Assembly: GCA_963665115.1 (NCBI GenBank)
Contig: OY762007.1
Coordinates: 1,664,001-1,728,000 of the forward strand
DNA from: an uncultured Rivularia sp.
GTDB lineage: Bacteria; Cyanobacteriota; Cyanobacteriia; Cyanobacteriales; Nostocaceae
Direction of reading: 5' to 3'
Length of the DNA stretch: 64,000 bases
This document shows, in pieces, positions 1-64,000 of this stretch. Every line of letters begins with the position of its first letter. The first letter of the stretch is position 1. The position numbers were made by a program, and so were the translations under genes. The notes under the pieces were generated by a model. That model ran no database searches and was not told the origin of the DNA. It worked only from the letters and a program-made list of their open reading frames with translations.

Positions 1-619
1 AAGTTATTCAAAGTCTCAAAACCGTAGATTAGTTAACGAGATATTGCGTCACGGTAACGTCATAAAAACCGAAAACGTAAGCGTTAAAGGTTGGCAGAAA
101 CGTTACGGCAAGGCTATATCTGCTAAATCTCCGGGATTTTTTCAATCAGAACTAAAACGCAAAGTTGAGAATACTGGCGGACAGTTCATTAAGTTTTCTA
201 CTAGAAACACCGCTCTTTCTCAAACTCATTCTTCTGGTATTCGTATCAAGAAAAAATTATCGGAAAGAGTTCATCACGACGTAAACGGATTTAAAATGCA
301 TCGTGATTTATGGAGCGCGTACCTAGCTAGACACGTATATGATGATTCTCTTTCTGTGGTGGATGGTCTTTTAGACTATCCGTGGTCGGAGCCGATCATG
401 ATGGATGCATGGAAAGAATATAATCAACAATCTGCAAGCCAAGTAGCCAAGCGCAAAAGCAGGAGATATCATAACTCCTCGGAGCAGATATCCGTCAAAG
501 AGCTAAACCTTAACCAGATAGCCAACAACGGCGACAAGTTAGGGTGTATGCCTGAATCGAGCGCGTCTTCAGACCTGAGAGTGGCTCAATATTACTCCAT
601 CGAAACTATTAACTTTTGA
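1..619 (+). mobile_element. tnpB: 3' part of IS200/IS605-family TnpB (RuvC) gene and the element right end
   Basis: Frame is open from base 2. RuvC-II-like (KTENVS) and RuvC-III-like (HRDLWSAYLA) motifs; Zn-finger Cys residues are absent. Right-end-like GAATCGAGCGCGTCTTCAGACCTGAGAGTGGCTCAA ends in TCAA at 586-589. Confidence 0.7.
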
Positions 620-1203
620 AGAATTTATAGACTGGTTGCCCAAAAATTCCGCAAAACGATACGAATTACACGATGGCATAATTATTGAAATGCCTCAACC
701 GAGTGGTAAGCATGAAAAAGTAACAGGTTTTTTAGCAGGAGAAGTTAGCGTTGAGTATAAACGCTTGAAATTGCCGTATTTTATTCCAAAAACAGCATTA
801 GTAAAGCCACCAAACAAATCCGGACGGCTATTTACCCGATGTAGTTTTGATTAATGATGCGAATTTAGAGAATGAGCCTTTGTGGGAAAAAGAATCTACT
901 GTTACTAAAAGTGCTTCTATTCCTTTGATAGTAAAGGTTGTTAGCACGAATTGGGAAGATGACTATTACACAAAGTTTGGTAATTACCAAGCGATGAAAA
1001 TACCAGAATATTGGATAGTAGATTATGCAGCATTGGGTGGAAGAAAATTTATTGGAAATCCCAAGCAGCAGACATTTTTTGTGTGTGAGTTAATTGATGA
1101 TGAATATCAGATGACTGCTTTTAGAGGTGACGAGCGAATTCTTTCTCCTGCTTTCCCCCAACTGAACCTTACAGCACAGCAAGCCTTTGATGCGATTGTT
1201 TGA
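591..1203 (+). pseudogene. Uma2 family endonuclease (DUF820), start lost and frameshifted
   Basis: ITPSKLLTFEEFIDWLP..RYELHDG from 591, frameshift near 820 into GYLPDVV..., then VVSTNW and IPEYWIVD motifs; paralog of 14222..14833. Confidence 0.8.
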
Positions 1204-1328
1204 GAGAGTGTTTGAACAATTTATTTTTTTAAATTACTTTAAAACATAAGACAATCATAATCACCTTAAAATAAAATATAACAATTACAATCAAGAAGAA
1301 TTCTTTAGTTTTGGGTTATATACTGAAC

Positions 1329-1535
1329 ATGAGACAAGTAATCATGTACAAAGATGAGGATGGTTATTGGGTTGTGGAATGCCCAAGCTTAAAAGGATGT
1401 ATTAGCCAAGGCAAAACAAAAGAGGAAGCCCTATCTAATATTAAAGAAGCAATTGCTGGATACATTGCGGCTTTAGAAGAAGACGGTTTACCTGTTCCTA
1501 CAGATAATTTTGAAGCGTACCTGGTAGTTGTATGA
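1329..1535 (+). CDS. hicB: HicB family antitoxin
   Basis: YWVVECPSLKGCISQGKTKEEALSNIKEAI motif; overlaps hicA. Confidence 0.85.
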   Translation: MRQVIMYKDEDGYWVVECPSLKGCISQGKTKEEALSNIKEAIAGYIAALEEDGLPVPTDNFEAYLVVV

Positions 1536-1756
1536 GTAAGCTACCGAGCATTTCTGGAAAAGAATGTATAAAAGCTTTGGAGAAAATAGGTTTTTACCAA
1601 AAGCGCAGAGAAAGTAGTCACATTATTATGCGGCGAGATGACCCATTTAGCCAAGTTGTCGTTCCTGACCACGATCAAATAGCTAAGGGAACCCTACGAG
1701 CAATTATTCGAGATATAGATTTAACAGTAGAAGAATTTATCGCTTTGCTTGGATAA
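1532..1756 (+). CDS. hicA: HicA family mRNA interferase toxin
   Basis: KALEKIGF..SSH..VVVPDH...IAKGTLRAII pattern, 74 aa. Confidence 0.85.
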   Translation: MSKLPSISGKECIKALEKIGFYQKRRESSHIIMRRDDPFSQVVVPDHDQIAKGTLRAIIRDIDLTVEEFIALLG

Positions 1757-1810
1757 GTTTGTGTATCCGTTGTATAAAATTTAAAATACAAACAAAGATA
1801 ATTACTTAAT

Positions 1811-2165
1811 ATGGTTAATAAAGAATTACTAATTAAAGAAATAGAATCTTTACCTTCAGAATTATTAACTGAAGCATTCGATTTTATTCGTTTTATCAAA
1901 GTTAGTCATGCCAAGGCTCAATGTTATATTTCGACAATCGTTGTTTCTGAACTTATGAAGGTGTCTACTGTTCGCAGCAGGTCGAAAAGAATTTAGAAAT
2001 ATTAGCGCAGTTAACCCAAAATCTGACAGTTGAACCACCATTTGACCTAGATGCGGCTGTTAAGTTTGGTAGGATTCAAAGCGAACTTACAAAAATTGCT
2101 AAACCAACAGAGGAAATTGATGTGTTGATTGGTGCAGTTGCGCGATCGCGTAAAAATGCTTTGGT
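1811..2165 (+). pseudogene. DUF2281-like antitoxin N-terminus fused by deletion to an internal VapC/PIN toxin fragment
   Basis: KEIESLPSELLTEAFDFIRF followed by ISTIVVSEL, then (shifted frame) EGVYCS..FDLDAAVKFG..IDVLIGAVARSR, a VapC-type pattern. Confidence 0.6.
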
Positions 2166-2360
2166 GATTATTACAACCCTGACAAGAAAGAGCCAAATTA
2201 CTTAAAGAAGGTTTCTCCACCTTTACTTTTGGGGATAATATGCTCGGCAGAAAAAGCTTGAATTGCAAAACTTTCTTGGCTTCTACAATATTCACAACAT
2301 CCGGTCTTCTCTTTTTACTACAGACTTTTTTAACTGCGCCCTCACTCTTGAATCGGACAT
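2160..2360 (-). pseudogene. HNH endonuclease remnant
   Basis: ATG overlaps the upstream stop (TAATG). Across two frameshifts it reads GCCEYC..EHIIPKSKGGET..NLALSCQGCNNH, then is truncated. Confidence 0.7.
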
Positions 2361-2755
2361 TAATTTGTTGCGTGAATTCCTAAATTTTCCATCAATGCAG
2401 TTAGTGACACACCACGCAAACGTGCTAACTCTGCTAAATTTTCTATACGTTGTGCTTGGATTTTTTCTATTTCCTCAGTCAGTTGTAATAACCTTTGATG
2501 CTCATCATCTGTGAGAGTTTCTTCTTCTCGTTTAACTTTTAATTCTTCGTAATCTTTTTGAAGATTATCAGGAATACCTTGATTAATTTTAAGCAATAAT
2601 TCTGCTTCTGTTTGCGGCAGTCGGGTGGCTTTACGTTGCGCTTTTAAAACAATAACTTGCGATACAAATTGTTCTAATTCAGACAAGTTTAATTGCTCAA
2701 CTGCCTTGAGCAATTCTTCTGAAGATAATTGTACTTCAACTTTGAGGATTGACAT
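2360..2755 (-). CDS. Helical putative antitoxin-like protein coupled to the HNH gene
   Basis: 131 aa ORF (EAELLLKINQG..RIENLAELARLRG), translationally coupled to the HNH remnant. Confidence 0.6.
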   Translation of the reverse strand: MSILKVEVQLSSEELLKAVEQLNLSELEQFVSQVIVLKAQRKATRLPQTEAELLLKINQGIPDNLQKDYEELKVKREEETLTDDEHQRLLQLTEEIEKIQAQRIENLAELARLRGVSLTALMENLGIHATN

Positions 2756-2899
2756 TATCTACTTCTTGCCTGGTAACTTATCAATAATTTTATCTTAAAA
2801 TTTTGCACCGTTGTCATATGTCAATGACCGATTGTAGAGATTACAGCCGCAATATAGATACATATCAATACCGAAAAATTTATGTTTCAATTATTTGTT

Positions 2900-3757
2900 T
2901 CACCCCTTCTCCTCAAACATCATCCGAGATATTAGTTTTGTAAGATGTGTTGACTCTACACCAAACCGACTAGCAATCAAAAACTGCTCTTCTTCAGTCG
3001 GCATTTTATCGAGCGTCAATAAATACTCCAAAAACGGTTGGGAATTCACTCCAAGCAAATCATCTTCTGTTGATTGCGATTGTGCTGTAGAGTCGGCTTC
3101 TGCGACGTTACTTTGCTCAAGCTGCGGGTGTTGTCCCATCTTTAAAAGTAACCATTCCTCTATTTCTCCTTTCTGTGGTGGTTGCAAGCCAAGCGTTTGA
3201 CAAGTCGCAACGAATTCTTGTCCAATCAAAGCATCAACATAACATTGCTCCAACCAAGTCAAAAATTCCTCATTTTGAGGTAATTCTACTCCTTGTTTAA
3301 CGCTAAAAGTTTGTATTTGTCTACCCAAACTAATTCTTTCTAGTAGGTTTGGGGTAGTATCTACTTCTTCACTAATAACGTGAGGATCATTTGACCCAAA
3401 AGCCATTTTATCTAAAAGCCAAATAGCTACTTGCCCAGATTTCGGAACTGATAAATTTAGAGTTTCACAAGCAATAGTTAATTCGGTTCCCAAAGAAGTA
3501 TAGCTTGCAAGCCAATCCTCCAAATTACCCGAACGAGGAGTAATTCCCTTGTTCGATAAACTAACAACCTCCAAACCTAAATTGACTAACTTTCTTACTA
3601 CCATTGACAAGCTCTTACCCCATTCAGGTATCAGCTTCTCAATTTGAATACGTGTATCAACATTAATATGAAAAGTAACGCGGTCCTTTTGCACATCAAC
3701 TGGACGACCGCGCTTTGGAGGTAGCTTTGGGTTTTGCTCAAACTGTTGTTTACTCAT
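2900..3757 (-). CDS. Hypothetical DNA-binding protein (KRGRP plus RHH-like N-terminus, internal duplicated domain)
   Basis: 285 aa ORF; repeated segments ACETLNLSVPKSGQVAIWLLDKM and TCQTLGLQPPQKGEIEEWLLLKM. Confidence 0.55.
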   Translation of the reverse strand: MSKQQFEQNPKLPPKRGRPVDVQKDRVTFHINVDTRIQIEKLIPEWGKSLSMVVRKLVNLGLEVVSLSNKGITPRSGNLEDWLASYTSLGTELTIACETLNLSVPKSGQVAIWLLDKMAFGSNDPHVISEEVDTTPNLLERISLGRQIQTFSVKQGVELPQNEEFLTWLEQCYVDALIGQEFVATCQTLGLQPPQKGEIEEWLLLKMGQHPQLEQSNVAEADSTAQSQSTEDDLLGVNSQPFLEYLLTLDKMPTEEEQFLIASRFGVESTHLTKLISRMMFEEKG

Positions 3758-4140
3758 GCTTATCCCAGTTTATCGAAACCACAAAGCATATTTGAAGCAT
3801 TTTAAAACAATTATTTTAAAAAACGTTACTTTTAATTTGTGTGAAAACAATTTAACACTGATTAAAAATTACAAAATGTAAATAAAACACATACATAAAT
3901 CTAGATTTTGATATTCTTGATTCATCAAGCACAAAATTGATTGCAATCGCAATCATTGTTACTGCTACTTGTGATGCCCAAATGGGTTCTATAGCTGTAT
4001 TGTCAATTTTTTTAATCAATGGTGAGGTGTCCAACAATATAAAATATTGCAAGAAATACCACCCTCTCGAATCGGTTGCGTAGAAACTAACTTCCGCTAA
4101 AACACAAGGATATTGTTGTGTAACGTACTTTGATTACGAA

Positions 4141-4624
4141 TTATTGGCTGTATTTTTGTGTTTTATGATCTGAAGTTTTCTCCAGCTTTAACCATTCGCT
4201 CATTTCTTGCTCAATTAATAAATTGCATAGGTTGCTTACTGTTCGTTTCTCCTTATTAGCTCGTTGTTTGAGAGCTTCCATTGTTTTCGGTTCAAGATCA
4301 ATTGTCTTCCTTGGGGTTGCATATTCAACTTTGGAGCCATTCATCGAAGGTTCAAAACGAGCAATCATTGATTTTTCTAACTCATCTATTAACTCTGGAC
4401 TATCACTTTTCAGCCAAGCGATGCGAACTTCACCAGGTAAATTTTTGAATTCATTGATTCTATGATGAGAATCCCAACGCTGTCTTAATACTGTTGCTTT
4501 ACCAACGTAAACAACTTTGTTGTCATGCAGCACGAAGTAGACTGCACAAATTAAGGGTAGATGCTTCCGTTTCGAGAGCGAAATTGTGGGTAATTTGAAC
4601 GGGTCAAAAGAGTCCCGTATTCAT
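4141..4624 (-). CDS. GIY-YIG nuclease with C-terminal RHH domain (one +1 frameshift near 4614)
   Basis: AVYFVLHDNKVVYVGKA..LRQRW..H motif; C-terminal RKTIDL..LKQRANKEKRTVSNL. ATG at 4624 is coupled (ATGA) to the upstream gene. Confidence 0.7.
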
Positions 4625-4797
4625 TTATTACTTTGATTAACTCTACTTTCAATCCATTGCTCTATAAGCTGCCTAGATTTTTCGCTCATATTTGTCCCTT
4701 CTCTAGCGCACCAGACTTTAAATTCCGTTCGTAGGGACTCAGGTAGAAAAACTCTAAAGCTTACAGTTTGGTCTTCTTTTTTGTTCTCATCCGACAT
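4621..4797 (-). CDS. ParG/CopG-like ribbon-helix-helix protein (58 aa, not in ORF track)
   Basis: MSDENKKEDQTVSFRVFLPESLRTEFKVWCAREGTNMSEKSRQLIEQWI, translated by hand. Confidence 0.7.
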   Translation of the reverse strand: MSDENKKEDQTVSFRVFLPESLRTEFKVWCAREGTNMSEKSRQLIEQWIESRVNQSNK

Positions 4798-5063
4798 AAA
4801 CAGGTCACATATACCGCACGCTCATTTTCTGCTAGTTAACTCAGTTTGGAAATAGCCCACAAAACCTTGTTGATATATATGACCTATATGGACTATGATA
4901 ACTGTGTTGATGAAAAACTTCTACTGATTCCATATATAAGTAAAAAGGAAAAACCTGCTTATTTATAACAAAACTGACTCGGAAGGGATTAAAAGTTTAT
5001 TAATCGACACTTGATTCCGCTATATCCTTCTTTATCTCTAAAATTAACTTAAAAATGCCTTAA

Positions 5064-5321
5064 TCAATCAGAATCAAAGCTAGCTTCTAGTTCTTCTATA
5101 GAAACATTTTTGTATCGTGCATATTCTGTGAGTTGCTGATTAATGCCTTCAAAGTTAGCCTCTAATCTTGCAGCAATAATTTGAGCCGCAAATGCAGCCG
5201 GAGGACGACCCCGAAGTTTTGCCCATAGCTTTAGTTTCCGAAAATCATAGGGGGATAGGGTAATCGAAAAACGAACGTTGTCTTCTGCCATGTCTAATAA
5301 TTCTTCTCGCTGTGTCTTCAT
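5064..5321 (-). CDS. Hypothetical RHH-like protein
   Basis: 85 aa; VRFSITLSPYDFRKLKLWAKLRG pattern; upstream GGTG SD-like sequence. Confidence 0.55.
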   Translation of the reverse strand: MKTQREELLDMAEDNVRFSITLSPYDFRKLKLWAKLRGRPPAAFAAQIIAARLEANFEGINQQLTEYARYKNVSIEELEASFDSD

Positions 5322-5649
5322 TAATTTACACCTTCTTTATTACCTTGTGGGATGTTGTGGTGATGCTCTAAAGAATCTATTATTGTAAATATAGCATTAA
5401 AGATGCTTGACAGAATCTCTAGATATTCTCTAGAGTAAAAATTGTTCAAAAATAATTTATACGCGGGTCTAAAAATACTTGCAACTTAGATAAGAAAAAT
5501 CAAATTTCAGCTTTGAGTACAAAAGTTAAATATGCAGTCAAACCAAGTCCTCCAGAATTGCTCGGAGGAGAATTAATTAGAAATTCGACAACTTCCAACA
5601 TGAAAGCATCACTCAATTCAACTCCGAGCATCTGTTCCACCACATATTT

Positions 5650-5823
5650 TTATGAAGATTCCTCTTCTTCTGATTCAATCCAAGAGAGGATTAATTCTTT
5701 AGCTTTTTGGCTCATGGAGGTTTTATTGCGAGCGCAAGCGATTTTAAATTGTGTGCGTTCGTCATCGGACAAAAAAACCACAAGCTTTACGGTTTTTTCT
5801 TCCGTTTTTTTCAAGTTAGACAC
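5650..5823 (-). CDS. Second ParG/CopG-like RHH protein (57 aa, GTG start, not in ORF track)
   Basis: MSNLKKTEEKTVKLVVFLSDDERTQFKIACARNKTSMSQKAKELILSWI; aligns by eye with 4621..4797. Confidence 0.7.
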   Translation of the reverse strand: MSNLKKTEEKTVKLVVFLSDDERTQFKIACARNKTSMSQKAKELILSWIESEEEESS

Positions 5824-6009
5824 ATTTCACCCATTACGATACTTACCCCAATTATGTCATTGAGATAAATATCAACATATAGGTAGACTATGCATTCTGT
5901 ACTAATATACCTATATAGGGTATCATTCAAAATAATAAAATTTTAGTTTCGAGTCCAAAATTTAAATGCTCCCGTAAACTCCTTTACTTTTAAACAGGAA
6001 TCTTGAAAG

Positions 6010-6642
6010 ATGAAAAACTGCGAAATCCTGAAAAGTTTACCGCAACAAGGTTTAGAACCCAGGCAGTTCCTACGCCACTGCTTCGGTATTGCCGAACTGA
6101 CTCCCTCTGAGTTGCTTGAAGAAGAAACAGACAGCCAATATCGCAAAAAATGCATTACGGTATTTTGTGCAATCTTTGATATTCAGCGAGCCACGGTTCG
6201 TAAATGGGGAAGCGACCTCAATTTTGAAGGAATGCCTAAATACTGTAGGATTGCTCTTGCTTATATCTATGCTGCTCAAATTGTGCCTCGTCAGCTAGGA
6301 AGCATCCTAAGAGGGGATTTTGTTCCACCATCGGTTGATGCTCAAACGTTTTTAGAGAAAGTCCTTTTAGATGGGTTAACGGAGCAGGAAATATTACAAA
6401 CTGTCTCTCATGCTAATTTTCGTGGCACTTGTGTTAAAACCCTTACCGATGTTTTGCAAATAGGAACAAAATCAGTCCAGGATTGGGGGCAAGATATGTC
6501 GTTTCAAAAAATGCCCCAAATTCACAAGCATACTTTGGGTTATGCATTGGCTGCTATCTCCCAAGTTTCATCAACTGACGCTTTTCTCAAGGCAAGCAAG
6601 CCAGCAGCAACAGTGTCTAAAGCTCTCTCAACAGCGGCTTAA
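6010..6642 (+). CDS. Hypothetical protein with two tandem HTH-like repeats
   Basis: Repeats CITVFCAIFDIQRATVRKWG..F..MP and CVKTLTDVLQIGTKSVQDWG..F..MP. Confidence 0.65.
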   Translation: MKNCEILKSLPQQGLEPRQFLRHCFGIAELTPSELLEEETDSQYRKKCITVFCAIFDIQRATVRKWGSDLNFEGMPKYCRIALAYIYAAQIVPRQLGSILRGDFVPPSVDAQTFLEKVLLDGLTEQEILQTVSHANFRGTCVKTLTDVLQIGTKSVQDWGQDMSFQKMPQIHKHTLGYALAAISQVSSTDAFLKASKPAATVSKALSTAA

Positions 6643-6718
6643 GTTATTCAAATTGGTTGGATTAGAAAAATTGGTCTTTGTGACAGACCAAACACTATAA
6701 AAGCAAATCGAATTTATC

Positions 6719-8440
6719 ATGACTGGACTAATTCTTGCAACCGAAAGGTACACCGAGCAGAACTATATTGACTCCAATCCTACGGTACATATCGAGCAGA
6801 GTACATTGGAGTATCTGTATGCAGCATTCTCGCTTTACGAATGTAAGCAAACTCTTAATAGAAAACAATATCGCGGACTGTTGGAAGAGTATGGATGGGA
6901 TAAAGGGACTACAGAAGAAAGGCGATCGCTAAAAATTGCAGAGAATTTTCAAGCGTTTGTTGGTTGTCCGGAACACCTAGCTGTATTGCCTGTACCCGTA
7001 CTAGTGCGGTTATGCTCGAAGAGTTACAACGTTTTGATTGAAAAGTTGCAAGATATTCCTATTGGAGGATTGACTTGCAGACTTGTATTGGAACTGATTA
7101 ATGAAAGAGGAAAGTTTCTCAAATCTCAAAAAACAGAGAAAAAAGCTGGTAATTGGCGAGCAACACCAGATGGTAATCGGTATTATACTTTCGGCAAGAT
7201 TATGGAGGATGACCATCAAACAGGAGTGCTTGCAGATAAGCTGATAGAGCAGTTAGGGTTTTCCCCACAGCGAATTGTCAGAATAGCAATTGCTGACTTA
7301 TATGAGAAGCAACAAGCTGAGATTGTAACAGATAAAATTAGCTCTCTAACTGATTTGATTGATGATAAAGAAGGGAGCGACACTATAAACTCGGAAGATG
7401 TTGAAAGTCAAATAAACTGGGAATCCAAACAACAAGATTTTGAATCATTATTGCAAAAAGATACAGAAAATACTGAGCCTGAATATACTGATAAATCAGA
7501 CATTGACTCTGAAGAGGTTGTAAAAGAGGTATTGTCTAATACACAATTAGAGACACAAATTACTTCTGAAGCACCTATCTCTAAAAAATTAGAAACAATA
7601 CCTACACCTCAAGAATTGGTAAACAAATTACAATTGGTTCGTTCGTTACCATTGCCATTTAATAAGCAGGATAGAAAGTTTGCTTGTGAGGTGGTAAATT
7701 CTATTGCTTCGACTTGTGATACTTGGGAATCTATCGCTACAGCTACCCAATGTGATTCGATGTCTTTAGCGTTTGTAATTGGGTTTTTGGGAGATGAGCA
7801 AAAAGCTTGGTTTGAAAACTTACCCAAGCTCTTGGCAGAGTATGCTGTAACTCATCCAGAAGAGTTGATTTGGGTTGATGGAGTCATCCGTACCAAGGCT
7901 TTAGCAATTATGGGTTTTGAAGTTGGTAGTAAGGTCGAGGTGACAACAGATAGTCATAGCTGCTTCGGGCGCAGAGGTCATGTTGTTGATTTATCAATGG
8001 AAAACAAAGTTCCTATCGGTGTAAGATTTCCAGGAATTAGAAAATATTTTTACTATACAGATTTAAAATTAATTTGTAATCAAAATCAAAATGATGCTGC
8101 ATCCGAAGATATTTTAAACAAAGTTGAAATGTTAGTGCAAGCAAGTTGCTGGGAAGAAGTTATTTCGACAACAGAAAGTTGGAGTGAAGAATTAAAATCT
8201 ACTGTTTGGCAAGCTTTGAGTGAAGAAGAAAGACAGCGTATTAATGAGTTGAAAAATCGGCATTTTGAAAAACTTGATAAAACACCTCAAGTTGGAGATA
8301 AGGTGATTTGGAATAATTGTCCAGGAAATTTAACCAGTTGGCAGCCGTTTTTAATTACGGATATACAAGGTGCGGAAGCACAATTAGATGTTTATATGTA
8401 TATGGTGCCGTTAGCTGAATTATCCAAGGTTGAAAATTGA
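6719..8440 (+). CDS. Hypothetical protein
   Basis: Uninterrupted 573 aa ORF; no family recognised. Confidence 0.65.
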   Translation: MTGLILATERYTEQNYIDSNPTVHIEQSTLEYLYAAFSLYECKQTLNRKQYRGLLEEYGWDKGTTEERRSLKIAENFQAFVGCPEHLAVLPVPVLVRLCSKSYNVLIEKLQDIPIGGLTCRLVLELINERGKFLKSQKTEKKAGNWRATPDGNRYYTFGKIMEDDHQTGVLADKLIEQLGFSPQRIVRIAIADLYEKQQAEIVTDKISSLTDLIDDKEGSDTINSEDVESQINWESKQQDFESLLQKDTENTEPEYTDKSDIDSEEVVKEVLSNTQLETQITSEAPISKKLETIPTPQELVNKLQLVRSLPLPFNKQDRKFACEVVNSIASTCDTWESIATATQCDSMSLAFVIGFLGDEQKAWFENLPKLLAEYAVTHPEELIWVDGVIRTKALAIMGFEVGSKVEVTTDSHSCFGRRGHVVDLSMENKVPIGVRFPGIRKYFYYTDLKLICNQNQNDAASEDILNKVEMLVQASCWEEVISTTESWSEELKSTVWQALSEEERQRINELKNRHFEKLDKTPQVGDKVIWNNCPGNLTSWQPFLITDIQGAEAQLDVYMYMVPLAELSKVEN

Positions 8441-8472
8441 GTCGATTAATGTAACAGGACCTATATTTTGAT

Positions 8473-10860
8473 TCAAGCAGAATGTTTAAAAATAACTAAT
8501 TCCAGCAATTCCTCAAACAAAGAATCACCAAAACTTATTAACCTTAATGAAGGTGTTTCGTCAAAAGTTTGTGGATAAAAGGTAATATTATATGTATTCC
8601 CTTGATATGTTAGCTGCCAAGTTTTTTGCTGATTGGGGGTAAAAATGACGTTGCAATTTTTTAGAGTTACTGAAGTAGTAAATAACTGCTCGATGTTTTG
8701 TGGTGTGAAGGGTGAAGGAGCAATCGGTTTTTGAATTTCAGCTAAGTCTGCATCCATATCCATGACAATCATTTCTTCAATGGCAAGTTGTGAAGCAGGG
8801 GTGTCTATGACTGAATCGAATTCCGACATTAATACGTCTTCCTCTTCTGGATCTGCGCTCATTGCTGCTTGTTCGATGAAGGTGGGGACTTGAGCTAAAA
8901 TTGGTTGCAGATTACCCACTACCGTAGCAAAAGCATTAATGTGATCGCGCAATTTTCTGTAAACTTTTGCTTCTACGGTGCCGTCTTAATAAAAGTTGTG
9001 AATCCTGACGGTAGAATATCTTTGTCCGATCCGATCTATTCTACCAATACGTTGTTCGACTCGCATGGGATTCCACGGCATATCATAATTGATTAATACT
9101 CCACAATTTTGTAAGTTTAATCCTTCGGAAGCGGATTCGGTACAGAGAAGAATTTTGATTTCATTATTGCGAAAGCGTTTTTTGATTTCTTCTTTAGCAA
9201 CGACTTTCCAAACTTGTTGATTGCTATTATTACGATCAATTTGTAAAAGTTCTCCACCTCTACCGGAATAACAAGCGATTTGACTACCGTAGGATGATTG
9301 CAATGTTGCTCGCAGATAGTCCATTGTGTCGGTGTATTGGGTAAAGACAATCGCGCTTTCACGAGCTAAAAGTTCTTGACGAAGGATTTTGATAAATTCG
9401 GAAAGTTTGGTATCTTCCCCGGTATTGTCAAACTGTTGTAATAAATCTTCAAGGTATGCGATTTCTTGCGGGTCTACTTCTTCTTTGATATTTTCTAGAT
9501 AAGATTCCATCCCCAGAATTACAGCATCGGAAGCGTCATCTAAATCGGCAATATCATCGTTGGTTAAGATATTACCTTGTTGAGTTAAAAGAAAATCTAA
9601 ACGGCGTTGCAGAGATGATTTAATGGCGTAAAATGAACTGGTTAAGCGTTTGCGGTATAGAGTCATTAAGAAACCCAAACAGGAGCGTTGGTCTTTTTGC
9701 GCTAATCTGTAAAAATGTCTGACGTAATCGCTGACTGCTTGGTAAAGGGGAATTTCCCGTTGTGATTCTAAGGTAATAGCGTTATCGCATACTTCTCTAA
9801 TAGGAATATCTTTTTCTAAAAGTCCGCGTTGATAGTATTGTCTTAAAGTATCGCGGGTATGACGAAACATTAAATCTTTGAGCGGAGTATTAGCGGTGAG
9901 ATATTGACAAGAAGCGGTAATAAAATCTTTATCTGCTAATATTTTTTTATGGTTGACGATTTTTTTACCACGCTGCCAGGTATCCTGTATTTTGTAAGCG
10001 AGAATTCGGTCTTTTTTTCGTAGGAATTGTTCTAATCTTGAACTTGGTTTTCCACCACGTTGAAAATAATAATGTTGATTATTATCATCTTCTACAGAAT
10101 CAATAATCCGAGTATCAAATTCTATTTCAGGTTCCCACACAGGTTTAACATCGGGAGTGTATTGTAACAGCTTTCTTTTTACAGCTTCCGGAACATCAAA
10201 TACCCGCACATTCGGTGAAATATCAAACCAAAGTTGTTCAAACCGAGAAATTTCTTCTTGTACCCTATCTAATTCCCTTCCACCTTCCCAAGAGCAATAA
10301 ACATGAAAAGATTCGACATTTTTTGACCAACCGCTGATAGATTCGTTATTTGAACCGCTAAAAGCTAAATTATCCCCGTTACTATCAGTAAAGATACCAA
10401 CTTTTTCATGAAAAATATGCTGTGGATCTAATTGCTGTTCGCTTGATTCGGGAATACCATTTTCTTTGAGAGGAATAGCAATTTTAATATCAAGATAATT
10501 ATTCGCAATCAACCAGCTAAGAATTTCAAAATGCTTGAGTTGAGAAAAGTTTTCTGGTGGTTTTAATTCCGTATCTAAACGAGTCAATAAAGCATCTCTT
10601 AATGCAAAACCTTGTTGAATTGCTGATAAATATTGCTGGCTAAATTGACAACCCATAATTAAACGGATTTGTCCTTGATGATGTAACATTGCTCCCAAAC
10701 CACGAGCAACTTTACTCAAAATTGCGCTGCTAAAAAAGCCAGATTTACGGTCATATTTAATCGCAGATTCTAAAGCAGGAATATAAAAATCAGCAATAGT
10801 ATTATCGGTGTTGCTAAAGTAGCTTATATTCCAGGAATAATCGCGTAGTAATTTGGGCAT
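8473..10860 (-). pseudogene. PLD-like nuclease / SNF2 helicase of a restriction-like system; ATPase N-lobe missing, in-frame TAA at 8986-8988
   Basis: HEKVGIFTD..FSGSNNES (PLD-like), SEGLNLQ and YDMPWNPMRVEQRIGRIDRIGQ (helicase C). No Walker A or DEAH. The frame continues HNFY*DGTVEAKV into 8473..8952. Confidence 0.8.
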
Positions 10861-11049
10861 ATTATGACGTTATGGTAGAAAAACCTCACCCCCAGCCCCT
10901 CTCCTTATTAAGTAGAGGGGGGTAAGAATTGAAGTCTTTCTCTTAAGATAGCGTAGTATTTAGTAACCGTATTTACCAATATTTTTATAAACTATCAGCC
11001 CATTCACGTACAATATTATGTGCGACTCCAGCTTTATTAAATCATTTTT

Positions 11050-11733
11050 TTAAAGTGTATTTGGGTCGATTCCTTGCTGTTGTAATTTAGCTAAAAGTTG
11101 TTGAAGTTGTTGCTGCTGTTGTACATTTATTTCTTCTGGTGTTTGGTATCTATTCCCATTTTCGTCATACCAAAACAACCATTCTCGCGTTCTCCCTTGA
11201 TAAATTCCTTGTTCTCTTCCAATACCTAAACCTATTTCTGGCATCCAAATTTGATTACCTGGTTGTAGAATATATTCACCGTTAACTAAACGATAAACTT
11301 CTAAACGTTGACGCTTGCGACGTAGACGGGTTGGGGCATAAATAACGTAATATAATATCCCTAATTGGGCATAATCTATTTTTTTCTGTTCGTATTCTCC
11401 GTTGTAGGTTTGAGAGACAACTTCTAAAGTTAAAATTGGGGGAATATTATCTTCTTCCCAAAGCACGTAACTTGAGCGTCCGTTTTCTCCAACAAATCTT
11501 TCTACGTTTAAGCTTAGAAAACCATCGGGAACAATCGGATTTTTGCTGGGTTCGTAATAAACACCCATATTAATTCCAAAATACCAATCATCACGATTTT
11601 GCCAAATTGCTGACAAAATTGCTAATAGTAAATTAGGTATTAGTATTTGTAGTTCGCTATCCACGGGGGTATCGTCAGAATCAGGTAATTCTGCGGAAGA
11701 TGGTAAACAATTTAAGGGATTGTATTGATACAT
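11050..11733 (-). CDS. Uma2 family endonuclease
   Basis: LPDSDDTPVDSELQ, VPDGFLS, LEVVS, REWLFWYD motifs. Confidence 0.9.
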   Translation of the reverse strand: MYQYNPLNCLPSSAELPDSDDTPVDSELQILIPNLLLAILSAIWQNRDDWYFGINMGVYYEPSKNPIVPDGFLSLNVERFVGENGRSSYVLWEEDNIPPILTLEVVSQTYNGEYEQKKIDYAQLGILYYVIYAPTRLRRKRQRLEVYRLVNGEYILQPGNQIWMPEIGLGIGREQGIYQGRTREWLFWYDENGNRYQTPEEINVQQQQQLQQLLAKLQQQGIDPNTL

Positions 11734-11794
11734 AATGTTATCCCTTGATAAAAGGTGTGATTATATTTTACTATTTTTTATAACTTGTTATAAC

Positions 11795-11901
11795 TTGTTC
11801 CTTGTCTCTGGCAAGGAATACAGAAAAGAAGGCTCTGCCTTCCGCTGTGAAACGATGCAGAGCCTCTGATAACGGCATTCCAAGGTAGAATCTTGGAACG
11901 A
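11795..11901. repeat. Palindromic dispersed repeat (GTTCC..GGAA / GAAGGCTCTGCCTTC family); partial copy at ~32428-32475
   Basis: Shared GAAGGCTCTGCCTTC and TTCC-N-GGAA hairpins at both loci. Confidence 0.6.
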
Positions 11902-11928
11902 GATAACGAGATAGTCCAGTACAGCACC

Positions 11929-14109
11929 CTACAAATCTAATTCTAATTGTCCTCCTTGATTCAATTCTAATTCTTGTTGAACGTAGGATACTTTGGATTT
12001 AATTTCATCCATTGATAACCACAGTTCTTGTAATACTTTTTCTTCGGGGATGCGTTTCTTTTCGTCGCGAGTTTGCGGGATAACTTTTAGAGCAACTTCA
12101 AATGTTCGCATGAATAAATCGTTGCTGATTAATCCGGTATTTTTCAAAAATCTGCGGATTGGTTCGATGTTTTCTTCTTCTTGATAAAGGGCAATTATGG
12201 CATGAAGTCCGTCTAATAGATGTTGCGCGGAAAAGTCGTTTTCGTTGACGGAGAATGCGCGTTTTTTGAGTCTTTGTTGGGGTGTTAGTAATTTACAGTT
12301 TCCGCTTTTTGATTCAATTAATTTATGCTTTTTGGCTAAGTCGGAAACGTCAAAACCACCGACAGCTAATGCGAGTTGTCGAGCTTCGTCAAAGGGAAAT
12401 TCGCGGGCTTCAAAGGTGTCCCATGCTAATATATACCATTGGGTTAATGCATCGATGCCGTTGAAATCTTTACCCTGTAATAAGTTTTGCAATCGGTATT
12501 CAACTATCGCTTGACGTACTTCTTCAAATGCTGCTTTGGGTGCGATTTGATTTCCAGCGCTGTCGAGAATAGAGGTATATTTGGTAAATACGCTCAAAGC
12601 TGCACCGAAAGCGGTTAAGCATAAATCGATACCGGGGGGCTTGATGCGGTAATTTGGATTTGCTACTTTGTCAGCATCGGGACGAGAATCTTCGGTGAGG
12701 GATTTTTCGATTTCGGGAGCTTTTTCAAAGACGATATTTCTGATATCAATGCGAACGTCATCCCACCAAGCTTGTTCGGCTTCGGGGTTGCGTTTGCGAC
12801 ATACTAAAAGTACGGTGCTGGATACGGCATTTTTTTGAGCTTGGTGCAGATTTTGGGGATTTTCGGTACTCACAGCCCAAGAAGCGGTAATCTCGAAACC
12901 TGCATCGATGAGAGATTTTGCTAAAACATCCCAAGCACCGGAATCTTTGTGGTTAAATTGTACTGTCATTACGCCATCGTCGCGCAAAACTCGGTGGTAT
13001 TCAGCAAAAGCCATTGCCATTTTTGCTTCGTAGTCTTGGTTAGCGAGTTCTTCGGGGGATATTCCCATATTGCGGAAGCGGGAAGGATTGGCGACGGCTT
13101 CGCGGTCTTTGTCGGTGAGTTCGAGGTAGAATAATTCCGGGAAGATATCGCCGAGGGTGCGTTTTAGCCAGACGTAGAAGAAATCTGAAATATCCGCGTA
13201 GGGAATTGTGCCATAGTAAGGTGGGTCAATAACAATTGCGTCTACATATTTATCAGCAATATGAGTTAAATTATCGGCTGATGCAGCATCTATTTTAATT
13301 ATTTTGGGTTGATATTGTTCGATACCAGGTAAACTTTGAGAACTCGATTTTGTTGCAATTAGACTACATACTTTTTTATAAATTGATTTAAAAGCGTTCG
13401 CAGTAGAAAACCATAGTTCTCCTGCACCACTTGTTTCTGGATAATTCCACATTAAGTTCAATGCGTGTTGCGTAGAAGCTCTTCTAGTAGTAGCCGCACT
13501 TGCCTGCCAATGAGATAATCGACAGTTTTTATCAATACATCTGTCAAATATCATGCTTATATAAACTAAAATTGCTTCTGCTTTATCAAAACCATATTCT
13601 GACAGAATCATTTCTTTTGCATCATTATCCTCCTGCAAATCGGGACCAAATTTCAAGGGATATTCCATTGCTGCTTTCATCGTCACCACAGCAACGGGAT
13701 TTAAATCGGAAGCTAATACATTTAACCCATATCTCGCTGCTTCAAAGGGAATACTACCACCACCCGCAAACGCATCTAATACAGTCGGTGTGCGAGTTCC
13801 CCAAGTCTTTTCACAATAATCCTGTACTTTCTTAATCCTTGTGGAACTTGGTGGAGTTTTGTAAAGCTTGACTTCCTTTCCCGGTACCAACCCCAATAAA
13901 TGCTCAAATTCCTGCATCGTCACATCTGCTGGTAACAAAGAAGCCAAAACCGAAGCGCGACTAAACGACAAAGGCTTGCGAGAATACCATCTATGTAAAC
14001 CCTTAAACGGATTTCCCCCATGCTCGTAATATACCTGCTGATTAAGCAATTGTACCGGCATCATTTTCTCGATGAACAGTTGGGGACGTTCGGGGGTTGG
14101 GTTGGACAT
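11929..14109 (-). CDS. DUF1156 adenine-specific DNA methyltransferase, probably internally deleted
   Basis: LHRWYSRKPL, DAFAGGGSIP (SAM binding), DPPY catalytic motif; abrupt junction GPDLQED/NDAKEM near 13627. Confidence 0.85.
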   Translation of the reverse strand: MSNPTPERPQLFIEKMMPVQLLNQQVYYEHGGNPFKGLHRWYSRKPLSFSRASVLASLLPADVTMQEFEHLLGLVPGKEVKLYKTPPSSTRIKKVQDYCEKTWGTRTPTVLDAFAGGGSIPFEAARYGLNVLASDLNPVAVVTMKAAMEYPLKFGPDLQEDNDAKEMILSEYGFDKAEAILVYISMIFDRCIDKNCRLSHWQASAATTRRASTQHALNLMWNYPETSGAGELWFSTANAFKSIYKKVCSLIATKSSSQSLPGIEQYQPKIIKIDAASADNLTHIADKYVDAIVIDPPYYGTIPYADISDFFYVWLKRTLGDIFPELFYLELTDKDREAVANPSRFRNMGISPEELANQDYEAKMAMAFAEYHRVLRDDGVMTVQFNHKDSGAWDVLAKSLIDAGFEITASWAVSTENPQNLHQAQKNAVSSTVLLVCRKRNPEAEQAWWDDVRIDIRNIVFEKAPEIEKSLTEDSRPDADKVANPNYRIKPPGIDLCLTAFGAALSVFTKYTSILDSAGNQIAPKAAFEEVRQAIVEYRLQNLLQGKDFNGIDALTQWYILAWDTFEAREFPFDEARQLALAVGGFDVSDLAKKHKLIESKSGNCKLLTPQQRLKKRAFSVNENDFSAQHLLDGLHAIIALYQEEENIEPIRRFLKNTGLISNDLFMRTFEVALKVIPQTRDEKKRIPEEKVLQELWLSMDEIKSKVSYVQQELELNQGGQLELDL

Positions 14110-14221
14110 GGGTGCGGGAGATTGGTAATTTTTAGATCATGTATATTGTAGTGCTTACCACGCAAACCGAAACTTATAAAAATATGCAGTCTTTTATAAT
14201 AAACTAAAACAAGGATTAATC

Positions 14222-14833
14222 ATGGCTCAATCATTAACCAAATTAATTACAGTGCAAGAATTTCTGGAAACTAAACCAGAAAAGGGACGCGATGAATTGC
14301 ATAATGGAGCAATAGTTGAAATGGCACAGCCCATAGGGGAACATGAAGAGGTAACAGGCTTTTTAACTATTGAAGCTTCTGCCGAAATCAAGCGCTTGCA
14401 ATTACCGTATTCAATTCCTAAAACAGCACTAGTGCGATCGGTTAGTAACGAATCAGCGTATTCTCCAGACTTGTTAGTACTGAATAAACCGGCTTTAAAA
14501 TCCGAAGAATTATGGACAAAATATTCTACAGTACAGTTAGGTGCTTCAATCCCTTTAATAATTGAAGTTGTTTCTACAAACTGGCGCGATGATTATTATA
14601 GAAAGCTAGGTGAATATGAGGAGATTGGTATACCTGAATATTGGATCGTAGACTATTTAGGATTAGGTGGAACCAAATTTATCGGTAAACCAAAACAACC
14701 AACTGTGTCTATTTATAATTTAATTAATGATGAATATCAAATTGCTCTATTCCGAGGAAATGACCGGATTGTCTCTTCCACTTTCCCGGAGCTAAATCTC
14801 ACCGCACAACAGATTTTTGATGCCGGAAATTAA
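14222..14833 (+). CDS. Uma2 family endonuclease
   Basis: ELHNGAIVEM, YSPD, IEVVSTNW, IPEYWIVD motifs. Confidence 0.9.
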   Translation: MAQSLTKLITVQEFLETKPEKGRDELHNGAIVEMAQPIGEHEEVTGFLTIEASAEIKRLQLPYSIPKTALVRSVSNESAYSPDLLVLNKPALKSEELWTKYSTVQLGASIPLIIEVVSTNWRDDYYRKLGEYEEIGIPEYWIVDYLGLGGTKFIGKPKQPTVSIYNLINDEYQIALFRGNDRIVSSTFPELNLTAQQIFDAGN

Positions 14834-14867
14834 CAATTACCAATCCCCAATCCCCAATTACCAAAAA

Positions 14868-15296
14868 TCAATCTCCTAACAATACCCGAATTGCTTTTAA
14901 AGCAGTCCGTTTTTTACCGTTACTAACTTTTGCAAACCAATAATGAGATTCTTCGTTACTCATTTCTTTAATTCCAGTAGCAATATTAGCTATTCTTTCT
15001 GGTTTAGAAAGCGGTTGTAATGTTTGAATCAGTAAAGCCAGATTTATTCCCGTTTCTTCACTAACTATATAAGGTGTTTTACGAGTATTATTTAAGGTTT
15101 TGGGGTCGTAATTATTCGCTTTTAAACAATCGTATATCGCTTGCTTTGCCATAATTAAAGCATTACCTTTTAAACGTCCAATCCGTTTCGCAGAAGGACG
15201 TTTTTTTTCACCAGCTTTTTTATAAGCACACTGGTATAATTCCAAGGCAAAATTATTGTTATCTATGGGAACTACACGTAATTGGAATTCTTGCAT
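14868..15296 (-). CDS. DUF3780-like small subunit of the restriction-like system
   Basis: Lies between DUF499 and DUF1156 genes; C-terminal MSNEESHYWFAK..ALKAIRVLL. Start moved to ATG 15296 because the longer ORF runs through repeats. Confidence 0.6.
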   Translation of the reverse strand: MQEFQLRVVPIDNNNFALELYQCAYKKAGEKKRPSAKRIGRLKGNALIMAKQAIYDCLKANNYDPKTLNNTRKTPYIVSEETGINLALLIQTLQPLSKPERIANIATGIKEMSNEESHYWFAKVSNGKKRTALKAIRVLLGD

Positions 15297-15411
15297 TTTT
15301 GAGGAATTGGGAATTTGTAATTGGTGAACCAGTGTGGTCTTGGGGGTCTCCCCCATGAACAACTGGTGAACCCGAAGGGTAATGGGTAATGGGTAATTAA
15401 ACATTGCTGGT

Positions 15412-15436
15412 GTAGAGACGTTATATATAACGTCTC
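15412..15436. repeat. GTAGAGACG-type REP-like palindrome (other copies 29865-29891, 53202-53225)
   Basis: GAGACGTTA..TAACGTCTC hairpin; three related copies in the window. Confidence 0.7.
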
Positions 15437-15499
15437 CCAAAGTTTACCGAAAAAACCAACCAGTGAAAATAAATTTAATTAACTACTAAATGATTACAA

Positions 15500-18400
15500 T
15501 TAATAAGTTACCTTCACTGCTAAATTTAACCTGTCAACCGGATTACGATTAAGGGCACCTTTGATAATACTAATTTCTGAGCCTTCTGGTTGCACTGCAC
15601 AGGAAAATTTAATTTCCAGCTTCAACATGACATCGGCTTGAGCATCTTGATTATTCAACAATGCGTTTATCGCTGCTTGGAAGCTTTGAAACCCTTTTAC
15701 CGCTCCTTGGTATTCTAATCTGACAAACTGTTCCCCGGCGCGAATGGTTGCCAATTGATCGATTTCTATGGGAAGCTTCATTAATAATGGTAAAGCCGTC
15801 ATCAATTTACGGTAGTCCATTACTTGATCTACGGATATGGCGATAAATTCGATACCAGTAATTTTGTCATCGTGAATGCGATCGACTAATTGATTAAATA
15901 CAACATTTGGGGTTCCTTCTAAATTAAATTCTGCTGGTTTTGCTTTAAATAAATCAAGATTATCCCATGAATCACTACCGTTTTCGTTACTGGTAGGATT
16001 TGGCTGAATATTATTTCCGTATATGGTTATTTGATTTTCTTTTTCGACTATTTCACCATTACCGTAGTCGGCAACTATTTTAAAGTTTGTGGTTTTATCA
16101 ACTTGAGCTTCGTATTCATCGCTGGGACGAAATTCTCCTGCTATCAATTCCCCATCTTGATAAAGTGCAATTTTCAAAGCTCCCGATGCTTTCCACCTTA
16201 CTTTTACAGGTTTAATTGAATCTGTACTATTCATTAACTGAGTAGAAAGTTGAATTTCTCGGGGTTTGGGTAATTCTAAAATTCCCCGACGATAAAGCAC
16301 CATCCTTTCAGAAAATTCAATGGTGTCGGGTAAATTCAAGTTCCCATCCGGGGTTTTTATAAACATCTTTTCTCCCACCTTCATATCCCAACTACCATTT
16401 TGCAAACCAGTACGGATGGTATCTCGCAATTTAGAAACTTCTGCATCAAGCAGGATATTTAAACCCAAATTTTTGGCGAATTCTTCTCGTAAAGCTTTGG
16501 TTGTCCAATGTTGTAATCCCGCTAACCAAACTTTCTGTAATATATAAGCTGGTGCATAAGGTGAAGCATTTTCCGAACGAATTTTCTGACAATCTTTAAG
16601 AGCTTTTAAAATCGCATCCTGCTGATTATTTTTACCTTTAACATCGCTAGCATCTTGCGCTGGTAAAGTATAGTGCATTAACCCTTTTGGTGCTTTTACT
16701 TGGTCGTTAGCAGCATAAAATAAATGACGATAAGCATTAGTTAAAGATATTCTCACCTTTAAATCAAATTCCCCTTTCTTTTGTCTTAATTGCTTCTGCT
16801 GACTTTCTGACAAATCTTGTAATCTATTAGCTGAATTGAGAATATTTAATATCGCCAAATATTCCCTCGCATTATTAATTGCTATATCTAATTGACTCTT
16901 ATTAGCAGTTAAAAATAACAAGCGATTTCTATAAGTGCGAAACTTTCCAGATTCTCCAGTTTCACCAAATATTTTTTCTACAAGTAGCGGCGCACCTTCA
17001 GTTGTAGCAGAAACTGTTGCTTCGTTAAAATCAATGATACATAACGCAATATTATCGGCAACATCATCTACATCTCCCGGTGATTCTGGTGCAGAAACTA
17101 ATTTAAATAACCTTTCTGCAAAAATAGTATCTCGACGTTTTCTTAACTCATCTTTAGCTTCAGTTTTACCAATTTGCTGCTTTTCTTCCGAAATAATCTT
17201 ATTAATTGATGGTTCTTCTTTAAACCTAGCAATAGAAGTAATACTGTCATTTTCTAAATACCAAGCAACAGTACTCAATCTTTCCAAAGCAGTATCAACA
17301 AAACTAGTTCCTAACCCCGGAGTTAATAATGATAAATTTAATTCAGTACGTCTAATGCCCGCAACCACACCTTGATTAATCGAATGCAAAAAAATGGTTC
17401 TTGCTACCCAAGAAGAAAAAGCAGGTTTACCAGCAGCTTTCCATTCACCATCTTGGATTTGAGCGTGTGCTTCTCTCCCATCTGCATTATATATGTCAGC
17501 GGATATCGCCAAACGTAACAAAGGACGTTCTAAACGTGAAGTTAATTCGCTGGTAATTTCTTCTTCTATTCCAATAGGAATATGATGGGGATGAATTAAA
17601 GGTATCCAATTATTTGTTTTATTTCCCGAATTTGAACTATTCCACAAATAACGAATAACCCTCGCAAATAATCGTAAAGCACCCCGAGTACGTTGGAAAT
17701 TTTGAATAGAAGCGATTTTTTTATTAAGTAAACTAAAAAGTTCGGGATGGAAGGGATAACTTGCTTCTATAGTGTCAGCGTAACGGGAATCTTTACAACC
17801 ATCGGGTAAACTAACGCTGCTAGCTTTATAACTTTGCAAATATTCCTTTGCTGCATTTTTACCTGCTTCGGTGTCAATACTAGCAAATAAACGCTGTTTC
17901 ACAATATTATAAATTTCCACATCAGTACTAGGTTTTAGAACCCTTTCCTGTCGTGCTGAAGCTGAAATCGCTTCTTTTATTTCCGTAGTTTCTTCCCCGA
18001 AGCTATCACCAGAATCAGCCAAAGTATAAACAAAAATTAAATTATTGCTAGAAGCTGCTAAATCCATCAAAGAAAATAAAAAAGCAACTACCTGCTGTGC
18101 TAAATCGCTTTTACCAACTCCTACCGCTTTACTAACTCGTAAATGTTGAGCAATTTCATCTAAAATTATTACAGTCGGTTGTCCTTGAATAATTCTTTCT
18201 AAAACAGCAGTACCGGGGCTAACTCGCTGCTCGTCGGAACCCTTGAGCAAACTATAACCATCAATCCCCCCGATTTGGTAAGCAATTTCACCCCAAATCG
18301 TGTACGTCGTAATACCTGTATCTGCGTGCAAAACTCCTTCCACCGGAGTCAAATCTTGACAGGCGATCGCCGCTACCTGAATAGGGGGACGTTGTGGTAT

Positions 18401-18751
18401 TACATTTAAGTCAGCAAAACGTTCTAAACCGGGAATTTCTCTACCATTTTTAGCAATATGCCATAAAGCAATTTCATCGTGAGTTTTACCACCACCAAAA
18501 CTAGTTTCCAAACGGATAATCGGAGAACCCACTTTCTCACCAACCAAACGTCCGAATACTTCCGAAATCAAAGTTTTTAATCCCTCAGTAGCAAAAGTAT
18601 TACTAAAGAAAGTTGTAGAATCTTGGTAGACATGGGGAGCTTTACCTTCAGTAACTAACTTTAACTTCGCTGCAAATAAATCTAGTGAAAGTTCTCCGGC
18701 TAATATTTCCGCTCTAGGAACGCAGGTTTTAAATATAGAAGGTAGCTGCAT
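15500..18751 (-). CDS. DUF499 AAA+ ATPase of the restriction-like system
   Basis: TSFGGGKTH Walker A, IILDE Walker B, YPFHP, FQRTRGALR; 1083 aa. Confidence 0.9.
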   Translation of the reverse strand: MQLPSIFKTCVPRAEILAGELSLDLFAAKLKLVTEGKAPHVYQDSTTFFSNTFATEGLKTLISEVFGRLVGEKVGSPIIRLETSFGGGKTHDEIALWHIAKNGREIPGLERFADLNVIPQRPPIQVAAIACQDLTPVEGVLHADTGITTYTIWGEIAYQIGGIDGYSLLKGSDEQRVSPGTAVLERIIQGQPTVIILDEIAQHLRVSKAVGVGKSDLAQQVVAFLFSLMDLAASSNNLIFVYTLADSGDSFGEETTEIKEAISASARQERVLKPSTDVEIYNIVKQRLFASIDTEAGKNAAKEYLQSYKASSVSLPDGCKDSRYADTIEASYPFHPELFSLLNKKIASIQNFQRTRGALRLFARVIRYLWNSSNSGNKTNNWIPLIHPHHIPIGIEEEITSELTSRLERPLLRLAISADIYNADGREAHAQIQDGEWKAAGKPAFSSWVARTIFLHSINQGVVAGIRRTELNLSLLTPGLGTSFVDTALERLSTVAWYLENDSITSIARFKEEPSINKIISEEKQQIGKTEAKDELRKRRDTIFAERLFKLVSAPESPGDVDDVADNIALCIIDFNEATVSATTEGAPLLVEKIFGETGESGKFRTYRNRLLFLTANKSQLDIAINNAREYLAILNILNSANRLQDLSESQQKQLRQKKGEFDLKVRISLTNAYRHLFYAANDQVKAPKGLMHYTLPAQDASDVKGKNNQQDAILKALKDCQKIRSENASPYAPAYILQKVWLAGLQHWTTKALREEFAKNLGLNILLDAEVSKLRDTIRTGLQNGSWDMKVGEKMFIKTPDGNLNLPDTIEFSERMVLYRRGILELPKPREIQLSTQLMNSTDSIKPVKVRWKASGALKIALYQDGELIAGEFRPSDEYEAQVDKTTNFKIVADYGNGEIVEKENQITIYGNNIQPNPTSNENGSDSWDNLDLFKAKPAEFNLEGTPNVVFNQLVDRIHDDKITGIEFIAISVDQVMDYRKLMTALPLLMKLPIEIDQLATIRAGEQFVRLEYQGAVKGFQSFQAAINALLNNQDAQADVMLKLEIKFSCAVQPEGSEISIIKGALNRNPVDRLNLAVKVTY

Positions 18752-19046
18752 AATAGATTGTTTAGTTTTTTCTTTTTTAGTTTTTAATTATACGCCTTGT
18801 ATAAGCGTAATTATGTAATATGCCGTTCAAAATTACCGTTTTATGCAGTTCATTCTATTCTAAGACAGTACCACGATGCATCATAGCTATCCCTCACTCG
18901 ACAATATATGATGTGTGGCAACGAAAATATTATGCGATTATTCAATTACTAGCAGATACGTATAGCTACATTAACGAGGTAAAACTTAAAATCTTCCGGT
19001 TAAATAATACGGGAACTTGCGACAGAACTTAATTGTAGGTTCTTTC

Positions 19047-19538
19047 TTTTACCCAATAACAAATTGTATTTGGTTGAAAAGAAATTAATGCTTATAAACA
19101 AGTATCGATTTCAACAAGCAACTATAATGATTGGGGAAAAATAATGATTCAAGTAATTGATTCAGATCGGATATTCGTTTCAAACTTAAAACAATTCATC
19201 AGTAAAGCTGACAAATTTATCAAAACATATTACTCAGGTGTCAGCGATGAAAATCAAGTTCAAGAAATAGTGCAAGAATTGAAAAATTTAGTATTGGATA
19301 CAGATTTGAAACAATTGGAAATTGATTACCAGAACTATTGTGAAATTAAAGACTTGATGGGAGATTGCGATGAATCGGCTTGGTTTTGACTGGATGTGAA
19401 AGGTTGATTTATTCTTCTACTGCACCTAATGCTTTGAGTGTGGAGATTTCGGCTTCGGTTAACCCTTTGACACCTGTGATGTTCATGCGTTCGTAAGGGC
19501 GATCGCTTTTTAGGGTTTTGAGACATTTGCCGGTTTAA
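19047..19538 (+). repeat. Left copy of a ~490 bp direct duplication (right copy 48966-49457)
   Basis: High identity by eye. Contains an 81 aa ORF and the last codons of the NACHT-WD40 gene. Confidence 0.9.
19144..19389 (+). CDS. Hypothetical protein (duplicated at 49062..49307)
   Basis: 81 aa; ORF is open in both diverged copies. Confidence 0.6.
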   Translation: MIQVIDSDRIFVSNLKQFISKADKFIKTYYSGVSDENQVQEIVQELKNLVLDTDLKQLEIDYQNYCEIKDLMGDCDESAWF

Positions 19539-19673
19539 GTATTGCTAGTATCAAGAGCTACGTCAATTAGTAATGTCCAGTGTAGCATCTCCTAATACTT
19601 AATTAAAATTAAGGATTTTTACTGAAAAGCAGCAAAACAAGATGTAGGTATTATTAACGACAGTATATGCCGA

Positions 19674-20432
19674 ATGCTGTTTAAGATACCTAGATTCAAA
19701 TTAAATATGCAAAATAGTTTTTTTCAAGCAGCGAAGAGGTTTTTTAACCCAGAAACCTTAATTCCCTTTTTGATCGGGTCAATTGTTTTGTCCTTACTGG
19801 GTAACGCTATTAGTGACATATTAAAAGCAATTGTTGGCGATACTTTACAAGACGCAGTTAAAATTGCGATCGGCTCAGTATTAATTTTTATATTTTGTGT
19901 TTGGTTAGTAGCGAAATCATTAACGACAAATTTAGCACCGATAGATTTGGGTAAATCTTCTCCTCGCAAACATAAGGGGTTGATATTATTAGTCAGTCGA
20001 GAAGAACCCTGTCGCACAGCAATAGAACATCATCTACCCGAACTAAAATATTGCTGGTTGATTTGTTCTTCCCAAACTATCAACGTTGCGAAAAAACTAC
20101 AGCAAGACTTTCCTAAATTGATAATTCCCGAACCATTAGTAATCAAAGATGTGTATGACCCGGTAGAATTTTCTCAAGTGGTTATGAATGTTTACGATTG
20201 TCTTCCTAGCCGTTGGACAAAAGATGATATTATCGCTGACTTCACGGGAATGACTGCTCAGGGTAGTGTGGGGATGACAATTGCATCTTTATTAATGCGA
20301 CAATCAAAGTTGCAGTATACTCCAGCAGAATCAAGAGATGGTAAACCTACTGGAAATTCTTTAAATCCGATTGAAATTGCGTTAACGGAAAGAAGATTGG
20401 CACGGAGCAAGAAATTGAAAGAAGTTTATTGA
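19674..20432 (+). CDS. Transmembrane CARF-domain protein (Cam1-like putative type III effector)
   Basis: Two N-terminal hydrophobic helices; KGLILLVS, WLICS and IIADFTGMT..SVG CARF-like motifs; next to the cmr locus. Confidence 0.7.
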   Translation: MLFKIPRFKLNMQNSFFQAAKRFFNPETLIPFLIGSIVLSLLGNAISDILKAIVGDTLQDAVKIAIGSVLIFIFCVWLVAKSLTTNLAPIDLGKSSPRKHKGLILLVSREEPCRTAIEHHLPELKYCWLICSSQTINVAKKLQQDFPKLIIPEPLVIKDVYDPVEFSQVVMNVYDCLPSRWTKDDIIADFTGMTAQGSVGMTIASLLMRQSKLQYTPAESRDGKPTGNSLNPIEIALTERRLARSKKLKEVY

Positions 20433-20485
20433 ATTGATCTAATATCTTCGCAATACAATTCGTCTTAGTGTATTAACAGGTATTG

Positions 20486-21037
20486 TTAGTTGAATAACCT
20501 TTTTACCGAAACCTTTATTTCTTCAAACGCAATTGGATTTATCTCACCCGATGTAAGAGTTGTTTCTTCAATGTAATTTCCGTTAACCGGGTTGCGAAAA
20601 ACTTTAACGAGGCGATTTTTTAAATCCACAACCCAATATTCTTTAATTCCTGCTCGGGCATAAGCTTTCCGTTTCGTGTCTAAATCTTTACTCAAACTAG
20701 TATTCGCATATTCAATAACCCAGAAAATATTTTCTGGATATGGATGACGAGTTCGGTAAAGTTGTCGATTTGGTTGAACAATTGCTAAATCTGGTTCTGG
20801 TTCGGAATTTGTCTCTGGTATTGTTATGGGCTTTGCGTCACGTATAAGTGCTTTTTCTCCGAGTAGAGAACGTAAATAGTCCGCAGCATCCGTACTAGAC
20901 TGCGCGTGTTCTGGCCCTTCTGGAGGCATTTCTACGATTTCTCCATTTAATAATTCAACCTGACGACCATAAATAAGACCAACTTCAATCATTCGGTGAT
21001 AGTCATCAAGCGACCATTTGGCAGTAGTGACGGTCAT
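20486..21037 (-). CDS. Uma2 family endonuclease
   Basis: VELLNGEIVEM, SEPEPD, YARAGIKEYWVVD motifs. Confidence 0.9.
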   Translation of the reverse strand: MTVTTAKWSLDDYHRMIEVGLIYGRQVELLNGEIVEMPPEGPEHAQSSTDAADYLRSLLGEKALIRDAKPITIPETNSEPEPDLAIVQPNRQLYRTRHPYPENIFWVIEYANTSLSKDLDTKRKAYARAGIKEYWVVDLKNRLVKVFRNPVNGNYIEETTLTSGEINPIAFEEIKVSVKRLFN

Positions 21038-21217
21038 CTTTAAATATTGTACAAATCGGATGGGACATTTATATTATATTTTAGGGGTCGGAGATAGTTT
21101 TTTAAACAAAAGCCCGGTAAAAACTAGACACAAAGAAGCAAACGTTTTAATATTTGATTATCAGCTTGATAGTTGAAAACGCTACTTGTACATCTAAAAC
21201 CTGATTGGTTTGAGTTC

Positions 21218-21326
21218 TTCCGCCGACTGGATTAAGTCGGATTAGTTGGAAACGTATTACTTTTTTAATCTGAGATTAATTTCTAAAATCTTCCACTGAC
21301 TGGATTAAATAGAATAATGAAAAAAC
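21218..21326 (+). CRISPR. Single-spacer mini-array with variant repeats
   Basis: TTCCGCCGACTGGATTAAGTCGGATTAGTTGGAAAC (30/36 to the main repeat), a 37 nt spacer, then a degenerate repeat at 21291-21326. Confidence 0.8.
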
Positions 21327-21357
21327 CCTCTAAATCTCAAATTAGAAGGTTTTTTTG
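21320..21357. terminator. Probable bidirectional intrinsic terminator
   Basis: AAAAAACCCTCTAA..TTAGAAGGTTTTTTT between the convergent mini-array and cmr operon. Confidence 0.6.
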
Positions 21358-21401
21358 TTTTAGTTATAAGTTGGAATCGCAAATCCATTTTGAAAGCAAA
21401 A

Positions 21402-22535
21402 TTAAGGATTATTATTAACTTCAGGTTCTAAACCATAACGACGTAATAGTAATTTACCTTGAATAATAGTATTACTAACCCGTATACCTTGAGTTATGCG
21501 AAAATGGTCAATATTTCCTTTATTTGTATATTTATCATACTGTATTCCCCCATGTTGTCTAAGAATCGCAGTATCACCATTTGACTCATTTAATAAACGG
21601 GTAACATTAGCTAAAGTTTCTTGTAATTTAACCCGCTTATGTTTTTCCCTCACTCTGTTGTAATCAGCCCTAAAACTATCTTGATATTCCAATTTAGAAA
21701 AAGAAATTAAATCCCCAGCTAGTAAATCATCTTTACACTGATTCCAAATTAGCTGTCCCCAGGTTGAAAGGGTCATTTTTCCATCAACTTCACCTAACAT
21801 AGTTTCGGGAATTCCGTTAGTTTCCTGGGGAGAAAGTCCCGCACCAGCGTTTAGTAAAGCTAGCTGCATTGTGTAAGGTTTAAATAAGGAAGTATCTACA
21901 GAAATTGGTAAGCGAGGAATAGTAATTAAATCGGATTTTTGACCTTCAAATATGTAAATTATTTCATCTGCGTAAAACATTCCAATGGTGTTGAGATAAC
22001 CTTGCAAACTCTTGAAACTACCCACCAAATTAAAACAAATTTTGTATTTGCTTTCCCTTAAGGGTGGAATAGTTTCTTGCAGCCAAACAATTAAGTCATC
22101 AATTCCCACAGAAAAATCTTCGGTACTCGCAGTAGAAAGTCCGCTGGGAGCATAAATACTAGTATTAGTTAAACCTTGTTTCCTGAGAAATGTTTCGACA
22201 ATTTGAGCGGTATTTTTACCTTGAATTGTATCGGTAGCAATCAGAAAATGGTAATCCTCTTTTCCTTGACTTAAATCTTCTTGGTAGACACCGTAAATAC
22301 CGTTTAATTCCGCACTTGCACGACGAATTTGGGGAATATTAACATTTTCTAACTGTACATTCGCTCTTTGTTCGAGATTATAAATAATCTTTTTGACATT
22401 TTCTGGTGTTTCTTTTTCCTTAAAATTGGCTGCATCGCGCAGTTGTGCATACCAATCTTTTTCTTCGGGGTTAGCGCGATTAATTTGATTTGTTAGTAAG
22501 CTGGTGCCAATGGTAGATAAAATTACGCGACGCAT
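21402..22535 (-). CDS. CARF (APE2256/SSO1393-type)-RelE fusion, Cami1-like effector
   Basis: STIGTSLL, SAELNG, TDT..G, NLVGSFK, YIFE motifs plus a ~95 aa RelE-like C-terminus (HFRITQGIRV). Confidence 0.75.
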   Translation of the reverse strand: MRRVILSTIGTSLLTNQINRANPEEKDWYAQLRDAANFKEKETPENVKKIIYNLEQRANVQLENVNIPQIRRASAELNGIYGVYQEDLSQGKEDYHFLIATDTIQGKNTAQIVETFLRKQGLTNTSIYAPSGLSTASTEDFSVGIDDLIVWLQETIPPLRESKYKICFNLVGSFKSLQGYLNTIGMFYADEIIYIFEGQKSDLITIPRLPISVDTSLFKPYTMQLALLNAGAGLSPQETNGIPETMLGEVDGKMTLSTWGQLIWNQCKDDLLAGDLISFSKLEYQDSFRADYNRVREKHKRVKLQETLANVTRLLNESNGDTAILRQHGGIQYDKYTNKGNIDHFRITQGIRVSNTIIQGKLLLRRYGLEPEVNNNP

Positions 22536-22614
22536 GATGTTTTTAGTTGATTATCTCTAAAATTATCAATTGTAAATAACTAAAGCTAATTAAGATGCTT
22601 GTTGATATTTAGTC

Positions 22615-24333
22615 TTAATTCGGTTCCCTTCCCCAAGATAGTTTTAATTCTTTTTCTTTCAAGTTTTTAATAAATGTTTGTAGTTGATTACCTTGCGATT
22701 GATGTTTCCAAGGAGTGCGATCGCCATGAAATATGGTTACAATTTCTAAGTATTGATTGTTTGACACGGGCAACATCCGATGCCAAACTGAACTGAAGAA
22801 TTTTGGTCTTGTATCACCTTGATTTTTACCACCGATTGCTGGAGTAGTCTTGAAAGTATCGTCATGAAATAATTTTACAGCTTGAGATGTATTTACAACC
22901 TTACTGTAAACTGTTACTCGGTTAGGATGCCAAGCTTCTCGCCAACTCATTGCTGATGGCGGTTTTGTACCCAGTCGATTCTTGCAAAGTTCGTATAAAT
23001 TATCCAAAAATTTATTTAACTCTTTCGTTGTGTTTATATTTGCCCAACTAGAGTTTAAGCATTCCCAATGACAACCAATATGTAAACCCTGAGCTAACTT
23101 GGGATAATTATGATAAAACTTTTTATGGGACACTCTGCGCCAAGATTTACCAAATCCACCCATAATAAAGCCGAATTTAAGTACCTGTTCGATAAAGCGG
23201 AGGTCTTCTCTAGATGGCACATTTATGTGTAATATTCCCTCGGTATCATAAGTCGGAGTAAGGTCGTTTTGGTTATAATTTTCCTCACATACTTCCCAGA
23301 AAATATTTACAATCCCGGGGTTTTCTGAACTACCAAAAAACTTATTTTCTACTTGTTTAATCACTTTTTCATGATTACAAACTCCACCCAAAAGTCGTTT
23401 GATATGACCTCTTAAAGTTGCTTTAAATACGTTAGGACGAAATTCTGGCTCATCACTACGTAAAAGCGGACTAACACCAAATCCATTAAAACGAATATTT
23501 AAAGGATACTCAGGTATGCTAGGAGGTTGTGAAGGAATATGACCACCCAATCCATAGCCGGTACTGGTTTTACCTCCTAAACCATTTTGTAATGCTTTCA
23601 ATAAAATTTCTTCAATTTCCTTCCAGTTAATATCGGTGTTACTGCAACTTAATTCAAAAGTACAGGTTGGTTGATAAAAACTAATACTTGCAAGGGCTTT
23701 AGGAGAACCTCCTCCTTCCACCTGACGTGTTTGTTGAGGATGAATTACATCAACAATGCGGTAACGAGTTTCAGAAATAACCTGCCTATTTCGACGGATT
23801 GAAACTTGTTTCGTACCAGCCCAATCTCCTATGGGATAAGCACGGTGAAAACGCAAAATTCCCGGAACTAATTCCTTATTGTCTCCACAGTATTTAATAG
23901 CTTGCTGTGGAGTACAAGCACGTCTAAATAATCCTTTAATACTGCTACCTGGAATAAAAGGGATTCCATTCTTTCCTAAAGCTGGACGGAGAATACTATC
24001 TTGACCGCAATTACTAAATAATCTAAACGGAAACTCTATTTTGATACGATAAGTTTTATCAACGATGCCAAGTTTTGGTTCTTTATGTTGATAACGCGGT
24101 TGGTTATTATTGTTGGAATTAGGATATACCCATTCATCACGCCATTGTTCTAAATCTTCGTTATTACCAGCGAATTGTAGACTACAACGTCCCGAAACTT
24201 GAGCGCGATACATCATTGGTATCTGCTCTATATTCATATTTAATTGAGAATTATTTCTCGATTGTTCTTGTTCAGTTGTACTTTCTGTTTCAATACCGAA
24301 TTGTTTCGCTACTTCACTAAGTCCTCGAATCAT
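22615..24333 (-). CDS. cmr6: Cmr6-Cmr1 fusion RAMP protein
   Basis: Two RAMP modules: GIPFIPGSSIKG..GLGGKTSTGYG and FRPNVFKATLRGH..GGFGKSWRR. Confidence 0.8.
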   Translation of the reverse strand: MIRGLSEVAKQFGIETESTTEQEQSRNNSQLNMNIEQIPMMYRAQVSGRCSLQFAGNNEDLEQWRDEWVYPNSNNNNQPRYQHKEPKLGIVDKTYRIKIEFPFRLFSNCGQDSILRPALGKNGIPFIPGSSIKGLFRRACTPQQAIKYCGDNKELVPGILRFHRAYPIGDWAGTKQVSIRRNRQVISETRYRIVDVIHPQQTRQVEGGGSPKALASISFYQPTCTFELSCSNTDINWKEIEEILLKALQNGLGGKTSTGYGLGGHIPSQPPSIPEYPLNIRFNGFGVSPLLRSDEPEFRPNVFKATLRGHIKRLLGGVCNHEKVIKQVENKFFGSSENPGIVNIFWEVCEENYNQNDLTPTYDTEGILHINVPSREDLRFIEQVLKFGFIMGGFGKSWRRVSHKKFYHNYPKLAQGLHIGCHWECLNSSWANINTTKELNKFLDNLYELCKNRLGTKPPSAMSWREAWHPNRVTVYSKVVNTSQAVKLFHDDTFKTTPAIGGKNQGDTRPKFFSSVWHRMLPVSNNQYLEIVTIFHGDRTPWKHQSQGNQLQTFIKNLKEKELKLSWGREPN

Positions 24334-24346
24334 AATATTTTATTTG

Positions 24347-24871
24347 CTAGTAATTGTGATTATCATAATTATCAGAACTCTTAATTTTATAACGTTGAGT
24401 CCACCAAACCAAAGCATCACATAATTGAGTCAATACCATTAAAGCAATGCGTTGTTGTTCGGGTGGCATTGACCAAATTTCTTTCGCCATTGCTTGGATA
24501 TTTCTAGTTTCTTCGCGCTGTTTTTTTTCTTTGATAGCTTTGAGCCTTTTTTTATCATTCTCTTTCTTTTCTGACTCTGTTAAATAATAAGTTACATCAT
24601 CATTTGGTAAAACAACATCAGCATTTTGTAAGATTTCTTCTAGTGTATCCCAGACGGATTTCCAATATTTACCTTTCGCTGGTTTCTCTCTACCAAGTCT
24701 GAGATGTTCTCCCCAAAACCTTTCTAAACCATATGCAACTGACATTCGCATTTTGTGCGATTCATTTAAGATGTCTTTAGCATCTCGATTTTGTAATACT
24801 AAAGTTTGAGCATAATGGTCAAGTTTATAAGGTTGCCAACCTCTTGTTTTGTTTGTTTGTGCTTGTGTCAT
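24347..24871 (-). CDS. cmr5: Cmr5/Cas11-like small helical subunit
   Basis: Positional call (between cmr4 and cmr6); helical, with YGLERFWGE and LVWWTQRYK. Confidence 0.6.
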   Translation of the reverse strand: MTQAQTNKTRGWQPYKLDHYAQTLVLQNRDAKDILNESHKMRMSVAYGLERFWGEHLRLGREKPAKGKYWKSVWDTLEEILQNADVVLPNDDVTYYLTESEKKENDKKRLKAIKEKKQREETRNIQAMAKEIWSMPPEQQRIALMVLTQLCDALVWWTQRYKIKSSDNYDNHNY

Positions 24872-24877
24872 AATTAA

Positions 24878-25729
24878 TTACTGCTGAGTAGATTTTAAAG
24901 TTACTTGAGTACGACCGAATCCGACTGATTCTAAACCGCCAAAATAGAATTCTTGGGTTTCATTCATATTGGAATCATTAATAAATTCTTCCCATTTTAC
25001 TGGCTTCTCATTGAAGGTTTTCCGTAATGCTATAGGAAAAGTCATAATCGTCCCTTCTGGTAAAGCTTCAACATTAAAAAATGCCCCACCTTTAGCTTTT
25101 TTCTGATTGTCTTCAAGCGCAACTCTACTTTGACGATAAAGTGCCATATCGTGAATCATTGAAATCTCTGTATCATCAACTACTAACAGTAAGTAACGTT
25201 CGGCATCACTAATCTCAGAAGGCATATATTCTTTGAGCTTTTCGTCTTTCTTTTCAAGCGGCAAAAATCCCAAATTAAAAAATAAAGTCTTGCTTGAAGT
25301 TTTGCCGTAATAACTATACGGTTCAAAATTATGTGGTGGTTTACCAGTTAATTTTTGATAACGCTTGAGTAAAGTTGGGCAAGAAACTCTTACTACTGGT
25401 TGATTAGGACAATAGACAGGAAGCCACAAAATGGAAGCATACTCAAGCTTGACTATACCTTCAGTAGTGGTATCCTCTTTACCCAGTTTCGCATCTTTTC
25501 CATACCAATATTCAACTGGGCTAAGTCCTTCTCGAACTTGTTCCTCACCCATTGTTTGCAACCGCATATCGCAGCGAAATCTCCCCCGAATCGAACTACC
25601 AGGAATAATCCCTGTTCTAGTAAATTGGTCGCGAAAAATTAAATTAAGATTACCCGTTTCTTCTCCAGCGCTAGCTCCAGTATACAGAGGTGCCAAAGTT
25701 TCAATGATGCCGTAGGCTTTGTGATACAT
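24878..25729 (-). CDS. cmr4: Cmr4 (Cas7-like RAMP)
   Basis: ETLAPLYTGA, IIPGSSIRG, EALPEGT, FGGLESVGFG. Confidence 0.9.
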   Translation of the reverse strand: MYHKAYGIIETLAPLYTGASAGEETGNLNLIFRDQFTRTGIIPGSSIRGRFRCDMRLQTMGEEQVREGLSPVEYWYGKDAKLGKEDTTTEGIVKLEYASILWLPVYCPNQPVVRVSCPTLLKRYQKLTGKPPHNFEPYSYYGKTSSKTLFFNLGFLPLEKKDEKLKEYMPSEISDAERYLLLVVDDTEISMIHDMALYRQSRVALEDNQKKAKGGAFFNVEALPEGTIMTFPIALRKTFNEKPVKWEEFINDSNMNETQEFYFGGLESVGFGRTQVTLKSTQQ

Positions 25730-25772
25730 TTTAGTTGTTAGTTGTTAGTGGTTAGTTGTTATTTATTACTCA

Positions 25773-28614
<2,842 letters not shown>

Positions 28615-28754
28615 TTATATTTATCAACAAAATATAAGCATTAATCTGTTTTTCTGCTTTAAGGCAAGTCAGCTAAATTTACTAGGCTTAGAAAATATGT
28701 AATTTAATATACATTGATACTTGTTGTTGCACAAGTCATCTAAATCACATTTAC

Positions 28755-29747
28755 TTAACATTTAGTCAAATGAATCAAAACATCAGCTAATGCTTGTACC
28801 ATCGCACGAGTTGATAAATTTTCTCCTCGCTCTAATCGATGCACGCTACCAGTAAGCAGAGATGTGCTTTCTAACAATTCGCTTGTATTCTCTTGCCAAC
28901 CGTTGCTAAACAAAACTTCGTCTTTGACAGCATTTAGCTGACTGTGAATTTTGGCAATGACTTTTAATCCTAATGTTTGACAAAAATCTTCCCACTCTGC
29001 AAATTTACTCGTGTCTCCCGACAAAATAACTGCGTGGGTTGCTGGTTGCATAATTAGCTTGTTTTCGTCGGTAATTTTGCCACCAACGTCAATGATATTT
29101 ATTAATTGGTTCACACTCTTTACCCATTGTGCAGCTTCTATCGCAAATTTTGGGGTCACAGGTGCTTTATTTCTGCGTTTGCAATCCTTTGCTACTTGCT
29201 CGTTATTTTCGTAAGCTTCTTGATGCCAAGACCCTTCTCCATCAGGGCAAGCCGTGATTATATATGGATAAGGTGCCCCAAAATTACTGAAAATAGCTCT
29301 TTTTAAGCCATCCCTTAAGCATGATTTTCCCGATTGTGGAGGACCGCATAAAACGACTCTGATGGGAGAAAAACTTTCTTCTGGAAATTCTTGGGTTTCA
29401 ATCAAATCTCCTACTTGATATTCTGTGGAGCCGTGTACGGAGGTAACAATATAAACTTTGTGCCTGATAGCACCATCTGCTGTACTAATTTTACTACTCA
29501 GTTTGGGGTCGAGTACGGCGACTGCTTCGTATAAATGTACGAGTTTATGGGAAAGAATATAAGCAACGGGAACTGATTGCGGCCCATCAATTAAGATGCG
29601 CTTGCCTCCGGAAATCTCACCAGAATCAATCATTTGGTTGATTCGAGAGAGTGCGTCTTTAGCAATGCGATCGCCTTGTGCGGGAACGTTACGATTAAAA
29701 CCAACGTGCAATACGTCTCCTTCTAATTTAATTTGGTAGCTTTGCAT
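28755..29747 (-). CDS. csx3: Csx3 (Crn3 ring nuclease-like) fused to a P-loop NTPase
   Basis: N-terminal ILIDGP..LSH..AVLDPKL..VTSVH; C-terminal GPPQSGKS, ACPDGEGSW, IIDVGGK. Confidence 0.8.
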   Translation of the reverse strand: MQSYQIKLEGDVLHVGFNRNVPAQGDRIAKDALSRINQMIDSGEISGGKRILIDGPQSVPVAYILSHKLVHLYEAVAVLDPKLSSKISTADGAIRHKVYIVTSVHGSTEYQVGDLIETQEFPEESFSPIRVVLCGPPQSGKSCLRDGLKRAIFSNFGAPYPYIITACPDGEGSWHQEAYENNEQVAKDCKRRNKAPVTPKFAIEAAQWVKSVNQLINIIDVGGKITDENKLIMQPATHAVILSGDTSKFAEWEDFCQTLGLKVIAKIHSQLNAVKDEVLFSNGWQENTSELLESTSLLTGSVHRLERGENLSTRAMVQALADVLIHLTKC

Positions 29748-29789
29748 ACTTTGTATTTCTCTGACTACTGGTTTACTATGACATGGAAG

Positions 29790-29807
29790 TGGAATAGGCG
29801 TATTCCA
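29790..29807. promoter_or_regulatory. Palindromic operator TGGAA-N8-TTCCA upstream of csx3/cmr
   Basis: TGGAATAGGCGTATTCCA, followed on the minus strand by TGtCATAGT (extended -10-like). Confidence 0.7.
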
Positions 29808-29956
29808 TATTTGTAGAAGGTAGCTTTGCTAAATCACAATGTGAAGTGATGATTTCACATTGCTGGAGACGTAGCAGTGCTACGTCTCTACAAGGGTTTT
29901 GTGTTTCATACAAAATGTAGGTGATTATAATTTATCTTTGATTTAATCTACATTCT

Positions 29957-31403
29957 TTACCAAACAATAAAATCCGAATTATCAAAATCTTGCTCTTCAA
30001 AATCTTGACTTTCAAAATCCGAATTTTGAACGACTTGCTCCGAACTATTCAACCCACAAAAATAACAATCATCCGTCTGTAAATATGTGGTATCAGTTTT
30101 ACGCCATTCGCTATTGGGAAACTCATAAATCCAATCAATACCAGAATCCACATTCATAAAACCGCTTACTATACCGTGAATCACTCCCACAGCGGTACTT
30201 GCACAAATACTATTCAACCAAAATACTGAGGGGGTCATTTACTCCTTCTAAATAACCCGCATTTTCAGCCATATGATTAATTTCTGATGGTGCAGACTCT
30301 AAAGCAGCGCGTTGTAAGTTGATGATGTTACCGCACATTAAACACCAATCACCACCCACAGGAGGAATTGTGATTCTACAGTACATTCGCGGTGTTCCAT
30401 CTGATTTCACGTCGATGTGAGTCCCCAAGCATACCAAAGGACGCATATACTTTAATGCAACTTCTTGAGCAGTTTTGCGAGAAAGATGATTATCAGTAGC
30501 AACTATAATCAAATCGCAATTAGCTATTTCTTGCGTGGCTGTTTCGGCTTCAATAGCAGTCGATATGGTTTTGACATGAGAACCACAAGCGTAAATTTTT
30601 TTAATCAAATGCTTGACATAATGGACTTTGTGCCAATTCTGCTCGACCATTTCTTGAGTTGCACCCGTCATCCGATTTAAGTTGACTTGCTCTAATTTAT
30701 CGGGGTCAACCAGCACCCAATTTTTGACACCCAGACGACCTAATAATTCCGCAAAAATAGAACCAATTCCACCACAACCGATTAATCCTACTTTCAATTG
30801 ATTCAAAGTTTTTTGATTGGTTTCCCCAAATGTTTTTTGACGAGCGAACATTAAATTAGGGTTGTCAAAAATATTTTCAGAATCAGAGATTTCAAATAAT
30901 GAATTACAAAAATCAACCTGCTGAAATTCTCTTCCCTTCCTATCCCATATCCGAAACTTACAATTATCTAAGCCTTCATCAAACACACCCGAAACCAAAC
31001 GGGGTTTTTCAGGGAAATGAGATGCAATAAACTTTGCATATTCTGATTCATAACGGTTATCAACATAAGAAAACTCAGGAATACCCACACCAGCATGAGT
31101 ATGAATATGGACTATATCCAAACCGGGGAATAGATGATTTTCTAACAGATAAGAATGGAAACGTTGAGTTAAAACCAAACCATCGGTAGATTGATGTTCG
31201 TAGCATTCAGAAGTTGGAACAACCCAAGTCTTGGGAATATATCTAACTTTGCGTTTTGAAACCTGATGACGCTGACAAAATAGAAAACCAATTACTTCTT
31301 CGTTGAACATCCGAGAAGAGAGCATCGATTTTTGAAAATCAGACCACATTTTTGGTGGTACATGAAGAGAAAATTTAGTATTCATGGTTAGTTGATGATC
31401 CAC
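29957..31403 (-). CDS. JAB/MPN peptidase - ThiF/E1 fusion (one +1 frameshift near 30232)
   Basis: EEVIGF..HIHTH..FSYVD (JAB); GCGGIGS, VDPD..NLNR, ATDN..SR, CLMC and CYFC (E1). Removing one C gives NDPSVFWLN. Confidence 0.88.
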
Positions 31404-31458
31404 ACCCGACCGGTGAAAGTTGTTAGTTGATAGTTGTTAGTTGATAGTTTAGATTTAT

Positions 31459-31527
31459 GGTGCGTGACGGTAATTTCAAATGATTTTGTTACAAGTGATA
31501 AGTTATCGTAACCGTCACACACCCTAC
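31459..31527. repeat. GTAGGGTG..ACCGTCACGCACC REP-like element (copies 45225-45292, 48140-48210, partial 11918-11932)
   Basis: Shared termini and internal GTGACGG/CCGTCAC inverted repeat; the three full copies abut heptamer arrays. Confidence 0.75.
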
Positions 31528-31569
31528 AAAAATAAATATCCTACTTCTTACTTATTACTTCTTACTTAA

Positions 31570-32055
31570 TTAATCGTCACTATTAATCGCATGACGTGCT
31601 GTTACAAACAATGTCGTGAGATTGTGACCGTTTTCCGCATTATTACTAGGTCGCCAAGAATTCAACCAAACATCGTGATTAAATCCTCCTCCCAATCCGA
31701 CACAATACCAATACCATCCTTGTTCGCTTAAAAATGGGGCACCGTAATAGCTTTGTCTGGTAAAATGATGGTCGCCTTCTCCTACAGTATTCCAAGGATA
31801 ATTTAGATAGCAGCCAATCGGAGGAAGTCGAGGGTAATCTGACGGTAATAGAAACAAAACATCAGTATTGGAAACCTTAAATTTTTGAGAAGATAAAGGC
31901 ATTCCCTTAATCAAAACAGCAGTATATCTAGTATCACCAACAGTCTTGCTACCAACGATTATATTTTTAGCAACTTTTTCTAATAGCTTAAGTTCTTCTA
32001 TAATTCGCGAACTAGGTTTAAATCCCGATTTATCTTTACTAATTGTAATTGCCAT
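31570..32055 (-). CDS. Prokaryotic E2/UBC-like protein
   Basis: VLFLLPSDYPRLPP (UBC-type YP..PP), WYWYC, W.P...NL.T motifs; lies between Ubl and E1. Confidence 0.8.
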   Translation of the reverse strand: MAITISKDKSGFKPSSRIIEELKLLEKVAKNIIVGSKTVGDTRYTAVLIKGMPLSSQKFKVSNTDVLFLLPSDYPRLPPIGCYLNYPWNTVGEGDHHFTRQSYYGAPFLSEQGWYWYCVGLGGGFNHDVWLNSWRPSNNAENGHNLTTLFVTARHAINSDD

Positions 32056-32094
32056 ATCTCACCTCATTACTTCTTACTTTTTACTTCTTACTTT

Positions 32095-32301
32095 TTACTT
32101 TTTACTTCCTTTCACAATCTTCGGTACAGTCCAAACCTTTGAACCTTCCTTCAATGCTTCATTACTTTTCAACGGACGAGTACCACCGAAACCTTCTTCC
32201 ATCACATCATCTTGACCAATTTCTGGTAGTTTTTTTCGTAATTCTTCAACAGTTGCACCTTTGGGTAAATCGACTAATTTACCGTTAACAATTGCTCTCA
32301 T
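32095..32301 (-). CDS. Ubiquitin-like beta-grasp (ThiS/MoaD-fold) protein
   Basis: 68 aa; IVNGK.V.LP.GATV.EL and L.EG.KV..VP..VKG with an SKK tail; AGGA SD upstream. Confidence 0.8.
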   Translation of the reverse strand: MRAIVNGKLVDLPKGATVEELRKKLPEIGQDDVMEEGFGGTRPLKSNEALKEGSKVWTVPKIVKGSKK

Positions 32302-32473
32302 TTAATTTCCTCGCTTTGTTCTAATTATTTGGTTAATGGTAATTTAAAATCTCCCTCAGACTATAAGTCTGGGGCTACAGAAACCAAGTCCACCTGCGTG
32401 GACTATTATTATTTGAAAGATATTTTCTGGTTCCCAGGTTCTACCTGGGAATTAGTGTTTGAAGGCTCTGCCT

Positions 32474-32821
32474 TCAGTCCGCAGAGAATGGTGCAATATA
32501 TGAGTATACTTGTTTTGGAATCTGGCTATTGTCATCTTTTTGTTGATTATTCATACCAGAAATAGACCATACAAAAAGTAACGCAATAATGCTGCCTATC
32601 TTAATAAATGATATTTGTTTTGATTGCTTTGATGTCAATTCTTCAAGAAAACCTATTCGCTGTTCGAGTTTTTGCAAATATTGTAAATTATCTTGACTGC
32701 TAATGTGAGTTAATTGAGATTGTAGATACTCACAACGTCGATTGATATACTCAATATTGTGCGTTATTTCATCAAATTGATTTAGTTTTTGATTGGTTAG
32801 CTTCCCGTTTACTGTTTCCAT
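32474..32821 (-). CDS. Coiled-coil protein with one transmembrane helix
   Basis: Heptad-rich N-terminus, IGSIIALLFVWSISG TM segment, GGAG SD. Confidence 0.6.
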   Translation of the reverse strand: METVNGKLTNQKLNQFDEITHNIEYINRRCEYLQSQLTHISSQDNLQYLQKLEQRIGFLEELTSKQSKQISFIKIGSIIALLFVWSISGMNNQQKDDNSQIPKQVYSYIAPFSAD

Positions 32822-32863
32822 AAATAACTCCCTTGATTTTTTATTTATTTCAACTATGTTTAC

Positions 32864-33439
32864 TCATGCATCAAAAATATTTGCATGACCAATTCGATGA
32901 AAATTCTCATTAGAATTATGTGGGTCAAATTCATCAAATACCTCAGTTAAATCCACCACGCTATTAGCTGAATTCTTTAACTCGCTTCCTAAAGATTGTT
33001 CGACTGAAGCAACCTCAACTCTTATTCCTCTTCTTCTTAATTTTTGTGCTAAATAAGCAAAATCCGAATCACCCGTCACCAAAACCACAATATCTGGTTT
33101 AATTTCTAAAGCTAATTCCATCGCGTCTATTGCCATCACTACATCAACATTATTTTCATAACCATCTCCTTTGGCTTTACCTTCTTTTGTAACAATTAAA
33201 AATCCATTACTCTTAGCCCAATAAATAAATTTTTCTTTGCTTTTTCGCTGCTCTTCAAATCTATCTTTAGCAGGGGGTAGACCAAAATAAATCACCATTT
33301 CGATTAGTTCTCTACCTTCTTTGGGGTCAGCTAAATAATCCCGCATTTTATGCCAGTTTATTCTACGATTAAAGCTTTGTGCTGCCATAAAAGCGTTATC
33401 ACCATCAGCTATAATCATGACTCGATGAAGATTTCTCAT
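32864..33439 (-). CDS. NYN (LabA/DUF88, PIN-like) domain RNase
   Basis: IADGDN, NVDVVMAIDA, LVTGDSDF, S.EL...A motifs. Confidence 0.9.
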   Translation of the reverse strand: MRNLHRVMIIADGDNAFMAAQSFNRRINWHKMRDYLADPKEGRELIEMVIYFGLPPAKDRFEEQRKSKEKFIYWAKSNGFLIVTKEGKAKGDGYENNVDVVMAIDAMELALEIKPDIVVLVTGDSDFAYLAQKLRRRGIRVEVASVEQSLGSELKNSANSVVDLTEVFDEFDPHNSNENFHRIGHANIFDA

Positions 33440-33497
33440 TCGATTTTTAACCTTGTTTTGGGTTTTTGTTTTCTTGATTACAATTTAAACCGATTGG

Positions 33498-33515
33498 TGG
33501 AATAGGCTCTTTCCT
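33498..33515. promoter_or_regulatory. Operator copy upstream of the NYN-Ubl operon
   Basis: TGGAATAGGCTCTTTCCT; TAAATT lies 10 nt downstream on the minus strand. Confidence 0.65.
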
Positions 33516-33560
33516 TTATTTTTTTCAATTACTAAATAAGTGGAGCAAGTGCAAATAGAA

Positions 33561-33726
33561 AACCTCACCCTCAATCCCTCTCCTTATTAAGGAGAGGGAA
33601 GCCGGAGCTAGGATAAGGGTCAAAAACGGGTCTAAAATTTCTGAAACCTATATGGACACTCAGATATCCCTCTCCTTGATAAGGAGAGGGAAAGATTTTT
33701 ACGTAGTAAAAAGCGAGGGTGAGGTT
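33561..33726. mobile_element. MITE-like repeat with 12 bp terminal inverted repeats (partial copy ~10881-10922)
   Basis: AACCTCACCCTC..GAGGGTGAGGTT ends and two internal CCCTCTCCTT..AAGGAGAGGG hairpins. Confidence 0.7.
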
Positions 33727-33747
33727 GAGCGGTTTCTTATCAATCAA

Positions 33748-33765
33748 TGGAAAACGTTATTTCCA
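33748..33765. promoter_or_regulatory. Operator copy upstream of the DUF4112 operon
   Basis: TGGAAAACGTTATTTCCA; TAAAGT lies 9 nt downstream on the plus strand. Confidence 0.65.
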
Positions 33766-33823
33766 CTAGCTGATTAAAGTAAATACATGAAATCAAGAAA
33801 GCACAATAAATTTACTACTAATT

Positions 33824-34276
33824 ATGGATATCAATAAATCCTTACCTGTGAAGATTCAAGCTCATGAAGCAAATTTAATTCAAACTAAAAATGAAATTCA
33901 GAAGTTTATCAAAATGTCTGAGGGTTTATTGTTTGACCAAGTTGGGCTGGATGCTCTTATTGGAGCGATTCCTGGAGTCGGGGGAATGTATACGGGAATA
34001 ATGGGTATTTGGCTACTATTACAATCCTACAAAGTACGAGCCGAAAACGAGGATAAATTAATGATTGTTGCTCTTACTTTTGTTGATGTAGTGGTAGGAA
34101 TAGTCCCTATTTTTGGCGACATTATCGATACATTTTTACGAGTTCATGCTTTGAATGGTAGTCGCTTGATTACACATATCGATAAACAACTTTCATTAAT
34201 TGAAAATACTAGAGAACAGTTAAATCAAGGTTTTAATCCCGATTTAAGTTCGTTGGAAAACCTATTGCTCCGATAA
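33824..34276 (+). CDS. DUF4112 membrane protein
   Basis: GLDALIGAIPGVG and D.VVG.VP.FGD..D motifs. Confidence 0.8.
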   Translation: MDINKSLPVKIQAHEANLIQTKNEIQKFIKMSEGLLFDQVGLDALIGAIPGVGGMYTGIMGIWLLLQSYKVRAENEDKLMIVALTFVDVVVGIVPIFGDIIDTFLRVHALNGSRLITHIDKQLSLIENTREQLNQGFNPDLSSLENLLLR

Positions 34277-34330
34277 TTCTGAACTTGAAAATAACGCTTG
34301 CTTTATCTAACTAAAAAGGAAAATAGTCAA

Positions 34331-34984
34331 ATGAATAAGTTAATTGCAGGTATCGCAGCATTAGGTTTATGTTTCGTTTCTCCAGGTATTGCGAATTCCC
34401 AGCAGATTACTAGATTTGAGCATCAAGACGATACATACTATCACCAAAACTTAAATTCAAAAGGTGTTGCACGCTATAAATATAAAATACCTGCGAATAC
34501 TTTTGGAGTTTTCACTCTCAAAAATCACAGCGGGAGGTCAGATTTTGATATTTCTGTGTATGATTCTAGCAATGGACAATTACTATCTGAAGCAGATGAA
34601 TTGGGAACACAAACAGAGTTAGTTATTACACCATTTTTTACCCAGAATAAAGATGTAATTATTAAAGTAGTCAACTATGGTTCCCAAACATCTCGATACA
34701 AACTTTATGCAAATCATGTAAATCCTGCGACTAAATTTTTGATTGCATTAGCTGGTTTTCCTTTCTGTAGTTCAGCACAAAATGTTGACGATAGAATATC
34801 TTCGAGAGCATTTACAACTATGTCCTCAATTATTCAAGGTAACAGTTTTGGAGGTGTAGCTAAAGATGTTTTAATTAATGAAGTAACTATGGAAATGAAG
34901 AAACAATTTGGTTACGGATGTACGGGTGAAGTTATGGTTAATTGGGGTGTTTCTATGTTTAAAGGTATTCTTCGGAATTATTAA
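34331..34984 (+). CDS. Secreted protein with a PPC-like beta-sandwich domain
   Basis: Signal-peptide-like MNKLIAGIAALGLCFVSPGIA; DFDISVYD motif. Confidence 0.6.
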   Translation: MNKLIAGIAALGLCFVSPGIANSQQITRFEHQDDTYYHQNLNSKGVARYKYKIPANTFGVFTLKNHSGRSDFDISVYDSSNGQLLSEADELGTQTELVITPFFTQNKDVIIKVVNYGSQTSRYKLYANHVNPATKFLIALAGFPFCSSAQNVDDRISSRAFTTMSSIIQGNSFGGVAKDVLINEVTMEMKKQFGYGCTGEVMVNWGVSMFKGILRNY

Positions 34985-35030
34985 TTATTTAAATTAATTA
35001 CAGATTGATTTTTATTCGATATTGATGTTA

Positions 35031-35064
35031 AAAGCTTACCAATTTAAACGGTAGGCTTTTTTTT
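35031..35064 (+). terminator. Intrinsic terminator
   Basis: AAAGCTTACC..GGTAGGCTTT followed by a T-run. Confidence 0.6.
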
Positions 35065-35156
35065 ATGAGAGCATCCTAAATATTTTAAAATATACAGTCA
35101 ACTCACTGCCACGTTTGTGCTTCCATATTTATACTTACTGCCATCAACTCCTTCCA

Positions 35157-35253
35157 CTAATACAGCTGCGCGGAATTCAAAAGTAAAAAGTCTTTTAGGA
35201 TAAGGATTTTAACTATTAGGAATGGTTGCCAAATTTCTGCCGTACTGTATTAG
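35157..35253. mobile_element. Small MITE-like element with 9 bp terminal inverted repeats
   Basis: CTAATACAG..CTGTATTAG; a related left end occurs at ~48096-48130. Confidence 0.55.
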
Positions 35254-35381
35254 GGATGCAACTTGTATTTTCTACACAACGTATTAATCAGGGTTTGAGA
35301 CAATTTTACTGCCATCAACTGCTTCCACCTTACTGTCATCTTCTCGGTAAAGTGACAATTTGTTTAGCTGTTCAGGGACTC

Positions 35382-38300
35382 GTTTCCAACTAATCCGAAT
35401 TAACCCAATCGGTGGGGAAGTAAATTCTTTCTTTAAGGCTGGATTAAAGGAGAGTTTCCAACTAATCCGAATTAACCCAATCGGTGGGGAGTTCTCCAAT
35501 AACATCTAACTGCACTGTATAGTACAGTTTCCAACTAATCCGAATTAACCCAATCGGTGGGGCATACCCAATTAACGGGAATATATTGCCTGAATAAAGT
35601 TTCCAACTAATCCGAATTAACCCAATCGGTGGGGAAACTGTCGCAAGAAATGCTGCTTTTGCTCTTATTGAAAAGTTTCCAACTAATCCGAATTAACCCA
35701 ATCGGTGGGGTTTTGATGGAGACATTGAAATCACTGAAGGATACGAGTGTTTCCAACTAATCCGAATTAACCCAATCGGTGGGGTGGCTAAGTTCAATTC
35801 TATTCGCAGCATCTTTTGTTTCCAACTAATCCGAATTAACCCAATCGGTGGGGTTTTAACATCTAACTAAAAAACAAATTTGCTCGGTTTCCAACTAATC
35901 CGAATTAACCCAATCGGTGGGGAACTTTTTTAACGACAAGAACAACGCTGTTAAGGTTTCCAACTAATCCGAATTAACCCAATCGGTGGGGTATCCCTGC
36001 AAATTTTGTGGGGTGACTACGGACAAAAGTTTCCAACTAATCCGAATTAACCCAATCGGTGGGGTCGTTTCTTAAAGAACGAAAATAATCAAAAGAGAAT
36101 AGTTTCCAACTAATCCGAATTAACCCAATCGGTGGGGATTTCTTAAAAAGAAATCACATACACGCCAATTTATGTTTCCAACTAATCCGAATTAACCCAA
36201 TCGGTGGGGAAGAGAATCATTGAAAAGTTTGAAAATAACGAAAGTTTCCAACTAATCCGAATTAACCCAATCGGTGGGGGAGAATTAATTCTTCCAGCGA
36301 CAGAAATGGAAATGGATCGTTTCCAACTAATCCGAATTAACCCAATCGGTGGGGTAAGAGACAAGAAAGATATAGCGGAAGAAATTAATAAAGTTTCCAA
36401 CTAATCCGAATTAACCCAATCGGTGGGGTGTTCCCAGCAGTTTCAAACCCTAGTCTCTCGTAAAAAGTTTCCAACTAATCCGAATTAACCCAATCGGTGG
36501 GGTAATTTCAATTTTTCTGAGAAGTTAGAATCTGTTAGTTCGTTTCCAACTAATCCGAATTAACCCAATCGGTGGGGGTCGTTCTTCTGTAGGAAGAGGT
36601 ATTCCAGAATATAAAGTTTCCAACTAATCCGAATTAACCCAATCGGTGGGGTCTTTTCAGAAGCCAATAGATGTGATGGAATTCGTAATGTTTCCAACTA
36701 ATCCGAATTAACCCAATCGGTGGGGTGGTGTTCACCGTATGTTTTTAGTAAATAAAGCTAATGTTTCCAACTAATCCGAATTAACCCAATCGGTGGGGTT
36801 TGTTAGAAAAAAGCAGCCACGTGGTTGCTTTAGAGTTTCCAACTAATCCGAATTAACCCAATCGGTGGGGAAATATAATAGCGGTAAAACAGTTCCGAAT
36901 TCTAATGTTTCCAACTAATCCGAATTAACCCAATCGGTGGGGAATATGGTGAAATTTCTTTTACAGAAATTAAAGATAGTTTCCAACTAATCCGAATTAA
37001 CCCAATCGGTGGGGAAAGACAAAAGAGGAAGTCTTAGACTTTCCACCTAACGGTTTCCAACTAATCCGAATTAACCCAATCGGTGGGGGGCTGTTTGAAA
37101 AACAGCATAAGTCGAGGTCAGTTAGAGTTTCCAACTAATCCGAATTAACCCAATCGGTGGGGGGAGTCAGCCACTGAGGCGACTCCGGCAACTATAACGT
37201 TTCCAACTAATCCGAATTAACCCAATCGGTGGGGGCAGCCAGAATCAAAAAGGCAGCAAGTCCGGAGGATAGTTTCCAACTAATCCGAATTAACCCAATC
37301 GGTGGGGTTTTTTTGTTTATCAGTTGCATAGTCTGTATTCATCAGTTTCCAACTAATCCGAATTAACCCAATCGGTGGGGTACAACATTTTGGCAGTATT
37401 TACTACTGCGGCTTTTAGTTTCCAACTAATCCGAATTAACCCAATCGGTGGGGCGAAAGGATAACACGAGTAATATTGTATTATAGGGAAAGTTTCCAAC
37501 TAATCCGAATTAACCCAATCGGTGGGGTAACATTTTCGCTTTTTCCTAACTAGCTAACTTGTTTCCAACTAATCCGAATTAACCCAATCGGTGGGGATCT
37601 GGCGCTCCTGCAAGGACAGGATTAGTCAACATGTTTCCAACTAATCCGAATTAACCCAATCGGTGGGGGCTTTGGTTTTTGCGTCTTTGTTTCTTTCTAT
37701 TTTCGTTTCCAACTAATCCGAATTAACCCAATCGGTGGGGCAGTCAAAATGCGAATTGGAATGCGAACTGGAAAGTTTCCAACTAATCCGAATTAACCCA
37801 ATCGGTGGGAAAAAAATTTGCTAAGTGAATAACGAAAAAAACGAAAACAGTTTCCAACTAATCCGAATTAACCCAATCGGTGGGGGATTGTTTGTTTCAA
37901 TTTTACGAAGGCAAGTACAAGTAAGTTTCCAACTAATCCGAATTAACCCAATCGGTGGGGCACTTATCTTTAAGGATTTGCTAAAATGTCTAACGTTTCC
38001 AACTAATCCGAATTAACCCAATCGGTGGGGAAAAATTTGACGAAGCATTAGAATTAGCAAGAAAGTTTCCAACTAATCCGAATTAACCCAATCGGTGGGG
38101 AAAAAGATTCTGAAAAAGAGGCTCTTGCCTCTTTGAAGTTTCCAACTAATCCGAATTAACCCAATCGGTGGGGCTCACATTTTTCTGTCTTCATTTGATT
38201 AGCTAACGTTTCCAACTAATCCGAATTAACCCAATCGGTGGGGCGGTTTGTATTGATGGAAATTGTGCAGGATTTTAAAGTTTCCAACTAATCCGAATTA

Positions 38301-41300
38301 ACCCAATCGGTGGGGCAGAAGGGGAAAACATTTTCTTCTCTGAAAAAGAGAAAAAGTTTCCAACTAATCCGAATTAACCCAATCGGTGGGGGATCAAAAA
38401 GATTCTGAAAAAGAGGCTCTTGCCTCTTTGAGTTTCCAACTAATCCGAATTAACCCAATCGGTGGGGTTTTTCAATATATTTGTTAAATGCTGGCGGATA
38501 TTTAGGTTTCCAACTAATCCGAATTAACCCAATCGGTGGGGAATTCGTGGAATTGAAGTTTTAAAAAGCTACCGTTTCGTTTCCAACTAATCCGAATTAA
38601 CCCAATCGGTGGGGGTTCCCCGTTGTATTTACAGGAGGATTCACCAAGTTTCCAACTAATCCGAATTAACCCAATCGGTGGGGACAGTATTGAAAAAATC
38701 TCTAAGTCAGATATAAAAGTTTCCAACTAATCCGAATTAACCCAATCGGTGGGGGATAAATGTTTTCAAGATAGGAGGGTATTTCCAACGTTTCCAACTA
38801 ATCCGAATTAACCCAATCGGTGGGGCTGAAGAAAAAAAAGAAGAATGCGAACCTAAGGCACAGTTTCCAACTAATCCGAATTAACCCAATCGGTGGGGCA
38901 ATATTCAAAACATGGGTTTTGGTATTGGACAAAGAAAAAGTTTCCAACTAATCCGAATTAACCCAATCGGTGGGGAAACTGAAGAAGAAGTTGAAACTGA
39001 AGCTGAAGAAGAGTTTCCAACTAATCCGAATTAACCCAATCGGTGGGGCAAGGGGTCGTGATGTTGGCGTGCCTCACACACCTCAAGTTTCCAACTAATC
39101 CGAATTAACCCAATCGGTGGGGATTTCATCTATTTGCTTACTTAAAAGCAATGCATAGTTTCCAACTAATCCGAATTAACCCAATCGGTGGGGATTGGGC
39201 ATGAGAGATAACTGAGAGAACCACCAAGGTTTCCAACTAATCCGAATTAACCCAATCGGTGGGGAAACTTTATCTTTATTTTGGGGAATTCTGCTTTAAA
39301 GTTTCCAACTAATCCGAATTAACCCAATCGGTGGGGTGCAAAACCAGGTCAGCGAGGCTATGAACCTCCCAGTTTCCAACTAATCCGAATTAACCCAATC
39401 GGTGGGGAAAACTAAAAGGGAAGCATATAGTTGGCAGTAAAGTTTCCAACTAATCCGAATTAACCCAATCGGTGGGGAATACGACAATCGTAGGTTTGCA
39501 AACTATGCAGTTTCCAACTAATCCGAATTAACCCAATCGGTGGGGGTGAATTAGAAGCAATGGCTTCCGGTTCATCTGATTTGGTTTCCAACTAATCCGA
39601 ATTAACCCAATCGGTGGGGTCTAATAGTGGAAATGTAAGCATTAGCGGCAATAATAGTTTCCAACTAATCCGAATTAACCCAATCGGTGGGGTAGTGGAA
39701 ACGGAATGAATGTAACGCAAATTAACGTTTCCAACTAATCCGAATTAACCCAATCGGTGGGGCGACGGCTATAGCAGTAAAGTTTCATGGGGTACTTGTG
39801 TTTCCAACTAATCCGAATTAACCCAATCGGTGGGGAAGCACTGAGAACCAGTTCAAAAAGTTTGATACTAATGTTTCCAACTAATCCGAATTAACCCAAT
39901 CGGTGGGGTCCAACAAGATTACATTAATTAACCATGTAACAAAAGTTTCCAACTAATCCGAATTAACCCAATCGGTGGGGTAGATGAAAATAATCTAGCA
40001 CATCTTGCTATAATAATGTTTCCAACTAATCCGAATTAACCCAATCGGTGGGGATGGCACCTTAAGCCTGGTAAATCTGAATATTGGGTGTTTCCAACTA
40101 ATCCGAATTAACCCAATCGGTGGGGTGTTGAACTGGGGAGGTGTGTTGCTGCCAGTAAGGTTTCCAACTAATCCGAATTAACCCAATCGGTGGGGTAGAG
40201 ACGATGTAGTTTATTTTTTAAAGGATTGTTTCCAACTAATCCGAATTAACCCAATCGGTGGGGTTTCCTTTTGGGTAGGTTCTGAAAAGATAACATTCCA
40301 GGTTTCCAACTAATCCGAATTAACCCAATCGGTGGGGATGGGTAAATTAGGACATAGGGAAACCTGTGTTCAAGGTTTCCAACTAATCCGAATTAACCCA
40401 ATCGGTGGGGTGTAAGTAACATTAACTCCTATTAGTTTATTAATGTTTCCAACTAATCCGAATTAACCCAATCGGTGGGGACATGGTTAAAGAAGCTGAC
40501 GGTCGCTGCATGAACGTTTCCAACTAATCCGAATTAACCCAATCGGTGGGGTTGCTCATCATTACGTGAAAAAGTAACGGTGTGATAAGGTTTCCAACTA
40601 ATCCGAATTAACCCAATCGGTGGGGAAAGAGCAAGAGTTACAAGTCATGGTTTATAAGATAAAGTTTCCAACTAATCCGAATTAACCCAATCGGTGGGGG
40701 ATTGAAAGATATAAAGCAAAAAATTGAGTTAGTTGAAAGTTTCCAACTAATCCGAATTAACCCAATCGGTGGGGAAACGGAGCGAAAGTTCCAAAAGTCT
40801 TAGTTACTGGAGTTTCCAACTAATCCGAATTAACCCAATCGGTGGGGGTTCAAAACAGAATTGCGCTTTTTTCTTTGTTTTCGTTTCCAACTAATCCGAA
40901 TTAACCCAATCGGTGGGGAAACAAATTTATCTGAGAGCTACAAACGCATTTGTTTCCAACTAATCCGAATTAACCCAATCGGTGGGGTGGTTTAATTAGT
41001 CTAGCAGTAGCATCCGCACGTAATAGTGTTTCCAACTAATCCGAATTAACCCAATCGGTGGGGAAACAGCCCAAGAGACCTGAAAGACGACCAATAAACG
41101 TTTCCAACTAATCCGAATTAACCCAATCGGTGGGGTTGATGAAAATAAGATGTATAACTGCCAACGGAGTAGTTTCCAACTAATCCGAATTAACCCAATC
41201 GGTGGGGTTTTTATTGCTTCTTTCGTAATTTTCAATCATCAGTTCCGTTTCCAACTAATCCGAATTAACCCAATCGGTGGGGTTATTTTACAGAAAGACG

Positions 41301-41858
41301 GAGTAATCATAATGATTAGTTTCCAACTAATCCGAATTAACCCAATCGGTGGGGGAGAAAACTCTATAATGCTTGCAAAAGCATAATAGGTTTCCAACTA
41401 ATCCGAATTAACCCAATCGGTGGGGAGAGATTATATTTTCAATGGAAAGAAGGTTGGAGAGTTTCCAACTAATCCGAATTAACCCAATCGGTGGGGTTTT
41501 TTATAATAATAAAAACAACTATGGTTGATAAGTTTCCAACTAATCCGAATTAACCCAATCGGTGGGGGGTTCACGCTTCTTCTGCTCGTGCAGAAGAGGG
41601 AAAGTTTCCAACTAATCCGAATTAACCCAATCGGTGGGGCGTCTCTACGCAAATTGGTGTGTAAAATTCTTTAAGTTTCCAACTAATCCGAATTAACCCA
41701 ATCGGTGGGGGTCGCTTCTGTTTTGACTATTGCTCAGGTGAATATTGAAGTTTCCAACTAATCCGAATTAACCCAATCGGTGGGGTGCTAAGTTTTTCTA
41801 TGAAAGCTTAGAAAGCATTAAAGTTTCCAACTAATCCGAATTAACCCAATCGGTGGGG
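35382..41858 (-). CRISPR. CRISPR array, 90 repeats / 89 spacers by manual count; 36 nt repeat CCCCACCGATTGGGTTAATTCGGATTAGTTGGAAAC
   Basis: Near-identical repeats with ~32-41 nt spacers. The GAAAC 3' end and the leader next to cas2 give minus-strand orientation. Confidence 0.99.
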
Positions 41859-42077
41859 AGTTCGTTCAGCAGCCCCTACCCAGTAAGAGTTTCAGCCGCC
41901 AAATCGACACACTCCTGAAAAACAGTATGTATCTCGCGCAAAACTGAACAAAACACAAGCCTCAAACCCTTGCCCTGCAAGCCATCGACACACTCCAACG
42001 AAAGAATAGGCATTTGAGCGATTTGGCGGAGTGTGTCGATTTTCATGTTACCTTTTTCTCCGTAGTGGGGCTAAAAC
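41859..42077 (-). promoter_or_regulatory. CRISPR leader with three ATCGACACACTCC motifs
   Basis: Motif at 41903-41915, 41984-41996 and inverted at 42028-42040. Confidence 0.75.
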
Positions 42078-42353
42078 CTATATGACATAATAGTTTGGTG
42101 GCTCTTGAGGATGTTCGCTACCAATAGTTAACACTCTGGAAACAGCATCTTCAGAAATCCAATAAAATCGCACGTTATCCTCAGATGGCTTGACAATTTT
42201 TTTCGATTTCTCAAAAAGTTGTCGCATTTCATCTAAATTTAAAAAGCATTCAAATACAGAAAATTGTACTCTTTGCCCGTAACCCTCTAAAAAGTTAGAT
42301 AATTTAGTGCGTCTTTTATCATTAGGAATATCATATACAACAACCACTAACAT
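42078..42353 (-). CDS. cas2: Cas2
   Basis: VVVYDIPNDKRR..L..YG.RVQFSVFEC..D.VRFY. Confidence 0.97.
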   Translation of the reverse strand: MLVVVVYDIPNDKRRTKLSNFLEGYGQRVQFSVFECFLNLDEMRQLFEKSKKIVKPSEDNVRFYWISEDAVSRVLTIGSEHPQEPPNYYVI

Positions 42354-42400
42354 CTTCAATACTAAGAATTAATTTGTTACTTAAGTATAAGATGCTTTAC

Positions 42401-42449
42401 AAGTAATAAGTAAGAAGTAAAAAGTAAAAAGTAAGAAGTAAAAAGTAAT
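42401..42449 (+). repeat. Heptamer tandem array (AAGTAAN)x7
   Basis: Read directly; inverted relative to 42892-43036. Confidence 0.9.
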
Positions 42450-42456
42450 AAATTGG

Positions 42457-42828
42457 TTATTTTTGTTTAAGTTTATTAATCGAAGATACTAATACCTTAA
42501 TAATTTCTTCATTTTCTTGTATCATATTGTTGAATTTGGATTTCAGCACTAATTCTGATTTAATCATTATTTTTATCCAATAAAGAGTCTCATTAGCTTC
42601 TTTCAAGGCTATAGAATACTTGTTGATAAAATCTGCGTTTGATTGAGCATACTTAGCTTCCGAACAGTTTGCTCCTATTGATGTTCCACTTCTTAAAAAT
42701 TGCTTAGATAATACCTTACCCGCATCGTCAAAAGGTCTTTTATTTAGTTCGCAATAAGCTTTGATAACTCTGATAGCAAAATTTTCTGTTCTTTCTTGAA
42801 TACTAATATTACCCTTATGATTAACCAT
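42457..42828 (-). CDS. Four helix bundle protein (23S rRNA IVP / Avd-like family)
   Basis: QFLRSGTSIGAN..EA..AQS..DF..K..IALKEA.ET.YW signature. Confidence 0.92.
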   Translation of the reverse strand: MVNHKGNISIQERTENFAIRVIKAYCELNKRPFDDAGKVLSKQFLRSGTSIGANCSEAKYAQSNADFINKYSIALKEANETLYWIKIMIKSELVLKSKFNNMIQENEEIIKVLVSSINKLKQK

Positions 42829-42891
42829 GAATCAAAAATAATGCGACAACTTGTTATTAATCGAAAAACAATAAATAACGTATCAAGTATA

Positions 42892-43036
42892 ACTTCTTAC
42901 TTCTTACTTCTTACTTCTTACTCATTACTTCTTACTTCTTACTTCTTACTTCTTACTTCTTACTTCTTACTCATTACTTCTTACTTCTTACTTCTTACTT
43001 CTTACTCATTACTTCTTACTTCTTACTTCTTACTTC
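42892..43036 (+). repeat. Heptamer tandem array (ACTTCTT)x~20
   Basis: Read directly; begins at the cas1 stop codon. Confidence 0.92.
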
Positions 43037-44159
43037 AGTCTGCTCTTAGGTAAGATTCATAGATAATATCAGATAATAAACAGCGCTTATATCTCCTAAC
43101 TTGTAATTGAATTGCATGTCGATATGTTACTTGAGAAATTAAATCTGGATGAGAAATTTCTTCATTCATGCGATTTTCAAACTGTTTCAGAAAAACTCTT
43201 CTAGCAGTTTGACTTAAATAAACTCCTCCTGTGGTTGCGACGACATCAAAGTCTTTCGGTTTAAATTCACTATTATTAATTACTTTTAAAACCAAACTAT
43301 CAACAATAGGAGAACGAAATTCTTCCATTAAATCAAAAGCTAAATATGTTTTTTGCTTATCACCATAATGAAAATGACCGATATATGGTGAAAGTCCTTC
43401 GGTAATAATAAAGCTGAGTACATTATTAAATAAAAGTGTATAGCCAAAACTCAATAATGAATTTATCTCATCGGTGGGAGGCTGCCGAAATCTCTGAGAA
43501 AAACTAAATTTAGGATTAGTAATTAAATTCCCAAAGGCTGGAAAATATCTAGCAGCAGCAATTCCTTCATAACCGCGCAAAGTATCTAAGTTATCAACAT
43601 AATTCAAAGCATCAATATCTTGATTAATTCCATAGATAGCTTCTTCTACTTTTCCTATTTTGCGTCTGCGATTAAATCGCATCAATAATTGTTTGGAATT
43701 CAATAATTTACCTAAAACAACCGCTCTTGATACGCTAAATCGAAATAAATCATCATTACGTCTTTCTACTTGAACTAATTGATTATCCAGATGAATAGAT
43801 TTTTCGCTCCATAAGTGACCATGATATGTACCAGTTTGACTGAGAAATACCACGGGAATTTGTTCTTTTAAACAAGCTTGAATTACTGGAGTTGATAATT
43901 GAATATTACCGAATACTATAATTTGCTCTACTTCCCGAATCGGAACTTCAAGCTTCGGTTTTTCTGAGACATGAATAATAAACCGCTGATAATCTTTATA
44001 GATATTTGTTCCTTGTTCAATTAAGTATATAGCCGCCATTTCTTGATTCCAAATATTTTTTTGAAAAGGACTATCATCCTCTGCTGTTTGTGGAGGTTTT
44101 TCCGTGATTGTTTCGGCAAAATATGGTTTGTGTAGATAACGTATATTTTCATAACCCAA
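43035..44159 (-). CDS. cas1: Cas1 (frame open back to the A9 tract at 44243)
   Basis: IYLIEQG, LRGYEGIAAARYF, INSLLSFGY, G.FH, DLMEEFR. Confidence 0.97.
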   Translation of the reverse strand: MGYENIRYLHKPYFAETITEKPPQTAEDDSPFQKNIWNQEMAAIYLIEQGTNIYKDYQRFIIHVSEKPKLEVPIREVEQIIVFGNIQLSTPVIQACLKEQIPVVFLSQTGTYHGHLWSEKSIHLDNQLVQVERRNDDLFRFSVSRAVVLGKLLNSKQLLMRFNRRRKIGKVEEAIYGINQDIDALNYVDNLDTLRGYEGIAAARYFPAFGNLITNPKFSFSQRFRQPPTDEINSLLSFGYTLLFNNVLSFIITEGLSPYIGHFHYGDKQKTYLAFDLMEEFRSPIVDSLVLKVINNSEFKPKDFDVVATTGGVYLSQTARRVFLKQFENRMNEEISHPDLISQVTYRHAIQLQVRRYKRCLLSDIIYESYLRAD

Positions 44160-44203
44160 ACCAGCAAAACCGTTAGTTATTGAATTAGAAGCTTCAGCTA
44201 ATT

Positions 44204-45166
44204 CTAAACTGCTTTCTTCTTTCGATATTGGTTGCGATAGACTTTTTTTTTACTAGTTTTTCTAGTTCTCGTTTTCTCGCGATTGTTTTCAATAGCTGAC
44301 CTTAATTTAGCTTTATTTGTATCTACAGGGAAAATTGCATCTTCTAAAAAACCATGACCTAAAAAACGAAAACCGCGTTCAAAGCTAGTAATTTGGGTTT
44401 TCTCGGTATTTATTTCTAACCCCATCGAATCCAATAAATCAATCACTTGCGATTTTGCGATCGCGATTCGTTCTTGACTAGTTGATAAAACCAAAAAATC
44501 ATCAGCATAACGCACGATTTCTAAATCACTAGCGCTAATAATTCCATCAAATTCATGGAGATAAATATTTGCCAAAATTGGAGAAATAACCGCACCTTGA
44601 GGAATACCTTTTTGAGGTAAGATTAGCCCTTCTCTAGTTTCCACACCAACCGAAATCCAAGCTTTAATTAAACATAAAATACCTGGGTGGTCAATATGTA
44701 ACCTTACCTGTTGTAACAAGCGATGATGGTCAATATTATCAAAAAACTTGACGATATCAGCATCCAAAACCCAGACATAACCCATGTCTCGCCAATCGGC
44801 TATTTTCTCTACCGCATTGATATAAGATAAATTAGGACGATAAGCAAAACTTACAGGTGAAAATTTCTCTTCCATTAACGGACTAATTACATTTAATAGA
44901 GCTTGCTGAACAATTCTGTCTCGAATAGTAGGAATTTTTAACTCTCTTTGGGAGCCATTTCTTTTGGGAATAATTACCTGCTTGCAAGGAGAAGGTTGAT
45001 AGCTACCATCAGCAACAGAATTCATTAACTGATAAATGTTAACCGTTTGATTGCTAGCAAAACTACTAATAGTTTCACCATCAACACCCGCACAACCGCG
45101 TTTATCAGCAACCTTTTCCCAAGCACGCTGAAAATTATTAATATCGATAAATAGACTGGAAATCAT
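44204..45166 (-). CDS. CRISPR-associated reverse transcriptase (group II intron-like)
   Basis: IPK..G..R.L.IP.IRDRIVQ, DADIVKFFD, GIPQGAVISP, RYADD, FLG; directly upstream of cas1. Confidence 0.95.
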   Translation of the reverse strand: MISSLFIDINNFQRAWEKVADKRGCAGVDGETISSFASNQTVNIYQLMNSVADGSYQPSPCKQVIIPKRNGSQRELKIPTIRDRIVQQALLNVISPLMEEKFSPVSFAYRPNLSYINAVEKIADWRDMGYVWVLDADIVKFFDNIDHHRLLQQVRLHIDHPGILCLIKAWISVGVETREGLILPQKGIPQGAVISPILANIYLHEFDGIISASDLEIVRYADDFLVLSTSQERIAIAKSQVIDLLDSMGLEINTEKTQITSFERGFRFLGHGFLEDAIFPVDTNKAKLRSAIENNREKTRTRKTSKKKVYRNQYRKKKAV

Positions 45167-45384
45167 GATAAGTAAGAAGTAAGAAGTAAAAAGTAAGAAG
45201 TCAAAAGTAAGAAGTAATAAACTTGTAGGGTGCTGTACTTACGAGATAATTGTCGATTTTGACAATGAATTGTCGTCTTACCGTCACGCACCAATCAGTA
45301 TTTAGAAGTCAAAAGTAAGAGGTAAGAAGTAATTAATAATTGATAATTGTTCACTGCTTACTAATAACTGATAACTGTTCACTG

Positions 45385-45975
45385 TTAACTGTTAACTGAA
45401 AACTGCTCGACAATTCGCTTTAATTCTTGAACCATAAAAGAATCAGCATCAGCTTTCAAAAATAATTGCAATAAAGTCTGGTAGTACCATAATGTTCCTT
45501 CTTTACCACCTTTAAATTTTCCCCAAGTAGATTCACCATTGTTAGATAAATCTCTCAAAATACTGCGAGCGTTATGCAATTTGTCAGCTAGCGATACCTT
45601 ACGAATAGAAGCAGAAGCACCACGCAAATTATCAATATATTGCTGTTTGCGCTGCAACCAAGGAGGTTTTGGTATAGTATTCGTATCGCTGCAACCATCA
45701 ACTATTTCCGCAACTTTTAGTCCAAACATATCAAAAATTACTTCACGAGTTGCTTGTCCTCCTTGGTCTTCTACTGCATCATGTAATAATGCAGCGATAG
45801 CTTCATCTTCATCACCACCATCTTCTAACACCAATGCAGTAACGCTTAAAAGATGACTAATATACGGAATATTGCTTCCCTTCCTTATTTGTTCGCGATG
45901 TAATCTTGAAGCATAAACTAAAGCTTGTTCAAAACGATTTGTTAAAAAATATTTTTGTGTTGTGTTTAAATTCAT
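45385..45975 (-). CDS. HD-domain protein, RelA/SpoT hydrolase (Mesh1/SAH)-like
   Basis: H..Q.RK...PYISH, AALLHDAVED, ADKLHN. Confidence 0.85.
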   Translation of the reverse strand: MNLNTTQKYFLTNRFEQALVYASRLHREQIRKGSNIPYISHLLSVTALVLEDGGDEDEAIAALLHDAVEDQGGQATREVIFDMFGLKVAEIVDGCSDTNTIPKPPWLQRKQQYIDNLRGASASIRKVSLADKLHNARSILRDLSNNGESTWGKFKGGKEGTLWYYQTLLQLFLKADADSFMVQELKRIVEQFSVNS

Positions 45976-46062
45976 ATTATTTAAAGGTCAAAGGTCAAAG
46001 GTTAAAGGTTAAAGGTAAATTAGAAAAGGTAACAAGGAGAAAAATAACTCCTAACTGTTCTC

Positions 46063-47592
46063 TTATATATAAAGCTTATAAGTAGCTTCCATTTCTCTTC
46101 TCATTCTGTCTCTTAAATCCAAAGGAAAAATCACTTCAACATTTGGACACCAAGCTCGTAAACGCATGACAATATTATTGTCGTCAACTCGATAATCAAT
46201 TTTGCAATAAATATCGTATTCGGAACGAGATTGTACTGTAGAAATCAATTGTTTCTGTTCTAAAGATGCTTTTGGTGTGTAAGATTTAATCAGTTTTTCT
46301 ACCTGTTTACGGGTAATTTTATGAAACATATCATCTCTTTCTGTTCCTTCGATATAATTACCGTAAAAATATTGGTCAAATCTTAGTATTAATAATGCTT
46401 GGGGTTTATGAATATCAAATCCCCAAACTGCTGACATTTTATCTTTAATTTCATCTGGATTTGGTGGATATTTACCGTAACATTTATCTAAAAAGTGTTT
46501 GGGTATATCAAGGTTATCTGCATTAGAATCTAATTTATTTAATTCATCTAAATTAATAATTTTATCAAGTCGATAGTCATACCAATCTATTTTACTCCAA
46601 GGATTCTTCCTGTTTGACTGAGGAATTTGACCATAAGCAAATAAATAAGGTGCGCGTTTATAGTAATAAATACAGACTGGATAAACAATACAATCAATTG
46701 TTTCTTGATATAGTTTAGCGCTACGATAGTTTAATTTAACTAATGGTACTTTGTCCCTTTTCCAAAGACTTTTTATTTTCTGCTGCAATAGCTCTATATG
46801 TTCGTTTAAACTTGAATGAACTATATATTCTGCATGAATAAAAAATCTTTGTATACCGTTAATAGGTTGTGAAAGAGAATTATTAAAAGCTGATAATTCA
46901 TGATTTGTGAATTGTTCTGAGGTAATTTCTTTGTTCTTCAGAGAACTTAAGAAAACTTCCGGGAATCGATTTACTTTTGTATATATAACTTTGCCACTAT
47001 ATTTTTTGATATTTAACCAACCTAAATTTACTAAAGATTGAAAATCGTGGTCTTTTAAATTACGAGCAGTAACTGCAAACAAACGTCCTTCTGGTAACGA
47101 TTTGGAAAATTTTTTATTAACAGTTAACGATTTTACTTCTGATTGCATGTGTTGAGATTTATTTTTAGCTATTCCACCTTGGAGTAGATTATTTAGTTCA
47201 TCACCTTCAAAAGAATAATATTTTTTTAGCGATTGACACCAGCGGTTTTCATCAATTCTTAAACTTGATTCAAACAACCATTGCTTTAGTTTAATAGCAC
47301 ATCGACATTCTTCTTTGATAAAATCTTGGTTTAACTCATTTAGGCTATGTAAGCTTGGTATACAATCACGTTTATGATATTTCTTAGCATCAATAAAAAA
47401 TAAATCGCGCCATTCTAAAAAACTAAACTCTTCTTTCAAGTCTAATTTTACTTCATCACTTTCATCCCCATAAATAGAACGTAAGATAACCCATAACCTT
47501 ACAGCTTTTGCTAAATTTTGCTTCAGAGAACCTGCTGTTAATATCTTGAGAACTTCAACACTAGGAGGATAGTTAAAAACTTCTCTCTTCAT
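46063..47592 (-). CDS. CRISPR-associated WYL-domain regulator (TIGR03985-like)
   Basis: VYPVCIYY..RAPYLFAYG, YRLDKI, RLRAW.PNVEV..P..LR. Confidence 0.85.
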   Translation of the reverse strand: MKREVFNYPPSVEVLKILTAGSLKQNLAKAVRLWVILRSIYGDESDEVKLDLKEEFSFLEWRDLFFIDAKKYHKRDCIPSLHSLNELNQDFIKEECRCAIKLKQWLFESSLRIDENRWCQSLKKYYSFEGDELNNLLQGGIAKNKSQHMQSEVKSLTVNKKFSKSLPEGRLFAVTARNLKDHDFQSLVNLGWLNIKKYSGKVIYTKVNRFPEVFLSSLKNKEITSEQFTNHELSAFNNSLSQPINGIQRFFIHAEYIVHSSLNEHIELLQQKIKSLWKRDKVPLVKLNYRSAKLYQETIDCIVYPVCIYYYKRAPYLFAYGQIPQSNRKNPWSKIDWYDYRLDKIINLDELNKLDSNADNLDIPKHFLDKCYGKYPPNPDEIKDKMSAVWGFDIHKPQALLILRFDQYFYGNYIEGTERDDMFHKITRKQVEKLIKSYTPKASLEQKQLISTVQSRSEYDIYCKIDYRVDDNNIVMRLRAWCPNVEVIFPLDLRDRMRREMEATYKLYI

Positions 47593-47640
47593 TCTGCTTT
47601 GATTTGTACTTTTGGTAGATGTCTCTACTTTAACAGCAGG

Positions 47641-47658
47641 TGGAATACGCTATTTCCA
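47641..47658. promoter_or_regulatory. Operator copy in the divergent promoter of the WYL and Zn-finger genes
   Basis: TGGAATACGCTATTTCCA, with TGtTAAAGT (minus) and TAAAAT (plus) -10-like boxes on either side. Confidence 0.7.
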
Positions 47659-47742
47659 TCTTGTCGCTTAAATAATAATAGCTTTACTTTTTATATTGCT
47701 CCCGCAAGTAATTAGTTTTTTATTCATTACGGAAATATTATT

Positions 47743-48099
47743 ATGACCAAATTTCAAGAACGATTCAATGCAAAAATGAAAGAATGGTACGACAGTGAAA
47801 AGAGCAGCAGCAACCTTTTTACTACAGAATATCAAAGAATGCTTGCTTATCTATGGTCTTTTAATGAAGCTAGAAAATCTGAAGAGAATAATTCAGAAAT
47901 CAAAGAATTTGGAAGTGCAAATAGGAAAGCTATTGGAGATTCAAATTACGATAATTTGCTTCGTACAAGAGACTATTGCTGTCGTTGTGGAGAAACATAT
48001 AGATTAGAAAATCTATCTATTTGTGTAGAATGCGATAATCTTTTTTGCTATCGTTGCAGTCGTAAAAAATGCGGTTGCGGTGGGGAAGTTGTGGGCTAG
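47743..48099 (+). CDS. Small protein with Cys-rich C-terminal Zn-binding domain
   Basis: CCRCG..CVEC..FCYRC..CGCGG. Confidence 0.65.
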   Translation: MTKFQERFNAKMKEWYDSEKSSSNLFTTEYQRMLAYLWSFNEARKSEENNSEIKEFGSANRKAIGDSNYDNLLRTRDYCCRCGETYRLENLSICVECDNLFCYRCSRKKCGCGGEVVG

Positions 48100-48439
48100 T
48101 ACCGCTACGCGGAAGTAAGAAGTAAAAAGTAATAAACTCGTAGGGTGCTGTGACGGTTACAGAAATTTTCTATTATGAAAATGATAATTGCCGTCTTACC
48201 GTCACGCACCAATATGACTTCATTCCTCGATAAAATTCCCCAATCGCAATTAACTTGATATCATATGTACTTGTCTGTATATAGTCGTCTATGAAATGGT
48301 TCATTTAGTACAACAAAATCACAACCGAGACTTTTGGGATAGAGTAGAGAGAATTTTACCCGATTGGGAAGAACGAAAAGAATGGTTAGCGAAAAATGGC
48401 GCGGTTTTTACGCTGTAATTGATTTTGGAAAGTGGTTCT

Positions 48440-48703
48440 TCAACTTTTATCTCGGTAAACTTCCCGACGATGTTTTACTTTAACGACAGTCACTAATAAA
48501 ATATCATCATATATTTGGTAAATAATTCGATAATCACCGACTCTAATACGATACAAATCATCATCCTGTAACTTTTTAACCCCACTTGGGCGAGGTTCTA
48601 TTGCTAATTCTTGAATTTTTGCATCTATTCGTTCTTTAATATCTTTTGGTAGTTTTTTGAGTTGCTTTGATGCACCCTTAGTCAATTCAACTTGATAATT
48701 CAC
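48440..48703 (-). CDS. relE: RelE/ParE family toxin
   Basis: PRPSGVKKL, YRIRVGDYRIIY, HRREVY. Confidence 0.92.
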   Translation of the reverse strand: MNYQVELTKGASKQLKKLPKDIKERIDAKIQELAIEPRPSGVKKLQDDDLYRIRVGDYRIIYQIYDDILLVTVVKVKHRREVYRDKS

Positions 48704-48897
48704 GCAGTTTCTCTCTTATATTCTTCCCATGAGATTGTTCCGTTTCTCTTCGCATCTGCTAATTGGGCACGAGCATCTCTAATGTCTTCTTCATCTTCTA
48801 ATAGTTCTAAAACTTTTTCTAAAGTACTTTCGGGTGCTATATCCAAATGTGCGGATATTAATTGAATTAAATCTTGACGTTTTGTTTTAGTTTCCAT
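48700..48897 (-). CDS. Antitoxin of the RelE pair
   Basis: Acidic LEDEEDIRDA..ISWEE; overlaps the toxin start. Confidence 0.8.
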   Translation of the reverse strand: METKTKRQDLIQLISAHLDIAPESTLEKVLELLEDEEDIRDARAQLADAKRNGTISWEEYKRETA

Positions 48898-48965
48898 AGC
48901 TATTTATGTTTATTTCCTAAAGGTTATTATAGACTCATTAATAGCAAGATATTGTACGTTACTTA

Positions 48966-49457
48966 TTTTACCCAATCTAAATCTATGTTTGGTTGAAAAA
49001 AATTAATGCTTACAAACAAGTGTTGATTTCAACAAGCAACCATAATAATTGGGGGAAAATAATGATTCAAGCAATTGATTCAGAACAGGTATTCGTTTCA
49101 AACTTAGAACAGTTCATCAGTAAAGCTGACAAATTTATCAAAATATATTATTCGGGTGTCAGTGATGAAAATCACGTTCAAGAAATAGTACAAGAATTGA
49201 AAAATTTAATATTAGATACCGACTTGAAACAATTGGAAATTGATTACCAGAACTATTGTGAAATTAAAGACTTGATGGGGGATTGGGATGAATCGGCTTG
49301 GTTTTGAATGGGTGTGAAAGGTTGATTTAGTTTTCTACCGCACCTAATGCTTTGAGCGTAGAGATTTCGGCTTCGGTTAAGCCTTTGACACCTGTGATGT
49401 TCATGCGTTCGTAAGGGCGATCGCTCTTTAGTGTTTTTAGACATTCGCCAGTTTTAA
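48966..49457 (+). repeat. Right copy of the ~490 bp direct duplication, containing 81 aa ORF 49062..49307
   Basis: Matches 19047-19538. Confidence 0.9.
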
Positions 49458-52400
49458 TGTCCCAAAGTTTTGTAGTTTCATCCATGCTATAACTACCAAG
49501 AGTTTTACCATCAGGACTAAATGTAACTGACCTTACCGAATTGGTATGCCCTTCTAGAGTATGAACACATTTTCCGTTATTAATATCCCAAAGCCTTGCG
49601 GTTAAGTCGCGGCTCCCACTAGCAAGCGTATTACCATCGGGACTAAATGCAATTGTATGTACGCGATCCAAGTGACCCCTCAAAAGTATGGACACATTTA
49701 CCAGTTGCAATATTCCATAGCTTTATAGTTTCGTCATCACTCCCACTAGCAAGCGTGCTGCCATCTGGACTAAATGCTAATGAGCATATTTCATTAATAT
49801 GTCCTTCTAAAGTTTTAATCAGTTTTCCAAGACTAACATCCCATAACTTTATAATTAGGTCATAACCTGCACAGGCAAGAATTTTACTATCTGGACTAAA
49901 AGTAACTGAATTAACCCAGTCTGTATCTCCCTGCAAGGTATGAACACATTCTCCTGTCAAAACATTCCACAGCTTTACTACTGCATCATGATCTCCACTC
50001 GCAAGAATTTTACCATCTGGACTAAATGCTAATGAATTTATCCAATTCGTGTCTGAATGCAAAGTATGCACACATTTTCCAGTACTAAGATGCCAGAGTT
50101 TTATTGTTGAATCATAATCCCCACTCGCAAGAATTTTACCATCTGCACTGAAAGCAACTGCTCTTACCACACTACTGTGCCCTTCATAAGTATGAACACA
50201 TTCTCTGTTAGCAATATTCCATAATCTTACAGTTGGCTCACCACTACCACTAACAAACTTCTTAAAATCTGGACTAAAGGCAATGGCTCTTACTAAATTA
50301 GTATGTCTTTGCAAAGTATATAGGCATTTTTTTGTAGAAACATCCCATAACTTTATAATTTGGTTATAACCAGCACTAGCAAATATCTTGCCATCTGGAC
50401 TAAAAGCAACGGCATTCACCGAACTGGTATGTCCTTCTAAAATATGTAAGCATTTTCCAGTAGTATCCCAAAACCTTACTGTTTGGTCATCACTTCCACT
50501 AGCAATTATCTTGCAATCTGGGCTAAAAGCTACTGAATCTATTCGATGAGTATGTCCTTGTAAAGTACAAACACATTCTCCGGTTGCAATATCCCACAAC
50601 TTTACAGTTTTATCAAAACTACCACTGGCAACTATCTTGTTATTAGAACTGAAAACAACTGAAGTTACTTTGTGAGTATGTCCTTTGAAAGTCTTAAGTA
50701 ATTTTTTAGTTGCAATATCCCATAATTTTACAGTTTTATCTCTACTACCACTAGCAATTATCTTGCCATCTGGGCTGAAAGTAACCGAGCATATCCTTAA
50801 CTCGTGCCCTTGCAAAGTTTGTAGACATTTTCCTGTTATGATATTGTTCCAAAATTTTAAAGTATTATCCGCACCGCAACTTGCGATTATTCTGCCATCT
50901 GGGCTAAAAGCGACGGAACTCACCCAATGAAAATGACCTTCTAAAATATAAACACATTCTCCAGTCACAATATTCCATAACCGGATAGTGCGATCTCCAC
51001 TGCAACTAGCAAGCATTTTGCCATCTGGGCTAAAAGCTAATGCATTTATCCAATGAGTATGTCCTCTACAAATTAAGATTTGTCTCCCATTGGCAGTGTC
51101 CCACAAACGAACCATATTGCTACTATCACCTGTAGCTAATAATTTACTGTCCGGACTAAATTCTACTGCTGTAACATCACCTAAATTACTAGTAAAAATG
51201 CAGTCAGCCAAATTCGCCTTTGCAAAATCAACACCGCTCAAACTCGCATCACTAAAATCCGCTCCTTTAACCACAGCAGCCGATAAATCCTTCCCTTCCA
51301 AACTTTCATTATCAAACTTCACTGCCAAAGTAGTTGCATTCCCGCCAATATAATCAACCTCCGCTTCGCTCTTACCCTTAGTCTCTTCAATTACCTTAAC
51401 CAGCGCTTCATTATCCCCCACCATTCCCAACATCAGATCCATCACCGCTAAAGTAAGTGGCGATCGCCCAAAATTTCCCCTCAATTTCTCCAAAGATTCT
51501 TTAGTAAATCCCTTTAATGGAGCAATCGCAATACAATTTCCCGAATTATCTAACTGTCGCTCAAAATAACCAGACCAAGTATAATCAACGGGTACAGCAG
51601 CCACATCCAAACAAGATTGTGAAGAAGCTAATTCCGTAAAATCATCAGCTAAAGCTCCCAACTCAGCCGCAAATTTATACGCTACAAAAAATTCCAATAA
51701 CGAACGATGAGCCGGAGTATAATCTCCATTAGCATTACGAATCAGCATCGTTTGCCCCATCATATCGTAATGCCAATGATCCAAGTCATTTTGTTCTTGC
51801 ACCATAGAACCAAATAAGCGCCGAATCCTATCGGGAAACAACTTATAGTTAATGCTCATTTGGTCGCTCGAAAGCATTTCCCAAGATAGTTCGCACAAGA
51901 AATACAGCTTATCTGCCAAGGAAGTAAATGTGCGTTCGGCTTTGATATCCCGCTCCATCTTTCGTCGCACTGCATACAAATAAACCCGCGACATATCCAC
52001 AGGTTTACCCGCTTCAATATCTGGTAATGCTTCTAAAATTAAATCGGTCATTACCGGACGACGAGCCAAGTCCAACAATTGCGGATTGCCCATCACTTGG
52101 TCAACCGTTGCGGCTTCCGCTTGATGTAACAATACTTGTCTTATTTGCTCGTCGTTGAATTTCTCCAATTCCAACACTTCAAACTGGGGTGTTTCTCCGG
52201 TTAAGTTTTTAGTAGAAGCTTGTAACTCTGCGTTCAGTAAAGCCCGTCCTTCTTGAGCTTCGGGAAAATGTTCCGTGCGACAAGTTAAAATCACCTTGGC
52301 ACCCGGAACCACAACCTTAGCCAGTTCCCAGAAATTATTAATCATCTGCTGACGGTCAACTTTTGCAGCCATTTCGTCAAAACCGTCAAAAATTAGCAGC

Positions 52401-53792
52401 AGCTTACCCATGCGGTTCAACTGGTCGAAGACATCGCTATTTATGCGGATATTATGCTGAGTAAAAAAGAACCCAGCCAAAACATTTTCTACATTCAAAG
52501 CTTTAGCAAAATCCCGCAATGTAATTACTACAGGTAAACGGGGACGCTCTAAACCTCTTTTTTGAGCATCTTTGTAGCGCTGTAATGCAGTCCAAGCATA
52601 GTGAAAAGCAAACCAGGTTTTACCAGTACCGAATTCACCCAATATAGAAATATGCTCCTTTGCGGGGGTCATCCAACCATAAATCAATATAGCCATCAAT
52701 CCAACCGTCTTCTTCTTCATAACGGCTTACACCTATGCGTCGTTTAGTAACTGGGTCAAGTTCTTCCTTAGTACAGGCTAAAGGTACATACTTAGTATCA
52801 ACCTTTCGGCGTTTAATTTCCGCTTCCAACCAATTAACATAACCGCTAAAATCAGCATCAAGGTCAATCAGTTCGTCAAAAGTATAGCAATCAAGAAAAC
52901 GGTTTTCTTCCTTCTTAACCTCATCCCGCGCTGCTCTAGAAATTCGACGAGTAGTTACCAACCAACCTTCATCAGTTTTTTGTTCCTGCACCGAAGAACG
53001 CAAAGCCATAACATCGCTAAGTCCGATTTCTCCAGCAATTCCACGTACTAAGATGCGGTCAAAACTACGTCTTACAGGAATGTTAATGATAAATTCAAAA
53101 TACTCTTCTGCCCAAACTTCATGATTTTCAAAGCTATAACCTAAAGTTTCAAACCAACCGCGCATTTGTTGAGCTAATGCTATGGCTCTGCATTGATTTT
53201 CAGACGTTACCTGTAACGTCTCTACATTCTTGTCGGGTAATGCTGGATAATTCTGTGCTGCTAATCGTGCAATTTCTGTACGAATACCTTCTAAAGTCGG
53301 CATTCTATCAAGCTGCTCTTGAATATTTTTGATACTTGTATGTAAAGAACCAATTTGCTGGCTCATCATCGTATCTGCTGGGTTGCGGGTAAGTCTAACG
53401 ACTTGCGAAAACACGATGTAAAACGCTGCAATTTCCCGCTTGATATCAACTCTCAAACTTTTGATTTCATCACCCAAAGCATAAGCATCGACAAAAGCAT
53501 CTACCTCAGACAGCAATATTGAAGGGTTATTGTGGTCAAATGCTTTGCGAAACGCTGCTTTAATTTCTTGTTGACGAAACAACTCAAGAATGGGCTGTGG
53601 CTTACCAACACCATATTCTACAAGAGTATAAGCATATACCCCGCTAAAATCTCCCGGTGGATGCTCTGGGTCAATTTTAAACTGCTTAAGTAATTTAATT
53701 ACAGTTTCATTACGCTGAACCTTTTCTTTAATCACAGGTTGAGCGATGCCACTAATTGCTTTAAACAGCAAATCCAGATTAATTAGGCTCAT
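49327..53792 (-). CDS. NACHT NTPase with N-terminal helical and REase-like domains, pentapeptide and many WD40 repeats; two +1 frameshifts (~52665, ~49678)
   Basis: [36 protein letters not shown] repeats, PYE.MNITGV.GL C-terminus. Confidence 0.88.
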
Positions 53793-55230
53793 GGAAAGAG
53801 ATTGCGGTAAACAAAGGGTGTTGTAACTGTCAGCAGTTATTACCATTAAAAATTATACACCGCAATATCTTGGTCTAACTTTATACTTTTTCAATGATTT
53901 ATTTAAGTGGATATAGAAATAAAACATACACCTTGAAATAATAGTACGCAATTACTAAATTGTTGACAATAATTACTTCCGAAATCGCAAAGATTTAGTA
54001 TAATATTTGCGCCATCTTCCAAAAAGCAATGTAAGCGCGCATATCAAGTTAACCCACAACAAATAAACGCTACTCCCAACTCCGAATCAATCATGGGAGT
54101 GGTTGAACGCTTGACCTATCACTCCGAAGAGTCGGGTTATACGGTAGCGCGGTTACAGCGTCCAAGGGTATCGGAATTAACTACCATTACGGGCAGCTTT
54201 GCAGGTATTCAGCCCGGACAAACGCTTCAACTTAATGGTTTCTGGCGCGAACATCCCTGCGGACGGTTTGCAATTTCAAGTTACCAACTACAAGGAAACT
54301 AAACCAGCAACAATCACGGGAATCGAAAAGTATTTAGGTAGCGGATTAATTAAAGGAGTTGGTCCGGTAACAGCAAAACGTATCGTTGCTCATTTCGGTA
54401 CAGAAACTCTCGATATTATTGACAATCAAATCGAGCGATTGCAAGAAGTGAATGGCATTGCGAAGAAACGTATTGCCATGATTCAGAAAGCTTGGAAGGA
54501 GCAACGAGCCATAAAAGAAGTGATGGTATTTCTTCAAAGTCATGGTGTCTCAACAACCTACGCGGTGAAGATTTACAAACATTACGGTGATTTGGCAATC
54601 AATAAAGTTAACGAAAATCCTTACCAGCTAGCAACCGATATTTATGGAATTGGGTTTCTCACTGCTGATAAAATTGCTCGTAATTTGGGGGTTCCTCCAG
54701 ATTCGGAATTTAGATATAAAGCTGGTATTATCCACGTTTTAAGCGAAGCAGCAGATTCAGGACATTGTTATTTACCGCAACCGGAGTTAATACAACAGCT
54801 TTGTGAAAAACTAAAAACTGACGAACATCAACCACAAGAGGATGGATTAACAAAAGTCATCAGCGATATGTCTCTCAGCGATGAATTAATTAGAGAACGT
54901 GATGCTGATAAAGTATTACTCTGCTACAAACCAACCTTCTTCCATACCGAACAAAACCTAGCGCAACTTATACTTTCTCGTTTGCATCAAACGATAAATA
55001 CAGATATACCTCGCGTTCATAATTGGTTGGAGCGTTTTAGCCAAAGCCGTAAAGTTTCATTATCAACGGAACAGCTACAAGCAGTTGAAACCGCAGCTTA
55101 CTCAAAAATCATGGTAATCACTGGTGGTCCCGGTGTCGGTAAAACGTTTTGTACCCGGACTATTGTTTCATTATGGAAAGCGATGGGTAAATCAATCGCT
55201 CTAGCTGCACCAACTGGACGAGCTGCACAG

Positions 55231-55719
55231 AATAATTCGTAATTCGTAATTCGTAATTCGTAATTAATTAAGATTACATTTAAAAACTGAATATGAGATA
55301 ATTATTAATAGTTAATTGACATTATAAAGATGATTCATAATATTAGTATAACTGACAGAACTAAAAAGTTTGCAGTTAGAATTATAAAAGCTTGTTGCTT
55401 CCTAGATGAAAAACCAGGAGTTAATCGAATAATATCAAGCCAATTACTTCGTTCTGGAACATCTATTGGTGCTAATGTTCGAGAAGCACAATCGGCACAG
55501 TCTGATAAAGATTTTCTTAGTAAACTAGAAATCGCATTGAAAGAAGCAAGGGAAACTCAGTACTGGTTGGAAATTATAATTGAATCTGAGTTAGTAGAGA
55601 AATCTAAGTTTGATTCTTTACTTCAAGAAGCTAATGAAATTGGCAAGATATTAGTTTCTTCTACTAAAAAACTTAAACAGAAATAATTACGAATTACGAA
55701 TTACGAATTACGAATTATT
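55231..55719 (+). mobile_element. Four-helix-bundle cassette with perfect heptamer-array inverted ends
   Basis: 55231-55266 is the exact reverse complement of 55684-55719. Confidence 0.75.
55330..55686 (+). CDS. Four helix bundle protein (IVP/Avd-like), second paralog
   Basis: QLLRSGTSIGANVREAQSAQS..DF..K..IALKEARET.YW. Confidence 0.92.
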   Translation: MIHNISITDRTKKFAVRIIKACCFLDEKPGVNRIISSQLLRSGTSIGANVREAQSAQSDKDFLSKLEIALKEARETQYWLEIIIESELVEKSKFDSLLQEANEIGKILVSSTKKLKQK

Positions 55720-56234
55720 TTGGTATGCTTGATTTATTTTTGGCATATTCATTATTTGAAGCGGTAGCGGATGATACGCAACTTCTCCTTGTTGGGGATA
55801 TAGATCAGCTGCCGTCAGTCGGTGCTGGTAACGTTTTGGCAGATTTAATTCATTCGGGTAAAGTTCCGGTAGTACGGCTCACCCAAGTCTTTCGTCAAGC
55901 TGCAAGTAGTAAAATTATTACCGCATCTCACCAAATAAATCGCGGACAATATCCTTTGATTGAAACAATTTCCGATACCCCCGAATCGGATTGTTTGTGG
56001 CATGGAGGAGGTTTTCAGCCGGAGCATGGGGTACAAGCAATTAGCGAGTTAATCACAGATTTAATTCCCAGACTTGGTTTTAATCCTGTGACTGATGTAC
56101 AAGTACTCGCACCAATGACGAGAGGTTTGGTTGGTACGCGCAATCTTAACAACGTACTGCAAAAACTCATTAATCCTCCTAGTCCCCAGAAGATAGAAGT
56201 AACAAGGGGTGGGATAATTTTTCGAGTTGGCGAT

Positions 56235-56262
56235 ACACCCGGAGGGTGTCGGCTTCGCCTAT
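56235..56262. mobile_element. 28 nt small dispersed repeat inserted in a HIP1 site
   Basis: GCGAT[ACACCCGGAGGGTGTCGGCTTCGCCTAT]CGC; removal restores GCGATCGC and FRVGDRVIQ. Confidence 0.8.
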
Positions 56263-56757
56263 CGCGTTATTCAATTAACTAACGATTACCACCGGGAAGT
56301 TTTTAATGGGGATATGGGTTTTATTATTCATATTGACACTGAGGAACAGGAAGTTATCGTAAAATTTCAAGAACGTGATGTGATTTACGATTATGCCGAT
56401 TTAAACGAACTGGCCGTCTTCTTGGAGCGTTAGCATTCACAAATCCCAGGGTTCGGAATATCCGGTTGTATTTTTGCCACTATACTCGCAACATTTCGTA
56501 ATGTTGAGCAGGAATTTATTGTATACCGGCTTAACTCGTGCAAAGAAGTTAGCGATTATTATTGGTAGTAAGAAAGCGATAGGTATGTGCGTTCGTTCTA
56601 GAAAATCTCAGGAGCGATATACGCAGTTGAAGGAAAGGTTGATGAAAGTTTCTTGTATTCTAAATTAATTAACTAAAAGCTTTATTACAAAATTAAGATA
56701 ATAGGTTTTTAGACGTTAGATAATATCTACGACGGATATTTAAAGGAGATATTTAAC

Positions 56758-57551
56758 ATGGCTGCATCAACAAACTCATCTCCCGTTGATAAATTGATAA
56801 ACTATGGCGACATAAGCGAAATGGAAGCAACTCCCGATTATGTCAAAGAATTTGGCTTTAGTGCAGAACATATCCCCGAACTCATAAGTATGGCAGGTGA
56901 TAAAGAGTTAAACTTTGGGGATGTTGACAGCTTGGAAGTATGGGCACCAGTTCATGCTGTGCGCGCATTAGGTCAATTACGCGCCGAAGAAGCAATTGAA
57001 CCTTTAACTAATTTAATTCACGAACTTGATGATGATTGGATGAGTACAGAACTATCCAATTTCTTTGCTGAGATAGGACATAATGCAATTCCTGCACTCC
57101 AAAAGTATATAGGAGACTCTTCCCATGAAAGCTATGAACGTGCGGATGCTGCAATGTCTTTGACTCAAATCGTCGAGAAGCATCCAGAACTCCGCAATAA
57201 GTGTGTAACAATTTTAACAGGCGAATTAGAAATTTTGCAGATAATGACCCAGATTTAAACGCTTGTTTGGTTGGGGAACTGATTGATTTAAATGCAGTAG
57301 AGTCTGCACCCGTAATTGAACGTGCGTTTGCTGCGAATCAAGTTATACCTTATTTAGTGGGAGATTGGGGTGAAGTACAGGTATCTTTGGGGCTAAAAAC
57401 AAGAGAAGAAGTTCCAATACGTAGATTTTCGCCCCAAGAAATATTTGAGTACTACGGGTACAAAACGAAAGCACAAAAACCACTTGGCTTTGCTACTAAT
57501 TTAACAACAAAACAGAAGAAGAAAAATAAGAAAAGTAAAAAGCATAAGTAG
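56758..57551 (+). CDS. HEAT-repeat / DUF1186-like protein, frameshift near 57230
   Basis: WAPVHA.RALGQLRA.EAIEPL; continues FADNDPDLNA..GDW.EVQ in the next frame. Confidence 0.7.
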
Positions 57552-58141
57552 ATGCTTTACACATCAAATTTTTAACAATTTATTATTAATTGATAAATGC
57601 ATTGGGTACAAATTACTTTACAATCCCAATGCAAGAAAAATCATTAATACATTTATCCCATTACTCAATATAATTAATTACTCCCGGTTCGCTCATTTTT
57701 TTTCGAGTTCAGAGATATTGCCTAAAATCGAAAAATCTATACACCGCAATAGTTTTCGCGATTTACCTAAATTTATCTTGAACTAACACTCTGCTCAAAA
57801 AACCCTACTTTATATGCGATCGCCCAAAGTCAGGAAGAAAGTACATTTGAATCATAGCCTGGAACCCTGATTAAATCGTTCAGCTTTCTTCTAACTCGAT
57901 TTTAAATGGGCGAACGGTGAGTAATTAGGTATAATCCGCAGAAATATTCAAAAATATACCTGGAGCAGAGAAAAATACTTCTATCATTACAAGCAAGTTA
58001 TCGATTTGAGAAGTTTATTATACTGGTCTACAAAATCATAAAACGTAGTTAGATTTATTATAACTAGTAGATAAACAAAATATTTAATATAAATACAAAA
58101 TTAGCTGTTGCTGAGGGTGAAAAATCAATGAGAAGAAAGTA

Positions 58142-58456
58142 ATGGAAAGCAACATAGAGGTTTATCGTTCAACAACCATCAAATTATTAGATAGTACTTT
58201 CTTGAATACCTTTATTTTGTCTGGTTTCGTTGAACTTGTAATTTGTTATGCTGATAACGAAAAATTTACAATTGAATTTCATCCCAATCAGATACCTATT
58301 TTAGAAAAGTTGTTGAACAATCTTCGCAGCGTTACGGAACAACAAATAAATCAAAAAATAGAAACTTTGCAATGGGAACTAGAAGAAATGAAAAGTTGTG
58401 ATTGTCAAATCCAAGCATCAGAATTTTTGCAAAACGGTAACAGTGTAAAACAATAA
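58142..58456 (+). CDS. Hypothetical protein
   Basis: 104 aa ATG ORF upstream of ardA. Confidence 0.55.
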   Translation: MESNIEVYRSTTIKLLDSTFLNTFILSGFVELVICYADNEKFTIEFHPNQIPILEKLLNNLRSVTEQQINQKIETLQWELEEMKSCDCQIQASEFLQNGNSVKQ

Positions 58457-58531
58457 ATAATAGCTGATTTTTAACACATGGGGCAAGTCTTAAAACTGCC
58501 CTTTCACTTCATTCAATAAAAATATTTTACA

Positions 58532-59272
58532 ATGAATATAATATTTGATTCAGAAATAGACGCTGTATCTGTAGCAGAACAGCTTTACAATGTTGAACGT
58601 TTGGATAATATTTTATTTATTCAAAATATTGATTTGAGAGCTTTAAATTTAGCTATTGCTTTAGCTCAGGTAAAAGTTGTTAAAAGAAATGCTAGTTTAA
58701 GATGTATGTTGCCATTTCCTAGTGAAGAAAGGGAATGTGCAGATGAAGAAACACCCAAAATTTATGTAGCTTGTCTGAGTGCTTATAATGCTGGGTATTT
58801 ACATGGCTTGTGGATTGATGGCACTCAACAACCAGAAGATATCGAAGACGATATTAAATGGATGCTTTCATGGTCTCCAGTTGCAGATACAGAATCTTGC
58901 GACGAATGGGCAATACATGATTACGAATGTTGGGAAGGAATACAGCTTAGTGAATACGAAGATATAGAAAAAGTTTCAGAATTAGCACAACTACTTGAAG
59001 AACACGGTAAAGCTTACGCAGTTTACTATCAGCACTATGGAGATAATTATGCTACAGAAGAAGATTTTAAAGACCGTTATTTAGGTGAATACGAAGACGA
59101 AAAAGATTTTGTTTACCAGATGTGGGAAGAGTGCGGAAAGATTCAACAGCTTGAAGAATTAAATATTCCCACGTTCTACATCGATTGGAAAGCAATTGCA
59201 CGAGACTGGTTTATAGATTCATATTTTTCAATTGAAGTCGGGCTTAGAAAAATCTACGTTTTTAATCGTTAA
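58532..59272 (+). CDS. ardA: Antirestriction protein ArdA
   Basis: IYVACLSAYNAG.LHG.WID, EWAIHDYE, YIDW.A.ARD; very acidic. Confidence 0.9.
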   Translation: MNIIFDSEIDAVSVAEQLYNVERLDNILFIQNIDLRALNLAIALAQVKVVKRNASLRCMLPFPSEERECADEETPKIYVACLSAYNAGYLHGLWIDGTQQPEDIEDDIKWMLSWSPVADTESCDEWAIHDYECWEGIQLSEYEDIEKVSELAQLLEEHGKAYAVYYQHYGDNYATEEDFKDRYLGEYEDEKDFVYQMWEECGKIQQLEELNIPTFYIDWKAIARDWFIDSYFSIEVGLRKIYVFNR

Positions 59273-59408
59273 AAAAGCGGGCTGAAGTAAGTCAAACAAC
59301 TCTACTTAAAAATTTACACATTAACTACCCACACATTTTCTCAAATTACTATAATTACTTTGTGCGAACTATCACTGATAAACAATAAGCCTTACTTCTT
59401 TCGTCAAC

Positions 59409-60224
59409 ATGAAAAAAGATTGGAGAAATGTAGAAAAAACCTTTCTTGAATTAGGAATTGACTACGAACTCAAGGATTGGCTTTACTGGTGCAAGGTAAA
59501 CGATCGGGAATTCTACTATTCTCCTCAAAAAGGAAAATGGAAACTAAAAGGAAGTAGAGCTTGGCAACAAAGTGAAAGTACGGTTGATTTCATTAATCAA
59601 GCAAAAAATTATTCACCACCAGATAGAACCAAATACCAACAAAAGAAAACATCTAAGAAGTCGAACTCTAACAATCGCAAGAAGAAACAGAGTACTCGCA
59701 CTAAGAACCAAACAGGAAATAATTATGATCTGCGTGAAAAGTTTCTCTACCGATTTGAGCAACATCTTATGATTCAAAGGGAGCGTAATTATAAAGTTGG
59801 TTGGATTTGGCGCTCTTTGATGAGCAGTTTCAAACTAACAGTAGCAGAAATTTGTTGGATGTCAGTTGTTTTCGACTATTCCCCTTGGTGGGCTTACTAC
59901 CAAATTAAGAATCTTGGTATTCATATAAGCCACGAAGAAGTTTTCAGAATCATTGATTCCAATCGAAACCATTGGCTAAGATATTTTAAAAGCCGTTGGG
60001 GTGGTTGGAATGAAGAACAATCTAATAATTCCAACAAATCGACTAACAAAACTTTACCCCATAAATATCATCTCGAAGTATTACAATTGAGCTTCCCTTT
60101 TACAAAAGAAGAACTTAAAAGCGCATACAGAATAAAATCATTAGAAACTCATCCAGATACTGGGGGCACTGCTGAAGCTTTCAGAAGAGTACATGATGCT
60201 TACCAAATTTTATCAAAAATATAA
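59409..60224 (+). CDS. Protein with C-terminal DnaJ domain
   Basis: LKSAYR....THPDTGG..EAF..V..AY. Confidence 0.8.
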   Translation: MKKDWRNVEKTFLELGIDYELKDWLYWCKVNDREFYYSPQKGKWKLKGSRAWQQSESTVDFINQAKNYSPPDRTKYQQKKTSKKSNSNNRKKKQSTRTKNQTGNNYDLREKFLYRFEQHLMIQRERNYKVGWIWRSLMSSFKLTVAEICWMSVVFDYSPWWAYYQIKNLGIHISHEEVFRIIDSNRNHWLRYFKSRWGGWNEEQSNNSNKSTNKTLPHKYHLEVLQLSFPFTKEELKSAYRIKSLETHPDTGGTAEAFRRVHDAYQILSKI

Positions 60225-60297
60225 TTTGATAGAAATTTCAAGAAGCCTAAATTAGCACTAGCCGACGGTTGTAAAAACAATCTAAGCGGTGCATATC

Positions 60298-60651
60298 ATG
60301 GGTTATGTTTACCTGTTACATTTCTCCCATCCCATCGGCAACCTAAAGAATCCGAAAGGAACTGCTCAACATTATTTGGGTTATACCAGCAGAAGTCTAA
60401 AAAAGCGTTTAGAAGAACACCAAAAAGGTGTAGGTGCAAAAATAACCCGTGCTGTTGTGCAAGATTATAAGTATAAATTGCAACTGGTTCGTCACTGGTC
60501 AAAATGTAATCGCGAATTAGAAAAACAATTAAAGCAGCGTCATAATTCAGTTAGCTTATGCCCGCTTTGTAAGCCGAGAAAAACTAATTACAAAAATTTA
60601 AAAATCAATCCTAACGTCATGTGCTTCGCACTAAAAAAGGTGAATAAATAA
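60298..60651 (+). CDS. Small GIY-YIG nuclease-family protein
   Basis: VYLLHF..HYLGYT..L..RL.EH..G.GA..T, E..LK. Confidence 0.7.
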   Translation: MGYVYLLHFSHPIGNLKNPKGTAQHYLGYTSRSLKKRLEEHQKGVGAKITRAVVQDYKYKLQLVRHWSKCNRELEKQLKQRHNSVSLCPLCKPRKTNYKNLKINPNVMCFALKKVNK

Positions 60652-60709
60652 CTCTTTAATTGAATTATTAAAGGGTGCAGATAATCTTGAATACTATATC
60701 GCTTCAATC

Positions 60710-60961
60710 ATGCTTAACATCAAACAAAATCGCCAATTAGGTCAACAAACATCTGCTCGAAAAGAAACAATTCAATACTACTACCGCGTTGCAGCATTAT
60801 GGTATGAAACTAAATCCCAAGCTATAAATCTACTTGATTGGAAACAATTATGGTCAGAAGCTAAAGAAGATGGAGAATTGCAACAATTTCTGATTGCTCC
60901 TGGATACCGCAACGAATACCAAAATCCTTATGCTGATAATGAAGGCGATTACCTTCGGTAG
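60710..60961 (+). CDS. Hypothetical protein
   Basis: 83 aa ATG ORF in a co-directional run. Confidence 0.5.
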   Translation: MLNIKQNRQLGQQTSARKETIQYYYRVAALWYETKSQAINLLDWKQLWSEAKEDGELQQFLIAPGYRNEYQNPYADNEGDYLR

Positions 60962-61003
60962 AGCTTCGCTTAACGCCGAGGTTATACACCACCAGAGTAC
61001 GAC

Positions 61004-61631
61004 ATGAAATCCTACTACAGTTGGCAGCATCAGCGTTTAACTGAAATATTTGCATCTGGTGTTGGCGATATCTCCATGATTGACAAACAAAATCCCGACG
61101 AGAAGCAGCTTCAAAATATCCATAAGAATCTTCGGAATTATATAGTCGAGCAATTGGATATTTTGCTGTTGGAAACCAGAACACCAACATCGACTAATTG
61201 AAATCAAATGCAACCTAACTTCTGATGAAATTGAAGAATGGATTGAACTGGATTCCGAAGATTATTTAAGTACCGAGGAACAAGAATATCGTAACGAACT
61301 TCGGGTGAAAATAATCTACGCTTTGACTGAATTACTAATAGTACTAAACAAGGAACGAATGAATAAGCGCAACGAGTTGAAACGACTCGAACAACAAGAA
61401 GACGTTGAACTGGTTAACCTCAAGCACGCTGAAACCTTAATGGCACGTAATACGGTATCTCAAGAACTGAGTGACGCTGATTTAAGAAAAGTAGTTAGTT
61501 CTCGTACTAGCAAACTGGAGGAAGCGAAAGCTTGGGCTGAAGAACATGGTTACGATTGGGAAGGTAAAGACAGCGATATCGAAAATGTTTCTGTTGTTGA
61601 GCAAAGCTTTTCCGAATGCTGTTCTAATTAA
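61004..61631 (+). CDS. Hypothetical protein split by a +1 frameshift near 61190
   Basis: The frame of 61305..61631 is open back past 61190 (RLIEIKCNLTSDEIEEW) and can join ORF 61004..61201. Confidence 0.55.
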
Positions 61632-61725
61632 TTAGAAAAATAATAATAAGGCTGGGTTCCCTTAACTCAGCTTTATTTTTTTTCAGTAAATTGTGTTGCT
61701 TCTAATTTTATAGCTGAGGATAAGT

Positions 61726-61956
61726 ATGAAAACTCCTATTTGTGCAAACTTTATTTTACAAAGTGCAGATAGTGATGACACAGTTTTTATAGTTACTACT
61801 ATAGAATAAAATATTGCCATAGTTGAAGTTCAAGATGGAGTTGAGAATTTATTAGGAGTACTTGAACTAACAATTGAGCAAGGACGGGTGATAGCTAAAA
61901 TTATAAGAGTAGGTTATCAAGAAAAACCTATAAAAATTCAATTGTGTACTCTTTAA
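61726..61956 (+). pseudogene. Small hypothetical gene with an internal TAA at 61807
   Basis: GAGGA SD; MKTPICANFILQS..TTIE*NIAIVEVQDG..IQLCTL stays in frame. Confidence 0.55.
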
Positions 61957-61982
61957 TGAAAGCAGTGCTAAGGATGAAAACC

Positions 61983-62198
61983 ATTATTAAATACCATAAA
62001 ATCATGAAAGTTAATTCTGAGTTAAATCCAAATCAAATTTCTGAATGTAGTGATAAATTAGAGGAAATATTAGAAGCTCATGGAATGGATATCTTCTGCG
62101 AAGCTGTGACAGAATTATTTAATTATCATCCATTAACTAAACCTACTGCTTATAGCTCGAAAACTTGGGTAGTTATGATGTTACCGGCGGGATTTTGA
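61983..62198 (+). CDS. Hypothetical protein
   Basis: 3' part of ORF 61944..62198; start uncertain. Confidence 0.4.
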   Translation: MIKYHKIMKVNSELNPNQISECSDKLEEILEAHGMDIFCEAVTELFNYHPLTKPTAYSSKTWVVMMLPAGF

Positions 62199-62307
62199 AC
62201 CAGATTCTATTGTAGGGATAGATAATCTTATGTTGACAGCGACCGATTTTTGAGTTTAATAAGTGTTACAATCATAGGCAATAAAAAAAAACTATAATGC
62301 CTACATT

Positions 62308-62589
62308 ATGCAACCTCAACAACCGCAATATAGTAAAGAAGAATTTGCAAGACTAGGTGATGAGATTTATTATCGCGATATTTATCCCCAACTTCAACCA
62401 GATAGTGTTAATAAAATAGTCGCTGTTGACATTGTTACAGGTGCATGGGAGGTAGATTTTGATGAGATTGCAGCTTCTAGTCGTCTCGAAAAACGTTATC
62501 CAGATGCGCAGATTTGGATTGTACGAGTTGGTTCTCGCTATGTTCGTCGATTTGGTGCAAGTCGTAGTCGAAAAGCAAAAATGGCATGA
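62308..62589 (+). CDS. Small partner protein of an aspartic-protease gene pair
   Basis: KIVAVDI.TG..E, YPDAQIW.VRVG; ATGA-coupled to the next gene. Confidence 0.7.
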   Translation: MQPQQPQYSKEEFARLGDEIYYRDIYPQLQPDSVNKIVAVDIVTGAWEVDFDEIAASSRLEKRYPDAQIWIVRVGSRYVRRFGASRSRKAKMA

Positions 62590-62960
62590 TTATTGGACAA
62601 GTGAATTCGGACTATGAGCCAATTATTTGTGTTGCAATTCATGATTCTAAGGGAAAGATATACGAGCGAGATGCAGTTATAGACACAGGTTTTGATGGTT
62701 GGCTTTCCTTGCCTCCAGATATTATTAATGAACTAGGGCTTAATTGGAAAAGACGCGGACGAGCATTATTGTCAGACGGTAGCGAAAGTATTTTTGATAT
62801 TTATGAAGCAACGGTACTTTGGGATGAGCAACTTTTAACAATTCCTATTGATGAAGCAGACTCAGATCCACTTGTTGGAATGTCGTTGATGGAAGGTTAC
62901 GAATTAAATATAGAGGTGATTAATGGAGGTATAGTAAGGCTGGTGAAGCTCAACTTTTGA
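62586..62960 (+). CDS. Clan AA aspartic protease (retropepsin-like)
   Basis: AVIDTGF and PLVGMSL motifs. Confidence 0.85.
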   Translation: MIIGQVNSDYEPIICVAIHDSKGKIYERDAVIDTGFDGWLSLPPDIINELGLNWKRRGRALLSDGSESIFDIYEATVLWDEQLLTIPIDEADSDPLVGMSLMEGYELNIEVINGGIVRLVKLNF

Positions 62961-63115
62961 TATGGTAATTATTATTACTTAACAAAAACAAGGAAGAAGC
63001 AATTGTATTAATATTTATCTGCATGAGAGTTAGGTAGATAATAGAGTTTTTATAGTTGAAAAGGTAAAAAAATTAAATATAGAGCAAGCCGGGTTGAAAA
63101 ATAACGGTGAGAAAC

Positions 63116-63475
63116 ATGACAAATCAAACCGAGAAAAACTCAACTGCTCAAATTCGCGCTCTCAACGATAAATTTCGTCAAACATTTGATAATAAACTGG
63201 GAAAAGTAATCATTACACACGGAGTCGGTTGTTTAAATACAAATCAGCTACAAAAATTACTTCAAGCGGTAAAGCAATTTAGCGATTTTAATAAAGATAA
63301 CGACCCTTGGAAAGAACATGATATGGGTAAAATAGAGTTATTTGATGAAAAGTTTTACTTTAAGATAGATTACTTTGACCGACAAAAATATCAACAAGGT
63401 ATTGGTTCAGAGGAACCATACAACGTTGATAAAACATTTCGAGTAATGACCATTATGCTTGCAAGCGAGTACTAA
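63116..63475 (+). CDS. DUF3768 domain protein
   Basis: LND.FR, F..F..DNDP..EHD.G, KIDYFD, RVMTIMLASEY. Confidence 0.85.
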   Translation: MTNQTEKNSTAQIRALNDKFRQTFDNKLGKVIITHGVGCLNTNQLQKLLQAVKQFSDFNKDNDPWKEHDMGKIELFDEKFYFKIDYFDRQKYQQGIGSEEPYNVDKTFRVMTIMLASEY

Positions 63476-63481
63476 TTTAAG

Positions 63482-63518
63482 AAGAGACGCTTGTGGTAAT
63501 TTTCCATAAGCGTCTCTT
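63482..63518. terminator. Hairpin between convergent genes
   Basis: AAGAGACGCTTGTGG..CCATAAGCGTCTCTT. Confidence 0.65.
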
Positions 63519-63532
63519 AAAATATAAACAAA

Positions 63533-63778
63533 TCAAAATTCTATGTCTTCAGAATCTTGATTATTTCTATTTTCTTCAATCATTTGATTAAATTCTTCAG
63601 AATTAACAAGTTTCTCAGTTTCTTCGTTTTCTTTCTCTCGTTCTTCCATTTTTTTCAAATCATCGCTAGTCGGATAATATAGTTGGTCAACATCAAGCTT
63701 ACCTTCTGCCAATAATTCCCCTGATGTCTTGTCTTGATAAGGATTACGAATCGAAATGTATTCTTTCTTTTGAGTCAT
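63533..63778 (-). CDS. Hypothetical acidic protein
   Basis: 81 aa with an AAGGAGG SD. Confidence 0.6.
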   Translation of the reverse strand: MTQKKEYISIRNPYQDKTSGELLAEGKLDVDQLYYPTSDDLKKMEEREKENEETEKLVNSEEFNQMIEENRNNQDSEDIEF

Positions 63779-64000
63779 TTTTACAAATCCTCCTTTTTTT
63801 ATACTGAATTTAATTTAAGCGAAAAGATTAGTAACCATTTTCCACATTATTATCTATTTTTACCGATTGATTTCCAGCAATTCTCGCATAAATAGAAGGT
63901 GCTATCTGCTGAAAGTGTTGAACGTCTGCTTCACTTAAACCATTAGCTTCAATTTCTTCAAGAGTATTACCAATTGACAATGCTTGATACTCCCCATCGG

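Follow-up and report, generated by a model that had tools for sequence, protein, structure and literature searches.

A conserved palindrome as the predicted promoter site of a TIGR03985 WYL protein in a cyanobacterial CRISPR island

The WYL activator DriD of Caulobacter crescentus is reported to bind palindromes (ATACGAC-N7-GTCGTAT) at promoters lacking a –35; the palindromes overlap that position and keep a constant spacing to the –10, and one such site lies in the divergent promoter beside its own gene (PMC13004042). By our own reading of two promoter sequences in the Methods of that report, the distance from site to –10 is 8 nt. Its described targets are DNA-damage genes, and DriD is reported not to regulate itself. 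BrxR and CapW, wHTH-WYL-WCX proteins of about 290 aa from defence islands, are described with a palindrome at their own promoter: the CapW site overlaps the –10, the E. fergusonii BrxR site lies downstream of the –10, and the Acinetobacter BrxR site covers a canonical –35, from –51 to –27 (PMC9122601, PMC9122589, PMC9122588, PMC11662680). The Moraxellaceae WYL activator DdaA, described as a genome-wide SOS substitute, raises CRISPR immunity after DNA damage; its palindrome, CGWCA-N5-TGWCG, occurs in cas promoters some 50 bp ahead of the start (PMC12392091). Sll7078 (TIGR03985; Shah cluster 36 HTH-WYL), encoded on pSYSA of Synechocystis 6803, belongs to the same family as the protein described here, and its gene, divergent from csx3-AAA (slr7080) and with an HD gene behind it, has a similar arrangement. 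The literature only suggests Sll7078 as a regulator; one paper terms it a repressor with Hein 2013 as the source, and our literature searches turned up no report of its site, its regulon or the direction of its action.

The window, which is the whole stretch of 64,000 nucleotides that we analysed, contains a CRISPR island in which a first-pass annotation had placed four palindromes, all intergenic and directly upstream of island genes. A string match on both strands found all four at these positions, confirming their coordinates and intergenic location. Each is 18 bases long and lies 42–58 nt upstream of an ATG (csx3-AAA, NYN, DUF4112 and WYL genes). The palindrome gave 8 strand matches in the window compared to a mean of 0.54 in shuffled sequence, with 0 of 100 shuffles reaching 8, and the local density of four sites in 17.9 kb compares with 0.074 expected (P about 1e-6, a post hoc value). 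The site at 47641–47658 (19.2 bits, genome rank 5) is common to two divergent predicted promoters: the predicted –10 of the WYL operon (TAAAGT, 47632–47627) lies 8 nt from it, and that of a 118-aa ORF (TTAAAT, 47668–47673) lies 9 nt away on the divergent side. This second gene, beginning at 47743, had been overlooked. The palindromes before the DUF4112 gene (33748–33765; 17.9 bits, rank 7), before the NYN-Ubl-E2-JAB/E1 operon (33498–33515; 17.9 bits, rank 8) and before the csx3-AAA/cas10/cmr operon (29790–29807; 17.1 bits, rank 16) are each 9 nt from a predicted –10, respectively TAAAGT (33775–33780), a weak TTAAAT (33488–33483) and CATAGT with a TG extension (29780–29775). The –10-like hexamers noted earlier are thus present, with a spacing of 8 or 9 nt and not the 8–10 nt first given. 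A fifth match, also overlooked, lies at 15601 inside a DUF499 ORF (9.0 bits, genome rank 542), and a 12.9-bit match lies inside cas2 at 42137; both were rejected as operators since they are within coding sequence with no –10 at 8–9 nt, and they probably reflect chance or a codon effect.

Scanning the whole genome against background, a check proposed in the first-pass annotation, gave no enrichment: 16 perfect copies of the motif were found vs 16.8 expected, and other spacer lengths gave 7–25. Only six matches in the genome were promoter-like, and the top five of these came from the island's four sites; none of the six falls at either of the genome's two other cas1 loci. A global regulon is ruled out by these counts, and the predicted regulon in this genome would be confined to the island, as opposed to the genome-wide reach of DdaA.

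The WYL gene (46063–47592, minus strand) is followed directly by an HD_4 hydrolase gene (45385–45975, minus), as is often the case in other loci, and by the reverse transcriptase of the adaptation module (44204–45166, minus), which lies on the same strand as WYL and is presumably co-transcribed. Behind these are cas1 (43035–44159, minus; profile match), a cas2-like gene (42078–42359, minus; assigned by sequence and by its place in annotated loci) and a CRISPR array with 90 exact repeat copies (35382–41858); the gap between array and cas2-like gene (41858–42078) holds no site reaching 8 bits. The divergent 118-aa ORF (47743–48099, plus) is Cys-rich, has no known family and precedes NYN in three further Ubl loci; it is a predicted regulon member. 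The DUF4112 gene (33824–34276, plus; Pfam match) precedes a 228-aa ORF with no Pfam family (34298–34984, plus). The effector operon begins with Csx3-AAA (28755–29747, minus; E 1e-113) and continues with a Type III-B variant core of cas10, cmr3, cmr4, cmr5 and cmr6 (22615–28575, minus; profile matches), then a CARF7-RelE effector behind cmr6 (21402–22535, minus; profile match).

The 509-aa WYL protein scored 248.5 bits against the TIGR03985 HMM (E 7e-74; curated cut-off 60), which places it in that family; it also matches PADLOC HTH-WYL (E 3e-111) and is encoded within a cyanobacterial CRISPR-cas cluster, as are its homologues in annotated loci. Unlike DriD, to which it is 11–16% identical, it has a winged helix interrupted by about 130 inserted aa with a conserved CxC. 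Sequence profile searches against the PDB returned only chance matches, none below E 0.04. A predicted model (pLDDT 83.6, pTM 0.54) matched DriD best in Foldseek (9e-9), followed by PafBC (5e-7), CapW (8e-6) and BrxR (2e-5), with whole-chain TM-scores of only about 0.3. VIA-align superposed 190 residues of its WYL and WCX domains on DriD (Z 11.4, rmsd 3.9) but only 88–99 residues on CapW (Z 7.1–7.7), the BrxR/CapW match being mostly to the WYL domain. The N-terminal part gave winged-helix matches (Z 4.3–5.4); Foldseek with this part alone found nothing at E 0.001 or better, and a wider structure search returned generic winged helices, the best at Z 5.4. The model thus predicts a wHTH-WYL-WCX fold closest to that of DriD. 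Of the pocket-like residues, Y289, R313 and R341 never vary (39 of 39) and S291 is kept in 36; from motif order, these residues may be equated with the ligand residues of DriD and CapW, while the RWHVR motif of the BrxR/CapW WYL domain is absent from the window protein and from the consensus of our homologue alignment.

The palindrome recurs at the equivalent position in dozens of other cyanobacteria. GGAA-N8-TTCC stood upstream of 63 of 86 distinct TIGR03985 (Sll7078-like) WYL genes in an unbiased dyad count, a figure that overstates independence because the genomes are related. These homologues span 25–90% identity and remained after 33 of 119 WYL matches were excluded as duplicates or as short or cut ORFs. 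Dyads with spacers of 5–7 and 9–11 occurred 0–1 times upstream of the same genes, and the downstream control gave 1; with the window's own clade left out, the N8 dyad was still found at 45 of 67. At cmr4 loci of WYL-positive genomes (n = 43) the N8 dyad was present in 27 vs 3–14 for other spacers, whereas in WYL-negative genomes (n = 32) it was present in 5 vs 2–10, with no enrichment. The palindrome preceded cas10 at 14 of 40 loci in WYL-positive genomes compared to 1 of 26 in WYL-negative ones, after loci with too little upstream sequence had been left out (3/43 and 6/32, respectively); the single WYL-negative genome concerned is 79% complete, and 26 of the 40 WYL-positive cas10 genes have no site. 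Upstream of the NYN-Ubl-E2-JAB/E1 operon it was found at 21 of 23 loci (3/26 left out for the same reason). Roughly one in three genomes sampled from the host's cyanobacterial order encodes a TIGR03985 protein.

Site variants follow recognition-helix clades, as CGGAA..TTCCG occurs at 9 of 11 genes with the helix AQVRKSLQ, a correspondence that rests on one clade. Five of 15 held-out WYL homologues scored 10 bits or more (one locus without an ORF was left out); eight of the 15 belong to the TVHR-helix clade, in which just the core GAA-N8-TTC was found, in 7 of 13, a count that does not exceed that of the leading background dyads. The regulon table under-samples the more distant homologues. Conservation of the site with TIGR03985 genes and with the cas10 and Ubl loci of WYL-positive genomes indicates that it is likely the TIGR03985 binding site, and we consider it highly probable from these sequence comparisons that the island's WYL protein binds it. 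The earlier proposal that the sites form the regulon of this protein is thus strongly supported by the footprinting, by absence from WYL-negative cmr loci and by the local-only regulon, with the identity of the binder standing as a prediction.

The site occupies the place where a –35 should be, a fixed 8–9 nt before the –10, and promoter prediction listed no –35/–10 pair at the island site positions. Of 194 gene-facing sides, 110 had TAnnnT at offset 8–9, against 6 of 52 where the site lies within an ORF, and for one cas10 cluster the figure was 12 of 12; the NYN promoters have a conserved weak –10 without the usual A. The WYL gene itself is served by the site in 43 of 50 cases, as judged from a –10 toward WYL, and the promoter is often divergent. 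In Synechocystis, a degenerate site scoring only 0.8 bits lies at –38 to –21 relative to the one mapped start at pSYSA 75014, an alternative start in the supplement of Kopf 2014 (PMC4195498), and the Synechocystis cas10 promoter has no site.

This geometry resembles that of DriD, although the island site is GGAA-N8-TTCC and would serve CRISPR and accessory genes of a single island. We favor a reading, with a probability of about 0.6, in which the WYL protein is a DriD-like activator of the effector, adaptation and ubiquitin-like operons upon binding single-stranded nucleic acid; if binding to the site is granted, activation is its likely direction. The consensus (T/A/C)GGAA-N8-TTCC(A/T/G) would be bound by a dimer of the TIGR03985 protein, a homodimer being implied by the palindrome alone, with one recognition helix on each GGAA half-site. 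Single-stranded DNA from damage or phage replication would enter the WYL pocket, and the dimer, at –38 to –21, would recruit RNA polymerase to promoters with only a –10. The four sites would then drive five units: WYL-HD-RT-cas1-cas2, the 118-aa ORF, DUF4112, NYN-Ubl-E2-JAB/E1 and csx3-cas10-cmr-CARF.

The same protein could instead repress in the manner of BrxR and CapW, as the first-pass annotation had implied, by blocking RNA polymerase at the –35 region until it binds ssDNA. Service of the WYL gene by its own, often divergent, promoter speaks against activation, since autoregulation typifies repressors; the Kopf 2014 table (PMC4195498), as far as accessible, lists no sll7078 transcript unit, the Acinetobacter BrxR site does overlap a –35, the unrelated Synechocystis WYL protein Sll7009 represses CRISPR1, and TG-extended –10s could function without a –35. 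Yet a repressor needs no 1-nt spacing window, which is seen even at one-way promoters, and would have no –35 to block where the site ends 8–9 nt upstream of the –10. The predicted WYL-WCX arrangement also fits DriD and not CapW/BrxR, and slr7080 is reported as transcribed in 9 of 10 conditions (Kopf 2014, PMC4195498). On site geometry and predicted fold we therefore regard repression as the less likely direction, and rather unlikely overall.

Binding by a host-wide transcription factor or another island protein, with the WYL gene a mere target, appears improbable. Cyanobacterial cas promoters can be under host control, as with RpaB (bioRxiv 2023.12.07.570523), and the site is kept in genome G297, which lacks TIGR03985, and in genome G102; the G297 locus, though, has been broken up by insertion sequences into a relic whose csx3 and cas10 are truncated, G102 is 79% complete, and neither the genome-wide count, with five of six promoter-like matches in the island, nor the cmr loci of WYL-negative genomes show the enrichment expected of such a factor. 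Least probable of all is that the palindrome is an RNA hairpin or a DNA cruciform, or arose by accident from dispersed repeats or the end of the CRISPR repeat (GGAAAC). The outer pair does co-vary (T-A 22, C-G 7, A-T 3 of 39 sites) and the CRISPR repeat holds one half-site, but inner spacer positions pair in just 13, 5 and 13 of the 39 sites, on which the hairpin was rejected, and the 8-nt spacer length is rigid. The Synechocystis site is, moreover, upstream of the mapped start and so not transcribed there.

If the DriD-like activator reading is true, it overturns the repressor label handed on in the literature for the TIGR03985 family. Tentatively, and with somewhat less than even confidence, we extend it to TIGR03985 proteins at large as ssDNA-sensing activators dedicated to CRISPR: one protein, acting through a single 18-bp site, may jointly turn on the effector operons of types III and I along with RT-Cas1 adaptation, Csx3, CARF genes and a Bub-like module, so that these systems would be inducible and not constitutive and the Ubl module a co-induced arm of type III immunity. 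For Sll7078, a 'suggested regulator' for a decade, the motif offers a site for direct experiment in Synechocystis 6803. As a sequence tag, it marks genes with a site 8–9 nt before a –10 as candidate members of an immune programme, among them the Bub-like module, Card1-like CARF nucleases, an M48 peptidase and several unknown proteins.

The Ubl operon begins with an NYN-domain nuclease (32864–33439, minus; Pfam E 4e-29), followed by a 115-aa ORF with no family in the Pfam scan (32474–32821, minus), a 68-aa ThiS-like ubiquitin-like protein ending in a Gly and a 3-residue tail (32095–32301, minus; weak match, E 4e-4), a Prok-E2_E protein (31570–32055, minus; E 6e-6, above cut-off) and a BubCD-like JAB-E1 fusion (29957–31403, minus). 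The fusion is closest to Citrobacter BubCD (E 4e-16, residues 36–335), and as in Type I Bub the island has a Ubl and an E2, with NYN also present, and a linkage to type III CRISPR; a 2023 listing of CRISPR-linked modules already included a similar one, and BrxR/CapW-like genes accompany 8% of Bub operons. Unlike in Type I Bub, Ubl and E2 are encoded separately, with no BubAB fusion, both here and in annotated loci. Among the scanned island ORFs, neither DUF6527 (BubE) nor CorA had a Pfam match. The module had been proposed as a functional part of the CRISPR system, which is supported only as shared regulation and recurrent linkage; predicted co-regulation speaks for membership of the regulon and not for a biochemical partnership with Cas. 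The breaks in cas10 and cmr3 look like assembly errors, and JAB-E1 is read in two frames in the window, with a break near 30230; of three matching runs, one carries the frameshift too.

In the island, a cyanobacterial type III-B variant, palindromes of the form GGAA-N8-TTCC were recovered at 29790, 33498, 33748 and 47641, exactly where the first-pass annotation had placed them. All four are intergenic, with a start codon 42-58 nt further downstream. Scanning the 8.69-Mb genome against background, as proposed with the original claim, yielded 16 copies of the perfect palindrome compared to 16.8 expected, so this is not a host-wide motif; three of the 16 fall within the island. A fifth match in the window, at 15601, lies inside a gene. 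A weight matrix built from 39 distinct sites of other genomes, with the window's own clade excluded, placed the four sites at ranks 5, 7, 8 and 16 in the genome. Sites of at least 12 bits numbered 161 genome-wide (53 intergenic), and requiring a -10 at an offset of 8-9 nt from the site plus a downstream gene left 6 site-directions, of which the island holds the top 5. The fifth of these, absent from the first-pass annotation, faces a 118-aa gene divergent from the WYL gene. Another inverted repeat, longer and with GAA-N8-TTC at its core (29838-29861; below 8 bits), lies just upstream of the 29790 site and adjoins a dispersed repeat. A motif match within cas2, ahead of the array leader (42137-42154), recurs at L084:7518, L035:14925 and L044:15137 in other loci; in the window it lacks a -10 at the customary offset and is therefore probably a codon effect.

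The 509-aa WYL protein (46063..47592, minus strand) belongs to TIGR03985, the family of Synechocystis Sll7078, with homologues in 105 of the order's 301 genomes by protein search and in 108 above the HMM cut-off. A count of all 4-mer dyads with gaps of 0-20, made over the 150 nt preceding each of 86 distinct homologues, put GGAA-N8-TTCC first (63/86); the same half-sites with other spacers occurred 0-1 times, and the downstream sequence control gave 1. With the 19 genes of the window's clade removed, the dyad was present in 45 of 67 homologues. Sequence within the spacer is unconstrained, with no pairing between the inner positions, as expected of a protein site. Only 5 of 15 held-out homologues reached 10 bits; eight of the 15 belong to the TVHR-helix clade, in which 7 of 13 have just GAA-N8-TTC with relaxed flanks. 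The motif is thus firm for most of TIGR03985 and uncertain for the TVHR clade. In that clade (L209, L217, L219, L228, L231) the WYL reading frame opens only a few bases from the site, too close for a -10 to fit on the WYL side; the site might cover the WYL start and at the same time activate the divergent gene. One contig (L031:2594-11527) carries two head-to-head WYL-HD-RT-cas1 copies, an inverted duplication or a misassembly. An HD_4 (RelA/SpoT-hydrolase-like) gene follows the TIGR03985 gene in many loci, including Synechocystis and the window (45385-45975).

The palindrome is a real, conserved cis-element, and the proposal that it serves the WYL protein gained support from 75 cmr4 loci hand-picked from a list, 32 from TIGR03985-negative genomes (one, L109, with a weak WYL-like match) and 43 from positive genomes. 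N8 enrichment was confined to the positive loci (27 compared to 3-14 for other spacers; 5 compared to 2-10 in the negative loci), and 45 WYL-centred loci gave 43 compared to 3-13. A site directly upstream of cas10 was present at 14 of 40 loci of WYL-positive genomes and 1 of 26 loci of WYL-negative genomes (Fisher P 0.003, overstated by kinship); the sole negative genome with such a site is 79% complete. Site variants track helix clades, with CGGAA..TTCCG in 9 of 11 genes encoding the helix AQVRKSLQ, a match that represents one clade and so one event. We put the probability that the element belongs to TIGR03985, its predicted binder, at about 0.88. In annotated plasmids, further genes carry the site in front of them: type I operons, cas3, RT and Card1-like CARF genes. 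Candidate new accessory genes come from a Nostoc plasmid (L053:2486-12418), where sites stand ahead of a gene from a second NYN family, a gene with a bacterial PH domain and two unknown ones.

A literature search, with subscription journals largely outside its coverage, returned no published site or regulon for TIGR03985. PMC6546367 lists an HTH-WYL cluster and a Csx3-AAA cluster as type III accessories and found that deleting single accessories caused no interference defect; sll7078 is named a potential regulator in PMC7283877. What is newly mapped here is the WYL regulator's predicted own palindrome, which is particular to the island and serves both CRISPR and Bub-like genes.

Of 38 WYL promoters, 25 have TAnnnT downstream of the site at offset 8 and 5 have it at offset 9; on the divergent side it stands at offset 8-9 in 21 of 45. 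Over all loci it occupied offset 8-9 on 110 of the 194 sides that face a gene; the counts were 21 of 156 for sides lacking a gene and 6 of 52 for sites within ORFs. Most of the NYN cluster departs from the strict pattern (5 of 29 conform), because NYN promoters have T(T/G)TAAT at offset 9. Any -35 hexamer would have to lie within the palindrome, which cannot resemble TTGACA; promoter listings at these sites included no promoter with such a -35. At the alternative start of Synechocystis slr7080 (pSYSA 75014; PMC4195498), TATAGT occupies -12 to -7, and a degenerate site of 0.8 bits spans -38 to -21; no site was found at the Synechocystis cas10 start.

Promoters of the WYL activator DriD share this design, likewise with 8 nt to the -10 as counted on two promoter sequences (PMC13004042). 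Among WYL repressors, the sites of CapW overlap the -10 (PMC9122588), E. fergusonii BrxR has its site downstream of the -10 (PMC9122601), and that of Acinetobacter BrxR lies over a canonical -35 (PMC9122589). DriD was also the best Foldseek match of the AlphaFold model and the best by VIA-align, aligning over WYL and WCX together; for CapW the alignment was largely limited to the WYL domain. The CapW paper PMC11662680 describes a difference in WCX orientation between these two WYL classes. Repression would fit the use of the site at the WYL gene's own promoter, a pattern typical of repressors, and Sll7078 is termed a repressor in PMC6789036, but in the introduction of bioRxiv 2023.12.07.570523 a deletion effect is reported for sll7009 only. 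We consider repression the less likely mode and activation by the WYL protein the likelier one, if by no means assured. Activation of cas genes by a WYL protein has a precedent in DdaA, which however acts as a genome-wide factor (PMC12392091). For the N-terminal 212 residues the confident prediction is a winged helix interrupted by a large insertion (residues about 42-170). The insertion contains a CxC kept in 36 of 39 homologues, and a structure search gave no match for it; it could bind metal or RNA polymerase.

The island encodes effectors (csx3-AAA, cas10, cmr3-6, CARF7-RelE), adaptation genes (RT-cas1-cas2) and an array of 90 repeats. The stretch from the array to csx3 holds NYN, a 115-aa ORF, a ThiS-like Ubl, Prok-E2_E and a JAB-E1 fusion, whose closest solved relative is BubCD. 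Prok-E2_E was found in 22 of 301 genomes, 19 of them with the WYL gene; of the other three, two have broken modules and no site, and one is a relic. The relic, L082 (G297:C1:2905400-2925399), contains insertion sequences and truncated csx3 and cas10, and a transposase replaces the NYN promoter while other sites persist. Four sites survive there, two of them ahead of an M48 peptidase and an unknown protein of 206 aa. With a threshold of 10 bits, 21 of 23 loci had a site upstream of NYN (15 with a threshold of 12), and cas genes adjoin most Ubl module loci. The earlier suggestion that the Ubl module is a functional part of the CRISPR system is supported as far as co-regulation and linkage go, which do not amount to a shared reaction.

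The cas10 and cmr3 breaks look like assembly errors, since short-read contigs lack the extra base, in all three covering runs for cas10 and in two runs and part of a third for cmr3. At the JAB-E1 break (30230), the extra base, in a short run, is absent from contigs of sequencing runs X2 and X3 and present in X1, so JAB-E1 may be truly broken in one population; by these reads the Ubl pathway may be polymorphic, intact or broken, within the population. Beside the island, a DUF499 ATPase / DUF7680 / methyltransferase-like / helicase-like cluster (8473-18751) has several seemingly frameshifted genes and no convincing site. A membrane CARF8 effector gene (19674-20432) faces the cmr operon without a site; related genes have one in L149, L161 and L173.

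Follow-up and report, generated by a model that had tools for sequence, protein, structure and literature searches.

In the 64,000-nt stretch of an uncultured Rivularia sp. genome analysed here (contig OY762007.1, positions 1,664,001 to 1,728,000; hereafter the window), we found five co-directional open reading frames on the minus strand with a CRISPR array on one side and csx3-cas10-cmr on the other, as the original prediction had claimed. These encode an NYN/LabA-family ribonuclease of 191 residues (32864..33439; PF01936, E-value 3.6e-29), a 115-residue protein with a coiled coil and a single transmembrane segment (CC/TM; 32474..32821; PADLOC PDLC01177, 1e-38), a ubiquitin-like protein (Ubl; 32095..32301; ThiS-like PF14453, 5e-4, under the cut-off), an E2 of the Prok-E2_E type with a BubB-like UBC fold (31570..32055; PF14462, 6e-6), and a BubCD-like JAB peptidase-E1 fusion that is split in the assembly (29957..31385; ThiF PF00899, 1e-26). 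Beyond the fusion, on the same strand, lie a Csx3-AAA gene (a Crn3-type ring nuclease fusion; 28755..29747; PADLOC PDLC01045, 1e-113), the type III-B effector genes cas10, cmr3, cmr4, cmr5 and a 572-residue cmr6-like RAMP (22615..28575; assigned from Pfam and NCBIfam, tblastn of intact relatives, and reads), with the GGDD of cas10 intact at 27548, and a CARF-RelE effector (21402..22535; PADLOC PDLC01934, 1.5e-150); a TM-CARF effector follows on the plus strand (19674..20432; PADLOC PDLC01943, 1e-119). On the other side, again on the minus strand, are the array, with 89 exact 36-nt repeats by repeat count (35382..41858; its leader assumed to be on the cas2 side), and an adaptation and regulatory block of cas2, a 23S-IVP-like ORF, cas1, a reverse transcriptase (RT), HD and HTH-WYL (42078..47592). 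By gene content (cas10/cmr2 with GGDD, cmr3-6, RT, cas1, cas2 and array) this is a type III-B locus with RT-Cas1; it has no cas6, and three cas6 genes are found at other sites in the host genome. The predicted placement of the five genes between array and csx3-cas10-cmr held as to position, but two genes of opposite strand intervene between NYN and the array, a DUF4112 gene (33824-34276, plus; PF13430) and a 228-residue ORF (34298-34984, plus), both lineage-specific (6 of 73 loci, L001-L006), and 1,942 nt separate the NYN start from the last array repeat. The array spacers gave no matches to the phage collection and three to their own genome, of 17-22 nt and near chance, and promoter and terminator scans gave signals no higher than shuffled sequence.

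The break in the JAB-E1 gene stems from a surplus G within the G5 run at 30230-30234 (plus strand). This stretch is one G shorter in sequencing runs X2, X3, X4 and X5 and keeps the extra base in run X1, and the X2 and X3 contigs show no other differing letter; X1-X4 are not independent because they come from one study, possibly the window's own source. The equivalent position in locus L001 reads C4. The window holds two further +1 G frameshifts, in cas10 at 27930 (extra G absent in 3/3 runs) and in cmr3 at 25978 (absent in at least 2/3 runs). Since the extra G is missing from two of three runs of the same organism (X2 and X3) and a relative (G019) has an intact 475-residue E1, the E1 frameshift is most likely a sequencing error, and the truncation of E1 by a real frameshift at 30232, which the original prediction had raised, is correspondingly improbable. 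Should run X1 be correct, E1 may be broken in the host genome.

The motifs that the original prediction had cited in the E2 and JAB-E1 were confirmed. The Ubl core of 65 residues ends in PKIVKG, followed by a 3-residue tail, SKK, with Gly65 encoded at 32107-32109; G65 is present in 42/42 homologs, 41 of 72 homologs end directly after the glycine and 31 are tailed, and Ubl-E2 fusions with the junction VKG-M exist, split and fused forms both being found. In the E2, the cysteine of WYWYC (Cys118, codon 31702-31704) aligns to the catalytic Ser position of BubB, and Cys118, Gly120 and Ile80 occupy the positions of BubB Ser333, His335 and Asp299. Cys118 is invariant in 62 sequences with identity as low as 23%, and it is this HMM-derived set alone that tests its conservation, because the search pattern used to retrieve the metagenome loci included the E2 Cys. 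A model of the E2 built from the 62 sequences reached pLDDT 88 and had its best fold match in BubB (9EAV; Z 12.8, rmsd 2.4, 122 aligned), while an earlier model from 32 close homologs had pLDDT 62 near the active site and weak UBC matches only; Foldseek with the 62-sequence model ranked BubB at the top and returned nothing at an E-value of 0.001 or less. The E2 is highly conserved, with a mean column identity of 80% (alignment A1), and no relatives were found in viral contigs (alignment A5). The JAB-E1 protein carries the JAB residues E30, H95, H97, S106 and D109, of which E30, H95, H97 and D109 are conserved, the E1 motifs GCGG, NLNR, CLMC...GY...P and CYFC, and two CxxC zinc pairs, and its best PDB sequence match is Citrobacter BubCD (9EA4, 4e-16), with a BubCD hit of 8e-17 covering residues 29-399. 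Its crossover segment indeed has no Cys; Tyr378 (codon 30252-30254) aligns with BubCD Y370, is conserved in 64/64 E1 rows, none of which has a crossover Cys, and is invariant in 57 sequences with identity as low as 24%. We rejected C319 and C394 as catalytic cysteines, as they are outside the crossover loop and are not conserved columns in a wide alignment. A JAB-E1 of at least 390 residues with every motif is present in 63 of 73 loci, and the catalytic residues are invariant across the cyanobacterial and type III-D clades.

The original prediction of a Bub/Bil-type conjugation module was thus borne out on the Bub side, with the E1 nearest BubCD, the E2 fold nearest BubB and the E1 Tyr at Y370; a Bil-like E1/E2 pair was rejected, both proteins being Bub-like by sequence or fold. 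As described in the sections of Ye et al. (10.1101/2024.11.21.623953) consulted, Type I Bub (6E.1; BubAB, BubCD, BubE) shares with the module a JAB fused to a homodimeric-type E1 with a crossover Tyr and no Cys, an E2 of the Prok-E2_E fold, a Gly-ended Ubl that is at times fused to E2, and the lack of an E3, but its E2 uses the Ser333/His335/Asp299 oxyester set where the module has Cys118/Gly120/Ile80, and bubE (DUF6527), part of all Bub operons, is missing from every module locus. PF20137 was not found in the host genome, and a BubE profile matched the control loci L092-L100 alone. The module further differs in adding NYN as a core gene and in its single small Ubl and CRISPR context. Bil (BilABCD) likewise has a Ubl, a Cys-type E2, a JAB, an E1 and no E3; however, by the account in the same source the E1 BilD has the IAD-AAD-CYS architecture and a catalytic Cys, and the JAB is a separate gene, whereas the module E1 is a single adenylation domain of the Tyr type with the JAB fused. 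Type II CBASS also places E1, E2 and JAB functions (Cap2/Cap3) beside a nucleotide-signalling defence, but the E1 similarity is weak and in Cap2, an E2-E1 fusion, it is the cyclase itself that is conjugated, while the module has a dedicated Ubl gene.

The gene order NYN-CC/TM-Ubl-E2-JAB/E1 is conserved in homologous loci, with Ubl in 72, JAB-E1 in 70 and CC/TM in 68 of 73; NYN is full-length in 64, partial in 3, lost to contig ends in 3 and missing in 3. The recurrent type III linkage that the original prediction anticipated was seen in this survey: an array, cas1/RT/cas2 or cmr genes accompany 63 of 73 loci and all 42 loci of at least 15 kb, against a chance baseline of 5.6%, the share of the host genome no more than 10 kb from an array-like repeat. 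These 42 long loci with the module E2 are cyanobacterial (arrays in 39, adaptation genes in 35, cmr genes in 31), and CRISPR linkage was seen in 0/9 BubE control loci. The module adjoins csx3-cas10 in many loci, and NYN often comes directly after the array. The type III partners differ, being III-B, long-Cas10 III-B, or III-D (L118, L147), and the CRISPR-linked E1s form two clades, cyanobacterial and III-D (L155, L157, L162, L165); a single clade was rejected (p-AU 4e-84) in a tree of 19 rows under LG+G4 that omits most cyanobacterial rows as well as L097, L099, L153 and L179, with long branches at the outgroup. The III-D clade stands back-to-back with cas6, and the III-D loci retrieved showed no RT. 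The linkage to CRISPR is recurrent, but the core of NYN, Ubl, E2 and JAB-E1 also occurs without it: it lies beside HerA, AAA and type I RM genes in L114, L115 and L117 and on relaxase-T4CP-integrase elements in L161 and L172 (and, without NYN, in L163), and the scanned flanks of these six loci (up to 10 kb) hold no cas genes, which places it in defence and mobile-element settings outside CRISPR. Of 24 distant loci outside the cyanobacterial clade with enough flank, down to ~30% E2 identity, 22 have NYN immediately upstream; all 9 BubE control loci lack it.

The NYN protein retains the acidic active-site residues D12, D99, D124 and D126 (conservation over 40 homologs) and has a conserved C-terminal tail, RIG...(I/V)FD, with RIG in 57 of 64 tails. 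In a predicted complex of JAB-E1 (1-445), E2 and NYN, the NYN score was 0.62, compared with 0.67 when E1 was replaced and 0.00 in the controls with NYN replaced. The CC/TM protein begins M-x-T-V-N-G-K-L, which resembles the first hairpin of the Ubl; N5, G6 and K7 are kept in 68 of 69 homologs, a hydrophobic 19-mer is present in 61/61, and NGKL occurs within the first 12 residues of 3 of 10,221 ORFs of the genome. As BLASTP gave no alignment of CC/TM with Ubl, this likeness rests on motif counts. Although the match to the 'CorA-like' PDLC01177 spans the profile's 117 positions, we rejected a CorA Mg2+ channel or SAM-AMP effector: such proteins have a large cytosolic domain and two TM helices, and CC/TM, with 115 residues and one hydrophobic stretch, has neither and found no match at all in Pfam, including CorA at an E-value of 0.01. 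Its leads in a protein atlas were all below 0.9. Pfam and PADLOC detected no CARF or SAVED sensor in the five module proteins, and thus no direct cOA input.

Our leading reading, which we hold tentatively and with somewhat less than even confidence, is that the module is a self-contained, Bub-related and NYN-linked conjugation unit that defends against phage through a tag controlling the RNase, and that type III loci took it in as an innate arm inherited along with them and not to modify Cmr. JAB would cut the Ubl tail after Gly65, as the variable tails and Ubl-E2 fusions suggest and as shown for BubCD; E1 would adenylate Gly65 and take the Ubl onto Tyr378 as an aryl oxyester, by analogy with the aligned Y370; and the Ubl would then pass to Cys118 as a thioester, in place of the Ser oxyester of Bub, judging from the exchange of Ser-His-Asp for Cys-Gly-Ile. 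The step we are least certain of is the next one: since no E3 is encoded, the E2 itself would select a lysine, NYN or a protein bound to it being the likeliest substrate, and RNA cleavage would be switched or localised during infection. In cyanobacteria the CC/TM protein, with its putative copy of the Ubl hairpin, might hold the reaction, or the tag itself, at the membrane. NYN may instead be merely a co-regulated helper, adjacency being no proof that it is modified.

Counting against this leading reading, the CRISPR linkage of all 42 long cyanobacterial loci and the tracking of RT-Cas1 fit a CRISPR-specific job better than co-location. E1/E2 distances follow those of Cas1, RT and Cas2 (rho 0.76-0.83, 12-14 loci) far more closely than those of Cas10 (0.50-0.58) or Cmr4 (0.02-0.08), correlations that among kin are confounded by common descent and physical linkage. 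A CRISPR-dedicated RNA arm, in which NYN trims crRNA or provides RT-Cas1 with RNA fragments while conjugation licenses or localises NYN, would account for this and for adaptation genes and arrays being more frequent than cmr genes in the long loci; it also suits the placement of NYN after the array, the lack of cas6 in the window locus and the III-D clade's position next to cas6. There is a parallel in the type III-B locus of Bacteroides fragilis, which likewise has an NYN RNase and RT-Cas1 and for whose NYN the trimming of crRNA, and possibly of RNA protospacers, has been proposed (10.1101/2024.04.08.588522); it differs in having Cas6, a true CorA and NrN, and the sections of that report consulted mention neither ubiquitin nor ThiF. 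We nevertheless consider such an arm doubtful, as the confounded correlations and the III-D loci without RT weaken it, and the core found without cas genes in its flanks indicates a job that is not CRISPR-only in origin. Unlikely as a whole, too, is the fullest version of a CRISPR role, namely a Ubl pathway wired into type III immunity and recruited twice, with a Tyr-oxyester to Cys-thioester relay, an NYN switch feeding RT-Cas1 or crRNA maturation, and a Ubl-mimic membrane anchor with Lys7 as acceptor.

If the tag instead went onto a structural protein of the phage and so spoiled its virions, with NYN and CC/TM as separate helpers, the module would act as Bil does without an E3 (as summarized in 10.1101/2024.11.21.623953); a Cys-E2 thioester is suited to lysine targets, and the defence-island and mobile contexts agree. 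This innate defence is unlikely in our view: it leaves unexplained why NYN accompanies most distant loci and no BubE locus, the E1 and E2 are Bub-like, and the strong conservation of the E2 seems at odds with a surface that has to keep up with variable phage proteins. Tagging of Cas10/Cmr or of the cOA effectors, priming or stopping type III signalling as Cap2 acts on CD-NTases, would make sense of the neighbouring csx3-cas10, of a type III association found twice and of the intact GGDD, but it is improbable; Cas10 follows E1/E2 more weakly than Cas1 and Cmr4 is uncorrelated, the type III partners vary, and 11 of the 42 long loci have no cmr gene within the flank, so the original prediction's suggestion that the Cmr complex is tagged is disfavoured. 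That there is no protein conjugation at all, the module being a sulfur relay or inactive passenger, or a pseudogene in this strain, is the least probable of these: the Ubl scores as ThiS-like only and X1 retains the frameshift, but a JAB is present, the E2 Cys is invariant, the Ubl has a KG end that, in the manner of Bub, is followed by a cleavable tail or fused to E2, the locus maps show no sulfur-pathway neighbours, and the E1 is full-length with all motifs in most loci.

In the portions of Ye et al. (10.1101/2024.11.21.623953) consulted, Bub pathways are described as oxyester throughout and no phage phenotype is demonstrated even for canonical Bub, a point against our leading reading. A sister family that keeps the E1 Tyr and has an E2 Cys would, from its residues, occupy a natural middle position between Bub and thioester-based ubiquitination, and NYN as constant partner, CC/TM as candidate membrane acceptor and the CRISPR context offer concrete first targets to examine; if conjugation governs crRNA or RNA-spacer supply, this would be protein ubiquitination inside CRISPR immunity. 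Such a Bub sister family with predicted hybrid Tyr-E1/Cys-E2 chemistry is absent from the literature searched, as are NYN as a core member that also occurs in CRISPR-free islands, the separate III-D clade, the tracking of RT-Cas1 rather than Cmr by E1/E2, and the NGKL start of CC/TM. The part of the Shmakov 2018 preprint consulted names NYN and CorA and not ubiquitin. The original prediction knew of no characterised case in CRISPR-Cas, and we found no characterisation in the literature searched, but the gene association itself is not news, having been catalogued in 2023: Altae-Tran et al. (PMC10910872, Table S3 row 162; Fig. 6D legend) record this five-gene set as a CRISPR-linked system, the main text and tables, in the parts consulted, naming the system without chemistry, JAB, a Bub link or a test. 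Their 'CorA' gene corresponds to the 115-residue single-TM coiled-coil protein here, no Mg2+ channel. In their representative contig, JAAUYB010070855 (L140), the genes run NYN-CC/TM-Ubl-E2-JAB/E1, flanked by RT-cas1-cas2 on one side and an array on the other; the E2 there has 161 residues (3245-3730), and identities to our reference set are 82% for NYN, 88% for Ubl, 73% for E2 and 60% for E1.

The five minus-strand ORFs at 29957..33439 lay where they had been predicted, encoding an NYN protein, a 115-aa coiled-coil protein with a single TM segment (CC/TM), a ubiquitin-like protein (Ubl), an E2 and a JAB-E1 fusion, with gaps of 42, 172, 39 and 184 nt along the module and 209 nt more to the minus-strand csx3. 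Pfam matches were to NYN, ThiS-like (below cut-off), Prok-E2_E and ThiF. The type III-B assignment of the CRISPR locus also held, as csx3-AAA, cas10 with GGDD and cmr3-6 lie beside the module, on the same side as CARF-RelE and TM-CARF genes; on the other side are an 89-repeat array, cas2, cas1, RT, HD and HTH-WYL. NYN is separated from the array by two opposite-strand genes, which just 6 of the 73 homologous loci share. We found no cas6 in the window's CRISPR locus; three are present elsewhere in the genome. RT and cas1 (43035-45166) are separate ORFs here and a single 761-aa fusion in locus L003, split forms being common among homologs, and the repeat of the CRISPR array recurs in a mini-array of three copies 430 kb away (G000:C1:1269479-1269649).

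E1 is interrupted by one additional G within a G5 run (30230-30234), eight codons past the crossover tyrosine, a frameshift that, if real, would deprive the protein of its second zinc pair and of the last part of the adenylation domain. Such truncation, the weak point named in the original prediction, is probably not real: the extra G was missing in two of three near-identical sequencing runs of the same organism, which belong to one study and may be the window's own source, while run X1 retained it, and E1 is intact (475 aa) in a relative, G019. Two further +1 G frameshifts in G runs of the window affect cas10 (27930; missing from the contigs of all three runs) and cmr3 (25978; missing in two runs and in one contig of the third). 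Since same-organism reads are mostly without the frameshifts at 25978, 27930 and 30230, the assembly likely has homopolymer errors through which genes appear disrupted. The E1 frameshift is probably such an error, and otherwise a subclone mutation. The module is real and conserved, and probably intact; that it is inactive we regard as very improbable.

An E2 search of GTDB genomes returned 73 loci, nearly all cyanobacterial, in which the partners were Ubl (72), JAB-E1 (70), CC/TM (68) and NYN (full-length in 64, partial in 3, cut off in 3, missing in 3). The neighbourhood survey proposed with the original prediction placed E2 homologs recurrently at CRISPR loci: array, adaptation or cmr genes occurred in 63/73 loci and in 42/42 of at least 15 kb, counts that include non-independent kin, and the ten loci without them were 2.7-14.4 kb long, four having csx3, WYL or CARF-RelE. 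A stricter detector, by which 5.6% of the window's genome lies no more than 10 kb from such a repeat, found arrays in 54/73 E2 loci versus 0/9 control loci associated with BubE (the DUF6527 gene of Bub operons), and cas genes gave no match in those nine. Among 400 evenly drawn cyanobacterial genomes, seven had a strong E2 match; the seven loci examined (from six of these genomes plus G038, one locus duplicating L027) comprised six clear CRISPR loci and one with cas fragments alone. The CRISPR association is already catalogued, the Fig. 6D legend of Altae-Tran et al. (PMC10910872) listing the same module as a CRISPR-linked system; the representative contig (L140) carries exactly the window's module. 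The catalogue's label 'CorA' corresponds to PADLOC profile PDLC01177, under which the CC/TM protein falls, although CC/TM is not a channel. A full-text search, with subscription papers mostly outside it, yielded no paper characterising the module, and the tyrosine-to-cysteine relay, NYN core, second recruitment and hairpin mimic proposed here were not found in the literature searched.

The best PDB match to JAB-E1 was Citrobacter BubCD, in which Y370, a catalytic residue according to Ye et al. (10.1101/2024.11.21.623953), aligns with E1 Tyr378. This tyrosine was kept in 64/64 close and 57/57 wide-set homologs. The predicted E2 structure (pLDDT 88) was nearest in fold to BubB (Z 12.8; next-best 9.1), and profile alignment via a cyanobacterial BubB to PDB 9EAE matched Cys118, Gly120 and Ile80 to Ser333, His335 and Asp299. 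Cys118 was invariant across 62 E2 sequences (55 of 74 representatives, with fragments and one repeat protein excluded, plus 7 close ones). The Ubl ends in KG, where 41/72 terminate, 31/72 having a tail (SKK in the window), and Ubl-E2 fusions occur among homologs; these tails and fusions would explain the presence of a JAB. We infer a path in which Ubl would be trimmed and adenylated, then carried as a Tyr oxyester and a Cys thioester before transfer to a target lysine; thiols can be acylated by aryl esters. Although the module would by this path work like Type I Bub, it departs from two defining features of Bub and is therefore not filed as a member. No BubE was found in the window's genome or in module loci. 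Canonical Type I Bub operons of the Ser type, which include BubE, do occur in cyanobacteria including Rivularia (L092-L094), with a divergent HTH and peptidase regulator pair and no array or cas match nearby.

CC/TM is variable apart from its first residues, which read M-x-T-[VI]-N-G-K-L (N, G and K in 68/69) and repeat those of Ubl, M-R-A-[IV]-[VI]-N-G-K-L (42/42). NGKL falls within the first 12 residues of 3 of the genome's 10,221 ORFs, two being the CC/TM and Ubl neighbours; BLASTP of CC/TM against Ubl gave no alignment. From these sequences we read CC/TM as a putative membrane-tethered copy of Ubl's first hairpin, which may offer a docking site, act as a decoy or provide an acceptor lysine, its NGKL lysine sitting at the position of ubiquitin Lys11. 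Coiled-coil Ubls are described in the passages searched of Gong et al. (10.1101/2024.11.21.623966), where the word membrane does not occur. In 15/73 loci a gene for an HtpX/M48 membrane protease is found next to the module or the WYL gene (L010:12289-13317), and its product could remove or process CC/TM.

NYN is part of the conjugation system: it lies just upstream in 22/24 distant metagenome loci with sufficient flank (34 in all, 14 annotated and most others short, retrieved with a pattern that included the Cys motif). In the type III-D operons of L155, L157, L162 and L165 the module is inserted in reverse orientation, with cas6 on one side and TM-CARF or SAVED genes on the other (L156 has cas6 and TM-CARF only; L158 duplicates L157), and it also occurs on relaxase-T4CP-integrase elements (L161, L163, L172) and in HerA, AAA or type I RM islands (L114, L115, L117). 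An E1 tree of 19 rows placed the cyanobacterial clade as sister of the island group, and the III-D clade with the mobile-element rows; a single CRISPR clade was rejected (p-AU 4e-84), which means that CRISPR loci either recruited the module twice or had an old link to it that was lost on two occasions. Our tentative preference is for a conjugation defence unit that controls NYN and was adopted by type III loci. AAA ATPase genes lie upstream of NYN at L115:2425-4149 and L117:5805-7568, in island loci without cas matches, and the ATPase is a possible unfoldase for tagged proteins.

Within CRISPR loci the module stays with the adaptation genes and array while the effector complex is exchanged, III-D in L147 and a different Cas10 in L118. 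Over the 12-14 loci having all genes, E1/E2 distances correlated with those of Cas1, RT and Cas2 at rho 0.76-0.83, versus 0.50-0.58 for Cas10 and 0.02-0.08 for Cmr4, values confounded by shared descent and linkage. With that confounding, the correlations and exchanged effectors argue against the originally suggested tagging of the Cmr complex, which we consider quite improbable. A role in CRISPR RNA handling is doubtful; for B. fragilis, one study proposes NYN for crRNA trimming or RNA-spacer supply (10.1101/2024.04.08.588522). Bil-like tagging of phage proteins is unlikely.

Several minor observations concern the neighbourhood. E2 (78-84% identity) occurs on three cyanobacterial plasmids (CP150887.1, NZ_CP025929.1, NZ_CP026682.1), so the locus can be mobile. 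In about 20/73 loci the stretch from array to module holds another NYN gene, a divergent one (L007:7542-8498) whose product of about 320 aa has a coiled coil and a hydrophobic segment at its N terminus (PADLOC PDLC01154, E 8e-166); it is absent from the window, where a DUF4112 gene and a 228-aa ORF occupy its place. Besides the upstream RT-cas1-cas2, a second cas1 lies between array and NYN in L103, L118-L123 and L126. Several Nostoc-type loci (L026, L028, L031, L033, L067, L071) share a conserved block between module and TM-CARF, whose genes (about 242, 144, 108 and 180 aa) had no Pfam or PADLOC match. An unannotated gene pair at 6010-8437 of the window (210 aa and 573 aa) has homologs directly after JAB-E1 in L029 and L070, the 573-aa gene also having homologs in L030 and L068.

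Follow-up and report, generated by a model that had tools for sequence, protein, structure and literature searches.

Tandem heptamer arrays are a feature of filamentous cyanobacteria, and we take them to be the sequences known as STRR; the PF05635 protein family, although structures have been solved for it, has to our knowledge no known function outside DGRs. According to the available portion of PMC4990558, an intervening sequence (IVS) of the 23S rRNA of Coxiella burnetii bears an ORF for a protein, S23p, which by name and Pfam description belongs to this same family, and further ORF-bearing 23S IVSs are cited there from Leptospira. Genes of the family, called IVP, have also been recorded in CRISPR loci, where the accessible part of PMC3936711 counts 18 of them, spread over all three types; neither that text nor the corresponding part of PMC10910872 mentions repeat arms or mobility. 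Cyanobacterial heptamer arrays lying before start codons, and convergent pairs of arrays, are described in PMC4692102 and PMC4679880, whose available text links them to no gene family and gives no mechanism for their spread; nor did the literature covered offer an origin for these arrays. The available parts of PMC2700814, PMC5513706 and PMC8700078 contain nothing on arms of the kind considered here.

In this study we analysed a stretch of 64,000 nucleotides (the window) from the genome of an uncultured Rivularia sp. (8.69 Mb, 37.9% GC; genome G000), in which a PF05635 gene enclosed by inverted heptamer arrays is found between cas1 and cas2. Quite probably this insert is a mobile cassette and not a component of the CRISPR system. 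It seems to us probable, with less assurance, that the gene, its leader and the two arms constitute a discrete cassette which is present or absent as a unit, is likely selfish and moves by replacement at its arms.

The cassette and its operon

On the minus strand, a TIGR03985 gene, an HD gene, a reverse transcriptase (RT), cas1, the four-helix gene and cas2 follow one another and lead into a CRISPR array. Read along the mRNA, the RT (45166-44204) and cas1 (44159-43035) are followed by a first array (43036-42892), a 63-nt leader, the ORF (42828-42457), a second array (42448-42401) and cas2. The features are as follows.

35381..41858, no strand assigned: CRISPR array downstream of cas2, 90 repeats
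42078..42359, minus strand: cas2, host gene downstream (PF09827, TIGR01573; in-frame ATG at 42353)
42401..42448, minus strand: right arm, 6.9 units, C/U-rich, reverse complement of the left arm
42457..42828, minus strand: four-helix-bundle gene, 123 aa, pI 9.5 (PF05635 / TIGR02436)
42829..42891, minus strand: AT-rich leader, 63 nt, which travels with the gene and is kept in G158 at the same site
42892..43036, minus strand: left arm, 20.7 units of AAGTAAG, G-rich on the mRNA (TRF score 248)
43035..44159, minus strand: cas1, host gene upstream (PF01867, TIGR00287)
44204..45166, minus strand: stand-alone RT of the adaptation operon (PF00078; YADD at 220-223)
45170..45217, minus strand: lone array of the right-arm type, same heptamer, just before the RT start
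55229..55722, plus strand: second cassette with TAATTCG arms and a PF05635 gene (55330-55686), replacing 134 nt of recD2

The original prediction, of a four-helix gene placed between cas1 and cas2 within inverted heptamer arrays, was confirmed (20.7 and 6.9 units), and its statements that the recD2 cassette has another heptamer (arms 55233-55265 and 55685-55717) and that the arrays around the E2 gene are direct also hold. Three AATGAGT variants occur among the AAGTAAG units of the left arm (42892-43036), whose first bases are contained in the cas1 stop codon; this stop is TGA in both full alleles known (G000 and G158), as against TAG or TAA in most relatives. The right arm ends 41 nt from the TTG of cas2. 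A related leader also precedes relatives of the cassette gene at other sites, and the lone array at 45170-45217, overlooked in the original prediction, is shared with relatives that have no cassette. The RT, whose neighbours are the HD gene, cas1 and cas2, scored 296 bits against TIGR04416, slightly below the cut-off of 300.

None of the 89 spacers of the array at 35381-41858 matches the rest of the genome over at least 24 nt, a result that is uninformative on RNA-derived acquisition. A promoter and terminator scan of 41850-46100 remained at chance level, and there was no Rfam match within 41800-46200. Elsewhere in the window, a type III-B-like effector block extends over 21402-28575; its cmr2/cas10 is split over two overlapping ORFs (27907-28575 and 26871-27938) and is therefore frameshifted or mis-assembled. 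ThiF-family, Prok-E2 and NYN genes (30210-33439) lie between this block and the CRISPR array.

In profile searches the 123-aa ORF scored 73.8 bits against PF05635 (cut-off 33.8) and 92.2 bits against TIGR02436 (cut-off 24). The single-sequence fold was poor (pLDDT 64.8), and an alignment-based model was used instead, which displayed four helices at a pLDDT of 92.9. The nearest solved relatives are 2RLD (TM 0.78-0.83, 45% identity) and 2GSC (TM 0.73-0.78), each with five chains, and not the Bordetella Avd (4DWL; TM 0.71, E 0.07, 15% identity). By analogy with these solved relatives and, as to the pentamer, from the title under which the accessible part of PMC10053308 cites Lin et al. 2006, we infer that the cassette protein is a pentameric nucleic-acid binder. 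Profile and structure searches gave no match to a nuclease family or to a RAYT-type protein.

Alleles at the slot and relatives at other sites

In searches covering 151 genomes of the family, 27 of the genus and 401 of the phylum, 46 cas1 loci were obtained. The slot was examined in 43 cas1-cas2 spans from 41 genomes, 40 of them with an RT upstream; three loci from which cas2 is missing (L015, L016 and L038, none with the gene), three fusions of about 40% identity (L040-L042) and three paralogous hits without a locus were left out of the count. The gene is present in 2 of the 43 spans, those of the window and of G158, so that the check proposed on orthologous RT-cas1-cas2 operons points to a sporadic presence.

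The slot exists in full, arms-only, arm-less and other-heptamer hairpin versions. The two full alleles encode proteins that are 93% identical (dN/dS 0.11), and differ in arm length, the left arm of G158 having about 6 units, and in their right junctions. The G158 cassette begins at the cas1 stop, ends 13 nt short of cas2 and stands in place of the spacer found in G153, G155 and G163. Hairpins consisting of arms only, with the same heptamer, occur in G157, in one G161 copy and in sequencing run X4 from a close strain, where, in a 2867-nt contig, 31 other letters stand between 42412 and 43042 in place of 42413-43041; short joints with 30 letters on either side, seen in X1 and X3, could derive from other repeat copies and were not counted. 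Arm-less spacers are found in G141, G153, G155 and G163, among others. At the same slot, G070 (locus L025) has a gene-less inverted pair of TAACTGA-type arrays. An arms-only allele could be a landing pad, or else what a deletion has left behind.

On the rpoB tree the carriers G000 and G158 do not pair as sisters; the sister of G000 is G163, whose slot is empty. As cas1 is 96% identical among scattered members, the cas locus itself probably moves between strains; none of the ten branches of the cas1 tree is well supported, and the tree does not resolve the order of the alleles. A stop-broken, internally deleted copy of the cassette with the same arms was found in G153 between the TIGR03985 and HD genes (L261:1434-1697), overlapping the stop of the former, and it is missing there in seven other genomes. 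At this second slot the window has an unrelated AAAGGTC array (45983-46016).

The cassette occurs at unrelated sites, in flipped orientation and in full, internally deleted and arms-only form, and purifying selection acts on its ORF. By their flanks, the 18 clade members tested sort into 12 groups (three members having a short or missing flank), and within 1.5 kb of the gene's closest relatives there is neither an RT nor a cas gene. The pairs L088/L091 and L105/L107 each have the cassette at the same site in both orientations. Comparison with the window's gene gave dN/dS values of 0.08-0.23 in 14 of 17 cases, the other three being saturated, and the median over 66 pairs was 0.15; such purifying selection fits a host-useful gene equally well. 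Three of the 11 family loci in this genome are broken.

The fully inverted-armed design was found in 49 of the 54 fully flanked loci from the genus and the family. For the second clade, among the best 80 of 503, it was found in 44 of the 50 cyanobacterial loci and 18 of the 24 others. The named relatives of the second four-helix protein of the window are from Rivularia, Nostoc and Calothrix, which points to a heterocyst-forming cyanobacterium. Across genera the heptamer of the arms tracks the protein clade and the two arms change together, with an AGTA-type arm in 19 of 20 rows of the window's clade and AATTCGT in all seven rows of its sister clade; the match is not one-to-one, AGTAGGG also flanking a clade of about 20% identity. 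In two close relatives (L086 and L093) one arm is missing and apparent insertion-sequence DNA takes its place. Within the AATTCG clade (L141-L195), five repeat cores are the commonest arm length (20 of 40 on the left, 17 of 40 on the right), a number equal to that of the subunits in the solved relatives; this is not so in the cassette under study.

The recD2 cassette lies 12 kb from the one between cas1 and cas2. It is present with near-constant ends in four genomes (the window's, G153, G157 and G158; loci L112, L123 and L124) at four different pairs of target junctions; the stretch replaced measures 134 nt in the window and about 1.5-1.6 kb in each of G157 and G158. Run X4 also holds it arm to arm (26 differences in 447 nt), recD2 being uncovered there and no contig running across. 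The argument from these junctions is weakened by recD2 having lost DNA without any cassette in three genomes (G151, G160 and G170), and the variable junctions may be ordinary decay. At the junctions read there is no target-site duplication, and the filled sites have lost spacer or coding DNA.

Arms, mobility and alternative explanations

Given the 2261 heptamer arrays of the genome, control ORFs were needed for judging the geometry of the arms. Inverted flanks scoring at least 16 enclose 10 of the 11 PF05635 loci (this cassette scoring 36), compared with 19 of 1251 size-matched control ORFs, a mechanical set that includes six of the 11 family loci, the others having been scored from profile coordinates. 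Of the suggestion that the inverted geometry is selected, for mobility in one of its two branches, this much is supported: the geometry is not due to chance, and it goes with mobility. Around ordinary genes (5229 ORFs) G-rich arrays prevail after the stop (609 vs 211) and C-rich arrays before the start (323 vs 89). The arms of the four-helix genes have the opposite polarity, which is what insertion into the loop of a hairpin between genes would be expected to produce.

Of the inverted pairs whose arrays are no more than 600 nt apart, 107 have the G-rich array first and 18 the opposite order, and 117 hairpin loops were delimited in the genome, five with a family gene. The other 112 contain no gene remnant above control level (best E 0.34, vs 0.3 in reversed controls), and the view of gene-less hairpins as deletion derivatives in which the gene can still be recognised was therefore rejected. 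For several of the array types most abundant in G000 there is a resident four-helix gene with arms of that type; for AAAGGTT and the AAAATC type there is none.

As a whole, we hold the following account to be somewhat better than an even bet: a recent gain at this site, replacement of DNA at the arms and a pentameric protein likely binding its own heptamer. The cassette would have been gained recently between cas1 and cas2, its arms acting on DNA, either through recombination with resident heptamer arrays or through joins over a few matching bases. The incoming cassette, encoding no transposase, would take the place of resident DNA at its arms, and the protein would be kept because it helps the cassette to spread, likely through binding to the heptamer type of its own arms. 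The PF05635 gene is the sole ORF of the cassette, in which we found no transposase or recombinase. The evidence for movement is a comparison of alleles, no movement event having been observed.

The other branch of the prediction, excision at the RNA level, would make the cassette an intervening sequence of the mRNA, with the stem selected as an RNase III site at which the gene is cut out of the transcript; the cut would separate RT-cas1 from cas2 and tune their levels. We regard both parts of this explanation as unlikely. The arms are 86-92% complementary over 48-54 nt in several registers, and the folding check agrees with the predicted pairing over about 49 nt: a 701-nt RNA folds with z = -6.5, none of 20 shuffles being equally good, into a predicted stem of 52 pairs (38 AU, 9 GC and 5 GU) with a pairing probability of at least 0.9 across most of the right arm. 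When the whole transcript of 3153 nt is folded, the left arm pairs both with the cas2-side arm (53 nt) and with the RT-side arm (46 nt). The stem and this double pairing can be read in favour of excision, as can the Coxiella IVS, where, according to the available text of PMC4990558, a protein of the same family, heptamer repeats at the 5' end and an RNase III cut in the stem come together. If the left arm engaged both partners at once, as it can in silico, RT-cas1 would also be looped out, and the pairing would lie 3 nt from the RT start. Excision is opposed by the mismatches between arms, which over 110 loci are as often G-U as A-C on the gene's strand (64 vs 68; by locus 23 vs 26); although the test is rough, since these loci are related, the lack of a G-U excess gives no sign of selection on the sense RNA and favours a DNA-level or strand-blind role. 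It is opposed as well by cassettes that lie flipped at one site, or inside recD2, which they break, by the absence of the arms from most orthologous operons, and by the RT-side arm standing without a left arm in G153, G155, G157 and G161. The stem may nevertheless be cleaved by RNase III, as in the Coxiella IVS; such a cut would in our view be a side effect tolerated by the operon.

A role of the protein as an Avd-like cofactor of the CRISPR RT in RNA spacer acquisition, the second idea of the original prediction, fared worse, and we consider it very improbable. The protein is basic, shares the fold of the Bordetella Avd (TM 0.71, E 0.07, 15% identity), which according to the accessible part of bioRxiv 2023.10.23.563531 forms a ribonucleoprotein with its RT, and is encoded in the same orientation within the RT operon; moreover, a module listed as '23S rRNA IVP + DUF2325 + RT sometimes' appears in the available portion of PMC10910872. 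Against this, the gene is missing from 41 of the 43 orthologous spans, G141 has an empty slot and yet an array of at least 65 repeats, DUF2325 was not matched among the six genes scanned here, and 2RLD (45%) and 2GSC are closer solved relatives than Avd. Of the 11 family loci in this genome, one adjoins an RT and the other 10 lie at least 10 kb from any of its five RT ORFs, and RT-cas1 and a close family member co-occur in three genomes where about 3.5 would be expected (9 and 10 of 26). An RT-cofactor role in trans is possible, as family members are present in every one of the 27 genus genomes (3 to 12 matches each). The same abundance, together with dN/dS near 0.1, the 107 vs 18 G-rich-first array pairs and the record of family genes from all three types of cas locus (PMC3936711, available part), would suit a gene that is useful to the host, for instance for defence or the handling of RNA, and is spread through ordinary horizontal transfer, with the arms as passive landing pads. 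This too we find improbable, because other small genes seldom lie within such arms (19 of 1251), the arm type tracks the protein clade across genera with both arms changing together, and turnover and decay are rapid.

An extension of the mobile-cassette account, which we put forward as doubtful, is that PF05635 proteins mobilise heptamer arrays in general: the pentamer of each clade would read about five units of its own type and, as Avd does, make use in trans of an RT, or of a repair pathway, belonging to the host. Equally doubtful is its counterpart, that arm-bounded hairpins would be copied to new sites and the thousands of arrays would be their gene-less offspring. The hints are the clade-heptamer match, the five-core arms and the presence of the matching gene in 5 of the 6 genomes where AGTAA-type arrays abound vs 1 of the 21 others, an association not significant on independent pairs (4:0:1, p 0.125), with thresholds (300 matches, 70% identity) picked after seeing the data and cassette arms adding to the counts. 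G162 is a counter-example, and the direction of causation could be either. With the second heptamer, the raw p is 0.014, the independent pairs are mostly ties and the richest genome, G151, has no matching gene.

Comparison with known systems

The finding is a minor one for CRISPR biology. A cassette that links the PF05635 family with heptamer arrays and moves without a transposase would, if true, explain both, as well as the recurrence of PF05635 genes in cas loci though they are not Cas proteins. The locus offers an allele series (full, deleted, arms-only and arm-less) in close strains, together with mapped junctions, which makes the mobility testable.

The arms of the cassette are the tandem heptamer arrays of filamentous cyanobacteria of which PMC4692102 and PMC4679880 give an account in their accessible parts. 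With insertion sequences and MITEs the cassette shares terminal inverted repeats, unrelated sites and deleted derivatives; unlike them, it has no transposase and no target-site duplication, and target DNA is lost. It resembles REPIN-RAYT, as presented in the available text of PMC3116915, in that a gene is tied to one repeat type and gene-less hairpins are scattered between genes. The RAYT of that system is a tyrosine transposase, whereas the cassette protein is an all-helical bundle matching no nuclease family; the repeats here are tandem heptamers rather than palindromic REPs, and filled sites have lost target DNA. The DGR protein Avd (4DWL; accessible parts of PMC10053308 and bioRxiv 2023.10.23.563531) is comparable in fold (TM 0.71), in basic charge and, here, in having an RT as neighbour. 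It differs in sequence (15% identity), and the RT of the window best matches a group II-like model and sits with cas1, the link to an RT not being conserved. As in the IVP genes of CRISPR loci (available text of PMC3936711 and PMC10910872), a family gene lies within a cas operon; unlike the module of PMC10910872, as far as its accessible part describes it, there is no DUF2325 among the six genes scanned and the presence is sporadic.

In the literature covered, which lay largely outside the subscription journals, we found no heptamer-armed PF05635 cassette outside rRNA. The ORF-bearing 23S IVS, in the portion of PMC4990558 available, resembles the cassette in that its ORF occupies the loop closed by a terminal stem and heptamer repeats lie in the stem region; a sporadic distribution and horizontal movement are further shared features. 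The cassette differs from it in lying between protein genes and not in rRNA, with arms of 7 and 21 units, in having copies at many unrelated sites, flipped and inside recD2, and in that RNase III cutting is here putative. Judged from its sequence, the cassette appears to be an undescribed version of the ORF-bearing IVS design, set outside rRNA.

Follow-up and report, generated by a model that had tools for sequence, protein, structure and literature searches.

A cassette with inverted heptamer-array ends replaces part of recD2 in a Rivularia genome and is likely a mobile element that overwrites its target without a transposase

Arrays of 7-base units (STRR heptamer arrays) and small dispersed repeats are reportedly a feature of cyanobacterial genomes (Mazel 1990; Elhai 2008). 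To our knowledge these repeats have been described as non-coding, and neither genes enclosed by inverted arms nor coding DNA replaced by them have been reported; we know of no function for the cyanobacterial heptamer arrays or for the IVP/S23p protein family. Insertion sequences (IS) and MITEs with adjacent deletions are a further reference point; they have fixed inverted ends, knock out genes and leave junctions which are anchored at the ends of the element.

MITEs and insertion sequences with adjacent deletions were compared with the help of PMC3542288. In Coxiella burnetii, helix 45 of the 23S rRNA carries an intervening sequence (IVS) with an S23p ORF, a 28-bp stem and heptamer repeats, which is excised by RNase III; a role of the ORF in mobility is proposed there, not shown, and the ORF is reported to be decaying (PMC4990558). 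The Avd protein of diversity-generating retroelements (DGRs) binds nucleic acids and the reverse transcriptase, RT (PMC5758913), and DGR integration replaces DNA via short identities (PMC3240598). The kinship of PF05635 with Avd is already in print (PMC10053308). Homology-facilitated illegitimate recombination, in which one homologous anchor is combined with one microhomology join, is documented in naturally competent bacteria (PMC6382021).

The window analyzed here is the whole stretch of 64,000 nucleotides from an uncultured Rivularia sp. (genome G000, contig OY762007.1). Inside its recD2 gene a cassette of about 490 bases was found, in which a single small gene is flanked by runs of a 7-base repeat in mirror image. 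The cassette lies on the plus strand at 55230..55722, which is 493 bp between the last and the first recD2-matching bases, each boundary being defined to ±1 nt owing to microhomology. The left arm (55231..55266, plus strand) has an A-rich terminal linker followed by a heptamer array of unit CGTAATT with four full units, and is followed by an AT-rich leader (55267..55329, plus strand), which shows 1–5 differences in 66 nt among the five copies described below. The four-helix-bundle gene of the IVP/S23p/Avd-like type (55330..55686, plus strand) is intact and encodes 118 amino acids. The right arm (55684..55722, minus strand) overlaps its stop codon and is the exact complement of the left arm over 36 bp, so that the longest exact inverted repeat around the gene, 55231-55266 / 55684-55719, is the one which the sequence-only reading had described. 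The ends of the cassette reach about 5 nt past the arrays, and the terminal ATTTTG of the right arm is common to all five recD2 copies. A folding prediction gave z = -7.6 for the RNA stem closed by the arms. The same reading had seen neither a transposase nor an obvious target duplication; the ORF list and a profile scan gave the four-helix-bundle gene as the only ORF, and no flush direct repeat is present at the ends.

The 5′ part of recD2 (54029..55229, plus strand) stops after the GRAAQ motif and the 3′ part (55723..56668, plus strand) restarts just ahead of MLDLFLA. In a profile search against TIGR01448, model positions 55-373 were matched and then 419-586. Comparison with orthologs agreed with the earlier proposal that a segment with the Walker B motif had been replaced: in intact alleles the two flanks are separated by 134 bp, the last of which are the Walker B codons, and in the window by 493 bp. 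Excision of the cassette could not restore the gene because these 134 bp are gone. Apart from the cassette the window recD2 is a pseudogene, because it has one extra base near 54262 (a frameshift), a 28-bp insert at 56234 and one extra base near 56415-56420 (again a frameshift). The insert (56234-56261) is a hairpin that splits a GCGATCGC site, which we take to be HIP1, and is shared by the cassette-free allele L159.

The locus adjoins ardA (profile scan) and reads as part of an integrated conjugative element, with secretion, relaxase and integrase genes 10-50 kb downstream, the labels being read from ORFs. A third cassette of the genome lies in the same putative conjugative element (G000:C1:1755414-1755764), and one of its arms is read as the hydrophobic N-terminal part of the neighbouring opposite-strand ORF. 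The second cassette is in the window itself (42081-45166, minus strand), with AAGTAAG-type arms, between cas1 and cas2, and adjoins an RT gene of the group II-like kind and a CRISPR array of 90 repeats (35381-41858). Escape from CRISPR was considered and is unsupported: 282 candidate spacers of G000, some of them from false arrays, were compared with the fetched loci and no recD2 match was found among the matches listed.

The ORF at 55330-55686 scored 108 bits against TIGR02436 (cut-off 24) and 88 bits against PF05635 (cut-off 33.8). The model of its protein has four helices (pLDDT 93) and matches 2RLD, a structure of five chains, with TM 0.85 and 2GSC with TM 0.78; against Avd 4DWL the TM is 0.74 but with E 0.14 and 15% identity. 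The family scores and the folds of 2RLD and 4DWL thus bear out the suggested kinship with 23S IVP and DGR Avd. The protein is basic (pI 9.1) and its closest named relatives are from filamentous cyanobacteria. Among the five recD2 copies the gene has pS 7-26% and pN/pS 0.02-0.05, and the protein is nearly invariant; the gene is under purifying selection. It is open in 26 of the 27 cassettes compared, L093 carrying a stop; L078, outside these 27, also carries one. Selection on the gene while the flanks die suggests that it is needed in cis, but a benefit to the host element would give the same signature.

Set beside the ORF-bearing 23S IVS of Coxiella, and also of Leptospira, the cassette has the same protein family, a similar size (about 430-490 nt), terminal inverted repeats that close a long stem, and heptamers upstream of the ORF. 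It differs in lying in protein-coding genes, not in rRNA, in removing target DNA, in having many junctions, and in that its ORF is under purifying selection whereas that of the Coxiella IVS is reported as decaying. Its host gene has lost 134 bp with Walker B, so the product is not functional after removal, unlike the case of the 23S IVS. With the DGR of Bordetella phage BPP-1 it shares an Avd-like fold, basic charge, replacement of the target without duplication, and the sufficiency of short identities at one end. In contrast to a DGR, however, it has no adjacent RT (the nearest, beside cas1, is at a distance of 10 kb), no template/variable repeat pair (no direct repeat >20 nt in 53000-58000) and no adenine mutagenesis, its joins use 0-5 nt instead of 8 or more, and the whole cassette is delivered. 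The cassette resembles IS and MITEs in its terminal inverted repeats, gene knock-out and end-anchored junctions, and is unlike them in the lack of a transposase and of a duplication, in the loss of target at every two-sided junction mapped, and in its heptamer-array ends. The arms are the same kind of 7-base arrays as STRR, which are abundant in this genome. No published description of the cassette or of its integration was found in the literature searched, which leaves subscription journals mostly uncovered. The cassette is likely a variant of the known IVP-type design with a previously undescribed integration by replacement.

The junctions are supported from several sides. Contigs of run X2, which may be the source sample, span both cassette junctions with zero differences; G019, a genome independent of G000, has a right junction identical to that of the window; run X10 holds an intact recD2 allele, and run X11 a junction 40 bp further left. 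Misassembly, the first danger for the sequence-only reading, is ruled out by these contigs, the G019 junction and the intact alleles elsewhere. Chance juxtaposition of common repeats would be the related worry, since G000 has 2,634 heptamer runs and, of its 37 inverted pairs with a spacing of 300-900 bp, 33 surround sequence that is not an IVP-family gene; but inverted arrays flank 8 of the 10 four-helix-bundle loci of G000 against 12 of 1,568 ORFs of 100-150 aa, a comparison set which still includes the four-helix-bundle genes. The family is thus flanked by inverted arrays far more often than other genes, as the earlier reading required, and artefact or chance is left with next to no probability.

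A near-identical cassette was found in four of 27 genomes of the genus and in one metagenome contig, in all five cases inside recD2 and in one orientation, with cores 94-98% identical; this lineage has one copy per genome. Measured along an intact allele of 2,235 bp, the cassette takes the place of 1199-1334 in G000, about 1160-1334 in G019, 333-1894 in G004, 70-about 1612 in G011 and 734-1636 in L169, which gives five left and four right junctions with 134-1,560 bp replaced. A further right junction, near 2171 and in the usual orientation, comes from a single contig of run X13. Inverted, non-overlapping recD2 copies had been considered for X8 and X13 and are ruled out; X8 has the G019 junctions, X13 has the usual orientation, and L139, used in that comparison, carries recD2 on the minus strand. 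Among 30 loci compared, 12 recD2 copies are continuous over the site, four have the cassette and five have plain deletions there. Of the earlier proposal of a transposase-less mobile cassette with heptamer-array ends, mobility is supported by this presence/absence polymorphism, which that proposal had called for; it had missed that target stretches of variable length are replaced, that the cassette recurs in recD2 at different junctions, and that its ends lie beyond the arrays.

Other lesions of recD2 were also seen. Six cassette-free copies have large deletions over the cassette region, including a second remnant in G000 (G000:C1:4266364-4267074; L154, L155), deleted from gene position 1064 to 1735; recD2 of G024 has a different left and an identical right breakpoint, and no cassette. 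In this genus the gene is also broken by other elements at the fixed positions 244, 333-337, 1418, 2022 and 2081 (L143, L147, L148, L150, L156-L159, L163, L167, L168). Two genomes from another genus have a separate cassette lineage in their recD2, of 75% nucleotide identity and unit CGCAATT, which is oriented the opposite way.

The flanks of the five alleles have pS 27-53% and pN/pS 0.06-0.13, and hence diverged as live recD2 genes. Since they diverged more than the cassette, and did so while alive, the cassette is older than the death of its present flanks and moved between alleles. A single clade of cassette-bearing flanks was rejected in three segments (p-AU 4e-5, 7e-3 and 4e-6; 20 rows per segment, rows covering <55% of a segment excluded), a tree test which is weakened by the alleles being mosaics. 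An account in which each gene received one insertion, followed by deletions anchored at the cassette ends and by refreshing of the dead flanks through recombination with intact alleles, can draw on this mosaicism, on the overlap of all fully mapped intervals at 1200-1333, on the single orientation of the five copies, and on the G004 interval containing that of L169, its closest cassette relative. It would still need end-specific joining, the flanks bear a live-gene signature, and it cannot produce the non-overlapping sites in ASCH and dcm, given next; we regard it as improbable.

Relatives of the cassette occur on 34 plasmid records, 19 of them from Nostoc. Compared with intact alleles they replace about 65-360 bp of target (57-347 bp between array ends): 316-329 bp in dcm, 220 bp in ASCH, 321 bp in alkB, 112 bp in rpn, and 57, 142-190 and 293-347 bp in three hypothetical genes. 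The targets were picked as broken-looking with an intact reference, and the share of replacements is accordingly biased. Cassettes that are 97% identical replace intervals 188-418 and 736-1062, in ASCH and dcm respectively, of a reference holding both genes. In the dcm-type alleles ASCH is intact; in the ASCH-type alleles dcm is not the direct neighbour, and in L080 it is intact but 2 kb off. As the two intervals do not overlap, relocation is indicated, which nested deletion cannot give.

For the junction rule 29 ends were mapped from 17 loci, excluding four ends common with another locus, one without a reference, and junction-repeating loci. In 23 of the 29 ends the target sequence breaks off 4-7 nt short of the first AATT core, and all 10 ends of the five recD2 copies lie ≤7 nt from the first array core. 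The consensus of an end, read from outside, is C-A-A-A-A-(T/C)-AATT. The last non-A target base is C, followed by 0-4 A, in 23 of 29 ends (background 0.29, binomial p ~4e-8; counted by hand, with a rule found post hoc on the same ends and weak in older copies), and in 22 of 27 without two poorly placed breakpoints. The X13 right junction fits the rule. C at -6 was found in 18 of the 29 mapped ends against 15 of 48 other ends, mostly between genes and read without references. No flush duplication was found in 15 loci; eight of these have no repeat ≥3 nt near both ends, and the repeats of the rest are short and offset. Target DNA was lost at every two-sided junction mapped. Two ideas on the linkers were dropped: that they are made anew at each event, as an identical left linker stands at three different recD2 junctions, and that DGR-type mutagenesis makes them variable, which was unsupported, the left and right linkers varying alike (by eye) and shared junctions drifting.

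Among 73 distinct loci arrayed on both sides, the modal arm length is 33 nt (27 left and 20 right arms). This modal array and the fixed inverted ends would suit a MITE-like passenger that depends on a transposase encoded elsewhere and has lost its duplications to adjacent deletions, and a one-armed 126-bp repeat of G000 ending in the same heptamer array does have 4-bp duplications. Against such a passenger, no mapped cassette keeps a flush duplication, the array units differ between cassette lineages, and the window lineage has a single copy in each genome; this explanation is very unlikely. The 126-bp repeat lies at G000:C1:6904954-6905083 and 7252011-7252140, with TCAC on both sides and internal hairpins, and has many relatives in G226 and G019. 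Two solo arrays of G000 have 4-bp duplications as well, unlike cassettes; the one at 3422458 has the same 4-bp duplication as the 126-bp repeat. The view of solo arrays as truncated cassettes gave a mixed result, two having these duplications and two resembling rewritten spacers. At one between-gene site (G000:C1:8567383 and L300-L304) the array units and terminal linkers differ in five relatives, as if repeatedly rewritten. In L031 both arms carry an identical small insert. The gene of L036 sits within a perfect inverted repeat of at least 267 bp, which may stem either from copying of an arm or from a fold-back in the assembly.

Certain pairs of loci have one junction in common and differ at the other (G000/G019, L087/L093, L253/L083, L074/L079), and each cassette lineage is loyal to one gene or plasmid module. 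Junctions can persist, and linkers are inherited and drift, since L250/L082 and L074/L079 have common junctions although their flanks are about 76-80% and their cassettes 87-89% alike. The half-shared pairs and the loyalty are what passive capture would give, a process in which homology anchors one side of an incoming single strand of DNA while the other flank is trimmed by exonuclease down to the paired arms and joined by microhomology, the protein being cargo kept for another benefit; the documented recombination of competent bacteria (PMC6382021) shows the same loyalty to homologous DNA. Entering a gene for the first time, as in recD2 (twice), ASCH and dcm, alkB and rpn, would need both ends to be joined unanchored, however, and the cassette ends are fixed within a few bases with C preferred in the target. 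Passive capture leaves the fixed C spacing and the selection on the gene unexplained. A long co-inherited dead tract is also not seen beside the right junction shared by G000 and G019, where the first difference is 28 bp away and eight of nine differences over 1334-1600 are at third positions. Passive capture is an unlikely account, though less so than the single insertion with later deletions.

Fixed ends, target loss without duplication, many junctions in one gene, and purifying selection on the cassette gene are what the comparisons show, and a mobile element that overwrites target DNA and does without a transposase is the likely interpretation. How the cassette would move can be proposed from the sequences: each fixed end may find a target site of its own through a match of 1-5 bases and prime there, likely steered by homology and with the protein predicted to be needed, the DNA between being lost. 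We favour this account tentatively, at just short of an even chance. A single cassette strand, RNA or DNA, would fold, with its arms pairing into a stem, and both cassette strands would have AATT-R-TTTTG as their 3′ terminus. Its last G(T)n would base-pair with a target 3′ end in C(A)n, from which synthesis would run across the cassette, and the other target end would prime the second strand likewise at a separate point; mirror-image ends would be required because both target ends prime in the same way. The DNA between the two priming points would then be lost. Guidance by homology, which would likely steer the cassette back to the same gene, is suggested by the loyalty to one gene. On plasmids and integrated conjugative elements the knock-out would be tolerated and stay visible, and in chromosomal operons only events sparing both neighbours would survive, which would give the between-gene copies. 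By analogy the protein is predicted to be Avd-like and may bind the cassette strand and a borrowed host polymerase, possibly a reverse transcriptase.

A more specific form of the two-end priming account, possible but rather unlikely, would have the IVP/Avd-like protein bind the stem-closed cassette RNA, borrow a host RT and, starting from two separate target 3′ ends that finish in C, copy the cassette into place over as much as 1.5 kb of target, as an element without transposase, integrase or nuclease. Seven RT hits were obtained in G000. Five of them were scanned and match models of the group II-like or retron-like type (one of the five lies beside cas1), and the DGR RT model is absent among the matches of these five. 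At L270:1047-2241 a retron-like RT stands behind a small gene, presumably of the helix-turn-helix type.

The between-gene copies hide the scars of insertion, and the copies inside dispensable plasmid genes keep them. It is these scars, set against intact alleles, which give the fixed ends, the target loss, the absence of duplication and a candidate one-base joining rule. In cyanobacterial conjugative elements the genes inactivated by the cassette include recD2, methyltransferase, ASCH and alkB. If the cassette protein drives the move, this would be a so far unknown mode of DNA movement, and it would connect rRNA intervening sequences with DGR Avd; and if the borrowing of a host RT is true, it would also explain the ORF-bearing rRNA intervening sequences, the between-gene cassettes of many phyla and the origin of the cyanobacterial heptamer arrays.
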